Positions 1-64,000 of a stretch of 64,000 bases of DNA are shown piece after piece (position 1 is the stretch's first letter; the number at the start of each line of letters is the position of its first letter). The notes under the pieces were generated by a model. That model did no database searches, was not told where the DNA came from, and saw nothing but the letters and a program-made list of their open reading frames with translations. Made by a program: the position numbers and the translations under genes. This DNA comes from Verrucomicrobiia bacterium (GTDB taxonomy: Bacteria > Verrucomicrobiota > Verrucomicrobiia > Palsa-1439): positions 7,843-71,842 of the forward strand of contig JBEKLM010000008.1 in the NCBI GenBank assembly GCA_050010195.1, written 5' to 3'.

Positions 1-192
1 CCACGAAGCCGCTTGGTCGATGGTTGGCCAGCCGTCAAAGAGAGCCTTCGCCGCAGGGTGGAATAGGAGTGAGAGCTCAAGTGTGACTGGGTCCAAGGAC
101 GAGGGTGACTCGGCAACTCTGCCAAAATCGATAAGAACGGGCTTGCCCTTACGATCAACCAGTATGTTGGTCGCGCCGGTCGCGAAGGAGTT
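1..192 (-). other. Partial ORF running off the window start with a protein-kinase-like catalytic-loop/DFG segment (…ATGATNILVDRKGKPVLIDFGRVAE…). It has no in-frame ATG in the window and its frame differs from the upstream ATPase, so it is a gene fragment or a frameshifted extension
   Basis: Manual translation of the minus strand from ~192 to 1 gives a stop-free run with an HGDxxxNILVD…IDFG-like motif. The N-lobe is absent from the window. Confidence 0.25.
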
Positions 193-1231
193 TCAACTGG
201 TCCTTCTTCTTGGCAACAACGGATCGGAGGGAGGCAGCTTGACTGGCGCGCGACTTCATTTCAGCTAACCTCTTTGATACAGCGCCCGCGCCTTCGTGTA
301 ATTCTTCGAGTCGGCGACGGAGCACACGGGCCCCGTCCTCCTTCGCCAAGAGATCGTTGGTATTGGCCGCCTTCAGTGCTTCTAGCTCTTTTAGGACGGA
401 TTGAATCGTGTCGATAGCTGAAGACAATTGTTTTGCGGACAGTGCAATTTGGTTTCGAGTCTTCGCTAGAGGATCTTCACCGCCTGCGTTCTGTGGCCAG
501 TCTTCGAGTTTTGGAGTAAATGAAAGGAGTTCTTTAGATCGAGCAAACCACCTGGTGACAGCGTTGATAGACCGGTCATAGAAGGATGCACGAACAGAAA
601 GCTGGGCGAGGAAGGAGGCAATGTTGTCGAGTTCCGCCTTCTCCTTAATGCTTCCTTCGAGCTTGGCCAGTAATTCTTTTTCTTGTTTTGAAAGCTGCTC
701 GAGCTCTTCAGTTGCGACCTCGAGAGCGCGAGTATTCTCTAATAGTTGTTCAAGCTCATCGGTCTCGGATCTAATTTCTTTCACGACGGATCGAACGAAC
801 GCCCTAACTTGTTCTTCCTTGTCGTTCAGGCGGTCAGGCTCGGTGCGAAATCCATCAATGATCCGCAGACGTCCCATCGCTTGCAATCCGAGTGCTTCGA
901 CTTCTTTTTGGGCGAGAATCAACGGAGGCCGAAAACGTCTTGTAGCACGTGGGTCGTCTTCGTCGGCGGTGCGACTGATGTTTATCTGTTCGCCGTCTTG
1001 TAGGACTGTAAGCGCGACACGGCCGGACCCTAACACCGAAAGTGCGTGCTTGCGTGATGTAGATGCTGCCTCGTCGCTGTACGACGGAGCGCCAAGGGCA
1101 AAACGTATCAATTCGATAACGGAGGTCTTCCCTGAGCCTCGGGGACCGATCAAAACGTTGAGTCCGGGCGCGAAGGAGAGGTCAAGGCCGTCGAGAAATC
1201 CTTCTTCAACTTGGATGCGCTGGATAAACAC
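155..1231 (-). CDS. P-loop ATPase of the RecF/SMC/AAA_21-like type with a long coiled-coil region. The polypeptide ends without a Walker B/signature half
   Basis: Walker A LIGPRGSGKTSVIELIRFALG near the N-terminus is followed by an E/K/L-rich heptad-like sequence. This matches the ORF-track 358 aa. Confidence 0.6.
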   Translation of the reverse strand: MFIQRIQVEEGFLDGLDLSFAPGLNVLIGPRGSGKTSVIELIRFALGAPSYSDEAASTSRKHALSVLGSGRVALTVLQDGEQINISRTADEDDPRATRRFRPPLILAQKEVEALGLQAMGRLRIIDGFRTEPDRLNDKEEQVRAFVRSVVKEIRSETDELEQLLENTRALEVATEELEQLSKQEKELLAKLEGSIKEKAELDNIASFLAQLSVRASFYDRSINAVTRWFARSKELLSFTPKLEDWPQNAGGEDPLAKTRNQIALSAKQLSSAIDTIQSVLKELEALKAANTNDLLAKEDGARVLRRRLEELHEGAGAVSKRLAEMKSRASQAASLRSVVAKKKDQLKLLRDRRDQHTG

Positions 1232-1578
1232 GCAAAGATTCTAGAAAATTCAAGCCACAAAAGCAAGCAGAGCGGTATTCTTCGAGCGACGCCAGCGCAA
1301 GTGGCCGGCGCAGGCCGGGCCATCTCCGCTTGAAATTGGCGGTCGGACGGGCGGGGGGTGTTGGCATGTGCGGGCGGGGCGGAAGGAATCCGGAGCGGAG
1401 GACGGACCGGGCAAGGGCCTCGATCACGAAGACGCCAAGGACAGGAAGTCGGCGGGGCGATCAGGCAGGTTTGTAACCGGCGAATTGGCAGGTGGAAGCG
1501 AATTCCAAAAAGGCGTTGACGGTGGCGGGGGATGGTGTTATCACCAAGGCGTAATGCAAGGAGGAAGGCGTTGATATT

Positions 1579-2124
1579 ATGAAGAGCTTCTCAAGGATTT
1601 TTCTGTCTGCAACCCTCGCGGGAGCAGCAGCTTTGGTTTTCAGCGGATGCGCGACGCAACAGAAGCGCATGACACCCGTCAACGAAGAGCAAAAGAGCGA
1701 GTTTCTCAAGGGGATGGACGTGGTGGAGAAACCCGAGCTGGAGCCGGAGTGGGCGGATTTCGTGAAGGACCATTACCCGAACTGGCGGCGCCACTACTGG
1801 GTGGACCGCGGCCAGTGGGGCAATCGCGGCTACATCGTCGGGCGACCTGCGGCGGAGGCCGAGCCGGTCGTCGAGCAGATCACGCCGTTGCCGCCGGCCG
1901 AGCCTGCGGCGCCGACCATCGTCGAGAACCCGCCACCGAAGGTCGAGGTGCCGGAGAAGCCGACCAAGTACGTGGTGCGCCGGGGCGATTCGCTGTGGAA
2001 GATTGCCGGCAAAGTTTATGGCAATCCGTTGAAATGGCCGCGCATCTATCGGGCCAACAAGGATAAGATCAAGAATCCCAACAGGATCTACGCGAATCAG
2101 GTGCTGGCGATTCCGGAGAAATAG
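1579..2124 (+). CDS. LysM domain lipoprotein
   Basis: Signal peptide plus lipobox (LVFSGC). The C-terminal LysM motif is YVVRRGDSLWKIAGKVYGNPLKWPRIYRANKDKIKNPNRIYANQVLAIP. An AGGAGG RBS is present. Confidence 0.8.
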   Translation: MKSFSRIFLSATLAGAAALVFSGCATQQKRMTPVNEEQKSEFLKGMDVVEKPELEPEWADFVKDHYPNWRRHYWVDRGQWGNRGYIVGRPAAEAEPVVEQITPLPPAEPAAPTIVENPPPKVEVPEKPTKYVVRRGDSLWKIAGKVYGNPLKWPRIYRANKDKIKNPNRIYANQVLAIPEK

Positions 2125-2212
2125 GACGCGCCGGGGGGGGAGTTGGATTGCGAAGTATGGGCACATGCGGTATGGTTTTTGCTCGCTTGAGGGAATGACG
2201 TTTTAGCGACAC

Positions 2213-3223
2213 ATGGCAAGCGAAACACTGCACTTCGACAATGCGCGGCAAGCGCAGTCCCTGTACGCCAGCGAACCCAAGAACCTCCGGCTCGTTGAAG
2301 ACCTGCTCAATTTAAAAGTGACCGCCCGCGACGGTTGGATCAACGTCGAAGGGTCCGTCGAAGACATCGCGCGGGCGAAGTCGCTGTTTACCGAACTGCA
2401 CCAGGCCGTGTCCCACGGCACGGTGATTCGTCGGCAGGAATTCAGCCGGGCGGTCAGCGCGATCTCCCGCGGTGAGGCGCTGAAGATGCAGGAACTGCAC
2501 GAAGGCCGCGTGGATGTTTCCACACGCAAGCGGCCGATCATCCCGAAAACGCAGGGGCAGAATCGTTATCTCGAAGCGATCCGCAAGAACGACATCGTGA
2601 TCGGCATTGGTCCGGCGGGCACGGGCAAGACGTACCTGGCGATGGCGATGGCGGTGCACGCGCTGCGCAGCGACCGCGTGGGACGAATTATTTTGTGCCG
2701 GCCGGCGGTCGAGGCGGGCGAGGCGCTCGGATTCCTGCCGGGGACGTTGGAAGAGAAGGTCAGCCCGTATCTGCGGCCCTTGTACGACGCGTTGTACGAC
2801 ATGATGGACCCCGACGAGATCCAGCGGCACATGGAGCGGGGCGTGATTGAAATCGCGCCGTTGGCGTATATGCGCGGGCGCACGCTGAACAATGCGTATG
2901 TGATCCTGGACGAGGCACAGAACACGACCAGCGAGCAGATGCTGATGTTCCTGACGCGGATGGGATTCGATTCCAAGGTGGTGATCACCGGCGACATCAC
3001 ACAGGTGGACCTGCCCGGGCACAAGATGTCAGGGCTGATCGAAATCCAGGGCATTCTGCAGGAAATTCCCGGCTTGGAAATCGTCTACTTTGACGAGCAC
3101 GACGTGGTCCGCCACGAACTGGTGCAGAAGATCATCTCCGCATATTCGAAGTTCAAAGAGGAACGGGAACGCCGCCGCCAGGAATCCGCGGCGAACGGCA
3201 ACGGCAGACCGCACGCGGCATGA
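2213..3223 (+). CDS. ybeZ: PhoH-like ATPase (YbeZ family)
   Basis: IVIGIGPAGTGKTYLAMAMAV Walker A and PhoH-family conservation. The stop overlaps the ybeY start. Confidence 0.9.
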   Translation: MASETLHFDNARQAQSLYASEPKNLRLVEDLLNLKVTARDGWINVEGSVEDIARAKSLFTELHQAVSHGTVIRRQEFSRAVSAISRGEALKMQELHEGRVDVSTRKRPIIPKTQGQNRYLEAIRKNDIVIGIGPAGTGKTYLAMAMAVHALRSDRVGRIILCRPAVEAGEALGFLPGTLEEKVSPYLRPLYDALYDMMDPDEIQRHMERGVIEIAPLAYMRGRTLNNAYVILDEAQNTTSEQMLMFLTRMGFDSKVVITGDITQVDLPGHKMSGLIEIQGILQEIPGLEIVYFDEHDVVRHELVQKIISAYSKFKEERERRRQESAANGNGRPHAA

Positions 3224-3675
3224 TCCCCGACGGCACGGGGGAGCGGGTCGCGGTCACCAATCGCCAGCGCCGGTTGAAAATCAATACGCGCCTGCTCGCG
3301 GAGATCGCGGAACGCGCCCTGGAACAGGTTGGCGACAAGCCGTTCCATCTCGGGATCGTGCTGGTTGACGATGCGGCGATGGCGAAGCTCAATGCGCAAT
3401 ACCACAACACGCCGGGCGCAACGGACATCCTGAGTTTTGATTACGGTGAAGGCCAGGGCGAACTGATCATTTCGGTGGAACACGCCGTGGCGCAGGCCAG
3501 ACAGTACCGTACGACACCGGCGCAGGAACTTGTTTTGTACATGGTGCACGGTATGCTCCATCTCCACGGGTACAACGACCGCACACCGCCCCAGCGTCGA
3601 CGGATGCGCGCGGCGGAGCGGCGGTTGGTGTCACGGTTGTGTAAACGTTTTGAGTTGAAGGAGTTGATTTTGTAG
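3220..3675 (+). CDS. ybeY: Endoribonuclease YbeY (rRNA maturation factor)
   Basis: HGMLHLHGYND metal-binding motif. The 151-aa size and phoH-ybeY synteny fit. Confidence 0.9.
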   Translation: MIPDGTGERVAVTNRQRRLKINTRLLAEIAERALEQVGDKPFHLGIVLVDDAAMAKLNAQYHNTPGATDILSFDYGEGQGELIISVEHAVAQARQYRTTPAQELVLYMVHGMLHLHGYNDRTPPQRRRMRAAERRLVSRLCKRFELKELIL

Positions 3676-3715
3676 CAAACTTACAAGCGGTTGTGGGTCG
3701 CTGAGGCCATTTTTA

Positions 3716-3744
3716 TTGACTTTTAGGACATAGGGGTGTCTAAT
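3716..3744 (+). promoter_or_regulatory. Sigma70-like promoter candidate (TTGACT-17-TCTAAT) in an AT-rich gap upstream of the secreted EEP-PKD gene
   Basis: Read directly: ttgact tttaggacataggggtg tctaat. The hexamers sit in a partial inverted repeat (ttgact…agtcaa). Confidence 0.35.
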
Positions 3745-3800
3745 AAAACGTTTTAGTCAAAAATCAAATAAAGGGTGACGTTTGCCAGCAGGGGAGACCA

Positions 3801-6317
3801 ATGAATAGAACACGCTTCATGAAGAGCGCCGCAATCCGCAGGTGTTTGAGTGGCATGGCTTTCTGGGTAGTCGGCAGTATCATGGCGGTGGCTTCCGCCC
3901 AAACCACCCGAACAGTCCGTGTCGTTGAGTACAATATCCAGGCCGACACTACTTATACCATTCCGACGTGTGGCTTGATCGTTCCCTTCACTGGCACCGG
4001 CGGAAGTTTCACGACCAGCTGCGGCGGCAGTGCGACCACGACGAATGGCGGCGTGCTCGAAGGGATTGGCGAAGAGATTATAAACGGCGATCCGGCCCAG
4101 CCGATCGACATTCTGGCGTTGAATGAGACGACCAGTAACACGACCACCGTCCAACCGATCGTGAACGGGTTAAACGCATTCTACTTATACTACAATAGCA
4201 TATGCTATACGAATCATCCCGCCGGGTATGCGATGAGCACGTATCAGGCAACGGAAAGCGGCGGCAGCCCCAGCTCTGGGAACGGGCCCAACGCCCTGGT
4301 GTACAACACCAACACGCTCCAGCTTCTGGCCTCGGTCCCGGTGGATCCGCCGGGCGGCACCGGCAACCTGGGTTCCACCAGCGGCGAGTATCGCGAGGTG
4401 ATGCGGTACGAGTTTGCGCCGGCCGGTGTAACGCCCGGGACGAACAATGAGTTTTACGTCTACGTGAGCCACTACAAGGCGAGCTCGGGTAGCAGCGACG
4501 ACAAAGCTCGCTTCGGTGAGGCCAGCATCATCCGCAGTAACGAATACCTCAACTTACCCGCCAATGCCCGGGTGCTGTACGTGGGTGACTACAATCCCGA
4601 CGATAACAGCGGCGAAGCCGGCTACCAGACCATTTGCTCCAACGGCGTACCCGGCATTGCCAACTCTGCGACAGGGCAGGGCCAGGGAGTCGACCCCCTC
4701 AATATTCTGTGGACTCCGTACACAAGCGCGTCGCCCAACATTAATTGGAGTGTGAGTACGACCAATACAAATATCCTGTTTATGATGAGCGAGGAGTCCT
4801 ACGAGCTCCGGTACCGCGACGATCTCCAGGTTATGACGAGCAATGTGTACTATGACGTGGCCGGTGGTTTCCAGTATGTACCGGGAACCTACCACTCGTT
4901 CGGCAACAATGGCTCGTTCACCTGGGGAACCAGCGTGAACAGTGGTGGCAACACCGCCCTGAGCGATCTGGACACGAATCTGACGAAAGTTACCGGTCTT
5001 TCCGCCGCCGTGCTGTTGGAGGACCTTACCGGTGCCAGCGACCACCTGCCCACTGTGGCCGATTACACCATCCCCATCCCACTTTCCGTGACGGCGCCGG
5101 TAGCCAGTTTCACAAATAATCCCGCCAGCGGGCCGGTGCCATTGACCGTGCACTTTTACGACACCTCGACGGGCTCGCCCACGAGTTGGAGTTGGACGTT
5201 TGGTGATGGCAGCGGCACGTCAACGTCGCAGAACCCGAACTATACATACAACTATCCGGGTTCTTACGTGGTGACGCAGATTGTGGCCAACGCGAGCGGA
5301 TCCAGCACCAATCACAGCACGATCACGGCGTCCTGCCCGGCGATCACATTGTCACCAGCCGCCGGCGCCTTGACGGCCGGAACGGTGGGCACGGCGTACA
5401 GCCAGACGATCACGGCCAGCGGTGGGACTGGACCGTACACCTACGCCGTAACGGCGGGCTCGTTGACGGGCTCGGGTCTGAGTTTGTCATCGGCGGGCAC
5501 GCTCTCCGGTGCGTCCCCGGTGGCGGGCACGTACACGTTTACAGTCACGGCGACGGACACCAACAACTGCACGGGCAGCGCGGCCTACACATTGACCGTG
5601 GGTTGCCCGACGATCACATTGTCACCCAATGGAGCGAATCCGACGGCGTTGCCCGGCGGGACGGAGGGCACAGCGTACAACAGCCAGACGATCACGGCCA
5701 GCGGTGGGACTGGACCGTACACCTACGCCGTAACGGCGGGCTCGTTGGCGGGCTCGGGCCTGAGTTTGTCATCGGCGGGCGTTCTGTCCGGTCCGTCCCC
5801 GGTGGCGGGCACGTACACGTTTACAGTCACGGCGACGGACACCAACAACTGCACGAGCAGTCAAGCGTACAGCGTGACGGTGCAGACGCAATTCGGGTCG
5901 TGGGAGCAGTTCTACGACCTCAGCGGCACGTTGAGTGGTGGGAATGCCTCCTACACGGGCGACGGCATGAGCAACACCAACAAGTTCATGGCGGGCTTCA
6001 ATCCCACCAATGCGGCAGCGTACCTGCACGTCATCAGTATCGTGGAGTCGGTGGCGGGCAATACCAACGTCGTGGTGACGTACCTCGGCGCCAACGGGGA
6101 TAACACCTACGTGCCGGGGATTGCGTCACGGACCAACGTGCTGGATTACATGACCGGTGACGCTAACGGCAGCTACACGAATGGCGGTTGGCAGGACACC
6201 GGCCAGACCAATATTCTCAGTGGCGGGAACGGGTCCGGCATTGTCACCAACATGACGGACTCGAATGTGACGGCGAGTCCCAACTTGTATTACCGCGTGC
6301 GCGTGTTGTTGCCATAA
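3801..6317 (+). CDS. Secreted multidomain protein: endonuclease/exonuclease/phosphatase (EEP) domain, PKD domain, two putative-Ig (He_PIG) repeats and an uncharacterised ~125-aa C-terminal domain
   Basis: Signal peptide. EEP motifs DILALNE … SDHLPTVADY. PKD: PLTVHFYDTSTGSPTSWSWTFGDGSGTS. Two tandem repeats match the He_PIG consensus (…TAYSQTITASGGTGPYTYAVTAGSL…TYTFTVTATDTNNCT…). The C-terminal domain is shared with the next gene. Confidence 0.85.
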   Translation: MNRTRFMKSAAIRRCLSGMAFWVVGSIMAVASAQTTRTVRVVEYNIQADTTYTIPTCGLIVPFTGTGGSFTTSCGGSATTTNGGVLEGIGEEIINGDPAQPIDILALNETTSNTTTVQPIVNGLNAFYLYYNSICYTNHPAGYAMSTYQATESGGSPSSGNGPNALVYNTNTLQLLASVPVDPPGGTGNLGSTSGEYREVMRYEFAPAGVTPGTNNEFYVYVSHYKASSGSSDDKARFGEASIIRSNEYLNLPANARVLYVGDYNPDDNSGEAGYQTICSNGVPGIANSATGQGQGVDPLNILWTPYTSASPNINWSVSTTNTNILFMMSEESYELRYRDDLQVMTSNVYYDVAGGFQYVPGTYHSFGNNGSFTWGTSVNSGGNTALSDLDTNLTKVTGLSAAVLLEDLTGASDHLPTVADYTIPIPLSVTAPVASFTNNPASGPVPLTVHFYDTSTGSPTSWSWTFGDGSGTSTSQNPNYTYNYPGSYVVTQIVANASGSSTNHSTITASCPAITLSPAAGALTAGTVGTAYSQTITASGGTGPYTYAVTAGSLTGSGLSLSSAGTLSGASPVAGTYTFTVTATDTNNCTGSAAYTLTVGCPTITLSPNGANPTALPGGTEGTAYNSQTITASGGTGPYTYAVTAGSLAGSGLSLSSAGVLSGPSPVAGTYTFTVTATDTNNCTSSQAYSVTVQTQFGSWEQFYDLSGTLSGGNASYTGDGMSNTNKFMAGFNPTNAAAYLHVISIVESVAGNTNVVVTYLGANGDNTYVPGIASRTNVLDYMTGDANGSYTNGGWQDTGQTNILSGGNGSGIVTNMTDSNVTASPNLYYRVRVLLP

Positions 6318-6506
6318 CACGGTTTCAGGATAGGCAATATTGATGAGTCTCGTGCGACTCTGCCGCGTTGCGACCATCGGCGTGGCCGTGGAAAGGCCAG
6401 TTTCATTGCACTTTCACGACACAGGGATGTTTGCTGCCAGCTTGGTCGCTAGTGCTGTGCGTTTCGTAAATTCTACAAAGGTGACATTAATGTCTCGGAG
6501 ATTGCA

Positions 6507-8519
6507 ATGAAGAGAAAACTCACGTTTTTGATTGTAGGCGCATCCTTTTTGCTCGGTGCGCTGGCGGCGCAGGCCCAGCAAATCAAGGTGATGGAGTACG
6601 ATGCCTCGCAGGAGATCGGCGCCAACACCAATCCGACACCGCAATCGGCGGCGTTCACACGCGTCATCGCGTACCAGCAACCGGATATCGTCTGCTTCTC
6701 CGAGCTAAATGATGGCAGCTCCGTTTCGCTGGTCACCAGTGGTGTGGTCAACTGGGTGACGAACAATCTGGCTTCGATCTTCGGAACAAAGACCGGCGTC
6801 ACGTTTTGGGTCTACATCGCCAACGTGGGAGATGGATACAATCGCAACGGCGAGATCAGCCGTTATCCGATTGTCAGCGCCACGACGTATAGCGATGCCG
6901 GGGGCGGGTTTGCCAACCTGCGTGGCATGGATTCGATCCAGATCCAGTTGAGCGGAACGAACACGCTCCAGATTTTCCATGCACAACTGAAAGCGGGTGG
7001 CGGCACCCTCGACACGAACAGCAATTGCGAACGAAAGCAGGCGGAGGCCGCGACCGACGCGACCAACATGATGAACTGGGCGAGCACGAACCAGTACCCG
7101 TATATCTGGACCTGTGATTGCAATGAGGACCAGGACCCGCGCGACGCCGGTTACACCGCGCCCTACACCACGCCCGAGTGCCCGGTGTCGAGCACGTATC
7201 ATCCGATCACCACCCTCGAACAGGTGGGCGGGCTGGTTGATTACGCCCCCACCACGCTCGAAACCAATGCGGTCGGTTCATGGCGGACGTGGAGCACGGC
7301 GCAAACGGCTGGTCAGCCGTCCGACATGTTCGATCGCATTCTTGCCGCGACCAACCGGCTCAGCCCCGCGTCCGGGCTGGTGTTCAGCACGTTCGACTGG
7401 GCCGCGCACGGTCTGTACACCAACGCGAGCCCGCAGAATCTCGTTAACGACAGCCTGACGGCGGACGATCACTACGATGTCATGGTGACCTACTCGTTTC
7501 CGACCTCCGGGACGAATTCTGGCGTCAACCCGACCTTGCTCACGGCGAGCGGAAGTCCGGGCGGGCCGTTCACTCCCTCCAGTCAGATCTGCGTGCTGAC
7601 GAACTTCGACACGATCCCGTTGTTTTGGTACGCGACAAACCAAACCAGCTGGTTGAAGGTTTCTTCTCCGGCCGGAAACCTTGGCGCCGGTTGGGGCACA
7701 AACATCACCGCGTCCATTACGGCGGCGGCCAATTCGCTGACAGCGGGGACGTACACGGACACGATTACCTTCAGCAACACGGCTACGGGAGTTTCTCTCC
7801 CAGTGGGTGTGACGCTGACAGTCGGGACACCACCACCCGTGGCGAGTTTTACGGCGAGTCCGACCAACGGCGCGACGCCGTTGACCGTGAGCTTCACGGA
7901 CCACTCGTCCGGTTCGGTGACGGGCTGGGCGTGGGCGTTTGGGGACGGCAACACGTCGATCAGCGAGAACCCGTCGGACATCTACGTGACTCCGGGCACG
8001 TACACGGTGCAGGAGATCGTCAGCGGCCCGGGTGGGTCCAGTACGGACACGGTGGTGAATGTGATCAACGTGTACGACCCGTTCGCGTGGTGGCAACTCC
8101 AGTACTTCGGCAGCACCAACATTAGTGCGAGCACCGCGCCGGGCGGGGATTACACCGGTACCGGTATGAGCAACACCAACAGATTTCTGGCGGGCTTCAA
8201 TCCCACCAACGCGGCGGCGTACCTGCACGTCATCAATGTCGTGGAGTCGGTGGCGGGCAATACAAACGTCGTGGTGACGTATCTTGGGCCCAATGGGGAC
8301 AACACCTATGTGCCGGGGATTGCGTCACGGACGAACGTATTGGATTACATGACCGGCGACGCCAACGGCAACTACACGAATGGCGGCTGGCAGGACACGG
8401 GCCAGACCAATATTCTCAGCGGTGGGAATGGGTCGGGGATTGTCACCAACATGACGGATCCGGCGATCCCGGGCGCCCCGACGAACCGGTACTACCGCGT
8501 GCGCGTGGTGTTGCCGTAA
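6507..8519 (+). CDS. Secreted paralogous protein: EEP-like N-terminal region, PKD domain and the same uncharacterised C-terminal domain
   Basis: Signal peptide. DIVCFSELND (an EEP DIVCLQE-like motif). PKD: PLTVSFTDHSSGSVTGWAWAFGDGNTS. The C-terminal ~125 aa are about 90% identical to the 3801..6317 C-terminus. Confidence 0.8.
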   Translation: MKRKLTFLIVGASFLLGALAAQAQQIKVMEYDASQEIGANTNPTPQSAAFTRVIAYQQPDIVCFSELNDGSSVSLVTSGVVNWVTNNLASIFGTKTGVTFWVYIANVGDGYNRNGEISRYPIVSATTYSDAGGGFANLRGMDSIQIQLSGTNTLQIFHAQLKAGGGTLDTNSNCERKQAEAATDATNMMNWASTNQYPYIWTCDCNEDQDPRDAGYTAPYTTPECPVSSTYHPITTLEQVGGLVDYAPTTLETNAVGSWRTWSTAQTAGQPSDMFDRILAATNRLSPASGLVFSTFDWAAHGLYTNASPQNLVNDSLTADDHYDVMVTYSFPTSGTNSGVNPTLLTASGSPGGPFTPSSQICVLTNFDTIPLFWYATNQTSWLKVSSPAGNLGAGWGTNITASITAAANSLTAGTYTDTITFSNTATGVSLPVGVTLTVGTPPPVASFTASPTNGATPLTVSFTDHSSGSVTGWAWAFGDGNTSISENPSDIYVTPGTYTVQEIVSGPGGSSTDTVVNVINVYDPFAWWQLQYFGSTNISASTAPGGDYTGTGMSNTNRFLAGFNPTNAAAYLHVINVVESVAGNTNVVVTYLGPNGDNTYVPGIASRTNVLDYMTGDANGNYTNGGWQDTGQTNILSGGNGSGIVTNMTDPAIPGAPTNRYYRVRVVLP

Positions 8520-8541
8520 TCGCGTACGGAACCGGCTCGCG

Positions 8542-8583
8542 CTCAACGCTCAACGCTCAACGGGCAACCCGCCACAAGGCGGG
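8542..8583 (+). terminator. Triple ctcaacg direct repeat followed by a GC hairpin (cccgcc acaa ggcggg) downstream of the 6507..8519 gene. This is a terminator-like stem without a clear U-tract
   Basis: Read directly: gctcaacgctcaacgctcaacgggcaacccgccacaaggcggg. Confidence 0.35.
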
Positions 8584-8717
8584 CAAGGGTTCGGGGGCGT
8601 GGCGGGCGGGGTGGTAACCGCGACGAATGCCTTGAATGGATCACTGGCGCGGACCATAGCGTCCCCCGGAGCCTTATTTTTCTTGCCTTAGCGGGTAGCG
8701 CCCGATAGGATGGGCGG

Positions 8718-9398
8718 ATGCTAAAGGGTCGCTTGGCGTACGGGTGGATTTACGTTCTGGCACTGGCCACTGCGGCCACGATTTGGCCTGGGGGAGATGT
8801 TCACGCTGTTGCCACCAATGTAGCCGTGTTCAGCATTGATGTCGTCCTGGGGACGGACACGGTCGAAACGGCCGACGGCACGGTGGTGTTCGCGGAGAGC
8901 GACCTGGCGGTGACGACGGTCATACCCCTGGATCTGGCGCAAGCGATTGCCAGCGATCCGGTCGTTCCTCCCGCGATCCAGGCATCCATCGGGAGTCTGG
9001 TGGGGACGACGGACTATCCGTTCCTGATTGCGGCGGGCAGTCCACCGGCGGAACTGCTCGATCACACGGGCAATGTGGGGACCTTCAGCAATGACGTGTT
9101 CACCATTGTGTCGAATGATTTGACGAGTGTGTCACTGCTGGGTGAGGTGCTCAAGAGCGAATCGATCACTCCGGTGGCGAGTGATAGCTATCAGTTCGAT
9201 GGCATCAATCCGATTACGTCGCAGCAACTGGCTGGGTTCATCGACGTGTATTATTATACCGAATGTCTGCAGGAGTCGGTGCCCGAGCCTGCGACGTGGG
9301 GGTTGGTGGTGGCGGGCGCGGCGGCCCTGATGGTTGCGGCGGCCAGATCTCGGCGACGGAAAGCTGTCGTCGTGGTTGCCGGCCGTCGAACATTCTAG
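8718..9398 (+). CDS. PEP-CTERM sorting-domain protein (exosortase substrate)
   Basis: The C-terminus VPEPATWGLVVAGAAALMVAAARSRRRK is a PEP motif followed by a TM helix and an Arg-rich tail. An N-terminal signal peptide is present. Confidence 0.8.
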   Translation: MLKGRLAYGWIYVLALATAATIWPGGDVHAVATNVAVFSIDVVLGTDTVETADGTVVFAESDLAVTTVIPLDLAQAIASDPVVPPAIQASIGSLVGTTDYPFLIAAGSPPAELLDHTGNVGTFSNDVFTIVSNDLTSVSLLGEVLKSESITPVASDSYQFDGINPITSQQLAGFIDVYYYTECLQESVPEPATWGLVVAGAAALMVAAARSRRRKAVVVVAGRRTF

Positions 9399-9670
9399 CG
9401 CCGAGCGGATCGGTTTCTCCCAGCGCGTGTCCCCTCTGGCTGATTTGTGAATTGTGAGGCGGGGAGGCGGTTGACGCCGTGTCGTCAAGAAGCCGGTCTT
9501 GGAGCCGCAAAACGGGTTTGACAGCAATGCCAGAGAGGATACGATGCTAATCGGTCAAACCAAATACCTCGTGATGGTCGCAGGCGTAGGTCATTTGGGA
9601 AATGTCAGCTAAGTGTTGCCGGTGTCGCAGGCTGGTAGTCGCTATCGAATCAACAAAGGAGGGGTGGCTT

Positions 9671-10384
9671 ATGAAGAAGTCCGTCTTATTGTTTATTGCG
9701 GTCACACTTGGGGGATGGGGTTTCAGCGGCGGCCGGGCTCTGGCCGCGGGAAGCAGCACCAACGCCATGGCGATTTCGATCCAAATCGCGGGCGCCATTC
9801 CCAACGAGGTCGCTGTGACGAACAAGGGGGTTGTCACGACCACGTATTCTTCGACCGCGATCAAACTCGACAACGAGGATCTGCTGAATATGCTGCAGAC
9901 GGAGTTCGCGGTGAGCTTTCCGACCGGCGCGCAATTGGCCTATTATCTGACGGGGGACATCGGGTTTCATGTGCTCGATCCAGAAGGGAATTCCATCCTG
10001 AAGGCGTCAACGAATTCATTAGATAGCAGCTACGTGTTTGCCCTGTCGAATTCCGTGGCCGGGGGAGTGTACGCCGACCTCCTCGTCGGAAAAGCGGCAA
10101 CGATCGAGGCGACGACTAACACCCAGGAGGTGGCCACGGATACGGCACCGGATTACGGGATCTATTATTCCGACAGCCATGGGAATAATTTCCATGTCGA
10201 TGGCCTGCTGGTGTTGACGCTCACTGCGACCCAGACCACGACCAGCCTCGTTTATGATACCGTGTCATTCACGCTCACCGGCCAGGGCGGCGGGAAGTTC
10301 TTTAACCCGGCCGATGGGAAGTACGACACCGGGGTGTTCACCAAGGTCAAAGTGTCCGCGAAAGGCGCCGGGATTATCCAGTAA
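9671..10384 (+). CDS. Secreted hypothetical protein
   Basis: AGGAGG RBS then ATG. Signal peptide MKKSVLLFIAVTLGGWGFSGGRALA. Thr/Ser-rich with no recognised domain. Confidence 0.6.
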   Translation: MKKSVLLFIAVTLGGWGFSGGRALAAGSSTNAMAISIQIAGAIPNEVAVTNKGVVTTTYSSTAIKLDNEDLLNMLQTEFAVSFPTGAQLAYYLTGDIGFHVLDPEGNSILKASTNSLDSSYVFALSNSVAGGVYADLLVGKAATIEATTNTQEVATDTAPDYGIYYSDSHGNNFHVDGLLVLTLTATQTTTSLVYDTVSFTLTGQGGGKFFNPADGKYDTGVFTKVKVSAKGAGIIQ

Positions 10385-10576
10385 ACCGGGCGCGGTCGGG
10401 CGAGAACAGGGAACGGGCATGTTACGGAATTCGCGGACGGGACGCGGGGAGCCCGTCGTCGAACTCGGGACAGGCCACGCCGGAGGCGGGCAAGGCCGGG
10501 CGTGGGAACGTCTGGTCCGGAAATTGTGAGGCGGTGGGCGGGTCGGCGATTGCAGTAGGAGTGGATTTGGCCCCGG

Positions 10577-10596
10577 GGCGTCAAGGCGCTGACGCC
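10577..10596. terminator. Perfect 7-bp-stem hairpin (ggcgtca aggcgc tgacgcc) between convergent genes, immediately 3' of the MTase-fusion gene
   Basis: The inverted repeat was read directly. An adjacent ccccgggg palindrome is also present. Confidence 0.35.
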
Positions 10597-10601
10597 ATCG
10601 A

Positions 10602-12647
10602 TCACTTAGTTTTGTACGGTCCAAGAAATTTGTGGCCGTCGAAGTGCACGAGGTGGTCTGGCGTGTCCGCAATCCACACCTCTGTCTCCCAGGCGATGTC
10701 TGGTGCGAATTTCCTGAACGTCTCTCGGCTGAGAAATGCGGTTACGAAAATCAGTTCAGCCGTGCATTCTCGGCACAGACGTTCCAGTTCGACTAAACGG
10801 AGCGGAGAGATCGGGCCGGAGCTGTGAACCGCCTCTATTAAGAAGAGCCAGTTCTTCTCCTCTGAATAGGCAACAATGTCCGGTAGTTCTCCGTGTTCGA
10901 GTTTAAAGAACTTCAACGAGTCCAACTTTCTTTCGTTGCGGACTAGGTATCTGTTGGCGGCATCACCAACGTAAAGAACCTCGGCGCCAAATCCATACCG
11001 AGGGAGGAACACTTCGATTACTGCCTTTTGCAGAAGATTGTGCTCGCCCGGGCTGAAGTGAAGTGTCTTCCCGTCGGGTAGCTTTACCGGAACAAGCTCA
11101 AGGTTGCGCTCTGCCTTCAGGCGTTCGGCCAGCGTGGGCCTGCCGTCCATAAATTCCTCAATTTCCTCTAGCCAACCATCCTGGCCAAAAAACTTAATAA
11201 TCTCGATGAACTCCGGAGATAGCGAGTACCCGCGTGTTGGATCATTACGCGCAGCGGCTGGTTTATTTGCGCTTGCGATAACAATTCCGGCGACAACGAG
11301 CATTTTTAGGTCTTTACGACGAATATCATCGTAAGAGCCCTTCGAAATCTGTTCTTCGAAATGCTTATTCACATAATCAATGATATCGCGCGATTTCAGC
11401 GTATCTTTGCCCGTCCGCATACGAGCGTTGGGCCAGTCTGCGCTTCGCTTTACGTCGGCAACAGCTAGAAATGCCATCGCCATCCGTTCTAGTTCACGGG
11501 GCTTCAGACCCTCAAGGGGGATGCCCAATTTAGATAGCACGAGCAAGGCTTCATTGAATAATTTTGTCAGCCGTTGACTTTTTCCAGAGGAAGCGACGAA
11601 CTGAGGTGTTTTCATTTCTGAAGACTCCTTAAATTCCAGGGGCAGCGTGAATTGATCTGGCAGATTACGGTAAAGAATCTCAGCGGATTCGAGGCGGCGT
11701 TTTGAGGCTAGGTATGTGCGAATTGCACCCGCCAGATGCCACGCGAAAAGGGGCGGCACGGCGTTGCCCACTTGGTTGAACTGGCTGGTTTCCCCGCCCG
11801 CGAACTGAAATCCGTCAGGAAAGCTTTGCAGCCTAGCCGCCTCGTGGATAAGGATCCTCCGCCGTCGCCCGTCGGGCAGGCGAATTCGATGCATGTCCCC
11901 GGTTGCGCCGGCAAGGTTGCGGCAAGTCAATGTACGCGCGGGCTGATCGGGGTGAAGATCACGCGGGCGGACACAAAAAGAGGCGCGCTCATATTTAGCT
12001 ACGTATTCGTCCATGCTTGGCGTCAGAAACTTGGATTCAGGCGGCGCTTGGGACATAAGCCCGCCCAGGGCTTCGCCAGCCGTTACCTTCGCGGAGCATT
12101 CAATGGGGAATTGAAATTCACCTCGGTGGCCAACAACAATCACCCGCTCTCGGTTCTGCGGAACTCCGAAGTTTACGGCATTGAGGAGGCGCACCTCGAC
12201 AACATAATTGAGTGCGCGCAACGCGGCGATGACTTCATCGAAATACCACCGACTCCCGTAGAGCATCCCGCGAACATTCTCGAACATCCAGATGTCGGGC
12301 TGGACGCGCTTTATAGCGGAGATGAAGATAGGAAACCCGTCACGCGAATCCTTGAGCCCCAATTGGTAACCGCCCACGCTGAAAGGCTGGCACGGCGGTC
12401 CGCCGATTATGACCTTTGCTTGAGGATATATGGTGTCGACTGTGAGAGCGACTTGCTGGCAGTCGCCTTTGAGGTTTCGGTGATACGTATCGCAGGCGTC
12501 GCGATCTTGCTCATACCCCAGCGTCTTGAATCCCTGCGCCTCGAATCCAAGTGCAAGTCCGCCACAACCTGCGAATAGATCGAGAACCAAGGGTGAGCCG
12601 TTCTCCTTCGGCTTCAGCATTGTGTTGATCTTCTCTATGTAGGGCAT
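10602..12647 (-). CDS. DNA (cytosine-5) methyltransferase fused to a ~350-aa C-terminal restriction-endonuclease-like domain (BsuBI/PstI-type by recollection)
   Basis: m5C MTase motifs: I LVLDLFAGCGGLALGF, IV GGPPCQPFSVGG, VI ENVRGM, X FNQVGNAVPP. A further 350 aa follow, containing a PD…EEK element. GC is ~52%, against >60% in flanking genes. The start was chosen at the internal Met (MPYIEKI) to limit overlap with vsr. Confidence 0.75.
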   Translation of the reverse strand: MPYIEKINTMLKPKENGSPLVLDLFAGCGGLALGFEAQGFKTLGYEQDRDACDTYHRNLKGDCQQVALTVDTIYPQAKVIIGGPPCQPFSVGGYQLGLKDSRDGFPIFISAIKRVQPDIWMFENVRGMLYGSRWYFDEVIAALRALNYVVEVRLLNAVNFGVPQNRERVIVVGHRGEFQFPIECSAKVTAGEALGGLMSQAPPESKFLTPSMDEYVAKYERASFCVRPRDLHPDQPARTLTCRNLAGATGDMHRIRLPDGRRRRILIHEAARLQSFPDGFQFAGGETSQFNQVGNAVPPLFAWHLAGAIRTYLASKRRLESAEILYRNLPDQFTLPLEFKESSEMKTPQFVASSGKSQRLTKLFNEALLVLSKLGIPLEGLKPRELERMAMAFLAVADVKRSADWPNARMRTGKDTLKSRDIIDYVNKHFEEQISKGSYDDIRRKDLKMLVVAGIVIASANKPAAARNDPTRGYSLSPEFIEIIKFFGQDGWLEEIEEFMDGRPTLAERLKAERNLELVPVKLPDGKTLHFSPGEHNLLQKAVIEVFLPRYGFGAEVLYVGDAANRYLVRNERKLDSLKFFKLEHGELPDIVAYSEEKNWLFLIEAVHSSGPISPLRLVELERLCRECTAELIFVTAFLSRETFRKFAPDIAWETEVWIADTPDHLVHFDGHKFLGPYKTK

Positions 12648-13066
12648 CGCTTTGGCTTGCTGCCTTTGATGGCCTTCTTCAGGCGTGCAACAACCCGAGA
12701 CTCTCGTTTGAGTGAATGTTCCCATATACGAATGACGCTCCAGCCCTGTCTCCTCAATTTCCGGCTAACGGCACGATCGCGAGTTTGGTTCTTAACAATC
12801 TTATCCTCCCAATACAAGGCATTCTGTCTCGGTCGCTGGAGGTGCGATGAACAACCGTGCCAAAAGCAACCGTCCACGAATACCGCTAGACGGCGACTAG
12901 CGAAGATGAAATCTGGTCTGCCCGGCAGCGCTTGATTTCGTCGCCATCCGGTGATGCCGTTTGCCCGCATGATGGACATCAGTTTCAGCTCGGTGTGCTT
13001 GTTGCCGCTTGAACGAATGGCCGCCATTACATCGGAGCGCTTCCGCTTGGTAAATATGTCAGGCAT
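12635..13066 (-). CDS. vsr: Very-short-patch repair endonuclease Vsr
   Basis: FVDGCFWHGC motif and a ~140-aa Vsr-like sequence. The 3' end overlaps the m5C MTase gene. Confidence 0.9.
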   Translation of the reverse strand: MPDIFTKRKRSDVMAAIRSSGNKHTELKLMSIMRANGITGWRRNQALPGRPDFIFASRRLAVFVDGCFWHGCSSHLQRPRQNALYWEDKIVKNQTRDRAVSRKLRRQGWSVIRIWEHSLKRESRVVARLKKAIKGSKPKRCPT

Positions 13067-13175
13067 ACGCTTTTTCGAGCTTAACCAGACAGGGAATTTT
13101 CCACAAGTTTACGGGTAGGAGACGGGGTTCAAAAGTCAGGAGACTGAAAGCAATCTCGGGTGTAAAATTGCTCTC

Positions 13176-13300
13176 ATGTGCGGTCGATTTACGTTGGCGA
13201 AAGAGCTTCGCGTAGTCGCGGCGCGATTCGGCGTTAATTGCGGCCACGGATACGACGAGGCCGCGTCTCGCTACAGTCGCAGCTCGGCTATCCCAGCGAA
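13176..13300 (+). pseudogene. Stub of an SOS-response-associated peptidase (SRAP/YedK) gene
   Basis: Translation MCGRFTLAKELRVVAARFGV matches the invariant SRAP N-terminus (MCGRF…), then degenerates into GC-rich low-complexity sequence. Confidence 0.45.
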
Positions 13301-13760
13301 CGGGTTCCATGGGGCGGCGGTGGAGGCGGGGGGCTTTCGGCTGGTGACAGCCGACGCTACAAGGACGACGGCGGACGGCGCGCTGGGCCAGCACGCCCTA
13401 CCGGGGGCAAAGGCGGCGGGGTACACGAAGGACGCGAAGTAGACACGAATCGCACGAAGGTCAAGGGGCGGAAGGCGAGGCGGACGGCGCGCTCCAAAAG
13501 AGGGCAAGAGAAGCGCAGGCTAAAGCCGTGCGGCTACCGGGGACGGCACGCCGACAGAGCGGCGTGGCTACAGGGACGGGGGACGGACCGCGGTCGACGC
13601 CCGCGGCTACAACGGGCGGGGCGGAAGGGCGGCGGGCGTGATAACGACGGCGGCTGGATACCCTCATCGGATTCGGGCATCGAGCCCTACAATGCGGCGG
13701 CGAGAAGCGGCCACGACGAAGCGTGGCCCGAACGGTGCTACCGGGCGCGTTGACACCATA
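13300..13760. repeat. GC-rich degenerate repeat tract (GCTACNNGGRCG-like units and G-runs such as gggcggggcggaagg)
   Basis: gctacaaggacg, gctaccggggacg, gctacagggacg and gctacaacgggcg recur every ~32-40 bp. Every ORF here is low-complexity G/R-rich. Confidence 0.5.
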
Positions 13761-13776
13761 GCGGGGGGCGATTACG

Positions 13777-14430
13777 ATGAGCGCGGGCATGAGCGAACTG
13801 TGGAAAGATCTGCGGAATTCTTTTTTCGCGGGGTTGCTGGTGGTGGTGCCGGTGGCGGCGTCGGTGCTGATTCTGCTGGCGGTATTCACGTGGGTGACGG
13901 ATTTCATGCTGCCGGATGCATTGCGGCAGCAGATGTTGACGCCGTTGTATCGGATCATCGCGTTGGTGCTGTTCGTGGGGTTCACGATGGGCGTGGGGTG
14001 GATCACGCGTCACATGATCGGGCGGCGGATGGTGTCGGCGACGGAGTCGATGATCGGGCGGGTGCCGTTGTTGAACAAGACGTACGGGTTCATGAAGGAG
14101 ATCAGCCAGACGCTGTTGTCGGGTCGGAAGACGATGTTTCAGCGGGTGGTATTGGTGGAATTTCCGCGGCCGGGGGTGTATTCCGTGGGATTTGTCACGA
14201 GCGAGGCGGGGGGCGAAGCGCAGGCGAAGACGGGTCAGACGGTGATCAATGTGTTTGTGCCGACGACGCCGAATCCGACGAGCGGTTTTCTGATTTTGGT
14301 GCCGCGGGGACAGTTGGTGGACCTGAACATGAGCGTGGCCGAGGGGATGAAGATGGTGATTTCGGGCGGGACGGTGGTGCCTGGGTACACGCCGGTGGGG
14401 CAGGAGACGCTGAAGCTGGGACAGCCGTAG
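13777..14430 (+). CDS. DUF502 family membrane protein
   Basis: N-terminal TM segments with DUF502-like conservation (…FFAGLLVVVPVAASVLIL…VLVEFPRPGVYSVGFVT…). Confidence 0.7.
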   Translation: MSAGMSELWKDLRNSFFAGLLVVVPVAASVLILLAVFTWVTDFMLPDALRQQMLTPLYRIIALVLFVGFTMGVGWITRHMIGRRMVSATESMIGRVPLLNKTYGFMKEISQTLLSGRKTMFQRVVLVEFPRPGVYSVGFVTSEAGGEAQAKTGQTVINVFVPTTPNPTSGFLILVPRGQLVDLNMSVAEGMKMVISGGTVVPGYTPVGQETLKLGQP

Positions 14431-14436
14431 GGGCGC

Positions 14437-15069
14437 ATGGACACCGAGCGCGCTGAGGGGATCGTCTTGCGCCGACAGACGGTGACGGAATCGAGTCTGG
14501 TCGTGACATGGTACACGCGCGAGTTTGGCAAGCTGAAGACGCTGGCCAAGGGTGCGCGACGGATCAAGGGGCCGTTTCAAGGCAAGATCGACCTATTTTA
14601 CCGCGATGAGATTGTGTTTTTGCGCAGTAAACGCAGCGATCTACATTTGTTGCACGATTGTTTCCTAGAGGAAGCCCATCCCCGGCTACGCAAATCGGTC
14701 GAATCATTGACAGCGGCGTCGTATGTGTCTGAGCTGGTGGATCTTGCGACGGAGCAAGAGGACCCGAATGAAGGGATTTACGAGCTGCTGGTAGCGGTTC
14801 TGGAAGCGCTGGAGAACCGACAGGATGGGGTACTGCTGATCTGGTTCGAGTTGCGACTGCTGGCGGCAGCGGGCTGGAAACCGAACTGGGAGGGCAAGAC
14901 GGGAGTGGGGCGGGTGCTACAGTCATTGGCGAATTCGTCGTTGGAAGGCATTGGACGCGTGAAGCTTAGCGGGGAGCAGGTAGAGGCTGGGCGGGAAGCG
15001 TTGTGGCAATTTTGGGACGGGCATCTGGGTCGGCCACCACGGACGCGTGGGTTTTTGGTGGGGAAATAG
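14437..15069 (+). CDS. recO: DNA repair protein RecO
   Basis: N-terminal OB-fold region (GIVLRRQTVTESSLVVTWYTREFGKL…) and a ~210-aa RecO-like size. Confidence 0.8.
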   Translation: MDTERAEGIVLRRQTVTESSLVVTWYTREFGKLKTLAKGARRIKGPFQGKIDLFYRDEIVFLRSKRSDLHLLHDCFLEEAHPRLRKSVESLTAASYVSELVDLATEQEDPNEGIYELLVAVLEALENRQDGVLLIWFELRLLAAAGWKPNWEGKTGVGRVLQSLANSSLEGIGRVKLSGEQVEAGREALWQFWDGHLGRPPRTRGFLVGK

Positions 15070-15073
15070 GCAA

Positions 15074-15102
15074 TTGACGTAGACGGGACGGCTTGATATA
15101 AT
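15074..15102 (+). promoter_or_regulatory. Near-consensus sigma70 promoter TTGACG-17-TATAAT upstream of the MotA-like gene
   Basis: Read directly: ttgacg tagacgggacggcttga tataat. Confidence 0.45.
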
Positions 15103-15139
15103 AAGGGCTGTAGGGTAACTGGCCATCTTGGGCGTGAGA

Positions 15140-15155
15140 CTGCATGAAAATGCAG
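15140..15155. promoter_or_regulatory. Perfect 16-bp palindrome ctgcatgaaaatgcag between that promoter and the MotA-like start codon (operator candidate)
   Basis: Inverted repeat CTGCAT-gaaa-ATGCAG read directly. Confidence 0.35.
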
Positions 15156-15201
15156 GAAAGGAAGGTTATTCCCTACAAAGTAAGCACGAAAATCGCTTGT
15201 C

Positions 15202-16944
15202 ATGAAGCAGGCGCGCGAGCGAGCCAACCAAACGATTATTCAACGAGGAGTAAATGACGCCATGGCGAATCAAGTAGTAGCATTCCCTGCCCACGAAAGG
15301 CCCCAGACCGAAATCAGCACCATCCAGATGGTCGGTATAGCCATTGTGATCACGCTGGGGGTATTTGGGATCGCGTATGTGGTCGGTGGGTTCCCGAAAG
15401 ACCTGTTTATGGGCCGGGACAAGATTCTCCCTGACCGGGTTTTTTTCCAAAGCTTGATTACGCTTGTGTGGGCGCTGTCGATGGCCAACGTCGTGTTGAA
15501 GATGGTGCGACTCAACAAAGAGCGGGCGGCGCTTGAGGAAGGCAGCGTGCCGGAGAATCTCGACATGAGCGATAAGGATGCGTTGATCGTGCAGTATGAG
15601 CGGATCAAGTTGCGCCCGGCGATGACGGAGAGCCTGGGGTTGACACGCATCGCGCGCGTGTTGGCGATGTGGATTAACACCGATGATTTCGAGCGCACGG
15701 CGCAGTACGCGCGTGAGCAAGCCGACCTCGACGCGGCCGAGTCCGATGCGACGTTTCGGCGTATCCGGTTGTTCATTTGGGCAATGCCGCTGCTGGGGTT
15801 CGTCGGTACCGTATACGGCGTGGCCAACGGGATCAGCGGTTTCTCGGGTTTTCTGCATCAGGCGAATGTGTCGATGGATCAAATCAAGGCGGCGATTGGT
15901 GACATCACGACCGGACTGGCGGTGGCGTTTATGTGTACGCTGCTGGGTCTGTTCACGGCCGGGTTGGCGGCGTTTCCCAATTTGATGGCGGAACGCCGGG
16001 AAGAGAAGATGCTGGCGGAGATCGAGGAACTGGTGGAGGACCGGCTGCTGTCGCGGATGCCATCGTCGGCCGGGGAAGAATCGAAGAGATTTCCCGTGGA
16101 ACAGATGGTGGCGGCGATCCGCGAAGGGATGGACGGACTGCAGACCCAATCGAAATTCCCCGTGGAGGAATTGGCGCAGGCCATCGACGCGGGGTTCCGG
16201 CGGTTGCCGAATCCGGATCGGTATGAAGAAGTGTTTTCCCGCGCGATCGCGAAGGCCGGCGATGTCATCAACCAGAAGTACGATGAATTCGCCGAGAATT
16301 ACGAACGACGCATTGGCGAACTGGGTTCCCAGCTCGGCGGCAAGCTGGAGGGCGTGGCCAGCAGCTTCAATAGCGGGACGCACCGGATCGTGTCCGAGTT
16401 GACCAAGACCCAGGAGCGCAACCTGGAGATTTACTCCAAGAACGAGCAGAAACTGGCGGAGAAGTTCGAGGAACTGACGGAACAATTGACCACCATCGCC
16501 AAGGAACAATCCGAGCAGTTCGGCGAAGCCCACGAAAATTACGTCGAGGCGATCCAGGAGTTGGACAAGAAGGAAATCGCGCGATTCGAGAAGATGGTCC
16601 AGGAGTTCAGCCAGCTCTCGGTACGGTTGGCCGACTCCTTCAAGCAGGCGGTCATGACGCTGGAGAATGCGTCCACGCGGTACAGTGAACGCATCCAGCA
16701 GTCGGTCGAGTCGTTGAACGAGCAACTGGAGAAAGTCACCCAGTTGGGCGCGGAGATCGACAAGGTGCTGCGGACCACACAGGCGATGGAGACGACGTTG
16801 CGTCAGGTGGGCAATTCGGATGAATTCCGCCAGACCCTGGCCAATTTGCGCAGTCACCTGAACACGAGCGATGAGTTGCTCAAGCAACTGTCGCGTCCGC
16901 GCAAGGTGATCTTCCAGGAAGCCCGGGGCGACGACAGCATGTAG
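15202..16944 (+). CDS. MotA/TolQ/ExbB-family proton-channel protein with a ~300-aa C-terminal coiled-coil tail
   Basis: Family signature (MPLLGFVGTVYGVANGISGF…IGDITTGLAVAFMCTLLGLFTAGLAAFPNLMAERR). This is followed by a long E/K/Q-rich helical region. Confidence 0.8.
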   Translation: MKQARERANQTIIQRGVNDAMANQVVAFPAHERPQTEISTIQMVGIAIVITLGVFGIAYVVGGFPKDLFMGRDKILPDRVFFQSLITLVWALSMANVVLKMVRLNKERAALEEGSVPENLDMSDKDALIVQYERIKLRPAMTESLGLTRIARVLAMWINTDDFERTAQYAREQADLDAAESDATFRRIRLFIWAMPLLGFVGTVYGVANGISGFSGFLHQANVSMDQIKAAIGDITTGLAVAFMCTLLGLFTAGLAAFPNLMAERREEKMLAEIEELVEDRLLSRMPSSAGEESKRFPVEQMVAAIREGMDGLQTQSKFPVEELAQAIDAGFRRLPNPDRYEEVFSRAIAKAGDVINQKYDEFAENYERRIGELGSQLGGKLEGVASSFNSGTHRIVSELTKTQERNLEIYSKNEQKLAEKFEELTEQLTTIAKEQSEQFGEAHENYVEAIQELDKKEIARFEKMVQEFSQLSVRLADSFKQAVMTLENASTRYSERIQQSVESLNEQLEKVTQLGAEIDKVLRTTQAMETTLRQVGNSDEFRQTLANLRSHLNTSDELLKQLSRPRKVIFQEARGDDSM

Positions 16945-16992
16945 GGTGAAAGCGTGCGCCGCACGACTCGATAATTTGGAGGCGACAACCTT

Positions 16993-17502
16993 ATGGCGCG
17001 ACGGAAACCTTACGAGAAGATCGACATCAATGTCGAACCGTTTCTGTCCATCATGGCGATCGTGCTAAAGTTGATCTCCTTGATTTTGGTGGTCATCGTC
17101 ATGCGCATCGCCATGAATCCCAATGCCAAACGGATTCCCACCTTCCCCGGATTATACAGCGGCCACGGCAATGAAATGAATCCCAAGATTCCTTCGTACA
17201 TCGATTGCCATCCGGATGGGTTGACGTTGTATTCCAGCGACGTCCCGGCTGGTGCGCAGGTACACTGGGACGATTTGCAGCGGCCGGATAATGCCGTGAA
17301 CCAACTTCTCGATAAAGTGCAGCAGCACAAGGACGACGAGTATATCGTTGTGATGGTGCGACCCTCGTCGCTGAAGTTTTACCGCACGGTACGCAATCTG
17401 ATCGAGAAACGTCCGATCGATGTGGGCTACGATGCGATTGATGCCAATTTTAAGGTCGACTGGGACGCGGCAGAGAAGGCGCTAGCCATTTCCCCGGACT
17501 GA
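16993..17502 (+). CDS. ExbD/TolR-like single-TM protein (weak similarity)
   Basis: MARRK… cytoplasmic N-terminus, one TM helix, then a periplasmic domain. The position directly after the MotA-like gene fits. Confidence 0.5.
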   Translation: MARRKPYEKIDINVEPFLSIMAIVLKLISLILVVIVMRIAMNPNAKRIPTFPGLYSGHGNEMNPKIPSYIDCHPDGLTLYSSDVPAGAQVHWDDLQRPDNAVNQLLDKVQQHKDDEYIVVMVRPSSLKFYRTVRNLIEKRPIDVGYDAIDANFKVDWDAAEKALAISPD

Positions 17503-17506
17503 CAAC

Positions 17507-18145
17507 ATGGCGCGGCGAAGAATACGGAAGGGCGAGCCGGAGATGCTGATCGTGTCGTTCTGCGACATCGTGACGATTACGACAGCGGCGCTTTTCTTTT
17601 GCTTGTTGGTCACTGTCCAGGAGTCGGTGAAAGTTCCTGTCTTCCGCCCGACGCCCCGTGCCAAAATAACATCCAAACAAGGCGTATTCTTCGAATGTCG
17701 GACAAATGAGTTATTTTTTGTCGATAAGGCCGGTTTGGACGATCAAGTGGAGAAACTGATGTCGACGTTGAATCCGGGAATTCGCGGTGGAGATCTTGAG
17801 TCGTTTCTTAAAGCTCTTCAGGGACAAGAAGTCGGGAACGCATATTACAGGGTGGATCCACGGTATTTGTTGGTCGGGAAGATGGGGTTGGAGGTGCGGA
17901 CCGGGATCGCTGGGGAAATGATAACGGAGCTGGATGACCCCAATAGCAAGTTTCAAGCGATCCTTTCTCAGTTGGACAAGAGGCAGCAATACATTGCGTT
18001 TTTGGTCAGAGATGATAGCTTTACCATATTTCGCAAGGCACGGCAGATCGCCGACACGGCTGGGTTCGACACGGGCTGGGAACTGCTCGGGATTGATGAA
18101 CCAATCAAGTTCGGGGAGGGTGGCACGGCGATCGCCACCCAATAG
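17507..18145 (+). CDS. ExbD/TolR/MotB-like single-TM protein with a conserved TM aspartate
   Basis: MARRR… then a TM helix with D (LIVSFCDIVTITTAALFF, compare ExbD LIDVVF). No OmpA/PG-binding motif was recognised. Confidence 0.5.
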   Translation: MARRRIRKGEPEMLIVSFCDIVTITTAALFFCLLVTVQESVKVPVFRPTPRAKITSKQGVFFECRTNELFFVDKAGLDDQVEKLMSTLNPGIRGGDLESFLKALQGQEVGNAYYRVDPRYLLVGKMGLEVRTGIAGEMITELDDPNSKFQAILSQLDKRQQYIAFLVRDDSFTIFRKARQIADTAGFDTGWELLGIDEPIKFGEGGTAIATQ

Positions 18146-18148
18146 GGA

Positions 18149-19180
18149 TTGTTTATGGCTGGAAGCACAAGCGGCAAAGGGAAGGGGAGAGGGACAAAAG
18201 CCAATGTAATTGTCTGGACTCTTCTGGTCGTATTGATTCTGACAGCAGGGGTTTTGGCCCTCAATGTGACGCAGCGATTCCACCGTGTCGTCCAAGAGAC
18301 GAATCAGGTGCGCACGGTTGTCCAGGAAGCCGTCAAGCGCCAGGAAATGATCGTCAAGGCGCCCGCCCGCAAGGAGTTCTCCGCGGCGTTTCTCCAAATG
18401 GCGTTCGGCGATAACCCGCAGCTCTTGGATGAAATCAAAGGGTCTCTTAGCAAAGCGCTCGGTGAAAATCCAACACTGGCCCAAGGCGACGTCGCCATGA
18501 TGCTGGTGACGTACCGCGCGGAGGGCGAGTTGCGCGACGTGGCGATCCATATTTTTGGCAATCTGGTGCCCGAAAAGCTCCCGGCATTCAGTTCCGAAGG
18601 CTACTGGAAATCGCAACTCCCCGATAGTTTCTTCAAGATGGGGCAATCGATGCTGGCCACCTTGGGGCGGGAAGTCGTGATTTTGGCCAGCCCGGAAGCC
18701 GAGAAGCGTCAACGGGATCTGCTCGAGGCGATCCTGAACAACCGATACGACACGGTCCAGAATTACCTCCACGAGCCGGTTTCGTTTATTGCGGTCATTC
18801 CCGAACCGGGGTTGTTGTTCACGGATCGATTTCGGCCGTACATGGCGGCGGCGCTGGTCAAAGGAAAGATTTCGCTCGATGAAGGGCGTGCGGAAATGGT
18901 TGCGCTGAGCATGGATCCTCAGAAAGCCCAGGAGCTGGCGCAATTGCTCTCCGACACGCGCATGATGGCCGTGGGCATCGCTCGCGTTCGATACGGCAGT
19001 TCGGTGGCCGAATCGGCTCTCGAACAGTTGTCCCGCGCGCAGATTGTTGCGGACGGACCCGCCGTGAAGATGAGCGTGGTGCTGCCGTCGGATGTAATCG
19101 AACGCGGTCTGCCCCGGGTGATTCGCGCGTTGGCCAAGGGCATCGGCCGGATCCAACGCGGCCCTGGTTATCCCAGCTAG
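18149..19180 (+). CDS. Membrane-anchored hypothetical protein
   Basis: N-terminal TM helix (VIVWTLLVVLILTAGVLALNV), 343 aa, tightly spaced in the same operon. Confidence 0.55.
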   Translation: MFMAGSTSGKGKGRGTKANVIVWTLLVVLILTAGVLALNVTQRFHRVVQETNQVRTVVQEAVKRQEMIVKAPARKEFSAAFLQMAFGDNPQLLDEIKGSLSKALGENPTLAQGDVAMMLVTYRAEGELRDVAIHIFGNLVPEKLPAFSSEGYWKSQLPDSFFKMGQSMLATLGREVVILASPEAEKRQRDLLEAILNNRYDTVQNYLHEPVSFIAVIPEPGLLFTDRFRPYMAAALVKGKISLDEGRAEMVALSMDPQKAQELAQLLSDTRMMAVGIARVRYGSSVAESALEQLSRAQIVADGPAVKMSVVLPSDVIERGLPRVIRALAKGIGRIQRGPGYPS

Positions 19181-19216
19181 GGTGTGAATCCTCGCCTCTG
19201 TGCACTCACGAGGAAG

Positions 19217-21145
19217 ATGACAACACAACAAGTCAAGCGGGTGGTCCTCGGGGCGGTAAGCCTGCTCGTGCTGTCCTGGCCGTCGCTCGCCCAAGAGGCG
19301 GCGTCGACTCCCGCCGATCCCAAACTCAAAGCCGCCTATCAACACCTCCACTTTGACCGCCTGTACCCGGCGGAGGCCGTCGCGTTCATTCAGGGCAAGC
19401 TGCAGAACGCGCCCCGCGCCGTGGATGTTCTCGCCGATGTGGCGTCGGATCAACGCCCCGATGTGCGCGTTCTGGTGGCCATGCTCCTGGGAGAACTCGG
19501 CGAGCCCGACGGCGCCAAGACACTCTGGCATCTGACCCGTGACGACGTGGAATTCGTGCGCACGACCGCCGCCGGGTCCCTGGTGCGGCTGTCGAGCACG
19601 ACGCCCATCGTGAATTCCTGGGAAGGCCTCAAGGACCCCCGCCCCGATGTCCGCAAATTCACCGCGGCTCTCCTCGGTCAGGCATCCGATAAATCGGCCG
19701 AGCCCGCGTTGATCGAGGACATCCGCGACCCGGACGCTTCGGTTCGGGCCGAAGTGGTTGGCTCGCTCGGCTCGTGCGGGACCAGCGCTTCCGTTCCCTC
19801 GCTCGTCGAGTCGTTGCGGGACGATCGCGCGCTGGTTCGGATCGCCGCCGCAAGTTCGCTGGCGCACTTCGCCGATCCGTCGTCGATTCCACCGCTCGTG
19901 GCCGCCTTGAACGACTCCGACTGGCATGTTCGCGCGGCGGCCATCATGTCGTTGTCGTCGCTGGCTGGCAATGACAAGGAGCGCGTCGCCAAGATCATCG
20001 ACCCCATCGCCGCCCGCCTTCAAGATGACCAGTACGCCCTCGTTCGCGACCGCGCTGCCGACGCCCTCGCCCGCCCCAATGACGAAAAGGCCGTCGCGGC
20101 GCTCGTGCAGGCGGTTGTTTCCGAGAATCGCGAAGCCCGGTTTCATGCCCACGAAGCGATCATCAGTTGCCAGGCGGTTTCCGCGCTCCCGCAGTTGGCG
20201 AAATACGTTCACCATGCAAACCGCGATGTCCGCGAAAAGATCGTCCGCATCTTCGGCGAGATCGGCGGGGGCGACCAGGTCCCCTACGTCACCGACGCGC
20301 TGAACGACCCCGATCCGGTCGTTCGTCTCGCCGCCGTCCAGGCGCTCCGCAAACTTCAGGGCGCGGGCATGCTCGAATCGCTCGAGACCAAGTGTACCGA
20401 CGCCGACCCCAACGTCCGCGCCGAGTCCGCCCGCGCTCTCGGCACCATCGGCGATCGCAAAGCCGTGCCGAGGCTGGTCGAACTGCTCCACGACGACAAT
20501 GGGTTTGTCCGCAGCGCCGCCGCCGAGTCGCTCGGTCAACTCGGGGATCGCACCGCCACCGCCGACTTGATTCAGGTGCTGACGGGCGAGAAACGTCACA
20601 CGGCTCAGGGCTCGGAGCAGGAGGGTCTCGTCATCTCGGCACAATCGGGCGTGTTGCCAGGAATTGCCAAATTGAAACTCGTCGAAGAAAAAATCAACGC
20701 CACCAAGGCCCTCGGGGATATCCGTGATCCCGTCGCCGTGGACGCTTTGATTGAGAATGGACTGAAGGCCGAAGACCCGGGGCTCCGCGCGGAGTCCGCC
20801 GTGTCGTTGGGCAAGATCGGCGAGGAGCGTGCGGTCAAACCGCTGGAAGCCACCGTGCGCCCCTACTACGACACCGCCCCCGAGGACAGCCAGGGCGTGA
20901 CCATTTCGTCCGGGCAGGTCGACGAAACGATACGCCTCCGCAAGGAAAAGGAATCCCGCGTCCGCGCCTCCGTCGCCTGGGCGCTCGGCCAGATTGCCGA
21001 TCCGTCCGCACGGGAAATCCTCCGACGCGCCGTGAACGACGAGAACAGCCTCGTCCGCGATGCCGCCGCGGAAGCCCTCGCCAAGATCGCCGAGAAACAG
21101 GAACGCGTCGCCGAAGGCCAGCCCACCGCCCAATCCGCGCACTGA
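19217..21145 (+). CDS. Secreted HEAT-repeat (PBS-lyase-type) protein
   Basis: Signal peptide and more than 10 HEAT-like repeats (…DPDVRAEVVGSLGSCG…, …DSDWHVRAAAIMSLSSLAG…). Confidence 0.8.
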   Translation: MTTQQVKRVVLGAVSLLVLSWPSLAQEAASTPADPKLKAAYQHLHFDRLYPAEAVAFIQGKLQNAPRAVDVLADVASDQRPDVRVLVAMLLGELGEPDGAKTLWHLTRDDVEFVRTTAAGSLVRLSSTTPIVNSWEGLKDPRPDVRKFTAALLGQASDKSAEPALIEDIRDPDASVRAEVVGSLGSCGTSASVPSLVESLRDDRALVRIAAASSLAHFADPSSIPPLVAALNDSDWHVRAAAIMSLSSLAGNDKERVAKIIDPIAARLQDDQYALVRDRAADALARPNDEKAVAALVQAVVSENREARFHAHEAIISCQAVSALPQLAKYVHHANRDVREKIVRIFGEIGGGDQVPYVTDALNDPDPVVRLAAVQALRKLQGAGMLESLETKCTDADPNVRAESARALGTIGDRKAVPRLVELLHDDNGFVRSAAAESLGQLGDRTATADLIQVLTGEKRHTAQGSEQEGLVISAQSGVLPGIAKLKLVEEKINATKALGDIRDPVAVDALIENGLKAEDPGLRAESAVSLGKIGEERAVKPLEATVRPYYDTAPEDSQGVTISSGQVDETIRLRKEKESRVRASVAWALGQIADPSAREILRRAVNDENSLVRDAAAEALAKIAEKQERVAEGQPTAQSAH

Positions 21146-21814
21146 TTCCGTGCGGCTGGATGGCTTCGTCCGTCATTTTTGCCTCTCCCATGGCCCTCCG
21201 GATCCCCTAAACGAACCAAATTCTGGCTTCGTTCTTGGCCTTCCCATTTGCAGACTTCCACGCTGGCCTATGCAGAATTGGCTTCGTTTGGCAGAAAGCG
21301 CGTTTTCACGCAGCTCTCTGCCTCCCCAGTTCACCCTGCTTGCCCTGAACAGCGTCGAAGGGTAGCCGCGTCCCGTGTACGCGGACCGGTCATCCGCCCG
21401 GCCACCCATCCGCCATCCCTCATTGTTAGACCGTCTTCCGTCGCACCTCATTACCTCATTTCAAAGATCCAACCCCGCCAGCCCGGCGCCATCACCAGGC
21501 CGGCCCCAACACCACTAAAAACCCATCCATCACATGCGCGTATAGATAAACACGATACAACGTCAGATCGAAAAAGAGATAGATGGCCAACCATCCCGCA
21601 ACGGGGGGGCGAGCGGCTCGGGCCACACCCGGACGAAACGGGCACGCTTGTGTGCCAGGCGCGCAAAACCCGGCGACACTTCCCAGACATATAAGCCTTG
21701 ACTGAGTAACAGCATTTTGCTATGCCACTCCACGGGGTTGTCTTGGGGGTCATTCCACGTGTTCTCGACTCGCGCCGGTCTGGGCACCAACAGTTGTTGG
21801 ACAAGGAGTCGATC

Positions 21815-22147
21815 ATGAACCTCAGTGAGATAGTTGCGGTGGCACTGTTCCTGACCGTCTTGGGCGTTGTCCCCATTCTCTTGATAGGAATTGTCGGCGG
21901 TCGCCAATCTACCGATCCGGGTCTTCTGGAATGCCCTCACTGCGGGGCTTACAACCATAAAACCAAAGAGCACTGCTACTGCTGTGGCTTTGGCTTTGTC
22001 CTCCCGCAATCGGACAGGCCGGACCCTGCCCTGATTCAGCGGGTGAAGCAGGCAGATGCCAGCAGAATGAGACGGGAAGCCGAACCTCAAATTCTCCGAG
22101 TAGTCGAGGATGAGCCACAGCGCGCAGAGAAAGCGAGTGACCCGTGA
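21815..22147 (+). CDS. Small membrane protein with a C-terminal zinc ribbon
   Basis: AAGGAG RBS. TM helix IVAVALFLTVLGVVPILLIGIVGG. CPHCG…CYCCG. Confidence 0.45.
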   Translation: MNLSEIVAVALFLTVLGVVPILLIGIVGGRQSTDPGLLECPHCGAYNHKTKEHCYCCGFGFVLPQSDRPDPALIQRVKQADASRMRREAEPQILRVVEDEPQRAEKASDP

Positions 22148-22175
22148 AAGCCGGACGAGGAGGACCAATGATTTT

Positions 22176-22457
22176 ATGAACCATCGCAGCCTGTTAAGGG
22201 ACGCGAACCCCCGAGTTGAAACTGCTTCCCAAACAACCCTTCCACACCGGCAGTTGACCGACCAGCATCGGAAGAGCCTTTCCAAGTCCATGAAGAAGAT
22301 GTGGGCCAGGCGGGGCGGACTGTCGAATGAACATCGCCAGAAGATTTCGGTTTCCGTGGTGAAGTGGTGGGCCAAGCGGGACAGAGGCAAAGCCCGCGGG
22401 AGCGATCGAGCCGTGTTAGCAACGGCGAACCCGCTGAAGGACGTTGGGGAGAGATAG
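22176..22457 (+). CDS. Small protein with two NUMOD3-like DNA-binding motifs (a homing-endonuclease-associated module)
   Basis: TDQHRKSLSKSMKKMWARR and SNEHRQKISVSVVKWWAKR match the NUMOD3 pattern (S-x-E-H-R-x-K-I-S). The patch has lower GC. Confidence 0.4.
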   Translation: MNHRSLLRDANPRVETASQTTLPHRQLTDQHRKSLSKSMKKMWARRGGLSNEHRQKISVSVVKWWAKRDRGKARGSDRAVLATANPLKDVGER

Positions 22458-22495
22458 CCGGTGCCCGTTACGGCATCGAAATGGAGGGCGGTCCC

Positions 22496-23911
22496 ATGAA
22501 ATGGTTACTCGCAACGGGGGGGTTGCTGGGTGTGCTGTTCCTGATGTCGGCATCTGGGGATGACCCACGCGATGCTCGATCTTCTGTGGATGTCGCTGTC
22601 GAATTACGGAATCAAGATGCGGCATTGTCTCTGTTGCTGGAGGCCTTTCGACAAATTCAAAGCTCGGTGATTCAATCAGACTACGACTCACGGATCCGTG
22701 CCGTAGGCTCCTCAAGGGACACGGAAGTTCGTCGCACGGTGGCCATTCTGGCCGACATCGAGCGCTACCTTCGGGGCCGGAAACTTGAGAAACAAGTGGG
22801 GAGTTTATTGACGGCCTACGAGTACGCGCGAAAGGCCGACGAACGCGAGGCCGGTGTCATCGTTCCGAGCGGTGTCGACCTTGGAACCGCAGCCAATACA
22901 CTGAAAGAGTTTCGTTTCATTCAGGGGACTCCTCCCGTCCTGGAAGTCAGTGTCGAAACGCCTGTTTTTAGTTCAGGCCCTGCGGCATCGAGTGAGGCTG
23001 CGCGTCCGGCCGCACTGCAGAAGTATCTGACGCTTCTGAGCGGCCTTTATACGAACGATGCCATACTTGTCGGAGCGGTCCAATCACTGCTGGACGAACG
23101 CGCGCAGCAAACCGATTCGGTCCAGGCCGGTCCCGCTTTGGTTGCGATTAGCTATCGAACAGTGGCCGGTAACACGAGTAATGTTGTCGTTCAACTATTC
23201 GACCCTCCGAAGCAAACAACAGAGCGTGTCGTGGCAAATACGCGGTTGGCAGCGTCACGCCTTGGCCCGGAGATTTTAGGCCCCATCGACGAATGGTTGA
23301 ACCTGCTCACGGAAACGCACATTAATTACCTTGGTCCGGAGAAGGAAGTATTCATGCGCCAGCGCGCATTTCATTTGGCACTCCAGGCCGACCTGACATT
23401 AATGCGCGAGCAAACAGTTGAACCACTGCACCTGGTCATCTTACTGACAGATCCGGAACCGCTTCTTCCGCAGTGTTTGTCACGCCGAGTCCGCTCGGCA
23501 ATCGTCGAAGCCGATCTGGCGTATGGAGAATGGCAATGCCGGGTTCATCTCATGACCGCTGAGAATGATACCGCGCAACAAGTGGAATTGCTTCTGGCGA
23601 GTTGGCGCGACATGGCCGTGAGCGTGCTCGATATTTACGGGAGTTCGGCCACAAATCCCTCTGCTCGCCGCGCATTGGAAACTGGCACCCTTACGGTTCA
23701 AGGGAACGAAGTTCTTGTCACTGGCTCGGTCCCAAGCAGCTTGGGCCTGCGAGCAGTCACAAAACTGACCCGCTGGGCAGTCGAAGAAGCCGCTTGGGAA
23801 GATGAGCCAAAGATGGTCACCATCTGCCAGGGTGGGAAAATTCAGCAGGTCCGGGCACTTGATCTTTCCGCATGCCTGGCCAAAGGCGCTCACCTCGGGC
23901 CTTGTCGCTGA
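22496..23911 (+). CDS. Secreted hypothetical protein, paralog 1, with a Cys-containing C-terminal tail
   Basis: Signal peptide MKWLLATGGLLGVLFLMSASG. The C-terminal 250 aa align with the next gene. The tail is …HLGPCR. Confidence 0.65.
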   Translation: MKWLLATGGLLGVLFLMSASGDDPRDARSSVDVAVELRNQDAALSLLLEAFRQIQSSVIQSDYDSRIRAVGSSRDTEVRRTVAILADIERYLRGRKLEKQVGSLLTAYEYARKADEREAGVIVPSGVDLGTAANTLKEFRFIQGTPPVLEVSVETPVFSSGPAASSEAARPAALQKYLTLLSGLYTNDAILVGAVQSLLDERAQQTDSVQAGPALVAISYRTVAGNTSNVVVQLFDPPKQTTERVVANTRLAASRLGPEILGPIDEWLNLLTETHINYLGPEKEVFMRQRAFHLALQADLTLMREQTVEPLHLVILLTDPEPLLPQCLSRRVRSAIVEADLAYGEWQCRVHLMTAENDTAQQVELLLASWRDMAVSVLDIYGSSATNPSARRALETGTLTVQGNEVLVTGSVPSSLGLRAVTKLTRWAVEEAAWEDEPKMVTICQGGKIQQVRALDLSACLAKGAHLGPCR

Positions 23912-24172
23912 TCGTGCCATTGGCGGGTGTTCGGCGAGCTTTTCGATCCCCTCTCTGCCCCGCAGGAACCCGCCCGCCTCAAAATCCAAAGCAGGACATG
24001 CTCCGCCCGCAAGCCTGGGTTGACTTTGCGGGTCGATGGTCTATCTTGAACGTGGCGTTCGGTGTTGGGGTCTTGCCGAAAACGGGCTGTTCTCGGCCCG
24101 TTTCGTGTTGCGATTTTCGCGGAATCCCCCACAGAGAAGACTGGCACCGAACTTGCATATTTGAGAGCCGAA

Positions 24173-25327
24173 ATGAACAAGACATCTAACATCCAACTCG
24201 CCGGAACGCTCTGCCGGCGCCTTGGTTCCATTGGTCTTTCCCTGTTGGCGGTAATCTCTCTGTCAATGCGTTGCCGCGCGGCGGCACTCGCACCGGTTTC
24301 ACCGACTCCGATGCCGAACGCCGTGGTCGCACCATCTCCCGCCACGTCCATTTCCAGCGCGCACTCCACGAAACCGGCGTCCACAATCGCCCCGGCAAAT
24401 TACACGGAATGCCTCACGCTGTTGCAGGGAACCGACCGGATCAGCCCTGTTCTCGTCGAAGCCGTCGCCCAACTCTTGAACCATCCCGAAAACGCTTCCC
24501 AGGCCGTCCCCCAGAGGCCGCCCTCGCTCCTGGCCGTGACCTGGCGCGAGAACGCGGGTCAGGTGCGCGACATCGTCGTCCAAGCGTACTACGAACCGCT
24601 GGGCGGAGATGTCAGCACTTTGAACGCCGATGGTTATGTCCGTGCCCGGTTGGGTGGCGAATTGTCCAGTTCCGCGAACCAACTTCTTGGCCTGATGTAC
24701 GAGCAGGTCGTGTACTTCGGGCCCAAGAACCAGGTGGCACTTGAACAGCGCGCCTTCCAGGCGGCCATCAACGGCGACATGACACTTCTGCGGGAGCAAA
24801 CGGTCGATCCGTTGCGTCTCCTCGTCGTGATGCCGCACGGCGGCACGTTTCTCCCGTCGAGCCTTCGGTCCCGCGTCCGCGGCATGGTTCTCAATGCCAC
24901 GCTGGACTTTGGAACCTGGAGCGGTCAAATCGGCATGGTGACCAGTGATGGCGAGTCGGCGGAACAGGTCGGCACCATCGTGTCCGCCTGGCGCGATATG
25001 GCCGTGTCACTGGCCGATACGTTCGCCAGTTACAGTTCGGGAAAACAACTTCGTGACGCGCTCCAGGCGAGCACCGTTCAGGTCGTGGCCAATCGCGTGT
25101 TGGCCTCCGCCTCGGTCGACTCCCGCACGATCGTGCGCGCCTCGAAGGAAATCACCGGCCACGGCGGCGGTTGCCCGCCGGGCGGCGTCTGCTCGAAGGA
25201 CACCGTGGCGGTGTGCCACAAGATCAATAGTACACGCGAGGAGACTGTGTGCGTCGCCCCGACGGCCGTCGCAGCCCACCTGGCGGCGGGGGACCACTGC
25301 GGCCCGTGCGAGGGCAATGGCCCGTAA
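24173..25327 (+). CDS. Secreted hypothetical protein, paralog 2, with a Cys-rich tail
   Basis: Signal peptide. It is collinear with paralog 1 (…FGPKNQVALEQRAFQAAINGDMTLLREQTVDPL…). The tail is GGGCPPGGVCSK…VCVAP…HLAAGDHCGPCEGNGP. Confidence 0.65.
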   Translation: MNKTSNIQLAGTLCRRLGSIGLSLLAVISLSMRCRAAALAPVSPTPMPNAVVAPSPATSISSAHSTKPASTIAPANYTECLTLLQGTDRISPVLVEAVAQLLNHPENASQAVPQRPPSLLAVTWRENAGQVRDIVVQAYYEPLGGDVSTLNADGYVRARLGGELSSSANQLLGLMYEQVVYFGPKNQVALEQRAFQAAINGDMTLLREQTVDPLRLLVVMPHGGTFLPSSLRSRVRGMVLNATLDFGTWSGQIGMVTSDGESAEQVGTIVSAWRDMAVSLADTFASYSSGKQLRDALQASTVQVVANRVLASASVDSRTIVRASKEITGHGGGCPPGGVCSKDTVAVCHKINSTREETVCVAPTAVAAHLAAGDHCGPCEGNGP

Positions 25328-25434
25328 GTCGTGGTCTCGACTTCTGCTCAATTGGTGATGGCGCGGCCGAAAACTCAGCAGCTCGTTTGCTGGTCGAAGT
25401 TTCGTTCCAATCAGGTTTGTTGCGGGGGGAGCCG

Positions 25435-26481
25435 TTGATTCTGAAAACACCGTGGTACCGTCCTGTTCCGGCCGTTGTCATTTGGTTCCTCTGTGGAGCC
25501 TCGCTGGGGGTTTTGCACATCGCCGCGGCCGAAACCGACTCATCCAAACAGGAATTGGGACGGCTCGCGGCCTGGCTCCAATCCCCGGACGAAGGCGAGC
25601 GCGAGGACGCCATCCGCGAACTGGCCAACCTGCACACCCCGGAAGCACTCTCCCTGATGCTGCGGGGGCTTCAAGACACCAACGCCGCCGTTCGCGCGTC
25701 GGCCGCGTGGAGCCTGGTTCTGGCCCCGGCGGGCACGGATACAATCAACGCCCTGCGCAACGTGCTGGCCGATGACAACGACCGCGTGCGCGCCTCGGCG
25801 ATCTGGACGCTCGCCCACATTGGCGGCAAGGCGGTCCTCCCGGATGTCGTGCGCCTGGCCACCAACGACGCCTCCGGCATCGTGCGCTTTCGCGCGGTGT
25901 GGGGCCTGGCATTTATTCACGACAAATCCGCGTTGCCGGTCGCCATTCATGCCCTCGGCGATTACAATAACTCCGTTCGCGAACGGTCCGCGCTTCTGGC
26001 CATCGACTCCATGGCCGACAAATCTTCCGTCATCCCGCTCCTGCTCACGCAACGCGCCCATGTCCTGCCCGCGACGCGACGCATTGTGATGTATCTCCTT
26101 GCCAAATATGGCGATGCGTCCGTCGTTCCGGCGTTGACCGACGGCCTGAAGGACCCGGACGCGCTGGTGCGTGGGGAAGCGGCCATTTCGCTCGGAAAAC
26201 TTCACGCCCGAAAAGCGTTGGGCGCACTCCAGCCGGCCTTGCAGGACCCCGACGATCATGTCCGCGGTTCGGCGGCGTACGGTGTCGGATTGATGGGCGA
26301 CCCGGCCGGCGTGGCGCTCTTGCGTCCGCTCCTGAAGGACGACAGTGCCTTCGTGCGCGCCGTCGCGGCGGATTCCTTGCAAACGCTCGGCGACCGGACC
26401 GCCCAACCGCCCGAAGGTTTCAAGTCCTCGGAGTTGTTCACGTTCCCCATCTTCAGCCCCGAGCAGAAAGACTTGTACTGA
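25435..26481 (+). CDS. HEAT-repeat (PBS-lyase-type) protein. The start is uncertain (TTG proposed)
   Basis: Repeats …EDAIRELANLHTPEALSLMLRGLQDTNAAVRASAAWSL… An N-terminal hydrophobic segment is present. Confidence 0.65.
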   Translation: MILKTPWYRPVPAVVIWFLCGASLGVLHIAAAETDSSKQELGRLAAWLQSPDEGEREDAIRELANLHTPEALSLMLRGLQDTNAAVRASAAWSLVLAPAGTDTINALRNVLADDNDRVRASAIWTLAHIGGKAVLPDVVRLATNDASGIVRFRAVWGLAFIHDKSALPVAIHALGDYNNSVRERSALLAIDSMADKSSVIPLLLTQRAHVLPATRRIVMYLLAKYGDASVVPALTDGLKDPDALVRGEAAISLGKLHARKALGALQPALQDPDDHVRGSAAYGVGLMGDPAGVALLRPLLKDDSAFVRAVAADSLQTLGDRTAQPPEGFKSSELFTFPIFSPEQKDLY

Positions 26482-26545
26482 AGCATCTTTGAGGTGGTGG
26501 CACAGGCGTCTCTGCCTGTGGATTCCAAGTAACAACGCCCGTCGC

Positions 26546-27331
26546 TCACGCTCTTACCGGCGGACAAATCCCGTTCGGCGAGTTCCGCACGAATTCGATA
26601 AACTCCCGCGCTTCGGACGTGGTGAACGCCCCGTCCCGTGACGCTTCCGCCAACGCTTGTGTGCCGTTCATCCCCGAGAGGTAGAATAGCTGGTAAAGCT
26701 TTTTCAGTTCCCCCAGCGCTTCCCGGGAAATCTTCATCCGTCGCAGGCCGACCAGGTTCAACGCGTGGATCTCGTTGCGCTCCGCCGCCAGCGTGAACGG
26801 CGGCACGTCCATCGACACCCGCGCATTCCCGGAAAACATCGCCAGCCGTCCCACGTGCGTGAATTGGTGGATCACCACGCCACCCGAGATGAATGCGCGG
26901 TCGCCCACGTGCACGTGGCCCGCCACCAGCGCGCAATTGCAGATGATCACATTGTTGCCGATTACACAGTTGTGGCCAACATGCGCCGTGGCCATGATGT
27001 AACAATCGTTGCCGATGACCGTCGCGCTCTCGGGTTCCGTCCCGCGGTGGATGTTGCAGTACTCGCGGAACACGTTGCGGTCGCCGATGCGCAAGTACGT
27101 CCGCCGTGACCGGTCAAACTTCAAATCCTGCGGTTCATGCCCGATCACCGCGCCCATGTGGATTTCGTTGTCGCGTCCGATCTCCGTGTGGCCTGTCAGA
27201 TACGCATTTGCCCAAATCCGCGTTCCCGCACCGACCTTCACGTGCTCCTCGATGACCACATTCGGCCCCACCTCGACGCTCGAATCGAGTTGCGCCTTCG
27301 GACTGATAATGGCTGTCGGATGAATCGACAT
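26546..27331 (-). CDS. lpxA: Acyl-ACP–UDP-N-acetylglucosamine O-acyltransferase LpxA
   Basis: Left-handed beta-helix hexapeptide repeats and LpxA N-terminal conservation (MSIHPTAIISPKAQL…). Confidence 0.9.
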   Translation of the reverse strand: MSIHPTAIISPKAQLDSSVEVGPNVVIEEHVKVGAGTRIWANAYLTGHTEIGRDNEIHMGAVIGHEPQDLKFDRSRRTYLRIGDRNVFREYCNIHRGTEPESATVIGNDCYIMATAHVGHNCVIGNNVIICNCALVAGHVHVGDRAFISGGVVIHQFTHVGRLAMFSGNARVSMDVPPFTLAAERNEIHALNLVGLRRMKISREALGELKKLYQLFYLSGMNGTQALAEASRDGAFTTSEAREFIEFVRNSPNGICPPVRA

Positions 27332-27370
27332 GGCGCCGACTATACCAAACCCAGGAACCGTGATTCGAGA

Positions 27371-28564
27371 TCAGACTTTCTTGACCGATGACAGAACTTT
27401 GTAGCCGTGATCCTCGCATTCGACGTGGAAACCGCCAAACCAATCTCGGATCGCGTTCTCGTACGGCAAGCGAACGTTCGCCACAAGATAGAACCGTCCA
27501 CCGGGCTTCAACACTTCCCAGGCATCGCGGATGAATTGGTGCGCGATGTCGAACTCCGCGCGTCGTCCCACGTGAAACGGTGGATTGGTGACCACGACAT
27601 CGAAGGCCGACGTTTTCACCGCACTTCCTGCGTCACTGGGCAGGACCGTGCAATTGGTCAGCGCGCTGGCCTCGACCGATCGCGTTGCCGAGCGAATGGC
27701 TTCCGCATCGCTGTCGAGTAGGACCACGTTTCCTCGCACCGCCATCTTCGCGGCCATGAGTCCAACAATTCCATTGCCACACCCGAGATCCAGCACCGAG
27801 TCATTGGGTTCGATTCGCATTCGTTCCACCAACAATCGCGTGCCGTCATCGAGCCGGTCCCAGGCGAATACCCCGGTGCGGGAGTAAACGGTCACGGAGT
27901 TTTCCCCGATCTCCACGGGAAACTCCAGAAACGCCTGATGGTCGAGCCACTTGACGTCAAACGCGCTGGAATCAACGGGGGACGAAGTCTTCTTTTCCGA
28001 GCGGGCAATCCGATGTCCGCCTCCGTACCCCACGATCGTTGCATTGCCGAAAAGCTGCCCCATCAGTTCAATCGCAGGCTTGATCCCTTCCCGATTGGCG
28101 CCCGCCACGTAGCACGCCCCGCCAACCCGCAGCGCGTGGAATCCATCCCAGAGCAATTGCAACAAGGGAAGCCGTCCCTTGGGCAACCGGATCGCGACGC
28201 AATCCACCGGCTCACGTGACGAGAGACCGCACAAGCCATTGGAGAAATGCACCTCAACATTCTTCAACTGGTTGGCCTCAACCGTCTGCCGCGCGGCCAG
28301 CACATTGACCAGGTTCCGGTCCGTCATGATGACCGTGACACCGCTGGCGGTCATCGCCAGCGCTGCACCCGCCAATCCGGCCCCGGCGTTCAAGTGCAGC
28401 ACGGTTGAATCTTGAGTGATATCGACATGCTCCGCCAGCAACATCAAAGCGGGATCGGGAGCGTCCGAACAAGAGGCCCCGGGTTTCGAGACGAGCTTCA
28501 CGACGCGCTGACGCACCGTTACGTCAACCTGTCTCCACGAGTAATACTGTGATTCTTCCTTCAA
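27371..28564 (-). CDS. rRNA (guanine-N2)-methyltransferase, RsmC/RlmG-like (two tandem MTase-like domains)
   Basis: VLDLGCGNGIVG and the NPPFH motif (VVTNPPFHVG), with an N-terminal degenerate MTase domain. Confidence 0.8.
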   Translation of the reverse strand: MKEESQYYSWRQVDVTVRQRVVKLVSKPGASCSDAPDPALMLLAEHVDITQDSTVLHLNAGAGLAGAALAMTASGVTVIMTDRNLVNVLAARQTVEANQLKNVEVHFSNGLCGLSSREPVDCVAIRLPKGRLPLLQLLWDGFHALRVGGACYVAGANREGIKPAIELMGQLFGNATIVGYGGGHRIARSEKKTSSPVDSSAFDVKWLDHQAFLEFPVEIGENSVTVYSRTGVFAWDRLDDGTRLLVERMRIEPNDSVLDLGCGNGIVGLMAAKMAVRGNVVLLDSDAEAIRSATRSVEASALTNCTVLPSDAGSAVKTSAFDVVVTNPPFHVGRRAEFDIAHQFIRDAWEVLKPGGRFYLVANVRLPYENAIRDWFGGFHVECEDHGYKVLSSVKKV

Positions 28565-28925
28565 TCGCTCGCCTTGTCCGATTATCGCAGGCAGTCAAAG
28601 CGGTTGACGCCAATCGCAGCCGCAGTCTTCAACGCTTCACGACGGGTCATGGGTTGGTCGATCATGCTGGAGTCCTTGTCGATTGCGCTTCCGAACCGAT
28701 GGCTCGACGCCACCGATTCGCACGACACTACCGAGCGCGCCGTAGAATCGCAAGGCTGCTGGCGCTTGATCTATCTTTCTTTAGGTGTGCATCAGGAGGA
28801 ACAGCAGCGTGCTCGGGAGCGCGGAGAAGGCGGTGTCATCCCCATGCACCTGCCGATCCTTGACGACAACTGGAAAGTGTAAGGACGATCAAATCAAAGC
28901 TGGTAGTCCGGGAGTCGCCAACACC

Positions 28926-30413
28926 TCAGTACTGCGGCACGTTCGGATCGATGCGCTCAGCCCAGGCGTTGATACCACCGGCGACGTTCTTGAGTTTGCC
29001 GTAGCCCTGCGATCGGAGAAATTTCAGCGCGCGACCGCTGCGCCCGCCGGACTTGCAATGTAGGACGATGAGCTTGTCCTTGGGCAGTTCCTGAAACCGT
29101 TGCGGTAATTCGGGTAACGGGAGCTTGACCGAGCCATCGATGGTGCAGATGGCGAACTCGTCGGGATTGCGGACATCGACGAGGACAAAATCGTCTCTGC
29201 GGTCGCGCATTTTCTTGAGCGTCTCCACGCTGATGTCGTCGGGGCCAAGGCCTTCGTCTTTCGTTTCCACAATCGAATCTCCTGATGAACCGCCGTCCTC
29301 GCCGCGGCCAATGCCGCAGAATTGGTTGTAATCGATCAGTTTGGTCACGGTCGGATTTTTGCCGCACACAGGGCAGTTCGGATCGCGCGGAATTTTGTAC
29401 TCGCGGAAACTCATGTCCATCGCGTCAAACCGCAGTAATCGGCCCATCAGCGGTTTGCCCTTGCCGATAATGAGCTTGACCGCCTCGTTGGCCTGAATGT
29501 TGCCGATGATGCCGCAAATGACGCCGAGCACGCCGCCTTCCGCGCAACTCGGCACGAGGCCGGGCGGCGGCGGTTCGGGATACCAGCAACGGTAGCACGG
29601 CCCGCCGAGATGCGGCGCGAACACGCTGGCCATGCCTTCCCAGCGGAAAATCGAGCCGTACACGTTCGGCTTCTTCAGCATCACACAGGCGTCATTGACC
29701 AGATACCGCGTCGGAAAATTGTCCGTGCCGTCCAGGACGAGATCGTAATCCTTGATGATGTCGAGCGCGTTGTCGCTGGTGATCTTGACGGGGTAGGGGA
29801 TGAAATTCAGGTTCGGGTTAATCGCCTTGAGTTTTTCCTCGGCGCTCTTGAGCTTGTGTTTGCCCACGTCGCCCGTGAAATGAATAATCTGGCGCTGGAG
29901 ATTGCTGAAATCGACCGTGTCGAACTCGACCATGCCAATCGTGCCCACGCCCGCCGCCGTGAGATACAACGCAATTGGCGAACCGAGTCCACCCGAGCCG
30001 ATGAGCAGCACCTTCGCCGCCTTGATCCGCTCCTGCCCTTCGACGCCAACTTCCGGCAGAATCAAATGACGCGAGTAGCGTTTGATTTCTTCATTCGTCA
30101 GCTTCGCGCGGTCTTTGATGATCGGATCGAGTTTCGCGAGGTTCCCGCCCGCAATCGACGGCACAATCGAGATTTCGTCGCCTTCGTTGACCTGAGCATC
30201 GTCGCCTTTGGCGCGGATGTCCTCGTCGTTGACGTACACCCGCACGAAATTGCGCAGTTTGCCGTCGTCGCTGTAGAGATGCGGACGCAGTTGCGCGTGC
30301 TCGGTGGTCAGGTTGCCCAGCACTTCGCTGATCGTCCCGCCGGGCACTTCGACCGTCGCCTGCCCATTGGCAAAACGCCGGAGGGCTGTTGGTATCGTGA
30401 CTTTAATTGCCAT
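28926..30413 (-). CDS. Tripartite fusion: ThiS/MoaD/CysO-like sulfur-carrier domain (ending GG), then MoeB/ThiF/MoeZ E1-like adenylyltransferase, then a rhodanese domain
   Basis: N-terminal ubiquitin-like domain ending …IVPSIAGG. E1 motifs LLIGSGGLGSPIALYL and CxxC…CPVCG. C-terminal rhodanese active site LHCKSGGRSG. Confidence 0.85.
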   Translation of the reverse strand: MAIKVTIPTALRRFANGQATVEVPGGTISEVLGNLTTEHAQLRPHLYSDDGKLRNFVRVYVNDEDIRAKGDDAQVNEGDEISIVPSIAGGNLAKLDPIIKDRAKLTNEEIKRYSRHLILPEVGVEGQERIKAAKVLLIGSGGLGSPIALYLTAAGVGTIGMVEFDTVDFSNLQRQIIHFTGDVGKHKLKSAEEKLKAINPNLNFIPYPVKITSDNALDIIKDYDLVLDGTDNFPTRYLVNDACVMLKKPNVYGSIFRWEGMASVFAPHLGGPCYRCWYPEPPPPGLVPSCAEGGVLGVICGIIGNIQANEAVKLIIGKGKPLMGRLLRFDAMDMSFREYKIPRDPNCPVCGKNPTVTKLIDYNQFCGIGRGEDGGSSGDSIVETKDEGLGPDDISVETLKKMRDRRDDFVLVDVRNPDEFAICTIDGSVKLPLPELPQRFQELPKDKLIVLHCKSGGRSGRALKFLRSQGYGKLKNVAGGINAWAERIDPNVPQY

Positions 30414-30462
30414 CGTGTTCTCCTGAATCAAATCCGCGGCCCGCGGTGGATAGTCTATCGCA

Positions 30463-30891
30463 TTACTCGGAAATTTCAACTGCCTCTTGGTCAAACGCCG
30501 AGCGGTCATCCCGCAACCGCCAGGAATTGGATTCGACCGCCTTGCCTTTCACGACCGAGACGATCAAGTACGAAAAATTCGGCCACGCGTGATCAAGGTC
30601 GAATTGCGACGGGCGCGCGGCCACATCCGGGTGCGAATGATAAATCCCCAGCACGTCCATCCCACGCTTGTCGGCCTCGCGCTCGATCTTCATATACACG
30701 AGCGGATCAATCAGGTATCGGTTGCGCGCACTCTCCCCACCAGAGGCGGGCAGGTCGGTGCGCCGGTTGTCTGCGGAGACAATTTCCGTAATCACACCGT
30801 CTTTGCCCAGCATCACACCGCACGCCTCGTTCGGATAACCTGATTCCAAATGCCTGTGAGTTTGATGCAGGAGTTGTTGGGAGAGTTTCAT
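30463..30891 (-). CDS. mec: JAMM/MPN+ metalloprotease (Mec-like)
   Basis: JAMM motif GIYHSHPDVAARPSQFD plus an upstream E. The position between cysM and the carrier-E1 gene matches the Mtb mec-cysO-cysM context. Confidence 0.8.
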   Translation of the reverse strand: MKLSQQLLHQTHRHLESGYPNEACGVMLGKDGVITEIVSADNRRTDLPASGGESARNRYLIDPLVYMKIEREADKRGMDVLGIYHSHPDVAARPSQFDLDHAWPNFSYLIVSVVKGKAVESNSWRLRDDRSAFDQEAVEISE

Positions 30892-30910
30892 CTGTGGTGA
30901 GCGTCTCCTG

Positions 30911-31008
30911 CCCCCTCACCTTGATCCTCTCCCCCGGAGGGGAGAGGAAACTGCTGCACGCTCGCCGGTCCCCTCTCCCCTTGAGGGAGAGGGTTAGGGT
31001 GAGGGGAC
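30911..31008. repeat. Compound palindromic element: an outer inverted repeat (ccccctcacc / ggtgagggg) enclosing two similar GC hairpins (cctctcccc-cgga-ggggagagg and ccctctccc-cttga-gggagaggg)
   Basis: Read directly in the 130-bp cysM–mec intergenic gap. It is transcribed within the operon. Confidence 0.55.
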
Positions 31009-31021
31009 AGCCTGTGTGTAG

Positions 31022-31960
31022 TCATGCCGCCTCCCAGAACTTCTCGCTTTGGTAGCGTGCCCCAGCATCGGGACAAATGGCAACGATCACGCCCTCCTGG
31101 ATGGTGGCCGCCACCTTGAGCGCGGCGCAAATGCCAGCACCCGCGCTCACGCCGACGTACAGACCTTCCTCGCGCGTCATGCGCCGGGCCATTTGCTGCG
31201 CGGCTTCGGTCGAGATCCCGACAATCTGGTCGGGGACCTTCGCATCGTACAACGCCGGGACATGCGAGGCCGTTTCCATGTGCTTGAGTCCTTCCAGGCC
31301 GTGAAATGGCCCTTCGGGTTGGATGGCAACGAGCTTGATGTCGCGATTGAATTCGCGGAGCCGTTGGCCCGTGCCCATCAACGTGCCGCTCGTGCCAAGC
31401 CCGGCGAGAAAATGCGTGATCTTGCCTTCGGTCTGCTGGATGATCTCCGGCCCCGTGGTTTCATAATGCGCGCGCGGGTTTTCGGGATTGCCGTATTGGT
31501 CGGGGTAAAAATACAGGTCGGGGTGCTCCTTGTACAGCCGCTGCGCCGCGTAGAACGCACCGTCACTGCCTTCCGCCGGGTCGGTAAGAACCACTTCCGC
31601 GCCGTACGCCTTCAGGAGTTTCTTGCGCTCGGGACTGGCATTCGCCGGCATCAGCAACTTGCAGCGGTAGCCACGCCGCGCGGCGATCATGGCATACGCA
31701 ATGCCCGTGTTGCCGCTGGTGGCATCGAGGATGGCTTTCTCTGGCGCAAGCTGGCCGGACACTTCCGCGGCGCGAATCATGCGGTACGCGGGCCGGTCCT
31801 TCACGGAACCACCGGGATTGTACCACTCCGCCTTGGCGAGGATGCGAACGCGGGGGAATTCATGCCCGATGCGCAGCAAGGGAATCAGCGGCGTGCTGCC
31901 AATCGTGCGCAACAACGCGTCGGAATCCGACGACGGCAGGAGCGAGACTTCACCCATCAT
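31022..31960 (-). CDS. cysM: Cysteine synthase of the CysM/CysK PLP-dependent family, likely CysO-thiocarboxylate-dependent
   Basis: PLP-lysine motif GGSVKDRPAYRMI and glycine-rich loop GTSGTLMGTG. Synteny with mec and the CysO-like carrier. Confidence 0.85.
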   Translation of the reverse strand: MMGEVSLLPSSDSDALLRTIGSTPLIPLLRIGHEFPRVRILAKAEWYNPGGSVKDRPAYRMIRAAEVSGQLAPEKAILDATSGNTGIAYAMIAARRGYRCKLLMPANASPERKKLLKAYGAEVVLTDPAEGSDGAFYAAQRLYKEHPDLYFYPDQYGNPENPRAHYETTGPEIIQQTEGKITHFLAGLGTSGTLMGTGQRLREFNRDIKLVAIQPEGPFHGLEGLKHMETASHVPALYDAKVPDQIVGISTEAAQQMARRMTREEGLYVGVSAGAGICAALKVAATIQEGVIVAICPDAGARYQSEKFWEAA

Positions 31961-32817
31961 CAGGCCGGTTTATCGCCCTTGACAATCGGCGCGTTGACCA
32001 AATTGCCCCACTCGGTCCACGAACCATCGTAGTTTCTCACGCTCGGGTAGCCCAGTAGATATTTCAACACAAACCACGTGTGCGCCGACCGCTCGCCGAT
32101 CCGGCAGTAGGCGATGGTATCATCGTACGGGGTGACCCCGCGGCCGCGGTACAATTCCAACAACGCGTCGTGGTCTTTGAATGTGCCGTCTTCGTTGACC
32201 GCCTGCGCCCAGGGAACGTTCAACGCTGTGGGTATGTGACCGCCGCGTTGCGCGGTTTCCGTCATTCCCGGCGGAGCAATCACCTTGCCGGTGTACTCAT
32301 CAGGCGAGCGCACGTCCACGAGATTGAATTTGCTCTCCTTGATCGCCAGCGCCACGTCATCGCGAAACGCGCGCAGAGATCCATCTGCCGGGCGGGCGCG
32401 GTAGCTGGTCGCCGGGTATTTGGGCACATCCCTGGTGACCGCGCGGTTCTCGGCGAGCCACTTCTTGCGTCCGCCGTTCATGATGCAGGCGGCGCGGTGG
32501 CCGTACAGTTTCAATTGCCAAAACGCGTAGCACGCGAACCAGTTGTTGTTGTCCCCGTACAGGACGACGGTTGTATCCGCTGCGATACCGGACTCGCCCA
32601 TCAACTTCTCGAAAGCTTCCTCGGTCAGCACGTCGCGGCGGATGTTGTCGCAGAGCTGGCTTTGCCAGTTCCAGGCGATGGCGCCCGCAATGTGACCTTG
32701 CTCGTAGGCCGACGTGTCGACGTCCACTTCGACGAGGCGCACATTCGCGTCGCCCTTGTGGTGTTCAACCCAATCGGTTGAAACAAGAACATCTGGATGT
32801 GAATACGGTTTCGTCAT
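31960..32817 (-). CDS. sseA: 3-mercaptopyruvate/thiosulfate sulfurtransferase (tandem rhodanese)
   Basis: Two rhodanese domains with a CRIGERS active-site loop (…YCRIGERSAHTWF…). Confidence 0.85.
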   Translation of the reverse strand: MTKPYSHPDVLVSTDWVEHHKGDANVRLVEVDVDTSAYEQGHIAGAIAWNWQSQLCDNIRRDVLTEEAFEKLMGESGIAADTTVVLYGDNNNWFACYAFWQLKLYGHRAACIMNGGRKKWLAENRAVTRDVPKYPATSYRARPADGSLRAFRDDVALAIKESKFNLVDVRSPDEYTGKVIAPPGMTETAQRGGHIPTALNVPWAQAVNEDGTFKDHDALLELYRGRGVTPYDDTIAYCRIGERSAHTWFVLKYLLGYPSVRNYDGSWTEWGNLVNAPIVKGDKPA

Positions 32818-32948
32818 GGATCATGCCCTTTTATTTGGTGCTCTGAAACCAACTGTGAAACGTGCAACCCGCCAACACCAACGACATTATACCATGGAGA
32901 TGTGGTGGGGCAATCATGGTTTCGATAGCGAGGAGGCCATGTGAGGGT

Positions 32949-33024
32949 TGGTGGAGATGAGGGGATTTGAACCCCTGACCTCCTCGTTGCGAACGAGGCG
33001 CTCTCCCAACTGAGCTACATCCCC
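32949..33024 (-). tRNA. tRNA-Ala (anticodon CGC), CCA encoded
   Basis: The reverse complement reads GGGGATGTAGCTCAGTTGGGAGAGCGCCTCGTTCGCAACGAGGAGGTCAGGGGTTCAAATCCCCTCATCTCCACCA. It has the G3:U70 pair, the anticodon loop TT-CGC-AA and a GTTCAAATC T-loop. Confidence 0.95.
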
Positions 33025-33086
33025 AACACTTCAACAAGGTCACCATTTCAAAAAACGCTCCCTGAGTCAAGCCGATCGAGCCAGAC

Positions 33087-33311
33087 TTGCGGACCATGGC
33101 ACGTACCCTGCTTAACATCCTGTCCATGAAACGCAATGCGCAAAAGGGTAACCAAAAGCCCCCCCCAACGCTGGCGGATTTGATCGCCACCGTAAACCAA
33201 CTCACGCGCGACGAACAGCTTGGCGCATATATCGTTGCCGATCTGATCAATTCACGTAAGGTCCGTCTGGAAGGTCAGTTCCAGGGACACAACGTGATCG
33301 TTTCGGACTAG
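33087..33311 (+). CDS. Small hypothetical protein (74 aa)
   Basis: ORF only; no recognised motif. Confidence 0.25.
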   Translation: MRTMARTLLNILSMKRNAQKGNQKPPPTLADLIATVNQLTRDEQLGAYIVADLINSRKVRLEGQFQGHNVIVSD

Positions 33312-33401
33312 TCGCACCCGCGGGGTTGGCCGCTGGCGGGGTCTCAACCCTGCAAAATAGTCCTGCCCTTTTGCGCTCATTTTTGCCACACTCGCGCAAA
33401 A

Positions 33402-34193
33402 ATGAGCGCCCTATTTCGTCCCCACCATAAATTTGTCATTGGCGTCGTTCACCTGAAACCTCTTCCCGGCTCACCCAAATGGGGTGGCAGCCTGCAGGCC
33501 GTCATCGATTTTGCCCTTGCCGACGCCCGGGCCTACGAGCGCGGCAGCGTTGACGCGATCATCATCGAAAACTTCGGCGACGCGCCATTCACCAAGTCGC
33601 GTGTCGGGCCGGAGACGGTTGCCGTCATGTCGGCCGCGGGCTCGGCAGTCCGCGCCGCGGTCAAGCTGCCGCTGGGATTCAATGTGTTGCGCAACGACCC
33701 GCAAACTGCGTTGGCGCTGTGCGCCGCGTGCGGCGGGAGTTTCGTGCGGGTGAACGTCCATTCCGGCGCGATGCTGACCGATCAGGGCATCATCGAAGGC
33801 GACGCTTACGGAACTGTCCGTTATCGCGAACGAATTTGCCCGACCGCGTCCATTTTTGCCGATGTCCACGTGAAGCACGCCGTCCCACTCGGTAATTTTG
33901 AAATCGAGGACTCGGCGCATGACACGCTGGATCGTGGGCTGGCCGATGCCCTGATCATTTCCGGAACGGGCACGGGCCGGGTGGCGGACATTACGGACGT
34001 GCAGCGTGTGCGCGAGGCATGCCCGTCGGCGAAGATTCTCATCGGCAGCGGCATCAATGTCGACAATGTCCGCGAGTTCCTCCGTTATGCCGACGGCGTG
34101 ATCGTGGGCACATCGCTCAAAGTCGGCGGTAAACTATTCAGCGCGGTCGATCCCCGGCGCGTGGCGGCGCTCGTCAAAGCCGCCCACGCGTGA
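33402..34193 (+). CDS. BtpA/SgcQ family TIM-barrel protein
   Basis: N-terminal VIGVVHLKPLPGSP… and overall BtpA-family conservation. Confidence 0.7.
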   Translation: MSALFRPHHKFVIGVVHLKPLPGSPKWGGSLQAVIDFALADARAYERGSVDAIIIENFGDAPFTKSRVGPETVAVMSAAGSAVRAAVKLPLGFNVLRNDPQTALALCAACGGSFVRVNVHSGAMLTDQGIIEGDAYGTVRYRERICPTASIFADVHVKHAVPLGNFEIEDSAHDTLDRGLADALIISGTGTGRVADITDVQRVREACPSAKILIGSGINVDNVREFLRYADGVIVGTSLKVGGKLFSAVDPRRVAALVKAAHA

Positions 34194-34945
34194 ACACGAT
34201 TCGATTAAGCCGCGACTGGCCCGCGGTGGAGGTCCTCCACGAAGACGAGGCCATTCTGGCGGTGAACAAGCCGGCCGGTTTGCTTGCCGTCCCGGATCGG
34301 TTCGACAAGGACAAGCCCGACCTGATCTCGCTGCTTCAGGCGGCGCGTCCGGGGGAATCATTGGCGAACGTTCATCGCCTTGATTTCAACACCAGCGGCG
34401 TGTTCGTCGTGGCGAAGAACCAGGAAACGTTTCGCGATCTGGTTCGCCAGTTCCGCGACCGCGAGACGCGAAAAATGTATGCGGCACTTGTACGAGGTAC
34501 GCCCGACATATCACCCCTGACCATTGACCTTCCCATTGGGCGACATCCCAAGTTTCCGGGGCTGGCCCGGATCGATCACAGTCGCGGCAGCGAAGCGCGG
34601 AGTCTCGTCCACGTTCGGGAGAGATTTCGCGGGTATGCGTTGCTGGAGGTCGTCATCGAAACCGGACGGATGCACCAGATTCGCGTGCATGTACAGGCCG
34701 TCGGGTGCCCGCTGGTCGGTGATCCCGATTACGGCGGCGCTCCACTGTTGCTCTCGCAGTTCAAGGCTGACTACAAGGGGAAGGACGACGAGCCGGAGCG
34801 TCCGTTGCTGGATCGCCCGGCGTTGCACGCGGAGCGATTGACGCTCAACCGTCCAATGACGGCTGAGAAACTCACCATCGAAGCCCCGTGGCCGAAGGAT
34901 TTGACGATAGCGTTGAAGCAACTGCGCAAGTACGCCGCGCTTTAG
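34190..34945 (+). CDS. RluA-family pseudouridine synthase
   Basis: Catalytic motif VHRLDFNTSGVFVVAKN plus the HQIRVH motif. Confidence 0.85.
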   Translation: MNTIRLSRDWPAVEVLHEDEAILAVNKPAGLLAVPDRFDKDKPDLISLLQAARPGESLANVHRLDFNTSGVFVVAKNQETFRDLVRQFRDRETRKMYAALVRGTPDISPLTIDLPIGRHPKFPGLARIDHSRGSEARSLVHVRERFRGYALLEVVIETGRMHQIRVHVQAVGCPLVGDPDYGGAPLLLSQFKADYKGKDDEPERPLLDRPALHAERLTLNRPMTAEKLTIEAPWPKDLTIALKQLRKYAAL

Positions 34946-35730
34946 CGCGGTTTGCGAGCGCGGATGATCAGGAAGAAGGCGACCTTGCGCGTGTCGGCCA
35001 CGCGCGGGCATTCGGCGGCGGTTTTCTCGTCGGCGCGCGGTTCGGCCAGGCGTTCGATTTGAAATCCGGTATCGAGCAACATGTTGAGCCATTCGCTCAA
35101 CGTATGATCGAAGTAGGCCATCCGAAACTTGCGCATCTTGTCGGTCAGTTCCTTCGGCGCTGCTCCAAAGATCCACTCATCGATCCGTCCGGGTTTCTGG
35201 TCGAAATACTGACCGCACAGCACGCCGAGTTTGGTTCCGTTCTCGTCCCGAATCCAGTTCCACAAGGGCGTTTGGAAGCAGGGATGGGTGATCGAGAACT
35301 GGAAGAAGCCGCCCGGTTTGATCACGCGAAATGCCTCCCGAATCGCCCGGTCCTGTTCCGGCATGTCCATCAGGGACATGAATGCCGTGGCGAAATCGAA
35401 GGATCGATCGGGGAAGGGGAGTTGCACGGCGCTGGCGAGGTGATAGTCGATTCCCAGGGGCTTTTCCCTTTCCGCGTCCGATGCGTAACGAATGAACGTC
35501 TCCGAGATATCGAACGCGGTCATTACCGCACCGCGCTGGGCGAGCAGCCGGGTATTATGGCCCTCTCCGCAGCCGATGTCCAGTCCGCGTAGCCCTTTCA
35601 CCTCCGGCAACATCGCGAAAAAAGCGGGCGTATTGACGTAGTCACGATACACGTCATGGCCAGCCCGAGAGAGTTGGGTCCACACCTCGGCGTTCTCATC
35701 CCACATCCGCCCGACTTCACGATCATTCAC
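34942..35730 (-). CDS. Class I SAM-dependent methyltransferase
   Basis: Motif I LDIGCGEGHNTRLLA and post-I acidic DISE. Confidence 0.75.
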   Translation of the reverse strand: MNDREVGRMWDENAEVWTQLSRAGHDVYRDYVNTPAFFAMLPEVKGLRGLDIGCGEGHNTRLLAQRGAVMTAFDISETFIRYASDAEREKPLGIDYHLASAVQLPFPDRSFDFATAFMSLMDMPEQDRAIREAFRVIKPGGFFQFSITHPCFQTPLWNWIRDENGTKLGVLCGQYFDQKPGRIDEWIFGAAPKELTDKMRKFRMAYFDHTLSEWLNMLLDTGFQIERLAEPRADEKTAAECPRVADTRKVAFFLIIRARKPR

Positions 35731-35787
35731 AATCTGTCTCCATAATCTCGCGCAGGTGCCCAGAGCCCCGGCGGCAACGCAGGCCCT

Positions 35788-37146
35788 TCACGCGCCAGGA
35801 AACCTGCGTTGTTGGTACAGTATGTCCCAGCAATTGCCTGCAGCGTGTTCGCGGTCATGATGGTAAAAAAGATGGATGACACCTCGCAACAAAACCACCT
35901 GTGGGGAATGGGCTGCCCTGCCCGGCGTTGTGCTCGTCACTTGCCTTGGCTCCGACCAGTGTTGGCCGCCATCCGCGCTGACGGAGTAGGCAATATCGTA
36001 TCTGGCATCGCGTCCCTTGCCAGCGTGATGCACCCAGGCAACAACGATTCTCTGGCCCTCCACAGACATGGACAAACCGCTGGTGCTGATACTTCTGGGT
36101 TTCAGGCCCGCTGACAACTTTCTTGCCTCAGACCATGTGGCAGTCGAATCCTTCCAGTTCCGGTAAAAGAGTTGGTAGTCAAGGCTCTCCCCGAAAAAAG
36201 GAACCTGGTCCTTCAACCGCAGTTCTGTCGCCGGGTTTTCCAGCCAGCAAAAATGGAACGTGTCCTCGTCACCCACGGGAGCACAGACGCTATACCAGTA
36301 GTGCGCGACGAGCGTTTGCAGGGCGGGCCAGGGCGCATCGCTTCCGCTTCTTTCGGTATACACCAGATCCGGCGCATGGTTCACGAGGAGGAATTGAGTC
36401 CCGCGACTCGCGAAAAGACCCGGCAAGGCCGTGTATCCTCGCAAATCAAACAAGTGGGTCCTCGTCCACGACGACCCACCATCCTGACTTTCATAGACCC
36501 CAATCACAGCCGGCGATCCCTCTTTTCTGGCTTCGTTGGCAAACGAGACGTCCGCCTGAGCCACGTATGGGACATCAATCTGCGAGCCGCGGACCAGCGC
36601 GCTCCCAAAACCGAATTCGTATACCCCCAGACTTGTAGCTTCCGTGCCGAACAGATCCCCTCGGGTCAATGCCACCTTCTCGCGGGCCACCGTTTGCAGA
36701 CCGAAATCGTTGTCGAGGGACGCGACCACGATTTCCCCATCAACCCTGTCTTGGGAAAAATTCCTGGCCTGATACGCTTGATTGCGCGGCGGCAGAACGT
36801 CGGATTTCACGAGTACAATCTCGTTGGTCGTCGCGTCAGCGTACGCCAGGTGGTAGCCGTTAAAGGCTGGGACCGCTTTCTTGTCCCAATTCAGTCCGTC
36901 ATCTCCCAGAGTGTAAAGGGCGTGGTCTTCCAAATCGAAAGCGACGGCGCGGTTATTGAACTTGCGAGCCTGCAGGTCGGATCGGCACCCCAATTCGGAA
37001 TCAAGAACCTTTGGAGCCGTCCAGTCGGTATCGATCGGTGCAACGCGCGGCGCCACGCGGCCACATCCGCTTGCGCACAGCGCCGAGACGAAAACCGTGG
37101 CGAGCAGAAACGCGAGCCGTGACAGCGGTCGCATCTGATTCTTCAT
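35788..37146 (-). CDS. BNR/sialidase-like repeat lipoprotein
   Basis: Lipobox (SALCASGC). BNR motifs SQDGGSSWTRT and SADGGQHWSE. Confidence 0.7.
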   Translation of the reverse strand: MKNQMRPLSRLAFLLATVFVSALCASGCGRVAPRVAPIDTDWTAPKVLDSELGCRSDLQARKFNNRAVAFDLEDHALYTLGDDGLNWDKKAVPAFNGYHLAYADATTNEIVLVKSDVLPPRNQAYQARNFSQDRVDGEIVVASLDNDFGLQTVAREKVALTRGDLFGTEATSLGVYEFGFGSALVRGSQIDVPYVAQADVSFANEARKEGSPAVIGVYESQDGGSSWTRTHLFDLRGYTALPGLFASRGTQFLLVNHAPDLVYTERSGSDAPWPALQTLVAHYWYSVCAPVGDEDTFHFCWLENPATELRLKDQVPFFGESLDYQLFYRNWKDSTATWSEARKLSAGLKPRSISTSGLSMSVEGQRIVVAWVHHAGKGRDARYDIAYSVSADGGQHWSEPRQVTSTTPGRAAHSPQVVLLRGVIHLFYHHDREHAAGNCWDILYQQRRFPGA

Positions 37147-37195
37147 CGACGTCCTGCAGATTGTTTTGGGCATTCTCACGCCCGGGCGTTCACAG

Positions 37196-37218
37196 CGTCG
37201 GTTTTTCGGTCTCGGCGG
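37196..37218. repeat. Direct repeat copy A (cgtcggtttttcggtctcggcgg), part of a degenerate duplicate of the leuA 3' terminus
   Basis: Exact 23-mer, also at 37942..37964. The surrounding ~60 nt encode …[15 protein letters not shown], against leuA …[15 protein letters not shown]. Confidence 0.7.
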
Positions 37219-37257
37219 ACTGGCGGATTTCATAGAGAACATGCTTGAGGAAGCCGA

Positions 37258-37776
37258 CTAGCCAGGTTGTTTGCGCGCCCGGATCGCTTGCAGTTGAGCA
37301 ATCGCTTCGCGGTCGCGGGGACGGTTCATGGCGCGCTTGGCTTTGATGAGCGCATCGAGTCCAAGCACGCGGCATTTGCCAAAGCTCAAATCGATGACCA
37401 CACTTTGCTTCTTCACGGTGGCGGCGTTTCCCACGCCGAGCACTTCACTGAGGCAGTCGAGGACACCCAAATCCGTTTCCAAATAGAGGTTTTTCAGGCC
37501 GCGACACCGCTCGCGAGTCAATTCCAACGGCAGACGCTTCGGCGTGAGCCGGTGAACTGGATGCAGGTCGGTGAGCGCGGCTTGCAGCTTCAACAGGTTC
37601 CCCGGCGTGAATGGACAGCAAATATCGACATCTCGGGTTCCCAACGTTACTCCGTGCATCGTGGATGCAAAGGCACCGACGACCACGAATTCCACGTCGT
37701 GCTCGATCAGACGCCCCACAAGTGTCTTAAGCTTTGACATGCCGCCGTTTGCCTGCGGCTTCCAGCGCCTCGGCAA
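37258..37776 (-). CDS. Minimal nucleotidyltransferase-fold protein (toxin/antitoxin-like)
   Basis: NTase motif VVVGAFASTMHGVTLGTRDVDI (hG[GS]…DxD). 172 aa. Overlaps the upstream small ORF. Confidence 0.55.
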   Translation of the reverse strand: MPRRWKPQANGGMSKLKTLVGRLIEHDVEFVVVGAFASTMHGVTLGTRDVDICCPFTPGNLLKLQAALTDLHPVHRLTPKRLPLELTRERCRGLKNLYLETDLGVLDCLSEVLGVGNAATVKKQSVVIDLSFGKCRVLGLDALIKAKRAMNRPRDREAIAQLQAIRARKQPG

Positions 37777-37939
37777 AGTCTAAAGCATCTTGGTTCGCAT
37801 CGATTCGCTGCTCGGGCGTCATGCGCAGGCTAATTTCAAGCAGGTTCATGTCGCACCCGTACGCCGCGGCCGCAGCCCAAGCGTCTTTCTTTGCCTTGGG
37901 AGCGGCCTTCGAACCCCGTTTGCTGCGCGTCTTCTTCAC
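37727..37939 (-). CDS. Small basic protein (70 aa), putative partner of the NTase-fold gene
   Basis: Its start overlaps the leuA stop codon. Lys-rich N-terminus, helical C-terminus. Confidence 0.4.
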   Translation of the reverse strand: MKKTRSKRGSKAAPKAKKDAWAAAAAYGCDMNLLEISLRMTPEQRIDANQDALDFAEALEAAGKRRHVKA

Positions 37940-39489
37940 AACGTCGGTTTTTCGGTCTCGGCGGTTTGGCGTTGCTCGAAGAGGTAGCGGTTGAGGGCGT
38001 TTAAGTAGGCGAGGGCGCTGGCCTCGATGATGTCGGTCGAGGAACCCTTGCCGGTGACGATGCGGCCCGCGTCGCCATTGAAGTGGACGCGGACGGTGAC
38101 CTCGCCGATGGCGTCCTTGCCGCGCGTGACGCTGTTGACGCTGTAATCCGCGAGGCTGCCTTTGAGTCCCGTGATGCGGTCGATAGTCTTGAGCATCGCG
38201 TCAATCGGGCCGTCGCCGGTGCCGGCGTCTTGCACCGGTTCCTGTTTGTCGGCGCGGATGAGGCGCACGGAAGCGGTCGGGATTTCGCCGGTGGTCACAC
38301 TGAGATAGCCCAGTTTCCAGACCTGCGGCACCTCGGTGAACTGGCCTTCGACGAGTGCCATCACATCCTCGTCGTACACCTGCTTCTTCTTGTCGGCGAG
38401 CGCCTTGATCTGGTCGGTGATGCGGCGGACCTCGTCGTCGCTGAGCTTGTAGCCCATTTCGTCGAGCTTTTTGCCGACGGCGTGGTGGCCCATGTGTTTG
38501 CCCCAGGTGAGCTCACTCGACCGGCCCACGTCCTCGGCATGCATGATCTCGTACGTCGCGCGATTGGCCATCATGCCGTGCTGGTGAATACCGGCTTCGT
38601 GGGCGAACGCGTTGTCGCCGACGATGGCCTTGTTGCGCTGGACCACCATGCCCGTCATGTGCGACACGAGGCGGCTGCTGCGGTAGATCTGCGCGCTGTC
38701 GACGTTCGTCTGATAACCGCCGAACGCGTCCTTGCGGACCTTGAGCGCCATGACGATTTCTTCGAGGGAAGCATTGCCGGCGCGTTCGCCGATGCCGTTG
38801 ATCGTACATTCGACCTGGCGCGCGCCATTCTGGACGGCGGCCAACGAATTCGCCACAGCAAGCCCGAGATCGTTGTGACAGTGGACGCTGATGACGGCGT
38901 TCTTGATGTTCGAGACGTGGTCGAAGAGATACTTGATGAGCGCACCGTATTCGTGAGGCGCGGCGTAGCCGACCGTATCGGGGATATTGACCGTGGTCGC
39001 GCCGGCTTCGATCACGGCATGCGTCACCTCGGCCAAGAACTCGGGTTCGGTGCGCGAGGCGTCCTCGGGCGAGAACTCGACGTCTTTACAGTAGCCGAGG
39101 GCGCGCTGCACGCCTTCCACGGCGCGCTTGAGAATCTCGCTTTGCGCCATCTTGAGCTTGAACTCGCGATGAATGGCGCTCGTGGCGAGGAACACGTGAA
39201 TGCGCGCTCGCTCGCCCGCCGGTTTCACGGCTTCGGCGGCGCGGTCGATGTCGTTATCGACGCACCGGGCCAACCCGGCGATGCGCGGGCCCTGGATCTC
39301 ACCAGCAATGGATTTGACGGCCTCGAAATCGCCGTCGCTGGCGATGGGGAAGCCCGCCTCGATGATGTCCACGCGCAACCGCGCCAATTGCCGCGCGACC
39401 TCGAGTTTCTCGCGGATGTGCATGGAGGCGCCCGGGCATTGCTCGCCGTCGCGCAACGTCGTGTCGAATATCAATATTTGCTCACTCAT
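37936..39489 (-). CDS. leuA: 2-isopropylmalate synthase
   Basis: [18 protein letters not shown]…[10 protein letters not shown]…[17 protein letters not shown]. Confidence 0.95.
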
Positions 39490-39710
39490 GGCCTGATCCT
39501 TTCGATTCTAGCCGTGGACAGGGGGCAAACAACAAAAAACCCACTGTCGCGCGGCGACAGTGGGTTTTGATTTTTCTGTGTACAGACCTCAACCCGCCGT
39601 CTGCCGCGTGAGCAGCAGCGCCAGCAAAGCCAGCAGCAGGTTGAAATTACGATTCATTACGTCCCTATACGTAGCAGGTCGTGGGCCATTCGTCAAGCCC
39701 GACGAACCGC

Positions 39711-39941
39711 CTATTTCTTGACCGCCAGCGCGAAGCCTACCGCAAGTACGACGACGGGGACAACGATGGCGAAGGGTACCTCGTCTTTCACCCAGTTACC
39801 AAAAAGGTCATGGCCCGTGGCGCTGAGTGTCGTATTGCCGATGGTGACGCTGTGCTTGTTACTGTAGTCGTAGCGTGCGTAGGCGAAGCTCAGAATCGCC
39901 AGCACGATCGCCACGGCGAGAACGTTGAATCGTTTGCGCAT
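39711..39941 (-). CDS. Small two-TM membrane protein
   Basis: Hydrophobic N- and C-terminal helices, 76 aa, lying between ilvC and leuA. Confidence 0.4.
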   Translation of the reverse strand: MRKRFNVLAVAIVLAILSFAYARYDYSNKHSVTIGNTTLSATGHDLFGNWVKDEVPFAIVVPVVVLAVGFALAVKK

Positions 39942-39950
39942 GTTGACCTC

Positions 39951-40976
39951 CTAGTAGGCGGCTTGGGCGCCGCCGAGTTTGCGTTTCTGCATCCACGGGA
40001 AGTTGGCGCGAATCTGTTCGCCCACTTTCTCGATGGGATGTTCCGCGCCGCGGTTCATGAGCGCGCTGTAGACGGGGCGGCCCGCCTGGTTTTCCGTGAT
40101 CCATTCCTTGGCGAACTGGCCGCTCTGGATTTCTTCGAGAATCTTCTTCATCTCGGCGCGGGTCTGATCGGTGATGACGCGTTTGCCGCGGGTGATGTCG
40201 CCGTACTTGGCGGTATCGCTGATGCAGAACCGCATGCCGCTGATGCCCGCTTCATTCACGAGATCGGCGATGAGTTTCACTTCGTGCAAGCATTCGAAGT
40301 AGGCCATCTCGGGCGCGTAACCGGCTTCCACGAGCGTTTCAAAACCCGCGAGGATCAACTCGCTCAGCCCGCCGCACAAGACGGCCTGTTCACCGAAGAG
40401 GTCGGTCTCGGTTTCCTCACGGATCGTCGTCTCAAACACTGCGGCACGCGTCGCGCCAATGCCTTTGGCCCAGGCGAGTGCCACCTGTTTGGCCTTGCCC
40501 GTGGCATCCTGATGCACGGCGACAAGCGCGGGAACGCCTTTGCCTTCGATGTACATACGGCGGACGAGGTGACCGGGGCCTTTCGGCGCGACGAGGAACA
40601 CGTCCACGTCCTCCGGCGGAACGATCTGTCCAAAATGCAGCGAGAAGCCGTGCGCGACGGCGAGCGCCTTGCCCTTCTTCATGTGCGGCGCGATTTCGCG
40701 GCGATACGTCTCGCCGTGACGCGTGTCGGGAATCGCCAACATGATCACGTCGGCGGCCTTCGCCGCGTCCGCGACACTGAGGACTTCGACGCCCTGCTTT
40801 TTCGCCACATCAACAGACTTGCTGCCTTCGTAGAGGCCGACGACGACTTTCACGCCGCTGTCCTTGAGGTTCAGCGCGTGGGCGTGGCCTTGCGAGCCGT
40901 AGCCGATGACGGCGCAGGTTTTGCCCTTCAGGTATTTCAGGTCTGCGTCTTTGTCGTGATAGGTTTTAGCTGCCAT
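39951..40976 (-). CDS. ilvC: Ketol-acid reductoisomerase (class I KARI)
   Basis: [21 protein letters not shown] Rossmann motif and canonical Mg-site residues (…[16 protein letters not shown]…FECLHEVK…). The start was set at MAAKTYHDK. Confidence 0.9.
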
Positions 40977-41148
40977 CGTTATGTTCCTTGTGAATGAGAT
41001 CCTCGCCCGACTGCTCAAATTGACCCGGCAGGCATTATACCTTCGACCCGGCTCGCCGACAACCGTTGATTGCGGGGCCTGGAATAAGCGAGCCAGTGGA
41101 CGCACGATCGCATCCACCGGCTCGGGTCGTGCAGCCTGTTACAGGTGA

Positions 41149-42246
41149 TCAACCGCCGCGACCGACAAGGCCTTTGGTCCCGTGGGAAATCGCCCGGGCT
41201 TTTTCCGTCGGACGCAAGGCGCGGACCGCCGCGCCGGTGCGCCACATTTCGGAGTTGCGCATGGCGGCGAGTTCCCGGGCGACACGTTTCGGATAGTTCT
41301 TCGCGCCGCACACTTTGATGACGCGCTCGGCCTCCTGGCCGGACGACACGCGACCGTACAGTTTCTTGAAGACGGGCAGGACAGCCGCTTTGAACTTCGG
41401 CTTCCAATCGAGCGCGCCGCGTTGGGCCGTGGCGGAGCAGTTGGAATACATCCAGTCCATGCCCTTCTCGTCCACGAGACGGATGAGGCTCTGGGTGAGC
41501 TCTTCAATGGTTTCGTTGAACGCTTCACTCGGGGAATGGCGGTGGGCGCGCAAGACGTCGTATTGCGCTTCCATGATGGCCGCCAGGCACCCCATCAACA
41601 CGCCGCGCTCGCCCGTCAGATCACTGTTGGTTTCGTGCGGGAACGTGGTGGGGAACAGGTAGCCCGACCCAATGGCGATGCCGATGGCCAGACAGCGGTC
41701 CTTGGCCCGACCGGTGGCATCCTGGTGGATGGCGAAGCTGGAGTTGATACCGGCGCCGGACAGGAAGTTGCGGCGCACGTTCAGGCCAGACCCTTTGGGG
41801 GCGACCATAATCACATCGACATTCCTGGGGGGAACGACGCCGCTCTTGTTGCGGTAGGTGATCGAAAAGCCGTGCGAGAAATACAGCGCATCGCCCGGTT
41901 TGAGATGCTTCTTGATTGTCGGCCAAACCGCGCGTTGGGCCGCGTCGGACACGAGCATTTGAATGATCGTGCCCTTCTGGACGGCGGTTTCGATGTCGAA
42001 CAGGTTCTTGCCGGGCACCCAGCCGTCGGCGACGGCGCGATCCCAGTCGCGCTTGAACTCGCGCGCCTGGCCGACGATCACGTGGAATCCGTTGTCTTTC
42101 ATATTCAACGCCTGGGCCGGGCCTTGGACGCCGTAGCCGATGACAGCGATGACCTCGTTTTTGAGGACGCTGCGGGCTTTGGCCAGGGTGAATTCCTTGC
42201 GGGTGACAACGCGTTCTTTTACGCCTCCAAAATCAATGATTGCCAT
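41149..42246 (-). CDS. Divergent second ketol-acid reductoisomerase paralog
   Basis: IAVIGYGVQGPAQALNMKDNG. The D/E metal-site pattern is retained (…HETNSDLTGERGVLMGC…FNETIEELTQ…). About 365 aa. Confidence 0.8.
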   Translation of the reverse strand: MAIIDFGGVKERVVTRKEFTLAKARSVLKNEVIAVIGYGVQGPAQALNMKDNGFHVIVGQAREFKRDWDRAVADGWVPGKNLFDIETAVQKGTIIQMLVSDAAQRAVWPTIKKHLKPGDALYFSHGFSITYRNKSGVVPPRNVDVIMVAPKGSGLNVRRNFLSGAGINSSFAIHQDATGRAKDRCLAIGIAIGSGYLFPTTFPHETNSDLTGERGVLMGCLAAIMEAQYDVLRAHRHSPSEAFNETIEELTQSLIRLVDEKGMDWMYSNCSATAQRGALDWKPKFKAAVLPVFKKLYGRVSSGQEAERVIKVCGAKNYPKRVARELAAMRNSEMWRTGAAVRALRPTEKARAISHGTKGLVGRGG

Positions 42247-42325
42247 GATTCATGTTCTCCATTGCTGATTGTTTTATGCTGAGATCCTTCACCGTATCCT
42301 GCAGGTTCCGGATGGTCACCCCGCG

Positions 42326-42799
42326 TTATTTGCGCGGCATGGCGACCTTGCCGGTCCGCGTGATGTCACGGATGCCGAACGGTTCCATCAACCCGAGAAA
42401 CGCGCTGATTTTCGATTCGTCACCCGTGATCTCGATGGTCAACGCCTTGTGGGCGACATCGACGATTTTCGCGCGAAAAATATCGCAAATCTGCATCAAT
42501 TCGGCGCGCGTCTTGTTGTCGGCGTTGACCTTGATGAGGACGAGTTCGCGGTCGACGTATTCGCCTTCCTTGAAATCCGAGACCTTGATGACGTCGACGA
42601 GCTTGTTGAGCTGCTTGGTGACCTGCTCGAGGACGGTGTCGTCGCCTTTGACCACGATGGTCATGCGGGACTGGGTCGGGTCCTGCGTCGGGGCGACGTT
42701 GAGTGTGTCGATGTTGAACCCGCGGCCGCTGAACAGCCCCGAGATGCGGGTCAACACGCCGAATTTATTCTCGACCAAAACTGACAGGGTATGCCTCAT
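42326..42799 (-). CDS. ilvH: Acetolactate synthase small (regulatory) subunit
   Basis: ACT domain: HTLSVLVENKFGVLTRISGLFSGRGFNIDTLNVAPT. Confidence 0.85.
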   Translation of the reverse strand: MRHTLSVLVENKFGVLTRISGLFSGRGFNIDTLNVAPTQDPTQSRMTIVVKGDDTVLEQVTKQLNKLVDVIKVSDFKEGEYVDRELVLIKVNADNKTRAELMQICDIFRAKIVDVAHKALTIEITGDESKISAFLGLMEPFGIRDITRTGKVAMPRK

Positions 42800-42993
42800 A
42801 AAGCGCCCTGCTTATACGGCAATCCGCGCCGTCAATCAACCCCCATTTCCGGTGCCCTGGCGCGAGGTGGCTCACGACGTGCTTTGTCGAAAGGAACTCG
42901 TAATTTCGCAAGTCGAGGGCGGACGAGCCGCCAAACGCCACGAAGGACAACCCCCTTTTGGCCGTACCTCGCGAAGCCGCGATGGAACGGCGC

Positions 42994-43482
42994 ATGAATG
43001 AGATAACAGTTTCAGTTTCGAGACAGTTGGCCCCTCCACAATGGCGTCCTCCCGTTGTCAGCGGCCACCGGCGGTCGATTCTTTTGTGCAGCTTGTGCGT
43101 CGTGGCGCTTCTGTTTGCAGTATCGACGGGGCGCAATGCCGATCAAGGACCTGCCCCGGCACCCGCACACGTCATACGGGTGCTCGTCGCGCCGCACGGC
43201 GGAGGATCGCCAACCTCGCCAGCAACGATGGCACGGGAGGCGGCGGCGCGCAGCGCGATGCTGCGGCCGGCAACCGACACGGCACGAGTTCGAAATCGAT
43301 TCGAGCCGGAAACGGCGATTGACAATCCCAGGCAGGTGGCGGTGCTGTGCGTTCCGACGCGTCGGGCGTTTGACGGTCCGATGTGGCGATTTCTCCTGAA
43401 CGAGCCCGTGCAGCCCGATATCGATCTCACGCACAACCAGACGTACTATGGTGTCAAAGTGACGCTCCCATTCGGGGGTTGA
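42994..43482 (+). CDS. Hypothetical membrane-anchored protein
   Basis: ORF with one TM helix (ILLCSLCVVALLFAV) and no known motif. Confidence 0.3.
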   Translation: MNEITVSVSRQLAPPQWRPPVVSGHRRSILLCSLCVVALLFAVSTGRNADQGPAPAPAHVIRVLVAPHGGGSPTSPATMAREAAARSAMLRPATDTARVRNRFEPETAIDNPRQVAVLCVPTRRAFDGPMWRFLLNEPVQPDIDLTHNQTYYGVKVTLPFGG

Positions 43483-43533
43483 GGCGGGAAAATCATGTCT
43501 TGTTAATGCTGCCGGTGGCCCTTACCATGCCCT

Positions 43534-44757
43534 ATGCCTTTCAAACAACTTGGACTTTCTGAGGAAGCGCTGCGCGGTGTGCAGGCGGCGGGATATACCG
43601 AACCGACGCCGATCCAACTGCGCGCGATCCCGCTCATTTTGGCGGGCAAGGACGTTATCGGTTCGGCGCAGACCGGCACCGGTAAGACCGCGGCGTTTGC
43701 GCTGCCGATTCTTACGCTACTCAAGACACACGGCAAATGCCGTTGCCTGGTGCTGGGGCCGACCCGCGAACTGGCGGCGCAGGTGGAGACCGCTTTCCGT
43801 GATTACGGGCGGTTCACCAATTTGAAAACGGCAGTCATATTTGGCGGGGTTGGTTACGGCGAGCAGAAACAGTCACTGACCCAGGGCGTGGACACCATCG
43901 TCGCGACGCCGGGTCGGCTGTTGGATTTGATGGGGCAGGGGTTTGTGAAGCTGCAGGACGTGAACCTGCTCGTGCTCGACGAGGTGGACCGGATGCTGGA
44001 CATGGGATTCCTGCCGGACGTGCGGCGGATCATCGAAAAGTGTCCAAGGCAGCGCCAGACGATGCTGTTTTCCGCGACGATCCCGCCCGAGATCGAACGG
44101 CTGGCGGCATGGGTGCTTAACAAGCCCGAAAAGGTTGAGATCGGGATCAGCCGTTCGCCCGCCGATACGGTGACGCACGCGTGTTACCCGGTCGCAACCA
44201 GCCAGAAGTTCCAATTGCTCGCGGCCTTGCTGCAGCGGACCAATTTCGACAGCGTGCTCATTTTCTCGCGCACCAAACACGGCGCGGACAAGATCGCGAC
44301 CCGGTTACGGGCGGAGAAGCATTCCGTGGCGGCGTTGCACTCGAACCGCACGCAACGCGAGCGCGTCGAGGCGCTGGAAGGTTTCAAGTCGGGCAAATAC
44401 GAAGTGATGGTCGCGACGGATATCGCCGCGCGCGGACTGGACGTCGAAGGCGTCACCCACGTGATCAACTACGACGTGCCGCAGCACCCCGAAGATTACG
44501 TGCATCGGATTGGGCGCACGGGCCGCGCGCAGAAGGTGGGCGATGCGTTCACGCTCGTGACGATCGAGGAACTCGAGTACCTGCGCGCCATCGAGCGGTT
44601 CATCGGCCAGAAGATTCCGCAGCTCAAGCTGGAGGATTTCAATTACGTCCTGACCCCGATGTTCGAAGAGAAACAAATTTCCGGCGACCGCCGCAGCGTC
44701 CGCGCCGTCCGCACGATGAAGGGTTACTCGTTTAGTCCGAGCCGCCGGAGACGGTGA
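43534..44757 (+). CDS. DEAD-box ATP-dependent RNA helicase (RhlE-like)
   Basis: Q-motif, AQTGTGKTAAF, DEVD, SAT and HRIGRTGRA. Confidence 0.95.
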   Translation: MPFKQLGLSEEALRGVQAAGYTEPTPIQLRAIPLILAGKDVIGSAQTGTGKTAAFALPILTLLKTHGKCRCLVLGPTRELAAQVETAFRDYGRFTNLKTAVIFGGVGYGEQKQSLTQGVDTIVATPGRLLDLMGQGFVKLQDVNLLVLDEVDRMLDMGFLPDVRRIIEKCPRQRQTMLFSATIPPEIERLAAWVLNKPEKVEIGISRSPADTVTHACYPVATSQKFQLLAALLQRTNFDSVLIFSRTKHGADKIATRLRAEKHSVAALHSNRTQRERVEALEGFKSGKYEVMVATDIAARGLDVEGVTHVINYDVPQHPEDYVHRIGRTGRAQKVGDAFTLVTIEELEYLRAIERFIGQKIPQLKLEDFNYVLTPMFEEKQISGDRRSVRAVRTMKGYSFSPSRRRR

Positions 44758-44759
44758 TC

Positions 44760-45728
44760 TCAATGTTGCGGGTTCGACGCCGGCGGGCCATTACCTTCCG
44801 GAGCCTTCTTTGTCATTTCCTGTAATGTTCTCTCGATTTGGTCAAAGACGCCCTTGAAGTCGGCCAAACGCTTTGCTTTCACGACGATCCCCAGATTCGC
44901 AGGGATCGCGGTCTTTGTCTTGATGTCAAAGGCTGTCGGAATGGTGATAATCTCGGCCTTGCCTTCGCTGGTATACTGATAAACGCCATACATGATTCCC
45001 AAGAAGCTGACGCGGGAACCTGAATAAAGTCCGCCGTCAAAGAAATTGAGTCCCTCATTTGCTATAAACACTGGTGAGCCGCTCGAACCAGGAAACACGG
45101 CTGCGTCAACGAGGAATTCGGTGCGCCCGTTATAGTCGATGACTGGATCGGTTGCTGTCATACCTCGGCGCACGACGGGGAGATTGTTCTTCTCGTCCCA
45201 TATACCGATGGGATAACCGATAAACTTGACCTCTTGAAATACACCGTACTTCGGCAGTTCTTCGTCACTTGGAATGAGCGATTCCCCTATGGGTGCCACG
45301 TCTAGGAACTTGCCTTGCTCTTTAAGAAGTCTTATTAGCGGGGCAAGAGGCATCACGGCCAAGTCAACGTTGGTGTCCGGATGCCTGATCCAGTACTTGT
45401 CGAACTGCGGAAGCGCTATTGTGAAGTGGTCTTGCGTACGGGCTGGCCAATTTGTGGAGGCGAGTGCGAAGAACAAGGCGCCAGTCGCGCCATCAGAAAC
45501 CACATGCCAGCAGGTAACGATCACAGGTATCGAGGATGTCCGATTTTTGTCCTCAAACGCATAAAAGAAGCCTGTCCCTACGTTCACCGTGCCGTCTGAC
45601 TTCACCACCTCGATGCGCACTGTGTTGCGAAGCAAAGTTCGGGACATCATGGGGCGGTCATGGGTAGAGGGATCCGCAAAGGAGGAGACTGCGCCCAAGA
45701 GCAAAGCTAATGTGACCAGTACTTTCAT
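44760..45728 (-). CDS. Secreted trypsin-like (S1 family) serine peptidase
   Basis: Signal peptide. His motif TCWHVV. Ser motif GSSGSPVF. Confidence 0.7.
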   Translation of the reverse strand: MKVLVTLALLLGAVSSFADPSTHDRPMMSRTLLRNTVRIEVVKSDGTVNVGTGFFYAFEDKNRTSSIPVIVTCWHVVSDGATGALFFALASTNWPARTQDHFTIALPQFDKYWIRHPDTNVDLAVMPLAPLIRLLKEQGKFLDVAPIGESLIPSDEELPKYGVFQEVKFIGYPIGIWDEKNNLPVVRRGMTATDPVIDYNGRTEFLVDAAVFPGSSGSPVFIANEGLNFFDGGLYSGSRVSFLGIMYGVYQYTSEGKAEIITIPTAFDIKTKTAIPANLGIVVKAKRLADFKGVFDQIERTLQEMTKKAPEGNGPPASNPQH

Positions 45729-45740
45729 AATAGATTCATT

Positions 45741-46832
45741 TTACCACAACTCGTTCGGGCCGGCGGGGACTTTGACGGCGGTGGCGGGTTCGGCGGCCAG
45801 GCCGAGCGGGTGGGGTTTGTAATGCGGGAGCAGATTGCCGTCGGCGTCGAGGAACTGGGCGCGCCAGGCGCGATAGACGGCGAGGATGTCGTCGAACTCG
45901 GCGCGAGTGTTCAAGCGCACGACAAGTTTGTGGAACTCCTTGGTCGGGCCGAGGGCGCGCGAGTATTGGATGGCGACCTTGCGGAACGTGAGACAGCCCC
46001 GTCGTTCGCCGAAGACTTCGACCATCAGATCGAGATGCCGTTTCATCACGGCGATGTGTTCTTCGAAGTCGGGTTCGGGTGGCAATTCGCCCGTGGAGAG
46101 AAAGTGGGACACGTGCCGAAAGATCCACGGATTATAGAACGCGCCGCGACCGATACTGATCGCGGCGCAGCCGGTGTGATCGAACATCATCTTCGCCGTC
46201 TGCGGCGTGGTGATATCGCCATTGCCGATGACGGGCACGCGGTTCACGGCCTGCACGACGGCGCGGATGCCGGCGAGATTCACCGAACCGCTGAAGCCTT
46301 GTTGGCGGGTGCGACCGTGGACGGCGATGGCGGCGATGCCGGCATCTTCCAGGGCGCGGGCGAGATCGGGTGCGGTGAGGTTTTCATCGTCCCAGCCGAG
46401 GCGCATCTTGGCGGTGACGGGGATTTTCACGGCATTGACCATCGTGCTGACCAGTCGCGCGGCTTTGGTGTGATCGGCCATCATCGACGAGCCACCGCCG
46501 TTCTTGCAAATCTTGCGCATGGGACAACCCATGTTGATGTCCACGGAACTGACGCCGAGGGATTCGAGCAACGCGGCGGCATCGCGCATCTCTTCGGGGA
46601 TGGTGCCATAGAGCTGGACGGCGAGCGGACGGTCGGCGGGTCGGGTCTGAATAAGCTGGAGGGCTTTGCGATTCTTCAGCAACAGCGAGCGGGCGTTGAC
46701 GAGATCGGTGGTGCAGAGGCCGACGCCGCCGATTTCGCGGATGATGAGACGGAAGGGCAGGTTGGTATAACCCGCGAGCGGGGACAGGAACAGATTGGAG
46801 TCGAGCGACAACTGGCCAAGGGCGAACGGCAT
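45741..46832 (-). CDS. tRNA-dihydrouridine synthase (Dus family)
   Basis: SPLAGYTNLPFRLI… and AIAVHGRTRQQ with FMN-site conservation. The start was set at MPFALGQ. Confidence 0.85.
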   Translation of the reverse strand: MPFALGQLSLDSNLFLSPLAGYTNLPFRLIIREIGGVGLCTTDLVNARSLLLKNRKALQLIQTRPADRPLAVQLYGTIPEEMRDAAALLESLGVSSVDINMGCPMRKICKNGGGSSMMADHTKAARLVSTMVNAVKIPVTAKMRLGWDDENLTAPDLARALEDAGIAAIAVHGRTRQQGFSGSVNLAGIRAVVQAVNRVPVIGNGDITTPQTAKMMFDHTGCAAISIGRGAFYNPWIFRHVSHFLSTGELPPEPDFEEHIAVMKRHLDLMVEVFGERRGCLTFRKVAIQYSRALGPTKEFHKLVVRLNTRAEFDDILAVYRAWRAQFLDADGNLLPHYKPHPLGLAAEPATAVKVPAGPNELW

Positions 46833-47055
46833 GAACCAATGAATAGGGCATTTTGATGGGGTTTGCAACCCGTCGGCGAGCGGAAAAAAGATTTGTCGCT
46901 TTTTTCGATGAGATGGAGGATAGTCACTGTCGTTTGATGACAAGGAGGCACGTGTCGACCGAAGGTAGCGCGAGCGCGTTTGGCTTGCGGCATGCTCCTG
47001 TTAGGCTGCCGGATCGCAGATTGCCTCGGGAGTTGAACGGGTTGGCTGGTTCATC

Positions 47056-47673
47056 ATGCCATTAGAAGCTGTTACATCGCTGGTGACGTTTGGAAGCGAG
47101 TTGTTGGCCAACCCGCGGCCGATTGGGTCGGCTGTGCCGAGTTCTCCGTTTTTGGCGCGGCGCATGGCCAGCTACCTGCCGCGGGCGCCTCGGGGATATG
47201 TGATCGAGTTGGGCGCGGGGACGGGCGCGATTACGGCCGCTCTCCTGAAGCGCGGAATCCCACCCGAGCAGATCATTCCGGTCGAACGGTCGGAAACCAT
47301 GGTGCGATTGTTGAAGCGGCGGTTTCCGTCGCTGAAAATCGCGCTCGGCGACGCCAGCGAACTTCGCACTCTCCTCCGAACGTTCCTGGCGAAAGACAAC
47401 ATCGAGATCAGCCACGTCGTTTCGAGTCTGCCGTTGCGGTCATTACCCGAGAATGTGGTGACGAACATCATCCGCGAGGTGCACGCCGTGCTGCCCAAGG
47501 AGGGAAAACTGGTGCAGTACACCTACAATCTGGGCAAGACCGCGCATCCCAGCCTGTCTGGTTTCAAGCGGATCCGCACGACGGTCATCTGGGCCAACGT
47601 GCCGCCCGCTCGCGTGGACGTATTTCAGAAAAACGGGGAGTCTTCCGGCTCGTTCGGTCCGAAATCTTGTTGA
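47056..47673 (+). CDS. Small class I SAM-dependent methyltransferase (PmtA/RsmA-like)
   Basis: Motif I VIELGAGTGAIT. Confidence 0.65.
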   Translation: MPLEAVTSLVTFGSELLANPRPIGSAVPSSPFLARRMASYLPRAPRGYVIELGAGTGAITAALLKRGIPPEQIIPVERSETMVRLLKRRFPSLKIALGDASELRTLLRTFLAKDNIEISHVVSSLPLRSLPENVVTNIIREVHAVLPKEGKLVQYTYNLGKTAHPSLSGFKRIRTTVIWANVPPARVDVFQKNGESSGSFGPKSC

Positions 47674-47826
47674 GCGGGCGAGCCTTCCGCGGTGTCGCAA
47701 TCGAATTCTGACGCAACACCACCAGTATCTTCATCATCTACTCAGTGCGAAAAACAGTGGCGGCCCGCACCGAATCACGGTAAAGATAAGGGAAAAGGCT
47801 ACAATGATTCAACGCAGGAGGGCGCA

Positions 47827-49131
47827 ATGAGCGAGCAGGCAAAACTGGAAGTCGGCGGCAAGGTTTACCAACTGCCCGTCGTGGTTGGGACCGAAGACGA
47901 GCACGCGATCGACATCACGAAATTGCGGGACGAGTCCGGACTGATCACGCTCGACGACGGCTATTCCAACACTGGCTCGTGCAGCAGCGCGATCACGTTC
48001 ATCGACGGTGAGAAGGGGATTTTGCGGTATCGCGGCATCCCGATTGAGGAGTTGGCCGAGAGATCCACGTTCATCGAGACCGCGTATTTATTGATCTACG
48101 GCCATCTGCCGACCAGCCAGGAACTACGCCGGTTCTCGGAATTGCTTACGCAAAACGAAATGCTGCACGAAGACATGAAATTCCATTTCGAAGGGTTCCC
48201 GCCCAATGCACATCCGATGGCCATCCTCTCCTCGATGATCAACGCCGCGAGTTGCTTTCATCCTCGCCTGATGGAAGGGTACCAACCGAGGAATTTCGAA
48301 CTCCAATCCGCGCGGCTGATTTCCAAGGTCCGCACCATTGCCGCGTTTTCCTATCGCAAGTCGCGCGGGTTGCCGATCATCTACCCCAAGCCGGTGTACA
48401 AATACACGGCCAACTTTCTGCACATGCTGTTTTCCGAGCCGTATCAGGATTATGATTTGAAGCCGGAAGTCGTGCGCGCTCTCGATCTCATTTTTCTCTT
48501 GCATGCCGACCACGAACAGAATTGTTCAACCTCGACCGTCCGCATGATCGCCTCGAGCCGCGCCAATCTGTTCGCCTGCGCCGCCGGGGGCGTGTGCGCG
48601 CTGTGGGGGCCGCTCCATGGCGGCGCCAACCAGGCGGTCATCGAAATGCTCGATCAGATCCACCGCGATGGCGACGATGGATCGAAGTTCATCGCCGCCG
48701 CCAAAGACAAGAAGAGCGGCAAGAAACTCATGGGCTTTGGGCACCGCGTGTATAAGAACTATGACCCGCGCGCCAAAATCATCAAGGAGCAGTGCGACAG
48801 GATTCTGCAACTGCTGCGCATTGACGATCCGTTGCTGGCCATCGCGAAGAAGCTGGAAGAGACGGCCATGCACGACGAGTATTTCATCGAGCGCAAGCTC
48901 TATCCCAATGTGGACTTTTACAGCGGCATCATCATGCGGGCGATCGGCATCCCCATGGAGATGTTCACGGTGATTTTCGCCATCGGACGGATGCCGGGCT
49001 GGATTGCGAATTACAAGGAAATCATGGACGAGTCCAGCAGTCGCATCTACCGTCCGCGGCAAGTCTACGTCGGAGCGCGCGAGCAGCATTACGTGCCCAT
49101 CACACAGAGAGACAAACAAACAGGGTCCTAA
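47827..49131 (+). CDS. gltA: Citrate synthase
   Basis: GFGHRVYKNYDPRA signature. AGGAGG RBS before MSEQAKLEV. Confidence 0.9.
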   Translation: MSEQAKLEVGGKVYQLPVVVGTEDEHAIDITKLRDESGLITLDDGYSNTGSCSSAITFIDGEKGILRYRGIPIEELAERSTFIETAYLLIYGHLPTSQELRRFSELLTQNEMLHEDMKFHFEGFPPNAHPMAILSSMINAASCFHPRLMEGYQPRNFELQSARLISKVRTIAAFSYRKSRGLPIIYPKPVYKYTANFLHMLFSEPYQDYDLKPEVVRALDLIFLLHADHEQNCSTSTVRMIASSRANLFACAAGGVCALWGPLHGGANQAVIEMLDQIHRDGDDGSKFIAAAKDKKSGKKLMGFGHRVYKNYDPRAKIIKEQCDRILQLLRIDDPLLAIAKKLEETAMHDEYFIERKLYPNVDFYSGIIMRAIGIPMEMFTVIFAIGRMPGWIANYKEIMDESSSRIYRPRQVYVGAREQHYVPITQRDKQTGS

Positions 49132-49169
49132 ACAAGATAGTCCTGTCCGCCAGCTTGAACAGGCTCATG

Positions 49170-49209
49170 GGCGAGACGAGACAAACACGATCTCACGGCG
49201 AGACGAGAC
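49170..49209. repeat. Two copies of ggcgagacgagac separated by a 14-bp spacer. An imperfect hairpin (acgagac gctagc gctctcgt) follows
   Basis: Read directly between gltA and the PEP-CTERM gene. Confidence 0.4.
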
Positions 49210-49340
49210 GCTAGCGCTCTCGTGCTCTGGCAACCACGGCAACAGCGCTGCGCCCCCCCTTTATCCGACTCGGCTGAATTGTCTGGTAATTGCGCCACCG
49301 ATTTCGTAGGATTCCGACCAGAAGCGAAAGGGCTTTCTCC

Positions 49341-49964
49341 ATGATGAAAGCAACACTCTTGCTGCTGCTGGCTGTGTTCTCCACGCTCCCCCTGTTTTCA
49401 GCCCGCTCGCAGACCGTGGTGACGTTTGATGACATCAACGTCGCTCTCACGCCCGGCTATGCGACCAATATACCCACTGGCTACCAAGGTCTCATCTGGA
49501 GCAATTTCTGGGTCAATAACTCGATCCTCACATTCCAGAGCGGACATGTCGACGGCTACTACTACGGGATGGTCTCGCCATCCAATGTGGCCTTCAACGC
49601 CTCTGGCAATCCCGCAGAAATTGATTCAGCGACCAACTTTAATTTCCTGAGTGTCTACCTGACTGGCGCATGGAACAGCAATCTGAACATCGAAGTCGAA
49701 GGATTCAACGGAGCACAAGAAATATACAACACAATCGTGGTTGCCAGCGCCACCAACCCTACCCTGTTCACTTTCAATTACCTCGATATCAACCGCCTCT
49801 ATTTCAACTCCTACGGTGGCGAGCCGGCCTTTACCCCTTACTCCGAAAATAACTTTGTCATGGACAATTTCACTTTCGAATTCGTCCCCGAGCCCTCGTC
49901 GCTCCTGCTGACCATGTTGGGAGTCCTGATGCTTTGGGCATGTCGCAAACGCAGGGCAGCCTAA
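49341..49964 (+). CDS. PEP-CTERM sorting-domain protein
   Basis: Signal peptide. C-terminal FVPEPSSLLLTMLGVLMLWACRKRRAA. Confidence 0.8.
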   Translation: MMKATLLLLLAVFSTLPLFSARSQTVVTFDDINVALTPGYATNIPTGYQGLIWSNFWVNNSILTFQSGHVDGYYYGMVSPSNVAFNASGNPAEIDSATNFNFLSVYLTGAWNSNLNIEVEGFNGAQEIYNTIVVASATNPTLFTFNYLDINRLYFNSYGGEPAFTPYSENNFVMDNFTFEFVPEPSSLLLTMLGVLMLWACRKRRAA

Positions 49965-50139
49965 CGGCAACGACTCCCACCCTCGTCTCGTCGCGGCTTT
50001 CCGATTCTACCGTCTCGCCTACGGTGTCAAGGATACTACGTCGCGCGGCACACGACCGCCGCTCGTGCGTTCCTCCTCGACATGCTGTGCCGCCCTCACC
50101 CCTCGCCACATCACGAGACAGTCCCGCCAAACAGACCGC

Positions 50140-50640
50140 CTAGTCCACCCGCAACAGGATCTGCAACTGGGAGGAGACGGCATCCATGGCGTATTGGACT
50201 TCGGGGGTGCGGATGCCTTCCGCGTCTCGCAACGGGGAGGTCACCGCGATGATCCGCGCCCGCGTGTGTTTGTCGCGGGACACGTACTCCAGGTCTCGCA
50301 CGATCTCGTGAAATAGCGCGTCGGATTCGGCGGCGGTCAGCTCGGTCTGCGCGACGACGTCCCCGAGCCGCGCGCGCAATTTTGTTTTCTCGGCCGGATC
50401 GGCTTTCGAGTAATCGCGGCGAATCTGATTGGAGATCAGGTCAAACTTTTCCTGCAACATGTTCAGCTTGGCCACGTCCTTGTTCCACGCGTCGATGTTC
50501 TGGACGCAACGCGACACCGCGTCACGGTTGATAGTCGCCTGGTCAACAACAAGCTTCGAGCAGGAGCAAAGGAGCAGAGCCAGCGCCGAGAGCGCGGCCC
50601 GACAACGGGAACGAGTTGAAATCATCGGTGCTGTTTCCAC
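50140..50640 (-). CDS. Hypothetical lipoprotein
   Basis: Signal peptide plus lipobox (LLLCSCS). Confidence 0.5.
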   Translation of the reverse strand: METAPMISTRSRCRAALSALALLLCSCSKLVVDQATINRDAVSRCVQNIDAWNKDVAKLNMLQEKFDLISNQIRRDYSKADPAEKTKLRARLGDVVAQTELTAAESDALFHEIVRDLEYVSRDKHTRARIIAVTSPLRDAEGIRTPEVQYAMDAVSSQLQILLRVD

Positions 50641-50728
50641 TTGGTACTGGCGTAGAATTCAGCAATTCCTTTGCCAGCTTTTTGGGGCTGACTTGAATGC
50701 GTGATTCTGCTATCTTTCGACAAGAGCA

Positions 50729-53101
50729 ATGACGGAACGCCGACATCGCAGGATGAAGAGCTGGGCCGTGGGCGTGGGCATTGGCTTCGTGTTGTTCAAC
50801 GTATTCAGTTTTTTTGTCCTTCCAGCGGCCATCAAATCACAAATGCTCAAACGGTTGCCGGCGTTGACGCATCGCCATGTCGCCGTGCGGGAAGTGAAGC
50901 TGAATCCATACGCGCTTTCGTTCACACTTCGCGGGTTCTCATTGACAGAAACCAATGGTGACGAATTTGTCACGTTGGACGAGTTGTACGTCAATTTCAA
51001 GCCCGTCTCGCTCCTCAAACGCGGATTTGTCTTCGGCGAAATCCATGTCAAGAAGCCGTCCGCCAACATCGTTCGACTGGCCGACGGGACCTTCAACTTT
51101 TCGAACCTTCTCCCGGCCACCAATCAGCCGCCATCTGAGGCCAAGGCTGCCGCCCCGTCAACCGCCAAACAGCAATTGCCCCTGGTGATTGTTGAGGCGC
51201 TCAAGATCGAAGATGGCCAATTTTCGTTCACCGATCTTGACCGCAAGAAACCGTTTCAGCGGCGATTCGGCCCGATCGACGTTACCCTGACCGATTTTAC
51301 CACCCGTCCGAAGAACGGCAGCCCGTACGCCGTCGTGGTCAGCACGAAAGATGGGGAGACGTTTGCCTGGTCGGGAGATGTATCCATCGCGCCGCTGTAT
51401 TCGGCGGGCACATTCAAGTTGACGGGGCTGCACTTCGACAAATACGCCGCGTATGCCGAGGACGTTGTGCCCATCCAGGTTGACGGTGGCCGCATGAATT
51501 TGCAAATGGATTACCACGTGGCTGTGACGGGCGAAGAAGCCAGTGCCTCCATTTCCAATTTGACCGTGGATCTGGCCGAAGTTCGGGTGTCAACGACGCA
51601 ACCAAGGCCCGCTCAGGCCCACTTGGACAAGTTGCATCTCACGGTCGACGGGGTGTCGCTGGACACGGCGGCCAAGCGGCTGGATGTCGCGGAGATTCGG
51701 TTGACGGACCTTACAACAGGGGTGACGCTGTTGCCCGGCGCACCCGCGACACAAACGGTTGCCCAGGTCGCGTCCAAGCCCGTGATCGAGTCCAAACCGG
51801 CGGCGACGCAGACCAACGCGTTCCAGATCAAGATCGATGAGGTGGCGATCGAGAATGCGTCGTTCCATTTCACGGATGAATCGGTCGAGCCCCACGTCGA
51901 ATCCGCGGTCGAGGAATTCAACGGGAGTGTAAAGGGGCTGACTTCCGACATGAATACGGTTGCCGTGGTGGACCTTGCGGGCAAGGTGAACAAATACGCG
52001 CCGTTCTCGATCAAGGGCAAGATCAACCCGTTGGCGTCGGACTTGTTTGTCGATGTGGCAATTCTATTGCAGAATGATGCGCTGATGCCCACGTCGCCGT
52101 ACGCCTCGAAGTACGTCGGGTTTCCGCTGGAAAGCGGCGCGTTGTCGCTCGATCTCCGCTACTACGTCACCCAGCGGGAGTTGAAGGCCGAGAACAAGGT
52201 GCGGGTCGATCAACTGCGACTGGGCGAGGCCAGCAACAGTCCCGAGGCGATCAAACTGCCGGTGAAACTCGGCATTGCCTTGTTGCAGGACCGCCACGGC
52301 GTGATCGCGCTCAACGTGCCCGTGAATGGCCGCCTCGATGATCCGAAGTTCAAGCTCGGCCCTGTCATCATGCAGGTGTTCATGAATATCATCACCAAGG
52401 CCGTCACGAAACCGTTTGCCATGCTCGGATCAATGTTCGGCGGCGGTGAGGACCTTGACCATATCACGTTTCAGATGGGCGGGGCGGATTTCGCGGAAGG
52501 CGAGTTGACCAAACTCGACACGCTGGCGACGGCCCTCTACGAGCGACCGGCACTGAAGCTCGGCATCGCAGGTTCGGTTGATCCCGTCAAGGATCGTGAG
52601 GCGTTGGCAAAACTCAAGCTGGAGCACAAGCTTGGCGAAATGCGCGTGAAGGAGTTGCAGGCGGCCGGGCAGAAGGTGACCTCGGTGGATTCCGTGCGGT
52701 TGACCCCGGACGACCGGAACCGCTTGATAAAACTGGCGTATGCGGAAGCGATGGGGCTGGTTTCGAGCAGGGCCTCGGCTGGGCGTGCTGAGACGGTTCT
52801 GGCGCACCTTCAAACAAAAACCAATTTCGAGCCGCAGCATCCCGCGAAGAGCGCGGAGCGGGCCAAAGGCGGAGCCCCCGGGGCTGTGGTGAGCCTGGCG
52901 GATATGGAAACGAAGCTTGTTGAAGTTACGGAGGTAACCCCCGACGATTTCAAGAAGCTCATGGATGAGCGCGCGACCGCCGTGCAGAGCTATCTGTTAC
53001 AGAGTGGAAAGGTTGAACCCGAACGGCTTACGGTTGCCGCCTCCAAGACCGTCGACGCATCATTTCAGGGCGCGAATCGGGTGAATTTGACGCTACAGTA
53101 A
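50729..53101 (+). CDS. DUF748/AsmA-like family protein
   Basis: N-terminal TM helix followed by DUF748-like repeats (…REVKLNPYALSFTLRGFSLTETNGDEFVTLDELYVNFKPVSLLKRGFVFGEIHVKKPSANIVRLADGTFNFSNLL…). Confidence 0.7.
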   Translation: MTERRHRRMKSWAVGVGIGFVLFNVFSFFVLPAAIKSQMLKRLPALTHRHVAVREVKLNPYALSFTLRGFSLTETNGDEFVTLDELYVNFKPVSLLKRGFVFGEIHVKKPSANIVRLADGTFNFSNLLPATNQPPSEAKAAAPSTAKQQLPLVIVEALKIEDGQFSFTDLDRKKPFQRRFGPIDVTLTDFTTRPKNGSPYAVVVSTKDGETFAWSGDVSIAPLYSAGTFKLTGLHFDKYAAYAEDVVPIQVDGGRMNLQMDYHVAVTGEEASASISNLTVDLAEVRVSTTQPRPAQAHLDKLHLTVDGVSLDTAAKRLDVAEIRLTDLTTGVTLLPGAPATQTVAQVASKPVIESKPAATQTNAFQIKIDEVAIENASFHFTDESVEPHVESAVEEFNGSVKGLTSDMNTVAVVDLAGKVNKYAPFSIKGKINPLASDLFVDVAILLQNDALMPTSPYASKYVGFPLESGALSLDLRYYVTQRELKAENKVRVDQLRLGEASNSPEAIKLPVKLGIALLQDRHGVIALNVPVNGRLDDPKFKLGPVIMQVFMNIITKAVTKPFAMLGSMFGGGEDLDHITFQMGGADFAEGELTKLDTLATALYERPALKLGIAGSVDPVKDREALAKLKLEHKLGEMRVKELQAAGQKVTSVDSVRLTPDDRNRLIKLAYAEAMGLVSSRASAGRAETVLAHLQTKTNFEPQHPAKSAERAKGGAPGAVVSLADMETKLVEVTEVTPDDFKKLMDERATAVQSYLLQSGKVEPERLTVAASKTVDASFQGANRVNLTLQ

Positions 53102-53105
53102 TCAC

Positions 53106-53984
53106 TCACATCACGGCGCGCGATTTCGCTGTGACCGATATCGTGTAGCGCTGGCTCTCGGTATGCAACTTCACGGCTGCGTTGAACGCGCGCCCCAGCA
53201 GTTCTGACGTGAGTACGTCTGCCTTCCGCCCTTGGGCCAGCACGCGGCCGGCTTTGAGGAGCAGCACATGCGAAAACACGGGCACAATTTCCTCGACGTG
53301 ATGCGTGACGAGCAGGAGCGTCGGCGCTCCCCGACGACGACCGAGGTCTTCGAGGAATCGCAGAAAATGGACGCGGGCGACAGGATCGAGTCCCGCGCAT
53401 GGTTCATCAAGAATCAGCAATGGCGGATTGGCCATCAGCGCACGGCCGATGAGCACCCGTTGGCGTTCGCCTTGTGAGAGCACTCGCCAGGGGCGGGCAG
53501 CGAGATGCGAACACTCAACGCTTTTCAGAATCTGGACAGCGCGCTTGCGATCGGCGGACGCAGGCTCTCCCCAGTAATCAATCATCGCATATTTGCCGCT
53601 CACGACCGTTTCCAACGCCGGCTCCTCCTCGGCCATCATTTGTCGGACAGATGAACTGACCAAGCCGACGCGTTTCCGCAGTTCGCGCCAGTCGGTCTCG
53701 CCGTAGCGTTCGCCCAGCACCTCGATCGTGCCGGCGGTTGGCGTAAGATAGGCCGTCAACGCACTGAGAAGAGACGTTTTCCCCGATCCATTCGCGCCGA
53801 GAATGGCCCAATGCTGGCCGTGCTCGACGCGCCACGACACATCGTCGAGAATGACCGTCTCCCCGCGCTCGACGCGCAAGTTACGGACGTTCAGGACGGC
53901 TGAGTTCCTCTGTGACTGCACGGTGCGGATCCTAGCATAGACGACGCCACAGTGCGCGTCTACGTGTCTTGTGCCGCCTAGCAC
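53106..53984 (-). CDS. Orphan ABC-transporter ATP-binding protein (the start may lie downstream of the first Met)
   Basis: Walker A GANGSGKTSLL, signature LSQGERQR and Walker B LLILDEP. No adjacent permease. Confidence 0.8.
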   Translation of the reverse strand: MLGGTRHVDAHCGVVYARIRTVQSQRNSAVLNVRNLRVERGETVILDDVSWRVEHGQHWAILGANGSGKTSLLSALTAYLTPTAGTIEVLGERYGETDWRELRKRVGLVSSSVRQMMAEEEPALETVVSGKYAMIDYWGEPASADRKRAVQILKSVECSHLAARPWRVLSQGERQRVLIGRALMANPPLLILDEPCAGLDPVARVHFLRFLEDLGRRRGAPTLLLVTHHVEEIVPVFSHVLLLKAGRVLAQGRKADVLTSELLGRAFNAAVKLHTESQRYTISVTAKSRAVM

Positions 53985-54027
53985 TCCGACCTTGTCGAAG
54001 GGTCTTTACCTGGTTACGCTGCGAGCT

Positions 54028-55320
54028 ATGGGACGGACATACCAAGTTACAATGTTTCACTTTCGATGTCCGCTTTGCGGTGCGAGACCTCCAGAAGAAC
54101 CTCTAGCCGACTATCTGGCCCGCTGGGCTACGTCCGATTCCCAGCGTTTGGGACGCTTCCTCAGTTTTCTAGTATGCGCTCTAAATGAGTTGCGCTGCGG
54201 TAGACCGGCTTGGTTCACTGAGCGTTTCGATGGGTCTTTGACCAGGGTGCACGATTCGGCAACGCCGTTGCTAGCAAGTTTCAACTCGATATGTCCGCAT
54301 TTACTTACGACTATCACGGAGGGGAGTTTCCGCATTGCCGAGCAGTGCCCCTTCTGCCACGCCCCCTCCGGCGAGCGGGAACCTGATCGCTACTTCGGCG
54401 CTTGGATGAGAGCGGACAAAGTGCAGACAGCCAACCTACTCTACGAAACGACGCTTGTTCTGTGGGCCATTCTGCGTGGTGCTCCCCAATGGTGCGATGG
54501 CAGCCTGCTGGACTCTCTAAACGGACTTCGCAAGTCTCTCCGTTGTGCGGCGCAGCAGTTGGGGATGATGGAATGCCCGCAATGTGGGCGATTCACGAAT
54601 TGCTTGTATGGCCCACTAGAGCCCAAGGAACAACGGTTCTGCCGGTGGTGTTTGGACATGGGCGGCGGCTTTGGCTTTGGCATATCCGTCGTCGTGGGTG
54701 ACGATCCGCGCGACGTCAAGATCGAGGCTCACGGCACAAATCCAAAGGCGCCCGCCGCAAATTCACGCGACCTCCTTCCACCGCGAGAGCCCCCGCCACC
54801 GTACACCGGGCCCAAATTCACCATCGAGATGCCGATCTTACCCGCTCGCGATGGAGTCGGGCTCGCCGAGTTTCTGAATGACAATCTGCCGGAAGTTTCA
54901 GCGGGGATTCGGCAAGGTTTCGCTCAGGTGTTTGACGGTTACGTTTCCACTCATCTTCTTAAGCGGTACAAAGACAGGTCTCAGGATTCATATTTTTGCG
55001 ACCGTCCGCGGCCTTCTTTTGACGCGACGATCTTCAAGGTCCTTTCGGGTGAGATTGAACCGCGTCACGCGCCTCCGCTCGCCATCACCTACGTTGCATT
55101 CGACCTTGTGTTTGCGAAATCAAATGTGTCGCACATCCCAGACGGTGATTTTCAAGGCGGCGAGCCTGCGCCCTTCATTGTGATCCAGCCCCCGTGGGAA
55201 ATTGTCTTACACTGGGCCGACAAAAAGGAGCAGGTAACTCAAGTTCGATTTCGCTTTCGGGCATTCATTCACCTGCGATTATCCACGGATCCCCAATGGA
55301 TGGGACGTGGACACACCTAA
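54028..55320 (+). CDS. Cys-rich hypothetical protein with several zinc-ribbon-like CxxC pairs (low-GC island)
   Basis: CPLCG, CPFCH, ECPQCG…CRWC. About 430 aa. GC is about 48-52%, against >60% in the flanks. Confidence 0.5.
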   Translation: MGRTYQVTMFHFRCPLCGARPPEEPLADYLARWATSDSQRLGRFLSFLVCALNELRCGRPAWFTERFDGSLTRVHDSATPLLASFNSICPHLLTTITEGSFRIAEQCPFCHAPSGEREPDRYFGAWMRADKVQTANLLYETTLVLWAILRGAPQWCDGSLLDSLNGLRKSLRCAAQQLGMMECPQCGRFTNCLYGPLEPKEQRFCRWCLDMGGGFGFGISVVVGDDPRDVKIEAHGTNPKAPAANSRDLLPPREPPPPYTGPKFTIEMPILPARDGVGLAEFLNDNLPEVSAGIRQGFAQVFDGYVSTHLLKRYKDRSQDSYFCDRPRPSFDATIFKVLSGEIEPRHAPPLAITYVAFDLVFAKSNVSHIPDGDFQGGEPAPFIVIQPPWEIVLHWADKKEQVTQVRFRFRAFIHLRLSTDPQWMGRGHT

Positions 55321-55393
55321 TCTCCCATCCACAGCGCCGTGCGCCTTAACACCGCAGCCTGCTGACCTTGACGGCTCTTCGCGTAGGATGGGG

Positions 55394-56068
55394 TCACGAC
55401 ATGGTCAGCGCCGGAACTGGCAGGGATGGTGCGTCCATAGAGCAATACTTGTTATGGAGAAACGCGAAAGCTGAAAACGAATTCGTCGCCAATTTGGCGG
55501 CCAGCCGAATATCCTGCTCCGTGACCGTGTAGATGATATCACGCGCTACGTTGCGGGGGCCATGAATCACCTTGTTTCTTTTCTTTTGGAGATTACGCCA
55601 TTCAGAGAAAACATCCGCGACCTCTGTTCCAGCGAGCGCGTCCTCAGGTTTGCATCCGCAAATCTTCTCGAACAACTTCAGGCGGTCACCCAATCGGGAA
55701 TTGCTTTCGAGCAGCAAATCGATGATTGGCCAGTCAAGACCCACGCGGCGGCACCGGTTAACCAGAAATGTGTGGAGGTGCAATTCCATCATCGTACAGA
55801 ACAGAATCACACAAACGCTGCGAGAACTCTCGGTCGAATAAGACTCAAAAATCATCTCTAGCAAGGTCCGCTCATCAAGCCCGAAGAATGTTTGCCTCAT
55901 ATCGCAAACGGTTCCGCAAATCCGGCATGGTATCTTTCTTCTGGTCTCCCCGTCGTTGTGGACGTGGCCGCATTCTGGGCACAGGGTGGCCGCGGTGGTA
56001 ATCGACGCGAGATTATGTGGTGTGTCGTGTGGGTCCCGCTCATCGAGAATTTCCAAGATCGTGCTCAT
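55394..56068 (-). CDS. Cys-rich hypothetical protein with an N-terminal zinc ribbon and a C-terminal HEPN-like Rx4HG motif (low-GC island)
   Basis: CPECGHV…CRICG. …WRNLQKKRNKVIHG…. Low GC. Confidence 0.5.
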   Translation of the reverse strand: MSTILEILDERDPHDTPHNLASITTAATLCPECGHVHNDGETRRKIPCRICGTVCDMRQTFFGLDERTLLEMIFESYSTESSRSVCVILFCTMMELHLHTFLVNRCRRVGLDWPIIDLLLESNSRLGDRLKLFEKICGCKPEDALAGTEVADVFSEWRNLQKKRNKVIHGPRNVARDIIYTVTEQDIRLAAKLATNSFSAFAFLHNKYCSMDAPSLPVPALTMS

Positions 56069-56339
56069 GGCCGATAAATTGGTAAAGGCTGGCTGAACGA
56101 GAGCCTAATCTGGCAATCGTGAGACCACAATCCCAAAGTGGCTGGAATCGGTCGGCAGTGGTCCAAATAAACTGGCGGGCACCCCGGCGATCCGCCCCCG
56201 CCGGCTCGTAGTTTACGGGTAAATGCGCGGCGCTGCTGGCTGCCGTCGCTTGCGTTTGCGGTACCGGCAAGTCTGTACCGCGTCTCACCTTCGGTTCGGC
56301 TTGCCAGCGGGTTTGCGGTTCGGCTATGTTGTCGGGGTT

Positions 56340-57611
56340 ATGGCAACGACGGTTTTAGTGGGCGCCCAGTGGGGCGATGAGGGCAAGGGCAAGGTCATCG
56401 ACGTGCTCACCGAGCAGGCGGACGTGGTGGTGCGCTACCAGGGCGGCAACAACGCGGGCCACACGGTTGAGGTCGGCGACCAGAAGTATGTATTGCACCT
56501 GATCCCGTCAGGGATATTGCATCCTGGCAAGATCAGCGTGATCGGCAACGGCGTCGTGGTCGATCCCGCGGCGTTGCTGGGTGAAATTGAGCACCTGCGC
56601 AGTCGCGGCGTGACCATCGACGGCAATCTCTACGTCAGCGAGACCGCCCACCTCGTGTTTCCGTACCACAAGATACTGGACGAGATTCGCGAGGAGCAAA
56701 AGGGCCAGCGCAAGATCGGGACCACCAAGCGCGGCATCGGCCCCGCCTACGCCGACAAGGTCGCGCGCACAGGCCTGCGACTGGTCGATTTGCTTTCGCC
56801 GGAACGTTTCTCCGAGAAACTGCGTCGAAAGATTCGGGAAAACAACGAGATCTTCAAGGCGTTCGGGGCGAAGCCGTTGAGTTTCGCGAAAATCAATGAC
56901 GAGTACCTGGAATGCGGACGCAAGCTACGGCCGTTTATTACGGACACCGTGACGCTGCTGAATCGTGCCGTGCGCGACGGACGAAATATTCTGTTCGAGG
57001 GCGCGCAGGGCACATTGCTCGATATCGATTTTGGGACCTATCCATTCGTGACCAGTTCGAACGCCACGGCCGGTGGGGCCTGCATCGGCACCGGTGTACC
57101 GCCACACCGTGTTGACCGGGTGGTCGGCGTCATGAAGGCCTACACGACACGCGTGGGCGAGGGACCATTCCCGACGGAACTGCTCGACGATCAGGGTTTG
57201 ATCCTGCGCGAGACAGGGCGCGAGTTCGGTGCGACCACGGGCCGGCCGCGTCGTTGTGGTTGGTTCGACGCCGTGGCGACGCGATACTCGGTCATGGTCA
57301 ATGGTATTGACGAACTGGCGGTGACGAAACTGGATGTGCTCGACAACCTGCCAAAGATCAAGGTGTGTGTTGCCTACAAGGTGGGCAGCCGGATTTACGA
57401 AACCGTCCCGAACGACATCAACGTGCTGGAGCGGTGCTCGCCTGTCTACCAGGAATTCGATGGCTGGCAAATGTCGACGAAACAGGCACGGGACTTCGAC
57501 CAATTGCCAAAGCGCGCTCGCGTTTATCTCCAAAAGCTCGCCCAACTCAGCGGCGCGAAACTCAGCCTTGTGTCCGTCGGCGCCCGGCGGGAGGAGACGA
57601 TATTCTTGTGA
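56340..57611 (+). CDS. purA: Adenylosuccinate synthetase
   Basis: VLVGAQWGDEGKGKVID P-loop and GGNNAGHT. Confidence 0.95.
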   Translation: MATTVLVGAQWGDEGKGKVIDVLTEQADVVVRYQGGNNAGHTVEVGDQKYVLHLIPSGILHPGKISVIGNGVVVDPAALLGEIEHLRSRGVTIDGNLYVSETAHLVFPYHKILDEIREEQKGQRKIGTTKRGIGPAYADKVARTGLRLVDLLSPERFSEKLRRKIRENNEIFKAFGAKPLSFAKINDEYLECGRKLRPFITDTVTLLNRAVRDGRNILFEGAQGTLLDIDFGTYPFVTSSNATAGGACIGTGVPPHRVDRVVGVMKAYTTRVGEGPFPTELLDDQGLILRETGREFGATTGRPRRCGWFDAVATRYSVMVNGIDELAVTKLDVLDNLPKIKVCVAYKVGSRIYETVPNDINVLERCSPVYQEFDGWQMSTKQARDFDQLPKRARVYLQKLAQLSGAKLSLVSVGARREETIFL

Positions 57612-57681
57612 TGTATACGACGATGACGACTCAATTTGTTTAACATCCACATCGAAACGGTTGGCATAACGGCAAGAGCAG

Positions 57682-58413
57682 GTGACTCCACATCTCAAAA
57701 ACATCCCCCACCACGTCGCTATCATCATGGATGGCAACGGACGTTGGGCGCGCAAGCGCGGGCTGCCTCACATCGAGGGGCATCGGCGGGGCGCCGAAAG
57801 CGTCCGTGAAATCGTCCGCGTGTCGGGCGAATTGGGTATTGATTACCTGACACTGTACGCATTCTCGACCGAGAACTGGAATCGTCCCAGGGCCGAGGTT
57901 TCTGGTTTGATGCGGTTGTTGGATTTTTTCCTGAAGCAAGAGGTCGCCGAGCTGAACAAGAACAACGTGCGGCTCACCGCCATTGGGCGCCTGGACGAAC
58001 TGCCGCTGCGCGCGCAACGCCAACTGGAGAAATCCATCGATGCGTTGAAGAAAAACACCGGCCTGACGCTGGTGCTTGCCTTGAGCTACGGTGGCCGGGC
58101 CGAGATCGTCGATGCCGTGAGGTCGATCTGCCGGGAGGTGAAGGGTGGGAGACTCGACGCAGCGGGAGTCGATGAGAAGGTCATCTCGCAGCACCTGTAT
58201 ACCCGCGCAATTCCCGACCCGGATTTGCTGATTCGGACCAGCGGCGAAATGCGCGTCAGTAATTTCCTGCTGTGGCAGATTTCGTACGCGGAGATTTATG
58301 TCACCGAAACGCTCTGGCCCGATTTTCGCCGGTCCGAGTACCTAAAGGCGCTGGCGGACTACGGGGGCCGTGACCGCCGTTTCGGCCGGGTCAGCCCGAA
58401 CGAGGCTGCGTGA
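57682..58413 (+). CDS. uppS: Undecaprenyl-diphosphate synthase (cis-prenyltransferase)
   Basis: HVAIIMDGNGRWA, and YAFSTENWNRP. Confidence 0.95.
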   Translation: MTPHLKNIPHHVAIIMDGNGRWARKRGLPHIEGHRRGAESVREIVRVSGELGIDYLTLYAFSTENWNRPRAEVSGLMRLLDFFLKQEVAELNKNNVRLTAIGRLDELPLRAQRQLEKSIDALKKNTGLTLVLALSYGGRAEIVDAVRSICREVKGGRLDAAGVDEKVISQHLYTRAIPDPDLLIRTSGEMRVSNFLLWQISYAEIYVTETLWPDFRRSEYLKALADYGGRDRRFGRVSPNEAA

Positions 58414-59399
58414 GCGTCGCGCCCAGCAATTCCGGTGTTGTCGCGCCCGGCCCGGGCGCGAATAGCCCTGGTCCTGCCGCCGGGACGGCGGCTACTACAA
58501 CGAGCAATGCGGCGGCGACGACACTGCCGCCTTCCCGCAGTGGTTTTCTCTGGCGGTTGATCAGTTCCCTCGTGCTCTGGGCGATCATGCTGGCGGTGGT
58601 CTTCTGGCTTCCGCCGACGGCGATGTACATCTTCATGAACGTGGTCATCGCCCGCGCGGTGTGGGAGTTCTACAAGATTTGCGAAGCCAAAGGGCTGCCG
58701 TCGTACAAAGTCTGGGGCGTGATCGGCACGGTGGCCATGGTGTCGGGAAGCTGGTTTGTGTTTGGCATGAGACAATTTCGGTCGACCGCCGATTTCGCGG
58801 CGTTGTCGTATGACTTCGATATCTGCATCCTCTTGGTATTTGCCCTGGGCGTGTTTATCCGCCAGTTCCCGCAAAAGTTGAACGCGCACGGCATTGAGAC
58901 GATGGCCGTGACGTTGTTCGGACTGATGTACGTGGCGTGGTTGGGCAACTTCATCACGCGCGTCAATTTCGTGACGGCGAACGGCCGGTACTGGGTCATG
59001 TTTTTGGTTGTCGTCACGAAGTTCACTGATATCGGGGCCTACCTCATCGGTTCGAGCCTTGGCCGGCACAAGATGATCCCGCGCATCAGCCCGAAGAAAA
59101 CGTGGGAGGGGACCTTTGGCGGGATGTTGTTCGCCATCGGCGGTTCGTGGTTGTGCTACGCGATTCTGCCCGAATTGTCCCACGATGGACTGACTCTTCT
59201 ACATATGGTCACGCTGGGGCTGTTGCTCGGTGGCGCGGCCGTGATCGGCGACCTGGCGGAATCACTCGTCAAACGCGAGGCAGGTGTCAAAGATTCCAGC
59301 ACGATCCTTCCCGGCCACGGCGGCTGCCTCGACATGATCGACAGCCTGCTGTTTACGGCGCCGCTGCTGTATGTGTATATGCGGCTCGTGCTGCGGTAG
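58410..59399 (+). CDS. cdsA: Phosphatidate cytidylyltransferase
   Basis: C-terminal CTP-transferase signature (…SPKKTWEGTFGG…GHGGCLD…). Confidence 0.85.
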   Translation: MSVAPSNSGVVAPGPGANSPGPAAGTAATTTSNAAATTLPPSRSGFLWRLISSLVLWAIMLAVVFWLPPTAMYIFMNVVIARAVWEFYKICEAKGLPSYKVWGVIGTVAMVSGSWFVFGMRQFRSTADFAALSYDFDICILLVFALGVFIRQFPQKLNAHGIETMAVTLFGLMYVAWLGNFITRVNFVTANGRYWVMFLVVVTKFTDIGAYLIGSSLGRHKMIPRISPKKTWEGTFGGMLFAIGGSWLCYAILPELSHDGLTLLHMVTLGLLLGGAAVIGDLAESLVKREAGVKDSSTILPGHGGCLDMIDSLLFTAPLLYVYMRLVLR

Positions 59400-59605
59400 C
59401 GGCAGCGGGGTTGGGCGTCAATAGTCAATGACTGACCCCTTGCCCAAATGTACCTTTGTTTAGATGTGACCCCAATTACCACCGCGCGTTAAAAGGCAGG
59501 GCGGACGCGGCGACAGAGCGCCGCGGCTACAACACGGCGGGAGGGGGCTGGGATGGCAGGCGGACGGTACACTTGCGCTGAGACAGCGCACGCCACACCG
59601 GCGAC

Positions 59606-59623
59606 GGGGCGGGCGGGGCGGGG
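59606..59623 (+). other. Canonical G-quadruplex motif GGGGcGGGcGGGGcGGGG in the cdsA–dxr intergenic region
   Basis: Read directly. A further G-run cluster is 60 nt upstream. Confidence 0.4.
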
Positions 59624-59801
59624 ATTCCAGAAACGACGCATGTATTGTATCGACAACCGATACAAAATGTCACGGGTAGCCGGAAGGTAACATGGGCAAA
59701 CTGGAGGTAGTATGAGTTCAAGGGTCGTGGAGATGGGGCCAATCCCGAAAGCACGAAACGCTTGTGGCGACGGGGCGGGGCAAGTATGCTGGCGTGACTT
59801 G

Positions 59802-60974
59802 ATGAAACCCAAGAACATTGTCTTGCTCGGGTGCACCGGATCCATCGGCGTGAGTACGCAGAAGGTGGCAGCGGATTTGCCGGATCAGATCCGGATTGTC
59901 GGCATGGCGTCGCGCGGGAACGTCGACGGTATGGAGGAGGCCATTCGTCAGTTCAAGCCTCTGGCTGTCGGAATGACGGACCGCGAGAAAGCGGAGGAGT
60001 TGAAGCGGCGCGTGGGTGGAAAAATCCCTGTGCACACGGGCGAACGTGGGCTGGTCGAATTGGCGACGATGCCGGAAGCCGATATTGTGCTGGTGGCAAT
60101 CGTGGGCACAGCAGGGTTGGAGCCGGCGTTGGCAGCGATTCGGGCGGGAAAGGATCTCGCAATTGCATCGAAAGAAATCCTGGTGATGGCAGGCGAACTC
60201 GTCATGAGCGAGGCCCGCAAGCACGGGGTCAAAGTATTGCCCGTGGACAGCGAGCATAGCGCTATTTTTCAATGTCTCGAAGGCCGCGACCCACACGACG
60301 TGAAGCGGTTGATTCTTACGGCGTCCGGTGGCCCTTTCCGGCAGACACCGCGCGAGAAATTTGCCGGGATCACCGTCGCGCAGGCGTTGAAGCATCCGAG
60401 TTGGAACATGGGCCAGAAGATCACCATTGACTCCGCCACGTTGTTCAACAAAGGACTCGAGATGATCGAGGCCCGGTGGCTGTTTGACATCGAAGTTGAC
60501 CGCGTGGATGTGATGGTGCATCCCCAGAGCGTGGTGCACTCCATGGTCGAATTCAGGGATGGATCGATTCTGGCGCAGTTGAGTGTACCGGACATGCGCT
60601 ACCCGATTCAGTACGCACTGACGGGGCCGCGTCGGTCACCGAACTCCATGCCGCCGACGGACCTTGCAAGGATTGGATCGCTGACCTTCGAAAACCCCGA
60701 CCGCGAGAAGTTTCCATCGTTGCGGCTGGCGCAGGAAGCGGGTCGCGCGGGCGGAACGATGCCGGCGGTGTTTAACGCGGCGAATGAAGTGGCGGTGGCG
60801 CGATTTGTGGGGGGGAAGATCGGCTTTCTGCAGGTTTTCGAGACCGTGGAAAGGGTGATGCGGGCCCACCACAAGAGTGGGGCGGCAGGAGCTTCGTGGG
60901 TTGCATCACCGACATTGGATGTTATACTAGAGGCGGACCTTTGGGCCAGGAAGGAAGCAGAGAATGTCGCTTGA
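59802..60974 (+). CDS. dxr: 1-deoxy-D-xylulose-5-phosphate reductoisomerase
   Basis: NADPH motif IVLLGCTGSIGVST and Dxr-wide conservation. Confidence 0.9.
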   Translation: MKPKNIVLLGCTGSIGVSTQKVAADLPDQIRIVGMASRGNVDGMEEAIRQFKPLAVGMTDREKAEELKRRVGGKIPVHTGERGLVELATMPEADIVLVAIVGTAGLEPALAAIRAGKDLAIASKEILVMAGELVMSEARKHGVKVLPVDSEHSAIFQCLEGRDPHDVKRLILTASGGPFRQTPREKFAGITVAQALKHPSWNMGQKITIDSATLFNKGLEMIEARWLFDIEVDRVDVMVHPQSVVHSMVEFRDGSILAQLSVPDMRYPIQYALTGPRRSPNSMPPTDLARIGSLTFENPDREKFPSLRLAQEAGRAGGTMPAVFNAANEVAVARFVGGKIGFLQVFETVERVMRAHHKSGAAGASWVASPTLDVILEADLWARKEAENVA

Positions 60975-62370
60975 TACAGTTGTGGTGTTTATTACGAACG
61001 CGGTGTATCCCGCGCTTCTCGTGCTTTTCTTCTTTGGTCTGACGATTTTCATCCACGAGTTGGGGCATTTCCTGGTTGCGAAGCGCTGTGGAATGAAAGT
61101 CGAGCGGTTTTCAGTCGGATTTGGCCCGAAGATTTGGGGCTACACGAAAGACGGGATCGACTATCGGGTTTCGTGGTTTCCGTTCGGTGGGTACGTGGCG
61201 CTTCCGCAAATGTCGCCGATGGAAACCATCGAAGGGGATACCGAGTCGAAACTGGAAGACCTCCCTTCCGTGCCACCGGGTTCCAAGTCCAAGGTGGCGA
61301 TCGCCGGTCCGTTTATGAACATCCTGCTGGCCGTGGTTCTGGCGGTGGTTTTGTGGTACGTCGGGATGCCGACCAATCTGGCCGTTGTCGGCTGGGTCGA
61401 TTCAGGTAGCCCGGAGGAACTGGCCGGTGTACGACCCGGCGACCGCATCGTGCAAGTGAACAACCAGAAGGTGAAGACGTGGAGCGATTTCATGGAAGTC
61501 GTGGCGTTCAGCCGCGAGCCGACGGTGCGCGTGACGGTCGAGCGCGACGGGCAGCAAAAGGAGTTTCTGCTGGAAACGAAGTTGAACGAGCAATTTGGCG
61601 TCAAGATGTTGGAACACCTCTGGCCGCGCGGGCATCCGTTTGCCCAGAGGGTGCTGGGTGATTCGCCCGCGGAGCGCGCCGGGCTGCGCATGGGCGATCA
61701 GTTCGTGTCGATCGAGGGAATACCCATCTACAGCTCCGATCAATTGCGGGAGTTGATCGGCAAACGGGCCGACCAATCCACGGAAATCAAGGTGCGTCGC
61801 GGTAGCGAGACGCTGCCGTTGACGGTGGTCCCCGAGTTGAGCGCCGAAGAAAAGGTCGGACGTATTGGTGTCCAGTTGGGCGATCACATGGAGATTGTCC
61901 GTCCCGGCCCGACGCCGGTCGATCAATTCACCGATATCCTTGTTTCGATGGGGCGCATGGTCAAAGGGCTGGCACATTCCAAGGAAACCGGGGTGACCGC
62001 CAAAAGCATGAGCGGGCCGGTGGGCATTCTGGCGATTTGGTGGTATGCCATCGTCAGCGGCGGGTTGCGCCAGGGGTTGCATATCGCGGTGCTGCTCAAT
62101 ATCAATCTCGCTGTCATCAATTTGTTGCCCGTACCGGTGCTGGACGGCGGACACATCCTCTTTGCCGCGCTTGAGGCCGTGCGCCGCAAACCGTTAAGCG
62201 CGCGATTGGTGCACGCAGCCTCTATGACCTTTGCGGTTCTGCTGATCACGTTCATGTTGTACGTTACGTTTTTTGACATCCAGCGGTTGACGTTTGGTCG
62301 GACCCGGATAGGACCGAAACCGGGCACGGAGGAACCTGCACCGGCTGCGGAGCCGGCCCCACACCCATGA
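60964..62370 (+). CDS. rseP: RIP site-2 metalloprotease RseP
   Basis: HELGHFLVAK HExxH motif in a TM helix, PDZ region, and the C-terminal LDGGH motif. Confidence 0.9.
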   Translation: MSLDTVVVFITNAVYPALLVLFFFGLTIFIHELGHFLVAKRCGMKVERFSVGFGPKIWGYTKDGIDYRVSWFPFGGYVALPQMSPMETIEGDTESKLEDLPSVPPGSKSKVAIAGPFMNILLAVVLAVVLWYVGMPTNLAVVGWVDSGSPEELAGVRPGDRIVQVNNQKVKTWSDFMEVVAFSREPTVRVTVERDGQQKEFLLETKLNEQFGVKMLEHLWPRGHPFAQRVLGDSPAERAGLRMGDQFVSIEGIPIYSSDQLRELIGKRADQSTEIKVRRGSETLPLTVVPELSAEEKVGRIGVQLGDHMEIVRPGPTPVDQFTDILVSMGRMVKGLAHSKETGVTAKSMSGPVGILAIWWYAIVSGGLRQGLHIAVLLNINLAVINLLPVPVLDGGHILFAALEAVRRKPLSARLVHAASMTFAVLLITFMLYVTFFDIQRLTFGRTRIGPKPGTEEPAPAAEPAPHP

Positions 62371-64000
62371 ACTACTGTAGCAACCCATTCTTCTGGCAGC
62401 GGCGCATCACGCGTGAAGTGAAGGTCGGCAGTATCGGTGTCGGCGGGGACAACCCGATCCGCGTTCAAACGATGCTGATTTCCGACACGATGAAGACGGA
62501 GGCCTGCGTGAACGAGGCCATTCCGATTATTGAAGCCGGGTGCGAGATCCTGCGGATTACGGCCCCGAGCATTAACGATTCAAAAAACCTCAAGAACATC
62601 GTCAGCGAATTGCGGAAGCGCGGGTTCAACACACCCATCGTTGCGGACATCCATTTCGTTCCCGCCGCGGCCATGGAGGCGGCGCTCTGGTGCGAGAAAA
62701 TCCGTATCAACCCGGGCAATTATGCCGACCGCAAGAAATTTGCGACCCGTGAATATTCGGACGACCAGTACGCGGAAGAACTGGAACGGCTGGAGAAAGC
62801 GTTCACGCCGCTCGTCCTCAAGTGCAAGGAACTGGGCCGCGCGATGCGTATCGGCACCAACCACGGCTCGCTGTCCGACCGGATCATGAACCGCTACGGC
62901 GATACGCCGTTGGGCATGGTCGAGAGCGCGCTGGAATTCGTCCGCGTTTGTCGCAAACACAATTACCACGAGATCATCCTCTCGATGAAAGCCAGTAACC
63001 CCAAGGTGATGATCGAGGCGTACCGTCTGCTGGTGGCGCGGATGGACCAGGAAGGCCCGGATTGGAATTACCCGCTTCATCTGGGCGTCACCGAAGCCGG
63101 GGAAGGGGAGGACGGTCGCATCAAATCGGCCATTGGCATCGGCGCGCTTCTGGAAGATGGCATCGGGGACACCGTGCGCGTATCGCTCACCGAAGACAGT
63201 GTCCATGAAATCCCTGTCTGTCAGGAACTCGTCAAGAAGTACAATGCGCTATGGGAGCTACAACGGAGGGGCCAGTTGCCCGCGCGTCCGGCCATCCATG
63301 TCGTCGAGAAGCGCGATCCGTTCGTGTATACGCGCCGTCCCACAGCCGAGTATTTTGTCGGCGAATTGCGGTTGCGCATGGGCAAGGACCATCCGCAGCG
63401 TGTCGAGTTACCCGTGCCGCTGACCGCGCGCATTGGGGACATCCAACGGATCACGACCGCCGAGCCGGACACATTCGCCGAGATTCTCCAATTTCATGTC
63501 AAGACGATGGCCGATATCGGTAAGGTTGCGGCCCTAAAGCCCGAGTTGCGGAAGCGGTACATCCACGCACCCATAGCGGCGAAACTGGATACTGCGGAGG
63601 TGACATTACCCGTGACGGACGTTGCGGAGAAAATCAACGTTCCGTACAACGGCAAAGAAGATGTGACCGCGTTGCTGACAGACGCTGCCGGCCTTACGGT
63701 GCAATTTGATGTGGCCGGCGATTCGCCCGAGCAATTTGTCAACCATTGCGCCACGCTGGCCGGCGTACTGAATCTTTTCCCGAAAAACCAGGTTGTTCTC
63801 GCGGTCGGTCACGCGGAGGGACTCGATGTGATTGCGGCGTACCGGATTCTGGCGGCAACTCTCGATCGACGCGGGTTGAACCTGCCGATTCTAATCCGTG
63901 ACCGGGTTGGTTCGCAACGTGGGCACCATGCGCAAGAAAACGCGCTGATCGCAGCGAGCACGCACATCGGCGCGTTGATTTGCGACGGCATCGGGGATGC
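62367..64000 (+). CDS. ispG: HMBPP synthase IspG/GcpE, long form with a central insertion. It is 3'-truncated by the window edge
   Basis: The ATG overlaps the rseP stop (ATGA). N-terminal TIM-barrel motifs (…IRVQTMLISDT…GCEILRIT…). A ~250-aa insert precedes the Fe-S region and it runs off the window. Confidence 0.85.
   Translation, partial: MNYCSNPFFWQRRITREVKVGSIGVGGDNPIRVQTMLISDTMKTEACVNEAIPIIEAGCEILRITAPSINDSKNLKNIVSELRKRGFNTPIVADIHFVPAAAMEAALWCEKIRINPGNYADRKKFATREYSDDQYAEELERLEKAFTPLVLKCKELGRAMRIGTNHGSLSDRIMNRYGDTPLGMVESALEFVRVCRKHNYHEIILSMKASNPKVMIEAYRLLVARMDQEGPDWNYPLHLGVTEAGEGEDGRIKSAIGIGALLEDGIGDTVRVSLTEDSVHEIPVCQELVKKYNALWELQRRGQLPARPAIHVVEKRDPFVYTRRPTAEYFVGELRLRMGKDHPQRVELPVPLTARIGDIQRITTAEPDTFAEILQFHVKTMADIGKVAALKPELRKRYIHAPIAAKLDTAEVTLPVTDVAEKINVPYNGKEDVTALLTDAAGLTVQFDVAGDSPEQFVNHCATLAGVLNLFPKNQVVLAVGHAEGLDVIAAYRILAATLDRRGLNLPILIRDRVGSQRGHHAQENALIAASTHIGALICDGIGD

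Follow-up and report, generated by a model that had tools for sequence, protein, structure and literature searches.

At the 3' end of leuA in the window, by which we mean the whole 64,000-nucleotide stretch of DNA analyzed (64 kb), lies a 746-bp unit that appears to be an accessory cassette of two genes, exchanged horizontally and docked on the leuA stop codon. On balance, we favor reading it as a recombinase-less, att-flanked mini-island comparable to the CIMEs, which would be moved in trans and carries a toxin-antitoxin (TA) module resembling MenAT1.

The unit is delimited by a direct repeat. The 23-mer CGTCGGTTTTTCGGTCTCGGCGG is present in exactly two copies in the 64-kb window, at 37196-37218 and 37942-37964, as reported in the first-pass annotation, and the pair was absent from 100 dinucleotide-preserving shuffles with 3 mismatches tolerated. 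In a repeat search the similarity of the two copies reached over 62 nt (37189-37250 and 37935-37996), with an identity of 76% and a spacing of 746 bp, and on the minus strand both copies read as similar peptide tails with a likeness of ~16–20 codons, which bears out the earlier claim that the last ~20 codons of leuA are duplicated. The mismatches are skewed, 1 falling among the 30 bases next to the stop and 14 among the 32 bases upstream of these (Fisher p=0.0002). Copy B (37935..37996, minus strand, with the second 23-mer as its exact core) is the functional tail of leuA together with the stop codon and one base past it. Copy A (37189..37250, minus strand, with the first 23-mer as its exact core) starts 8 nt past the stop of the downstream gene and is a displaced, non-coding remnant of a leuA tail, closest to the L026-type tail allele; it is likewise intergenic on contig L170, which matches the window. 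A 61-aa ORF that covers it (37190-37375) was rejected as a gene, being leuA-like in its last ~20 codons only, overlapping the 3' end of the downstream gene out of frame, and remaining uncalled on L170. The leuA gene itself (37936..39489, minus strand) encodes a 2-isopropylmalate synthase of 517 aa with the Pfam domains HMGL-like, HCS_D2 and LeuA_dimer and NCBIfam equivalog matches above cutoff. The LeuA_dimer domain ends at residue 503, and the repeat therefore corresponds to a C-terminal tail lying mostly outside the domains. The same two-copy structure occurs in five other assemblies of the lineage (L005, L006, L170, L171 and L172), and hence it is no assembly artefact.

Only two ORFs lie between the repeats, and no integrase or transfer genes were found inside. 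The first (37727..37939, minus strand) encodes a 70-aa putative antitoxin from a GTG start that overlaps the TGA of leuA (GTGA), in line with the overlap noted earlier. The second (37258..37740, minus strand), which overlaps the small gene by 14 nt, encodes a minimal nucleotidyltransferase (NTase), a putative MenT1-like toxin. The first-pass annotation gave the latter 172 aa, but 160 aa is more likely, counted from the ATG at 37740, which is the start in nearly all homologues and in the gene call on L170. Occupied sites retain the (A/G)TGA overlap with the leuA stop, no sigma-70-like promoter was found in 36900-38300, and the sole terminator-like match is on the antisense strand. The cassette is probably co-expressed with leuA, being transcribed and translated as an extension of its message.

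The NTase is typified by the motif G22...T35-R-D37-V-D39, K135 and D143; in the NTase family alignment K135 and D143 are invariant, and T35, D37 and D39 are conserved in at least 90% of the sequences. A Foldseek search with its AlphaFold model (pLDDT 88) recovered MenT1 in the MenAT1 complex as the best PDB match (8an5_B, E=5.9e-6, TM 0.66), followed by TM1012, ANT(2'')-Ia and LnuA. In MenAT1 of Mycobacterium tuberculosis (Rv0078B/Rv0078A), a system with asymmetric 1:2 binding, menA1 (68 aa) lies upstream of menT1, and the catalytic residues of MenT1 are T39, D41, K137 and D152 (PMC10435456). The window residues T35, D37, D39, K135 and D143 were paired with these by order and spacing, rather than by residue-level superposition. 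In sequence searches the protein attained 15.5 bits (E=0.016) against Pfam DUF6036, below the gathering cutoff of 23.6 bits, and 27 of the 34 NTase family members match this model at E<=0.1, the best at 2.3e-6. We found no mention of DUF6036 in the literature searched, and given that the family has no assigned function, membership in it would add little. PF08843 (DUF1814/AbiEii) had no match in the window NTase and a weak one (E=0.017) in 1 of 34 relatives, while PADLOC and NCBIfam gave nothing useful for either small protein.

The upstream protein is basic and disordered at its N-terminus and contains a conserved core (DAWAAAAAYGCDMNLLExSLRxTPxERI); its C-terminus differs according to which partner lies downstream. 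Its model consists of three helices, which had no PDB match in a fold search that returned only noise, and there was neither a detectable relation to MenA1 nor a match in Pfam, NCBIfam or PADLOC. With the window protein as the tblastn query, this gene was detected ahead of the NTase in 46 of 80 metagenome loci, and 75 of 76 loci have some ORF of at least 48 aa in the upstream position. The modules also show decay: the TxDxD of the NTase is changed to VRTVE in L013, the NTase is cut to 34 codons next to an intact small gene in L175, and the small gene is kept with the NTase absent in L028 and L035. To judge from these sequences, the decay is of a toxin-first pattern, as would be expected of a toxin and its antitoxin.

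These features bear on whether the module is a TA pair at all. In an alternative that we consider unlikely, the NTase would be a small-molecule or antibiotic nucleotidyltransferase of the ANT(2'')/Lnu type, or an MNT-type antitoxin, and the small protein a regulator or chaperone. The fold matches to ANT(2'')-Ia and LnuA are indeed significant (TM 0.55–0.62), and TM1012, a top fold match that also shows a weak sequence match, is as close as MenT1; the missing DUF1814/AbiEii membership and PADLOC match point the same way. However, the best fold match is MenT1, which comes with the same small overlapping upstream gene, and an MNT-type role is at odds with the lack of a HEPN partner with an Rx4-6H motif, the sole partner being the 70-aa three-helix protein without a Pfam match, which is too small and lacks that motif. 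Furthermore, it is the NTase that is lost and the small gene that is kept during decay, a PIN-domain gene occupies the next repeat-bounded slot in the tRNA-Ala array of L100 (see below), and the other docking sites of the module are diverse core genes and not resistance contexts. An AbiEi-type wHTH antitoxin of about 200–300 aa is likewise absent upstream, where the 70-aa gene without PADLOC or Pfam match is found. Thus, of the earlier description as a TA or abortive-infection-type NTase module, the TA part is sustained by the MenT1 fold match, the small upstream gene and the toxin-first decay, but membership in the AbiEii/DUF1814 family is not. As judged from the structural model, the module is probably a TA pair whose MenT1-like component is predicted to be toxic. 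By analogy with MenT toxins, the 160-aa NTase would add nucleotides to tRNA 3' ends, blocking aminoacylation, and the overlapping 70-aa upstream protein would be its antitoxin.

A comparison with related genomes upheld the claimed insertion at the leuA 3' end. Among 30 leuA loci of the clade, 6 have the small gene and the NTase, 3 the small gene only and 21 neither. Three loci (L008, L009 and L022) are empty sites, in which leuA is followed by a 15-nt spacer and then by the methyltransferase gene, which is reduced to a 5' remnant in L008. The counterpart of this gene in the window is a SAM-dependent methyltransferase (34942..35730, minus strand), and the tail copy in between is intergenic and belongs to no conserved downstream gene. 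Empty and occupied genomes are equally far from the window, at 92–94% leuA nucleotide identity. The synonymous divergence (dS) between the window and L079, L011 and L026 is 0.85–1.20 for the NTase, as against 0.23–0.33 for leuA and 0.36–0.43 for BtpA, i.e. 3–4 times that of the flanking genes, with the caveat that the NTase gene measures 480 nt and its values are noisy, and that codon bias may lower the dS of leuA. In the L011-L026 pair the dS of the NTase and the flanks are concordant.

These data have to be weighed against vertical inheritance, whereby the module would be an old resident extension of the ilvC-leuA operon that was repeatedly lost, with the tail copy as what is left of a local duplication, silent on mobility. 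The positive correlation of NTase and leuA identities (Spearman 0.47, Mantel p=0.0014) is what such a history would produce, as is the observation that all cassettes with an NTase at least 72% identical are at leuA; eroded tails in several lineages and the junction that the window shares with the distant L175 also fit it. Yet the dS of the NTase exceeds that of the flanks 3–4-fold in the closest genome pairs, each loss would have to restore a clean leuA stop and 15-nt spacer, and in other phyla-level lineages the module occupies many unrelated loci, several of which have repeats of their own. We therefore regard vertical extension as quite unlikely. The shared junction is that from the tail stop into the leader of a BNR/sialidase-like lipoprotein gene of 452 aa (35788..37146, minus strand), the next variable gene, whose leader directly follows copy A. 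Its conservation in L175 suggests that the arrangement in the window is old, in which case the perfect 23-nt core is hard to explain without gene conversion. The BNR gene is absent from L007-L086, and the idea that it was an insertion specific to the window lineage was dropped, as it is also present in L168 and L175 at 50% amino acid identity. A third decayed tail suspected between the BNR and methyltransferase genes was likewise dropped, the alignment being forced.

The interval from leuA to BtpA is evidently variable as a whole, holding BNR, PQQ propeller, PhyH and methyltransferase genes in differing combinations without repeats, up to a conserved distal flank formed by the BtpA and pseudouridine synthase genes (33402..34945, plus strand). 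A serious rival to our reading, which we regard as possible if on the whole doubtful, dispenses with any site-specific step: accessory genes would be swapped in this hotspot via homology in the flanking core genes, and the repeat would stem from a one-off, homology-anchored illegitimate join, in which a donor leuA 3' end with its cassette pairs within leuA and the far end of the donor is joined by microhomology ~60 nt upstream of the recipient stop codon. Exchange of this kind has left traces. A gene-conversion patch of ~180 nt, from the leuA tail to the start of the small gene, distinguishes the window from L005 and L006, and the window version matches L010; identity to L010 is 98.3% in the final 120 nt of leuA as compared with 94.1% over the whole gene. 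In L010, in turn, the 3' half of the small gene and its downstream partner have been exchanged as a module. We propose that the conserved N-terminal half of the small protein is shared with variants paired to other downstream genes and that the variable C-terminal half is partner-specific. The many unrelated genes in the interval without repeats also favor this rival, as does the resemblance of copy A to a resident L026-type allele, with copy B looking imported. Depending on which of the two tails was imported, the cassette may have regenerated the leuA 3' end on entry, as the first-pass annotation suggested.

The right junctions also favor a join without a site-specific step. They vary by lineage in the leuA-docked clade: the window has 62 nt of tail after the NTase stop, L168 and L029 have ~40 nt of tail fused in frame at CAACG and CAGCG, respectively, a motif also seen in leuA tails, and L087 has a ~39-nt gapped match across the NTase stop with only ~15 nt of tail beyond. 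These remnants, past or fused to the NTase 3' end, score better than shuffles in L029, L168 and L087, and none is detectable in L079, L012, L011, L026 and L090; candidates seen by eye in L026 and L011 were dropped (p=0.24 and 0.88 versus shuffles). In most related cassettes, the distal repeat is lost or persists only as eroded remnants. Given this variation, the right junctions fit erosion or independent illegitimate joins as well as they fit att sites. At the same time, repeats surround other cargo at leuA. In L032, a 45-nt leuA-tail repeat brackets 3.48 kb with an Eco57I-type methylase, a 308-aa ORF and an Unstab_antitox/ParE pair, a cargo that may be summed up as a restriction-modification system plus ParDE. 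In L035 and L174, an ORF of 430–436 aa lies between leuA and an older tail, which directly precedes a homologue of the small gene.

The behavior of the module at other targets also tells against the rival. We detected ~1,200 relatives of the NTase, mostly from Verrucomicrobiota and neighbouring lineages, including cassettes with an NTase 54–61% identical to that of the window that are bracketed by repeats of 35–68 nt, a length that varies between targets. The repeat is the 3' end of a class IV aminotransferase gene in L094, the 3' end of alaS in L126, a gene end plus terminator in L148, the segment of tRNA-Ala from the anticodon stem to the 3' end in L100, and a tRNA 3' fragment in L116/L118, while the source sequence of the repeat around the L097 cassette is unassigned. 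In 4 of 7 cassettes the distal repeat begins 2–12 nt past the NTase stop. The docking sites include the stop codons of leuA, alaS, sucC, ogt and an ilvE-like aminotransferase gene, and the 3' end of tRNA-Ala. A targeted repeat test gave p<=0.01 at 11 of 64 loci, and 64 of 73 relatives' loci are without repeats. No convincing motif is shared across six independent repeats; a CCGAAAAACCG-like word considered as a recognition motif occurs in 3–4 of the 6 and fails multiple-test correction. The L100 locus is a three-copy array, in which tRNA-Ala is followed by the small gene and the NTase, a repeat, a PIN-domain gene, another repeat and a large serine recombinase gene, and a tyrosine recombinase gene, probably frameshifted, lies beside the array of L116. 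Double crossovers in the flanks make no repeats, so that, without a site-specific step, each repeat needs a separate rare accident. Against this stand a cassette family bracketed by 35–68-nt duplications at no fewer than 7 independent targets, among them a tRNA-Ala segment that reaches from anticodon stem to 3' end and is a classical integrase footprint, multi-copy arrays that adjoin recombinase genes, and the repeats around other leuA cargo.

The rival derives further support from the lack of a recombinase in the window and at the leuA loci. None of the cassettes examined carries a recombinase, and a search of the 64-kb window and of the 7–10 kb flanking leuA in ~35 related loci detected neither a tyrosine nor a serine recombinase, using tblastn with three queries, including the serine recombinase of L100 and the tyrosine recombinase of L116, and a regular expression for tyrosine recombinase motifs; the corresponding expression for serine recombinases was uninformative, as it failed to detect the known recombinase of L100. 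The leuA tail and the NTase were on no phage or viral contig, and NTase relatives were absent from IMG/VR and GenBank phages. A match of the leuA-tail pattern in a low-GC phage contig was dismissed as a single chance hit of a degenerate pattern in an unrelated contig. The NTase had just two plasmid matches, both at 29% identity. The repeat has no Rfam match and does not fold better than shuffled sequences (z = +1.7 and -1.0), which speaks against an RNA element. The cassette ends have no inverted repeats or attC-like palindrome, no transposase-sized ORF is present, and the window lacks a tyrosine recombinase motif. We consider it very improbable that the pair is itself a (semi-)autonomous miniature element that inserts at gene and tRNA 3' ends with target duplications of 35–68 nt and no tyrosine, serine or DDE recombinase. 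In such a variant, the polymerase-beta-fold NTase and its basic partner might act in gap-filling or target-primed insertion, or host repair might be exploited, and transcription and translation of the host gene would be hijacked through the ATGA overlap.

In the mini-island reading that we favor, a circular cassette carrying a short copy of a target 3' end would undergo a single crossover with the chromosomal 3' end, leaving leuA intact plus a direct repeat. The postulated crossover would be catalysed in trans, the most likely catalyst being a site-specific recombinase whose gene lies elsewhere. Copy A would then be the resident leuA 3' end displaced on entry of the cassette, and the two tails the attL- and attR-like ends of the mini-island. 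Recombination between them would precisely delete the cassette and produce the empty sites. Subsequently, alleles would be shuffled among strains by homologous recombination in leuA, in the conserved half of the small gene and in the distal core genes, and the TA pair would persist because it is addictive.

If this reading is true, MenT-like NTase toxins gain a large, sequence-divergent branch that is missed by current Pfam and PADLOC models, and TA modules can be the whole cargo of sub-kilobase, repeat-bounded inserts that are tightly docked on core-gene stop codons and probably ride on host gene expression. It would amount to an integron-like logic without an integron, and raises the testable question of which agent brings cassettes that lack a recombinase to the 3' ends of genes in uncultivated soil bacteria, candidates being a trans-acting integrase, RecA acting on homologies of 20–60 nt, or something new. 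The host of the window is a Verrucomicrobiia bacterium from peat soil. As a clearly delimited hotspot that comes in many natural variants, the leuA-to-BtpA interval is suited to population-level study in peat metagenomes.

With respect to known mobile systems, the unit differs from transposons and IS elements in having neither terminal inverted repeats nor a transposase, and in that the duplications of 35–68 nt are not of fixed length. In staphylococci, SCC and pseudo-SCC elements form cassette arrays at the 3' end of rlmH (orfX) that are kilobases long and bear direct repeats of ~15–18 bp, and some SCC cassettes lack recombinase genes and need Ccr serine recombinases in trans. The arrays at gene 3' ends with short direct repeats are similar, and the L100 array ends in a large serine recombinase gene, but phylum, target and cargo are different, and no Ccr-like gene is found near leuA. 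Integron cassettes, such as the TA cassettes of chromosomal integrons, and XerCD-dependent pdif modules are small, rely on a recombinase in trans and frequently carry TA pairs. Like them, the unit is small, apparently promoterless, oriented with an upstream promoter and devoid of a recombinase of its own. In contrast to them, it shows no attC-like palindrome, shared dif-like site or IntI-like gene, and its repeats are pieces of the target gene that fold like shuffles and share no convincing motif across targets.

The module itself compares best with MenAT1, with which it shares a small gene (68–70 aa) directly upstream of a minimal NTase of ~160–190 aa, conserved T-x-D...K...D residues in the same order and with similar spacing, and, in the structural model, a similar fold. 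It differs in that there is no detectable sequence similarity, with about 20% identity within the structural alignment, in that its NTase family has no DUF1814/AbiEii match and lies at the edge of DUF6036/DUF2204, in the lack of a detectable relation of the small protein to MenA1, and in the docking of the cassette on the stop codon of a housekeeping gene. DUF6036/TM1012-like NTases form a further point of comparison, most family members matching that model at E<=0.1 and the window protein falling below its cutoff. In its architecture, the unit is closest in kind to the CIMEs (cis-mobilizable elements) of streptococcal ICE/IME systems, for which a model of tandem accretion at gene or tRNA 3' ends has been put forward; CIMEs have been defined as decay products of ICEs or IMEs that have a cognate integrase (PMC5704250). 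As in CIMEs, a unit without integration or transfer genes is bounded by direct repeats in which the target gene's 3' end is included, several cargoes or repeat copies are found at one site (L032, L035 and L100), and relatives have empty sites. Unlike in CIMEs, no integrase-bearing element was found for the leuA site, the unit is far smaller (0.75 kb) with a tight fit between the repeats, and the same cargo recurs with repeats at many targets, which random decay would not predict.

All features of the leuA locus lie on the minus strand. The leuA gene (37936-39489, -) encodes a 517 aa protein with HMGL-like, HCS_D2 and LeuA_dimer domains, which scores above cutoff against the NCBIfam 2-isopropylmalate synthase equivalogs. 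As the first-pass annotation had noted, the start of a small gene overlaps the leuA stop: the GTG of a 70-aa ORF (37727-37939, -) and the leuA TGA have two bases in common, forming a GTGA junction. The NTase gene overlaps the small gene by 14 nt and starts at the ATG at 37740 (-), yielding a protein of 160 aa. The earlier figure of 172 aa corresponds to the longest reading and is revised here, because this internal ATG is the start in nearly every one of the ~1,200 NTase homologues detected and agrees with the gene calls on a public contig matching the window (L170). Copy A of the leuA tail (37189-37250, -) begins eight bases after the NTase stop, and copy B (37935-37996, -) surrounds the leuA stop. 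The exact 23-bp direct repeat described previously lies inside both and extends to 62 nt at 76% identity; shuffled sequence contained no match to the 23-mer at up to 3 mismatches. The LeuA_dimer domain stops at residue 503, and the duplicated codons (~498-517) fall mostly in the tail outside the conserved domains. Copy A is intergenic in the window, and a 61-aa ORF running through it was rejected as a gene. The same two-copy structure was seen in five further assemblies of the window's lineage. Between copy A and the methyltransferase gene lies a BNR-type lipoprotein gene (35788-37146, -; 452 aa; BNR/sialidase-like). A 14-nt stretch of its signal-peptide coding region (37081-37094) forms an inverted match, 86% complementary, with the tail core (37204-37217), and a longer, 19-nt version ties it to copy B; this is probably a chance match in GC-rich sequence.

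A scan using one genome per species recovered 30 same-clade verrucomicrobial loci from peat, bog and palsa MAGs, with leuA products at 82-97% amino acid identity. The small gene and NTase were found at the leuA stop in six of these, a small-gene homologue without the NTase in three, and neither after leuA in the remaining 21. In two empty loci (L009 and L022) leuA is followed by a 15-nt spacer and then the methyltransferase gene, which in the window lies 2.2 kb further on, and in a third (L008) only a 5' remnant of the methyltransferase gene follows leuA. In two occupied loci (L087 and L090) the cassette sits exactly between leuA and the methyltransferase gene. Every occupied site shows (A/G)TGA at the junction, and in empty sites, which lack the small gene, leuA ends in TAG, TAA or TGA; leuA nucleotide identity to the window is 92-94% for empty and occupied genomes alike. 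The three empty sites support the proposed insertion at the leuA 3' end. The original observation is confirmed and its interpretation supported. Comparing the window with its nearest occupied relatives, dS is 0.85-1.20 for the NTase, against 0.23-0.33 for leuA on one side and 0.36-0.43 for BtpA on the other. The pair L011-L026 is concordant in dS, and a moderate positive NTase/leuA correlation remains (Mantel p=0.0014). This excess, together with the remaining correlation, points to a history mixing descent with allele replacement.

The structural model of the NTase (pLDDT 88, pTM 0.85) had its best PDB matches with MenT1, alone and in the MenAT1 complex (E=5.9e-6 to 3e-4, TM up to 0.66), followed by TM1012, ANT(2'')-Ia and LnuA. 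MenT1 is a toxin acting as a tRNA 3'-end nucleotidyltransferase, which is neutralised by the 68-aa MenA1 encoded just upstream and has T39, D41, K137 and D152 as key residues (PMC10435456). In the window's family T35, D37, D39, K135 and D143 are invariant or near-invariant, and we infer that they correspond to the key residues of MenT1. The gene order is likewise that of MenAT1, with a small gene (70 aa against 68 aa for MenA1) just upstream of the NTase. By sequence the family falls at the edge of DUF6036/DUF2204 and not in DUF1814. The small protein is predicted to have a disordered basic N-terminus and three helices. Its core is conserved, and its C-terminal third falls into classes tracking the downstream partner, namely the NTase, a 245-aa ORF (in the related locus L010) or no NTase (L028, L035 and L174). 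In L010 (8617-9635) the 5' half of the small gene is as in the window, the first 60 nt after the leuA stop being identical; the 3' half is different, and the place of the NTase is taken by an unrelated 245-aa ORF that matches nothing in Pfam. This ORF may be a different toxin on the same antitoxin scaffold.

In all the decayed modules the NTase was lost first, the bias to be expected of a toxin (the NTase) paired with an antitoxin (the small protein). In L013 (8801-9262) the catalytic TxDxD has become VRTVE, with the loss of both catalytic aspartates; in L175 (10200-10301) the small gene is whole and 34 codons of the NTase are left, the deletion having also removed the tail copy; and in L028 and L035 the small gene alone is left. 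The fold match to MenT1, the small upstream gene and the NTase-first decay support the earlier assignment to a TA-type NTase module, and with it the view that the cargo is a divergent new addition to the MenT-like NTase toxin-antitoxin systems. A search for sigma-70-like promoters within the cassette was negative, which together with the GTGA overlap suggests that it may be expressed as an extension of leuA.

The leuA site also receives other cargoes. In L032 a 45 nt copy of the leuA tail (80% identical) lies 3.48 kb downstream of the real tail, enclosing a 308-aa ORF, a methylase of the Eco57I type and an Unstab_antitox/ParE pair with a stop codon that directly adjoins the tail copy. In L035 and L174 a 430-436-aa ORF lies between leuA and an older tail, which is fused to the ORF C-terminus directly before the small-gene homologue. 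Remnants of the tail that follow the NTase 3' end or are fused to it were supported against shuffles in L029, L168 and L087, weakly supported in L013 and L089, and not supported in L079, L012, L011, L026 and L090. The BNR gene, which is missing from the 30 species-representative loci and is carried by L168 and L175 at only 50% amino acid identity, is another variable, fast-evolving occupant of the leuA-to-BtpA hotspot. The position upstream of leuA is a second variable TA slot: L002 and L012 (2547-2965) have a HicA toxin gene and a small partner between an 85-aa membrane-protein gene and leuA, L001 and L079 (2772-2972) have a lone 66-aa ORF there, and the window has ~220 nt alone (39490-39710). 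In the long contigs L079 and L026 leuA is split by frameshifts (into three and two tblastn segments, respectively), which probably reflect errors in long-read assembly and not true pseudogenes.

Several features of this interval lend support to the main rival of the crossover mechanism favoured below, namely turnover of a hotspot by homologous recombination with occasional illegitimate joins. Many inserts between leuA and BtpA lack repeats, exchange within the small gene is modular, and the right junctions vary in position: the window has 62 nt of tail after the NTase stop codon, and in L168 and L029 ~40 nt are fused in frame at CAACG and CAGCG, respectively, a short motif also found in leuA tails. 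Furthermore, a ~180-nt patch (window ~37866-38044) is almost the sole difference between the window and its near-identical strains L005/L006; it takes in ~105 nt at the end of leuA and ~70 nt at the start of the small gene, its window version matches L010, and it represents gene conversion across the leuA/cassette junction. Allele comparison suggests that copy A would be the resident, L026-like tail, and that copy B and the small-gene start, which are L010-like, would have been imported or later converted. L175, with just 50% identity in the BNR protein, keeps the tail-to-BNR junction, so the arrangement may be old. Mismatches between copies A and B number 1 in 30 bases of the core half and 14 in 32 upstream (p=0.0002); that copy A has a perfect 23-nt core though its upstream half has drifted could reflect gene conversion between the copies, conservation of a crossover core or re-insertion in more recent times.

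A metagenome scan with an NTase profile identified 80 loci, in which cassettes at least 73% identical all lie at leuA and those at most 65% identical lie elsewhere. The small gene was detected upstream of the NTase by tblastn in 46 of the 80, and an upstream ORF was present in 75/76 non-leuA loci. At ~16 of the 50 informative loci, the small-gene start lies -26 to +9 nt from the stop of a co-directional gene, mostly within -4 to +9 nt; the docking genes named by Pfam are PIG-L deacetylase, DUF4159, ogt/MGMT, glyoxalase (seven loci), alaS and sucC. The glyoxalase/VOC-family gene is a second recurrent docking site (L109, L121-L124, L159 and L160), the small gene starting 3-4 nt past its stop in five loci and overlapping it in L159 and L160, where repeat signals are weak. 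Clear direct repeats bracket both genes at seven independent loci: besides the 62 nt leuA tail of the window, these are 68 nt of a class IV aminotransferase tail (L094), 35 nt of an alaS tail with the distal copy 2 nt past the NTase stop (L126), an exact 52 nt repeat of a gene end with its intrinsic terminator (L148), a 41 nt bracketing repeat (L097), 56 nt of tRNA-Ala from anticodon stem to 3' end (L100), and an exact 52 nt tRNA 3' fragment (L116/L118). A targeted repeat test gave p<=0.01 at 11/64 loci, and the distal repeat starts 2-12 nt from the NTase stop at four independent targets. The repeats do not form structured RNAs, and no robust motif is common to them.

Recombinase genes adjoin some of these arrays. 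L100 has a three-copy array of tRNA-Ala, small gene and NTase, repeat, PIN-domain gene, repeat and large serine recombinase (3515-6977), the recombinase gene abutting the third tRNA-Ala 3'-end repeat, and the array of L116 adjoins a tyrosine recombinase gene that is probably frameshifted. In L011 a recombinase gene with 68% identity (12366-13925) sits ~0.4 kb past BtpA, and the corresponding position in the window (32949-33024, -) has tRNA-Ala(CGC) and no recombinase gene. A limited search found no recombinase in the cassettes, the 64-kb window or 7-10 kb around leuA in ~35 loci; the lack of a leuA-specific recombinase is in keeping with hotspot turnover. Neither the leuA tail nor the NTase was found on viral contigs. 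Our preferred mechanism is a Campbell-type single crossover with catalysis in trans, given that repeats bound this cargo at many targets, that the tRNA duplications span the classical stretch between anticodon stem and 3' end, that multi-copy arrays stand beside recombinase genes and that the leuA site is shared by different cargoes. Under this mechanism a circular cassette would carry a short segment derived from its target gene, and a single crossover between that segment and the gene 3' end, catalysed in trans, would integrate it. The cassette may thus be likened to a CIME, a recombinase-less element bounded by target-derived repeats (PMC5704250), and the vehicle would represent a novel form of att-flanked element lacking a recombinase, one that is unusually small, carries only a TA module and recurs at many gene 3' ends.

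Follow-up and report, generated by a model that had tools for sequence, protein, structure and literature searches.

Among described systems, the Abi-like branch of the HEPN superfamily (PF18735, with the related AbiD/AbiF and PF14355, Abi_C) offers the closest likeness to the smaller of the two proteins reported here. The common features are an all-alpha fold, an Rx4H motif that closes helix 3 and in which a polar residue follows the arginine, a possible counterpart of the conserved upstream acidic residue, and, at other loci of the family, association with restriction-modification operons. Zinc-ribbon fusions have also been recorded in this branch (PMC3710099). Other arrangements relevant to the comparison are HepS, a single-protein HEPN abortive-infection system of the Gifsy-1 prophage (PDB 9oik), which sets a precedent for an HEPN protein that defends on its own (PMC13043305), the type VII (HEPN-MNT) toxin-antitoxin system HepT/MntA, and the anticodon nucleases PrrC and RloC, which are ABC-ATPase/HEPN fusions in restriction-modification operons (PMC3710099).

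The locus lies in a 64,000-nucleotide stretch of a contig from a Verrucomicrobiia bacterium, analysed as a whole and referred to below as the window. Two convergent ORFs, A and B, are found there between an ABC ATPase gene and purA:

53106-53921/53984, minus strand: ABC ATPase gene, flanking ORF A
53898-55405, no strand: segment without counterpart in the two closest relatives (loci L001 and L008), from blastn of the window and gene tables
53971-55320, plus strand: longest form of ORF A, 449 aa from the first GTG (53971)
54028-55320, plus strand: ORF A, 430 aa from the ATG at 54028, a cysteine-rich protein
54028-54792, plus strand: N-module of A, with four long helices and four CxxC pairs, ending in an LLPP motif
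54067-54078, 54346-54357, 54574-54585 and 54640-54651, plus strand: CxxC pairs of A, inside the N-module
54793-55317, plus strand: C-terminal extension of A (residues 256-430), missing in most homologs
55321-55393, no strand: spacer of 73 bp separating the stop codons of the convergent ORFs A and B, read from the sequence
55394-56068, minus strand: ORF B, 224 aa, with an N-terminal helix, a zinc ribbon and an HEPN domain; predicted RNase
55445-55879, minus strand: HEPN helical domain of B (approximately residues 64-208)
55562-55579, minus strand: predicted catalytic motif of B, R164-N-K-V-I-H169 (Rx4H)
55916-55981, minus strand: zinc ribbon of B, C30-x2-C33 ... C48-x2-C51
56223/56343-57611, plus strand: purA, flanking ORF B

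Both ORFs, which an earlier sequence-only reading of the window had picked out for their multiple CxxC pairs, are real, and the pairs are present (four in A, CPEC...CRIC in B); the start of A at ATG 54028 agrees with the N-termini of its homologs. The low-GC islet described in the same reading also exists but is modest, with 55.1% at positions 53985-56100 (A 56.2%, B 52.4%) against a window mean of 59.1% and flanks of 58-63%, and the figure of ~45-52% given for it was too low. All of the lowest 300-nt windows of the region (50.7-52.7%) fall inside B. Among windows of its size the region ranks within the lowest 3.5% and yet is not the minimum, which is a restriction-modification islet at ~10.6-13 kb. 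Codon usage is atypical in both A and B. The A/B spacer contains no terminator-like site, no promoter or terminator signals around the islet rose above shuffles, and no tRNA or Rfam element was found near it.

The identification of the smaller protein as HEPN, suggested at first by a resemblance to an HEPN Rx4-6H motif, is borne out by the conservation of the motif, the predicted fold and sub-threshold family matches. In a protein of 224 aa a bare R-x4-H says little, and a second one, R-x6-H, is present at residue 11; the motif is raised above chance because it is conserved throughout the family and occupies the appropriate place in the fold. At least 90% of 21 sequences keep R164 and H169, every homolog has N or D directly after the arginine, and the family consensus KKR[ND]xxxHG appears in the window protein as KKRNKVIHG. 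The AF2 model (pLDDT 88) is the all-alpha, up-down helical bundle characteristic of the HEPN fold, in which the motif closes helix 153-169 and is followed by a loop (170-183) and the last helix (184-208). This is where HEPN motifs generally lie, at the end of the penultimate helix (PMC3710099). E95, in helix 85-108, is invariant and may correspond to the second acidic residue of HEPN proteins, in helix 2 and often within Ex3[KR]; the residue four positions further on is K in some homologs and H in the window protein. Towards the N-terminus, the paired CxxC knuckles that define the predicted zinc ribbon (C30/C33 and C48/C51) are kept across homologs, with C33, C48 and C51 invariant and C30 present in 18 of the 21 sequences (otherwise S or Y); family members also have sub-threshold matches to zinc-ribbon Pfam entries.

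When B was searched against Pfam, NCBIfam, PADLOC and PHROGs, nothing beyond sub-threshold matches to HEPN and zinc-ribbon entries came up. Among the 21 members, Pfam matches were to HEPN_RiboL-PSP (10/21), Abi_C (4) and HepT (2), none of them reaching a curated Pfam HEPN cut-off. The best PF18735 score (28.2 bits, protein P0007) lies next to the gathering threshold of 28.4, with the others at 17-24 bits, and neither window B nor its close relatives matched this entry (E <= 1 for window B), the sole HEPN match of window B being HepT-like (E = 0.027). PADLOC returned only an insignificant Cas12f match over the zinc ribbon (E = 0.085), and the family profiles of A and B found nothing below E = 0.1 among PDB sequences. 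Taken with the fold and the conserved residues, the Pfam matches support B as an HEPN-fold protein with a zinc ribbon which, by analogy with the superfamily, would be a metal-independent endoribonuclease.

Compared with PF18735, B has neither the L-PSP domain nor the ParB operon, and no member of its family reaches the cut-off; the module of N-terminal helix and zinc ribbon and the Verrucomicrobiota-only distribution are specific to the B family. There is no detectable sequence relationship to HepS, which is prophage-borne and has no zinc ribbon, whereas B is found amid chromosomal housekeeping genes. From HepT/MntA it differs in having an additional zinc ribbon, in the absence of a nucleotidyltransferase gene both beside B and at the loci of its homologs, and in the motif itself: the Rx4HxY of HepT/MntA contains the tyrosine that is AMPylated, while B reads RNKVIHGP and its homologs H-G-L/H/Q, so that they have none.

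The sequence-only reading had gone further and seen in the two ORFs a compact, acquired defence or toxin pair. Its association with defence holds for the B family elsewhere, in restriction-modification, toxin-antitoxin and mobile settings, but the pairing does not hold. By tblastn across 44 fetched loci, A was found in 0 of 32 B loci and B in 0 of 12 A loci, both occurring together only in the window, and the profiles of A and B are unrelated to each other. The closest relatives, L001 and L008, carry B (83-89% nucleotide identity) but not A between purA and the ABC ATPase; in place of window positions 53898-55405, L001 has 448 bp and L008 ~180 bp. No direct or inverted repeats of note flank this segment. 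The gene neighbourhood around B is variable between close relatives, and the absence of A at this site from both of them may reflect either a gain here or a loss there. Because of the missing co-occurrence and of relatives that have B and not A, the two-gene module is unsupported even though the HEPN guess was right. We consider it most probable, at roughly 60%, that A and B are two unrelated accessory genes, neighbours only here, with B a latent solo HEPN RNase and A a gene with no assigned role.

B is best read as an Abi-like enzyme of this kind. Its active site would consist of R164, N165 and H169, probably aided by the invariant E95 and probably formed across a dimer. The family is small, rare and patchily distributed, being present in 7 of 185,579 species representatives, and all of its organism-labelled members are Verrucomicrobiota MAGs. 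Distant homologs almost always come directly behind a restriction-modification or mobile-element gene. A type IIG restriction-methylase is directly upstream in three loci (L011, L026, L027). A 127-aa fragment of an N6_N4 methyltransferase precedes the B homolog at L002/3, L028, L030, L032 and L036; these fragments all stop at the same residue, overlap the ATG of B and show a dN/dS of 0.13-0.22. Shorter pieces of the same methyltransferase lie just upstream in two loci (L016, L038), a full methyltransferase adjoins the homolog in two (L029, L040), and an integrase is directly upstream in one (L039); MazE/PIN, DUF433/DUF5615 and an XRE regulator are found near B homologs in other loci. BLASTP and phmmer of the neighbours gave several different upstream genes and no single conserved partner, and B had no match in cultured phage and plasmid records. 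It is because the distant members follow restriction-modification or mobile genes that the family is most likely a latent toxic RNase, i.e. a second-line or abortive-infection effector. Around window B there is no gene of restriction-modification, toxin-antitoxin or mobile type; purA, A and the ABC ATPase surround it, and the closest restriction-modification islet in the window is 43 kb away. Since B sits here among housekeeping genes, a defence role at this site is extrapolated from homologs of 40-47% identity. In this clade B stands without a partner gene, solo between purA and the ABC ATPase and under purifying selection, and presumably its N-terminal part, helix plus zinc ribbon, holds the enzyme inactive until a trigger arrives, by analogy with single-protein HEPN systems such as HepS.

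A different role for the same protein is suggested by its stable position beside purA in three related genomes, namely that B is a domesticated HEPN with a cellular function (RNA processing, binding or regulation), possibly non-catalytic in vivo. Many HEPN proteins are indeed non-toxic, e.g. nucleotidyltransferase-fused ones and MtlR (PMC3710099). B has a dN/dS of 0.11-0.19, with dS close to that of the flanking genes, a pattern of substitution which indicates that it is functional and kept vertically under purifying selection like that on its neighbours. No partner or antitoxin gene is evident at B, and only chance ORFs were found in the 154 bp upstream (274 bp to the likely purA start) when looking for a hidden antitoxin. 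Against domestication, the full catalytic signature is retained (R, the polar residue after it, H and the upstream E), the rare and patchy family is elsewhere associated with restriction-modification or mobile genes, and the spot around B differs between relatives; we regard a purely cellular role as unlikely, if worth keeping in mind.

More speculative, and somewhat less probable still, is a reading that gives both families a part in genetic conflict: the members of the B family would be abortive-infection effectors of an undescribed kind, coupled to restriction-modification, and the A family, separately, a modular conflict protein of phage-like elements. For B it draws on the 127-aa methyltransferase fragment at the start of its homologs, which is under purifying selection. 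The ancestral B might have been wedged into the gene of an N6/N4 DNA methyltransferase at a single fixed position, the retained N-fragment might serve as sensor or antitoxin, and window B would be an orphaned solo derivative; A, for its part, would be a conserved zinc-binding adaptor with swappable C-terminal effectors. Were this so, the presence of A beside B would mark a defence/counter-defence hotspot.

In the preferred account of two unrelated genes, A has no assigned role. The N-module is a confident predicted four-helix bundle in the structure model, and its four CxxC pairs (C14/C17, C107/C110, C183/C186 and C205/C208), invariant or at least 90% conserved in homologs, can be read as two predicted four-cysteine zinc sites. 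The best structural matches were ferritin/Dps-like four-helix bundles at 5-12% identity; A differs from ferritins in having no conserved Glu/His diiron ligands (only E140 is invariant) and in its four CxxC pairs and beta-hairpin ribbons, and the resemblance most likely goes no further than bundle geometry. There was no match to A in Pfam, NCBIfam, PADLOC, PHROG or PDB sequences. Twenty-eight homologs align over the N-terminal 250 aa at 38-48% identity, and an exhaustive profile search extended the family to ~74 clusters, in which the N-module is joined to several different, interchangeable C-terminal modules. Homologs and conserved cysteines rule out a spurious ORF as far as the N-module is concerned. 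For the C-terminal extension this is ruled out by codon usage, which is best in-frame of the three frames, by shuffling (stop-free in only 17 of 20000 shuffles) and by lengthwise, end-to-end alignment with a 666-aa relative (P0072), although the confidence of the structure model is low there. By eye, the C-terminus of P0072 gave the impression of a PD-(D/E)xK nuclease motif; a PDB sequence search found nothing.

The contexts of A homologs are mixed. Some are in phage-like replication modules, as in L022, where a ParB-methyltransferase gene flanks the homolog on one side and primase and helicase genes on the other; one is in a toxin-antitoxin-rich islet (L019), and others adjoin ordinary metabolic genes. 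BLASTP and phmmer found no conserved partner gene for the family, although L019 and L022 have a weakly matching upstream gene in common. Our best guess is that A may serve mobile elements as a zinc-dependent sensor or adaptor module. The narrower proposal that A is a mobile-element leftover, counter-defence or regulatory, which landed by B since this intergenic spot tolerates insertions, would fit its absence from relatives at this exact site, the phage-like and toxin-antitoxin settings of its homologs and their variable C-terminal modules. It is nevertheless improbable: no integrase, flanking repeats or other mobile gene lies by A, no A homolog occurs among 50,697 phage or 72,556 plasmid records, other homologs sit beside metabolic genes, and no functional domain is recognised.

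Two further explanations retain very little probability. In one, B and the neighbouring ABC ATPase would be a split PrrC/RloC-like system, with the ABC-type NTPase regulating an HEPN anticodon nuclease, interrupted by A. The likeness consists in the adjacency of an HEPN gene and an ABC-type ATPase gene in L008, where 118 bp separate the two and both are read in the same direction, and in L001, in a family linked to restriction-modification, and in PADLOC matches of the ATPase to defence ATPases (e.g. mad3 at 4e-25). However, B and the ATPase are unfused, the ATPase is of canonical transporter type (in NCBIfam it comes closest to importer ATPases and ModF) and travels with a DUF748 gene, it is beside B in no locus outside this clade, where the linkage is confined to L001 and L008, and in the window an opposite-strand gene splits the two while B is still intact and under selection. 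In the other, A and B would have been acquired horizontally as a single two-gene module, either defence or toxin-antitoxin, with A the partner (antitoxin, sensor or regulator) of the HEPN toxin B, a scenario to which their convergent adjacency, their somewhat poor GC and atypical codons, the HEPN nature of B and the interchangeable modules and mobile contexts of the A family lend some appeal, and which is largely refuted by the absent co-occurrence, by relatives with B at the same site minus A, by a convergent orientation that rules out a shared transcript, and by the divergence of B in step with its housekeeping neighbours, so that B was not recently acquired together with A, whose best homolog is only 47% identical.

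With this family the HEPN superfamily gains a small, lineage-restricted branch with a zinc-ribbon front end, of which B is a clean case of a solo HEPN gene kept amid housekeeping genes. The contexts of its homologs help to catalogue defence genes in the poorly studied Verrucomicrobiota, and the conserved junction of truncated methyltransferase and HEPN suggests a partnership of restriction-modification remnants with an RNase. A, in turn, defines a confident new predicted zinc-binding module. The main value of the locus is corrective, in that closeness and low GC did not signal a functional pair.

The sequence-only reading had described the stretch between an ABC ATPase gene and purA as an islet of 45–52% GC between flanks above 60%, holding a horizontally acquired pair of defence or toxin genes. 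Both flanking genes and the two convergent ORFs were found as described:

53106-53921/53984, minus strand: transporter-type ABC ATPase, adjoining a DUF748/AsmA-like gene
53971..55320, plus strand: ORF A, Cys-rich protein, 430 aa if the start is ATG 54028, which agrees with homolog N-termini
73 bp: spacer between A and B
55394..56068, minus strand: ORF B, zinc ribbon and HEPN protein, 224 aa
56223-57611: purA, likely start 56343, followed by uppS and cdsA

The longest purA ORF begins 40 codons upstream (56223-56342) of the conserved MATTVLVGAQWGDEGKGK start, so the true B–purA intergenic distance is ~274 bp and not 154 bp. The GC dip is real but much shallower than had been claimed: positions 53985-56100 have 55.1% GC (window mean 59.1%, flanks 58–63%), within the lowest 3.5% among equally sized windows. 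ORF A has 56.2% GC and ORF B 52.4%, 300-nt windows at 50.7–52.7% occur only within B, and the codon usage of both genes is less housekeeping-like than that of the flanking genes. The GC minimum of the window lies elsewhere, at ~10.6–13 kb. This part (10602-13066, minus strand, about 53% GC) encodes a 707-aa fusion protein, in which residues 44-340 are a HaeIII/HhaI-like C5-cytosine DNA methyltransferase and residues 410-705 an SdaI-like restriction endonuclease (E = 1.7e-50). A Vsr mismatch endonuclease (143 aa) adjoins it, and the whole is closer to a typical foreign restriction-modification islet than the A/B region is.

The same neighbourhood was recovered in two relatives, a Verrucomicrobiae MAG (loci L001/L010, 83–93% nucleotide identity across aligned blocks) and a second metagenome contig (L008). 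Both L001 and L008 display the gene order DUF748, ABC ATPase, B, purA, uppS, cdsA, and ORF A is absent from both at this neighbourhood: nothing in L001 (448 bp instead) or L008 (about 180 bp) corresponds to window positions 53898-55405. The gap flanked by purA and the ABC ATPase has three states in three genomes and is thus a small variable site. Searching with tblastn for both proteins across the 44 fetched loci (32 B loci and 12 A loci, including duplicates of one place), we found them together in none except the window. Given also that the relatives hold B alone, that the two family profiles are unrelated in a profile comparison, and that the convergent orientation rules out a shared transcript, a horizontally acquired A+B defence module is unsupported.

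B itself is a maintained gene, with a dN/dS of 0.11–0.19 against its two closest relatives. Its dS (0.35–0.46) is similar to or below that of the neighbouring DUF748, ABC and uppS genes, which indicates that in this clade B has descended together with the genes around it and is no recent arrival. Two inserts in L008 are absent from the window: a DUF2283 gene that precedes B by 47 bp in the same direction (L008:7756-7953), and a DUF3368/UPF0175 toxin-antitoxin pair with a 215-aa ORF between dxr and cdsA (L008:2692-3416). The conserved gene block thus undergoes turnover of small toxin-antitoxin-like cassettes. In L001, purA and the ABC ATPase (L001:6464-7737 and L001:8690-9903) were each called as several ORFs though aligning well with the window, probably through assembly frameshift errors and not because they are pseudogenes.

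Protein A belongs to an unannotated family defined by its first ~250 residues. Most members are proteins of 250–270 aa with 38–48% identity to the window protein, and only 74 clusters were gathered when 1.84 billion representatives were searched exhaustively with a profile. Conserved in the family alignment are four CxxC pairs, a terminal LLPP/ILPPE motif and, in a helix, the motif YF..W...KVQTANLLYETGL.LWA. The AlphaFold2 model is confident for residues 10–250 (four long helices plus beta-hairpin ribbons) and of low confidence beyond; the confident fold is uninformative. The 175-residue C-terminal extension of the window protein looks like real coding sequence: codon usage is better in its own reading frame than in the other two, shuffling gave a stop-free frame in just 17 of 20000 trials, and the extension aligns along its length with a 666-aa relative, P0072. 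The extensions of other long members are of at least four different and unrelated kinds, in which TPR repeats are the only recognisable content. P0072 runs on past the shared part (residues about 560–666) with more Cys-rich stretches, and its C-terminus (LELDIYIPGKKLGIEYHGIQH) resembled a PD-(D/E)xK nuclease motif by eye, with no match in a PDB sequence search or Pfam (E ≤ 0.01). Our best guess for the role of A, a low-confidence one, is that of a zinc-dependent adaptor or sensor whose C-terminal modules can be exchanged.

The neighbourhoods of A homologs differ between loci; one of them, L019, is a toxin-antitoxin-rich islet, and four IMG/VR contigs also carry homologs. On one of these contigs (L022:2247-10204; see also L021, L023 and L024), the A homolog and a co-directional 213-aa ORF have a ParB-DNA methyltransferase (phrog_498, 1.4e-123) on one side, with a primase (phrog_3022) and a helicase (phrog_16) on the other side and opposite strand. 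These surroundings are a phage-like replication module, in which the two genes look like a moron-style insert. The genes directly upstream of the A homologs in L019 (5300-5986, 228 aa) and L022 (4233-4874, 213 aa) are weakly similar (phmmer E = 7e-07, in a small set) and have in common a C-terminal motif, (R)L(N/S)YMLYR(S/A)(H/E)Y. Proteins of the A family may have in this gene, which is absent from the window, a facultative partner.

For protein B, the earlier suggestion of an HEPN RNase motif near its end was borne out by its conservation, its fold and the context of its family. Searching with the single sequence gave 23 homologs, and a profile search 73 clusters, all of ~210–240 aa or fragments thereof, with no distant tail. 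In the alignment the N-terminus (MSTxxEILDE) is conserved, as is a zinc ribbon of the form CPECGHV...PCxxCG; E95 is invariant, and nearly so is KKR[N/D]xxxHG, which in the window protein reads R164-N-K-V-I-H169. The AlphaFold2 model built from this alignment is confident (pLDDT 88.3, pTM 0.87) and places the motif at the end of helix 153–169, followed by a loop and the last helix (184–208). Both this position and the polar residue after the arginine match the Rx4-6H motif described for HEPN domains (PMC3710099). Named with the fold result were the HepT toxin SO_3166, LsoA/RnlA, AbiA, HepS and AbiV. When 21 single members were scanned against Pfam, HEPN_RiboL-PSP was touched by 10, Abi_C by 4 and HepT-like by 2, none above the curated cut-off (best 28.2 bits vs 28.4); the sole HEPN match of the window protein was HepT-like (E = 0.027). 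On motif, fold and sub-threshold matches together, we assign B to the HEPN superfamily, close to its Abi-like branch, and to no named Pfam family. B was present in seven contigs of the species-representative genome set, all Verrucomicrobiota MAGs, and was not found in IMG/VR viral contigs, INPHARED phages or PLSDB plasmids; it is a lineage-restricted member of an already known HEPN kind.

Beyond the fold, motif and conservation shown here, we infer as a mechanism that B would be a metal-independent endoribonuclease with R164 and H169, acting probably as a dimer and inactive in the normal state, and that its conserved N-terminal helix and zinc ribbon would provide restraint or trigger recognition. 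The family as a whole can be read as a putative conflict-system RNase, mainly because of the gene contexts described below, which fit the reported tight association of HEPN domains with restriction-modification systems (PMC3710099). Neighbouring genes were annotated in part, and most metagenome contigs are short. None of the partner genes described below occurs in the window's own clade, and the window has no credible small ORF upstream of B. In the distant clade (40–47% identity), B almost always lies directly after a co-directional gene, often with an ATGA overlap, and this upstream gene varies: a type IIG restriction-methyltransferase in L011, L026 and L027, and a tyrosine recombinase in L039. 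MazE/PIN, DUF433/DUF5615 or an XRE regulator are close by in other loci. In five (L002/L003, L028, L030, L032, L036), the gene upstream of B encodes just the initial ~127 residues of an N6_N4 DNA methyltransferase, ending each time at the same position (...LYLHC or a variant) with its stop overlapping the ATG of B (e.g. L032:1068-1496 then L032:1496-2134). In L038 and L016 B is directly preceded by shorter pieces of this methyltransferase gene, C-terminal methyltransferase remnants and an Mrr-like nuclease gene are found downstream in L030, L015 and L038, and only L029 and L040 have a full-length methyltransferase beside B. The truncated fragment retains the DPPF motif and is under purifying selection (dN/dS 0.13–0.22). 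This junction of a truncated methyltransferase with B, conserved among the distant homologs, is the most interesting by-product of the analysis outside the window.
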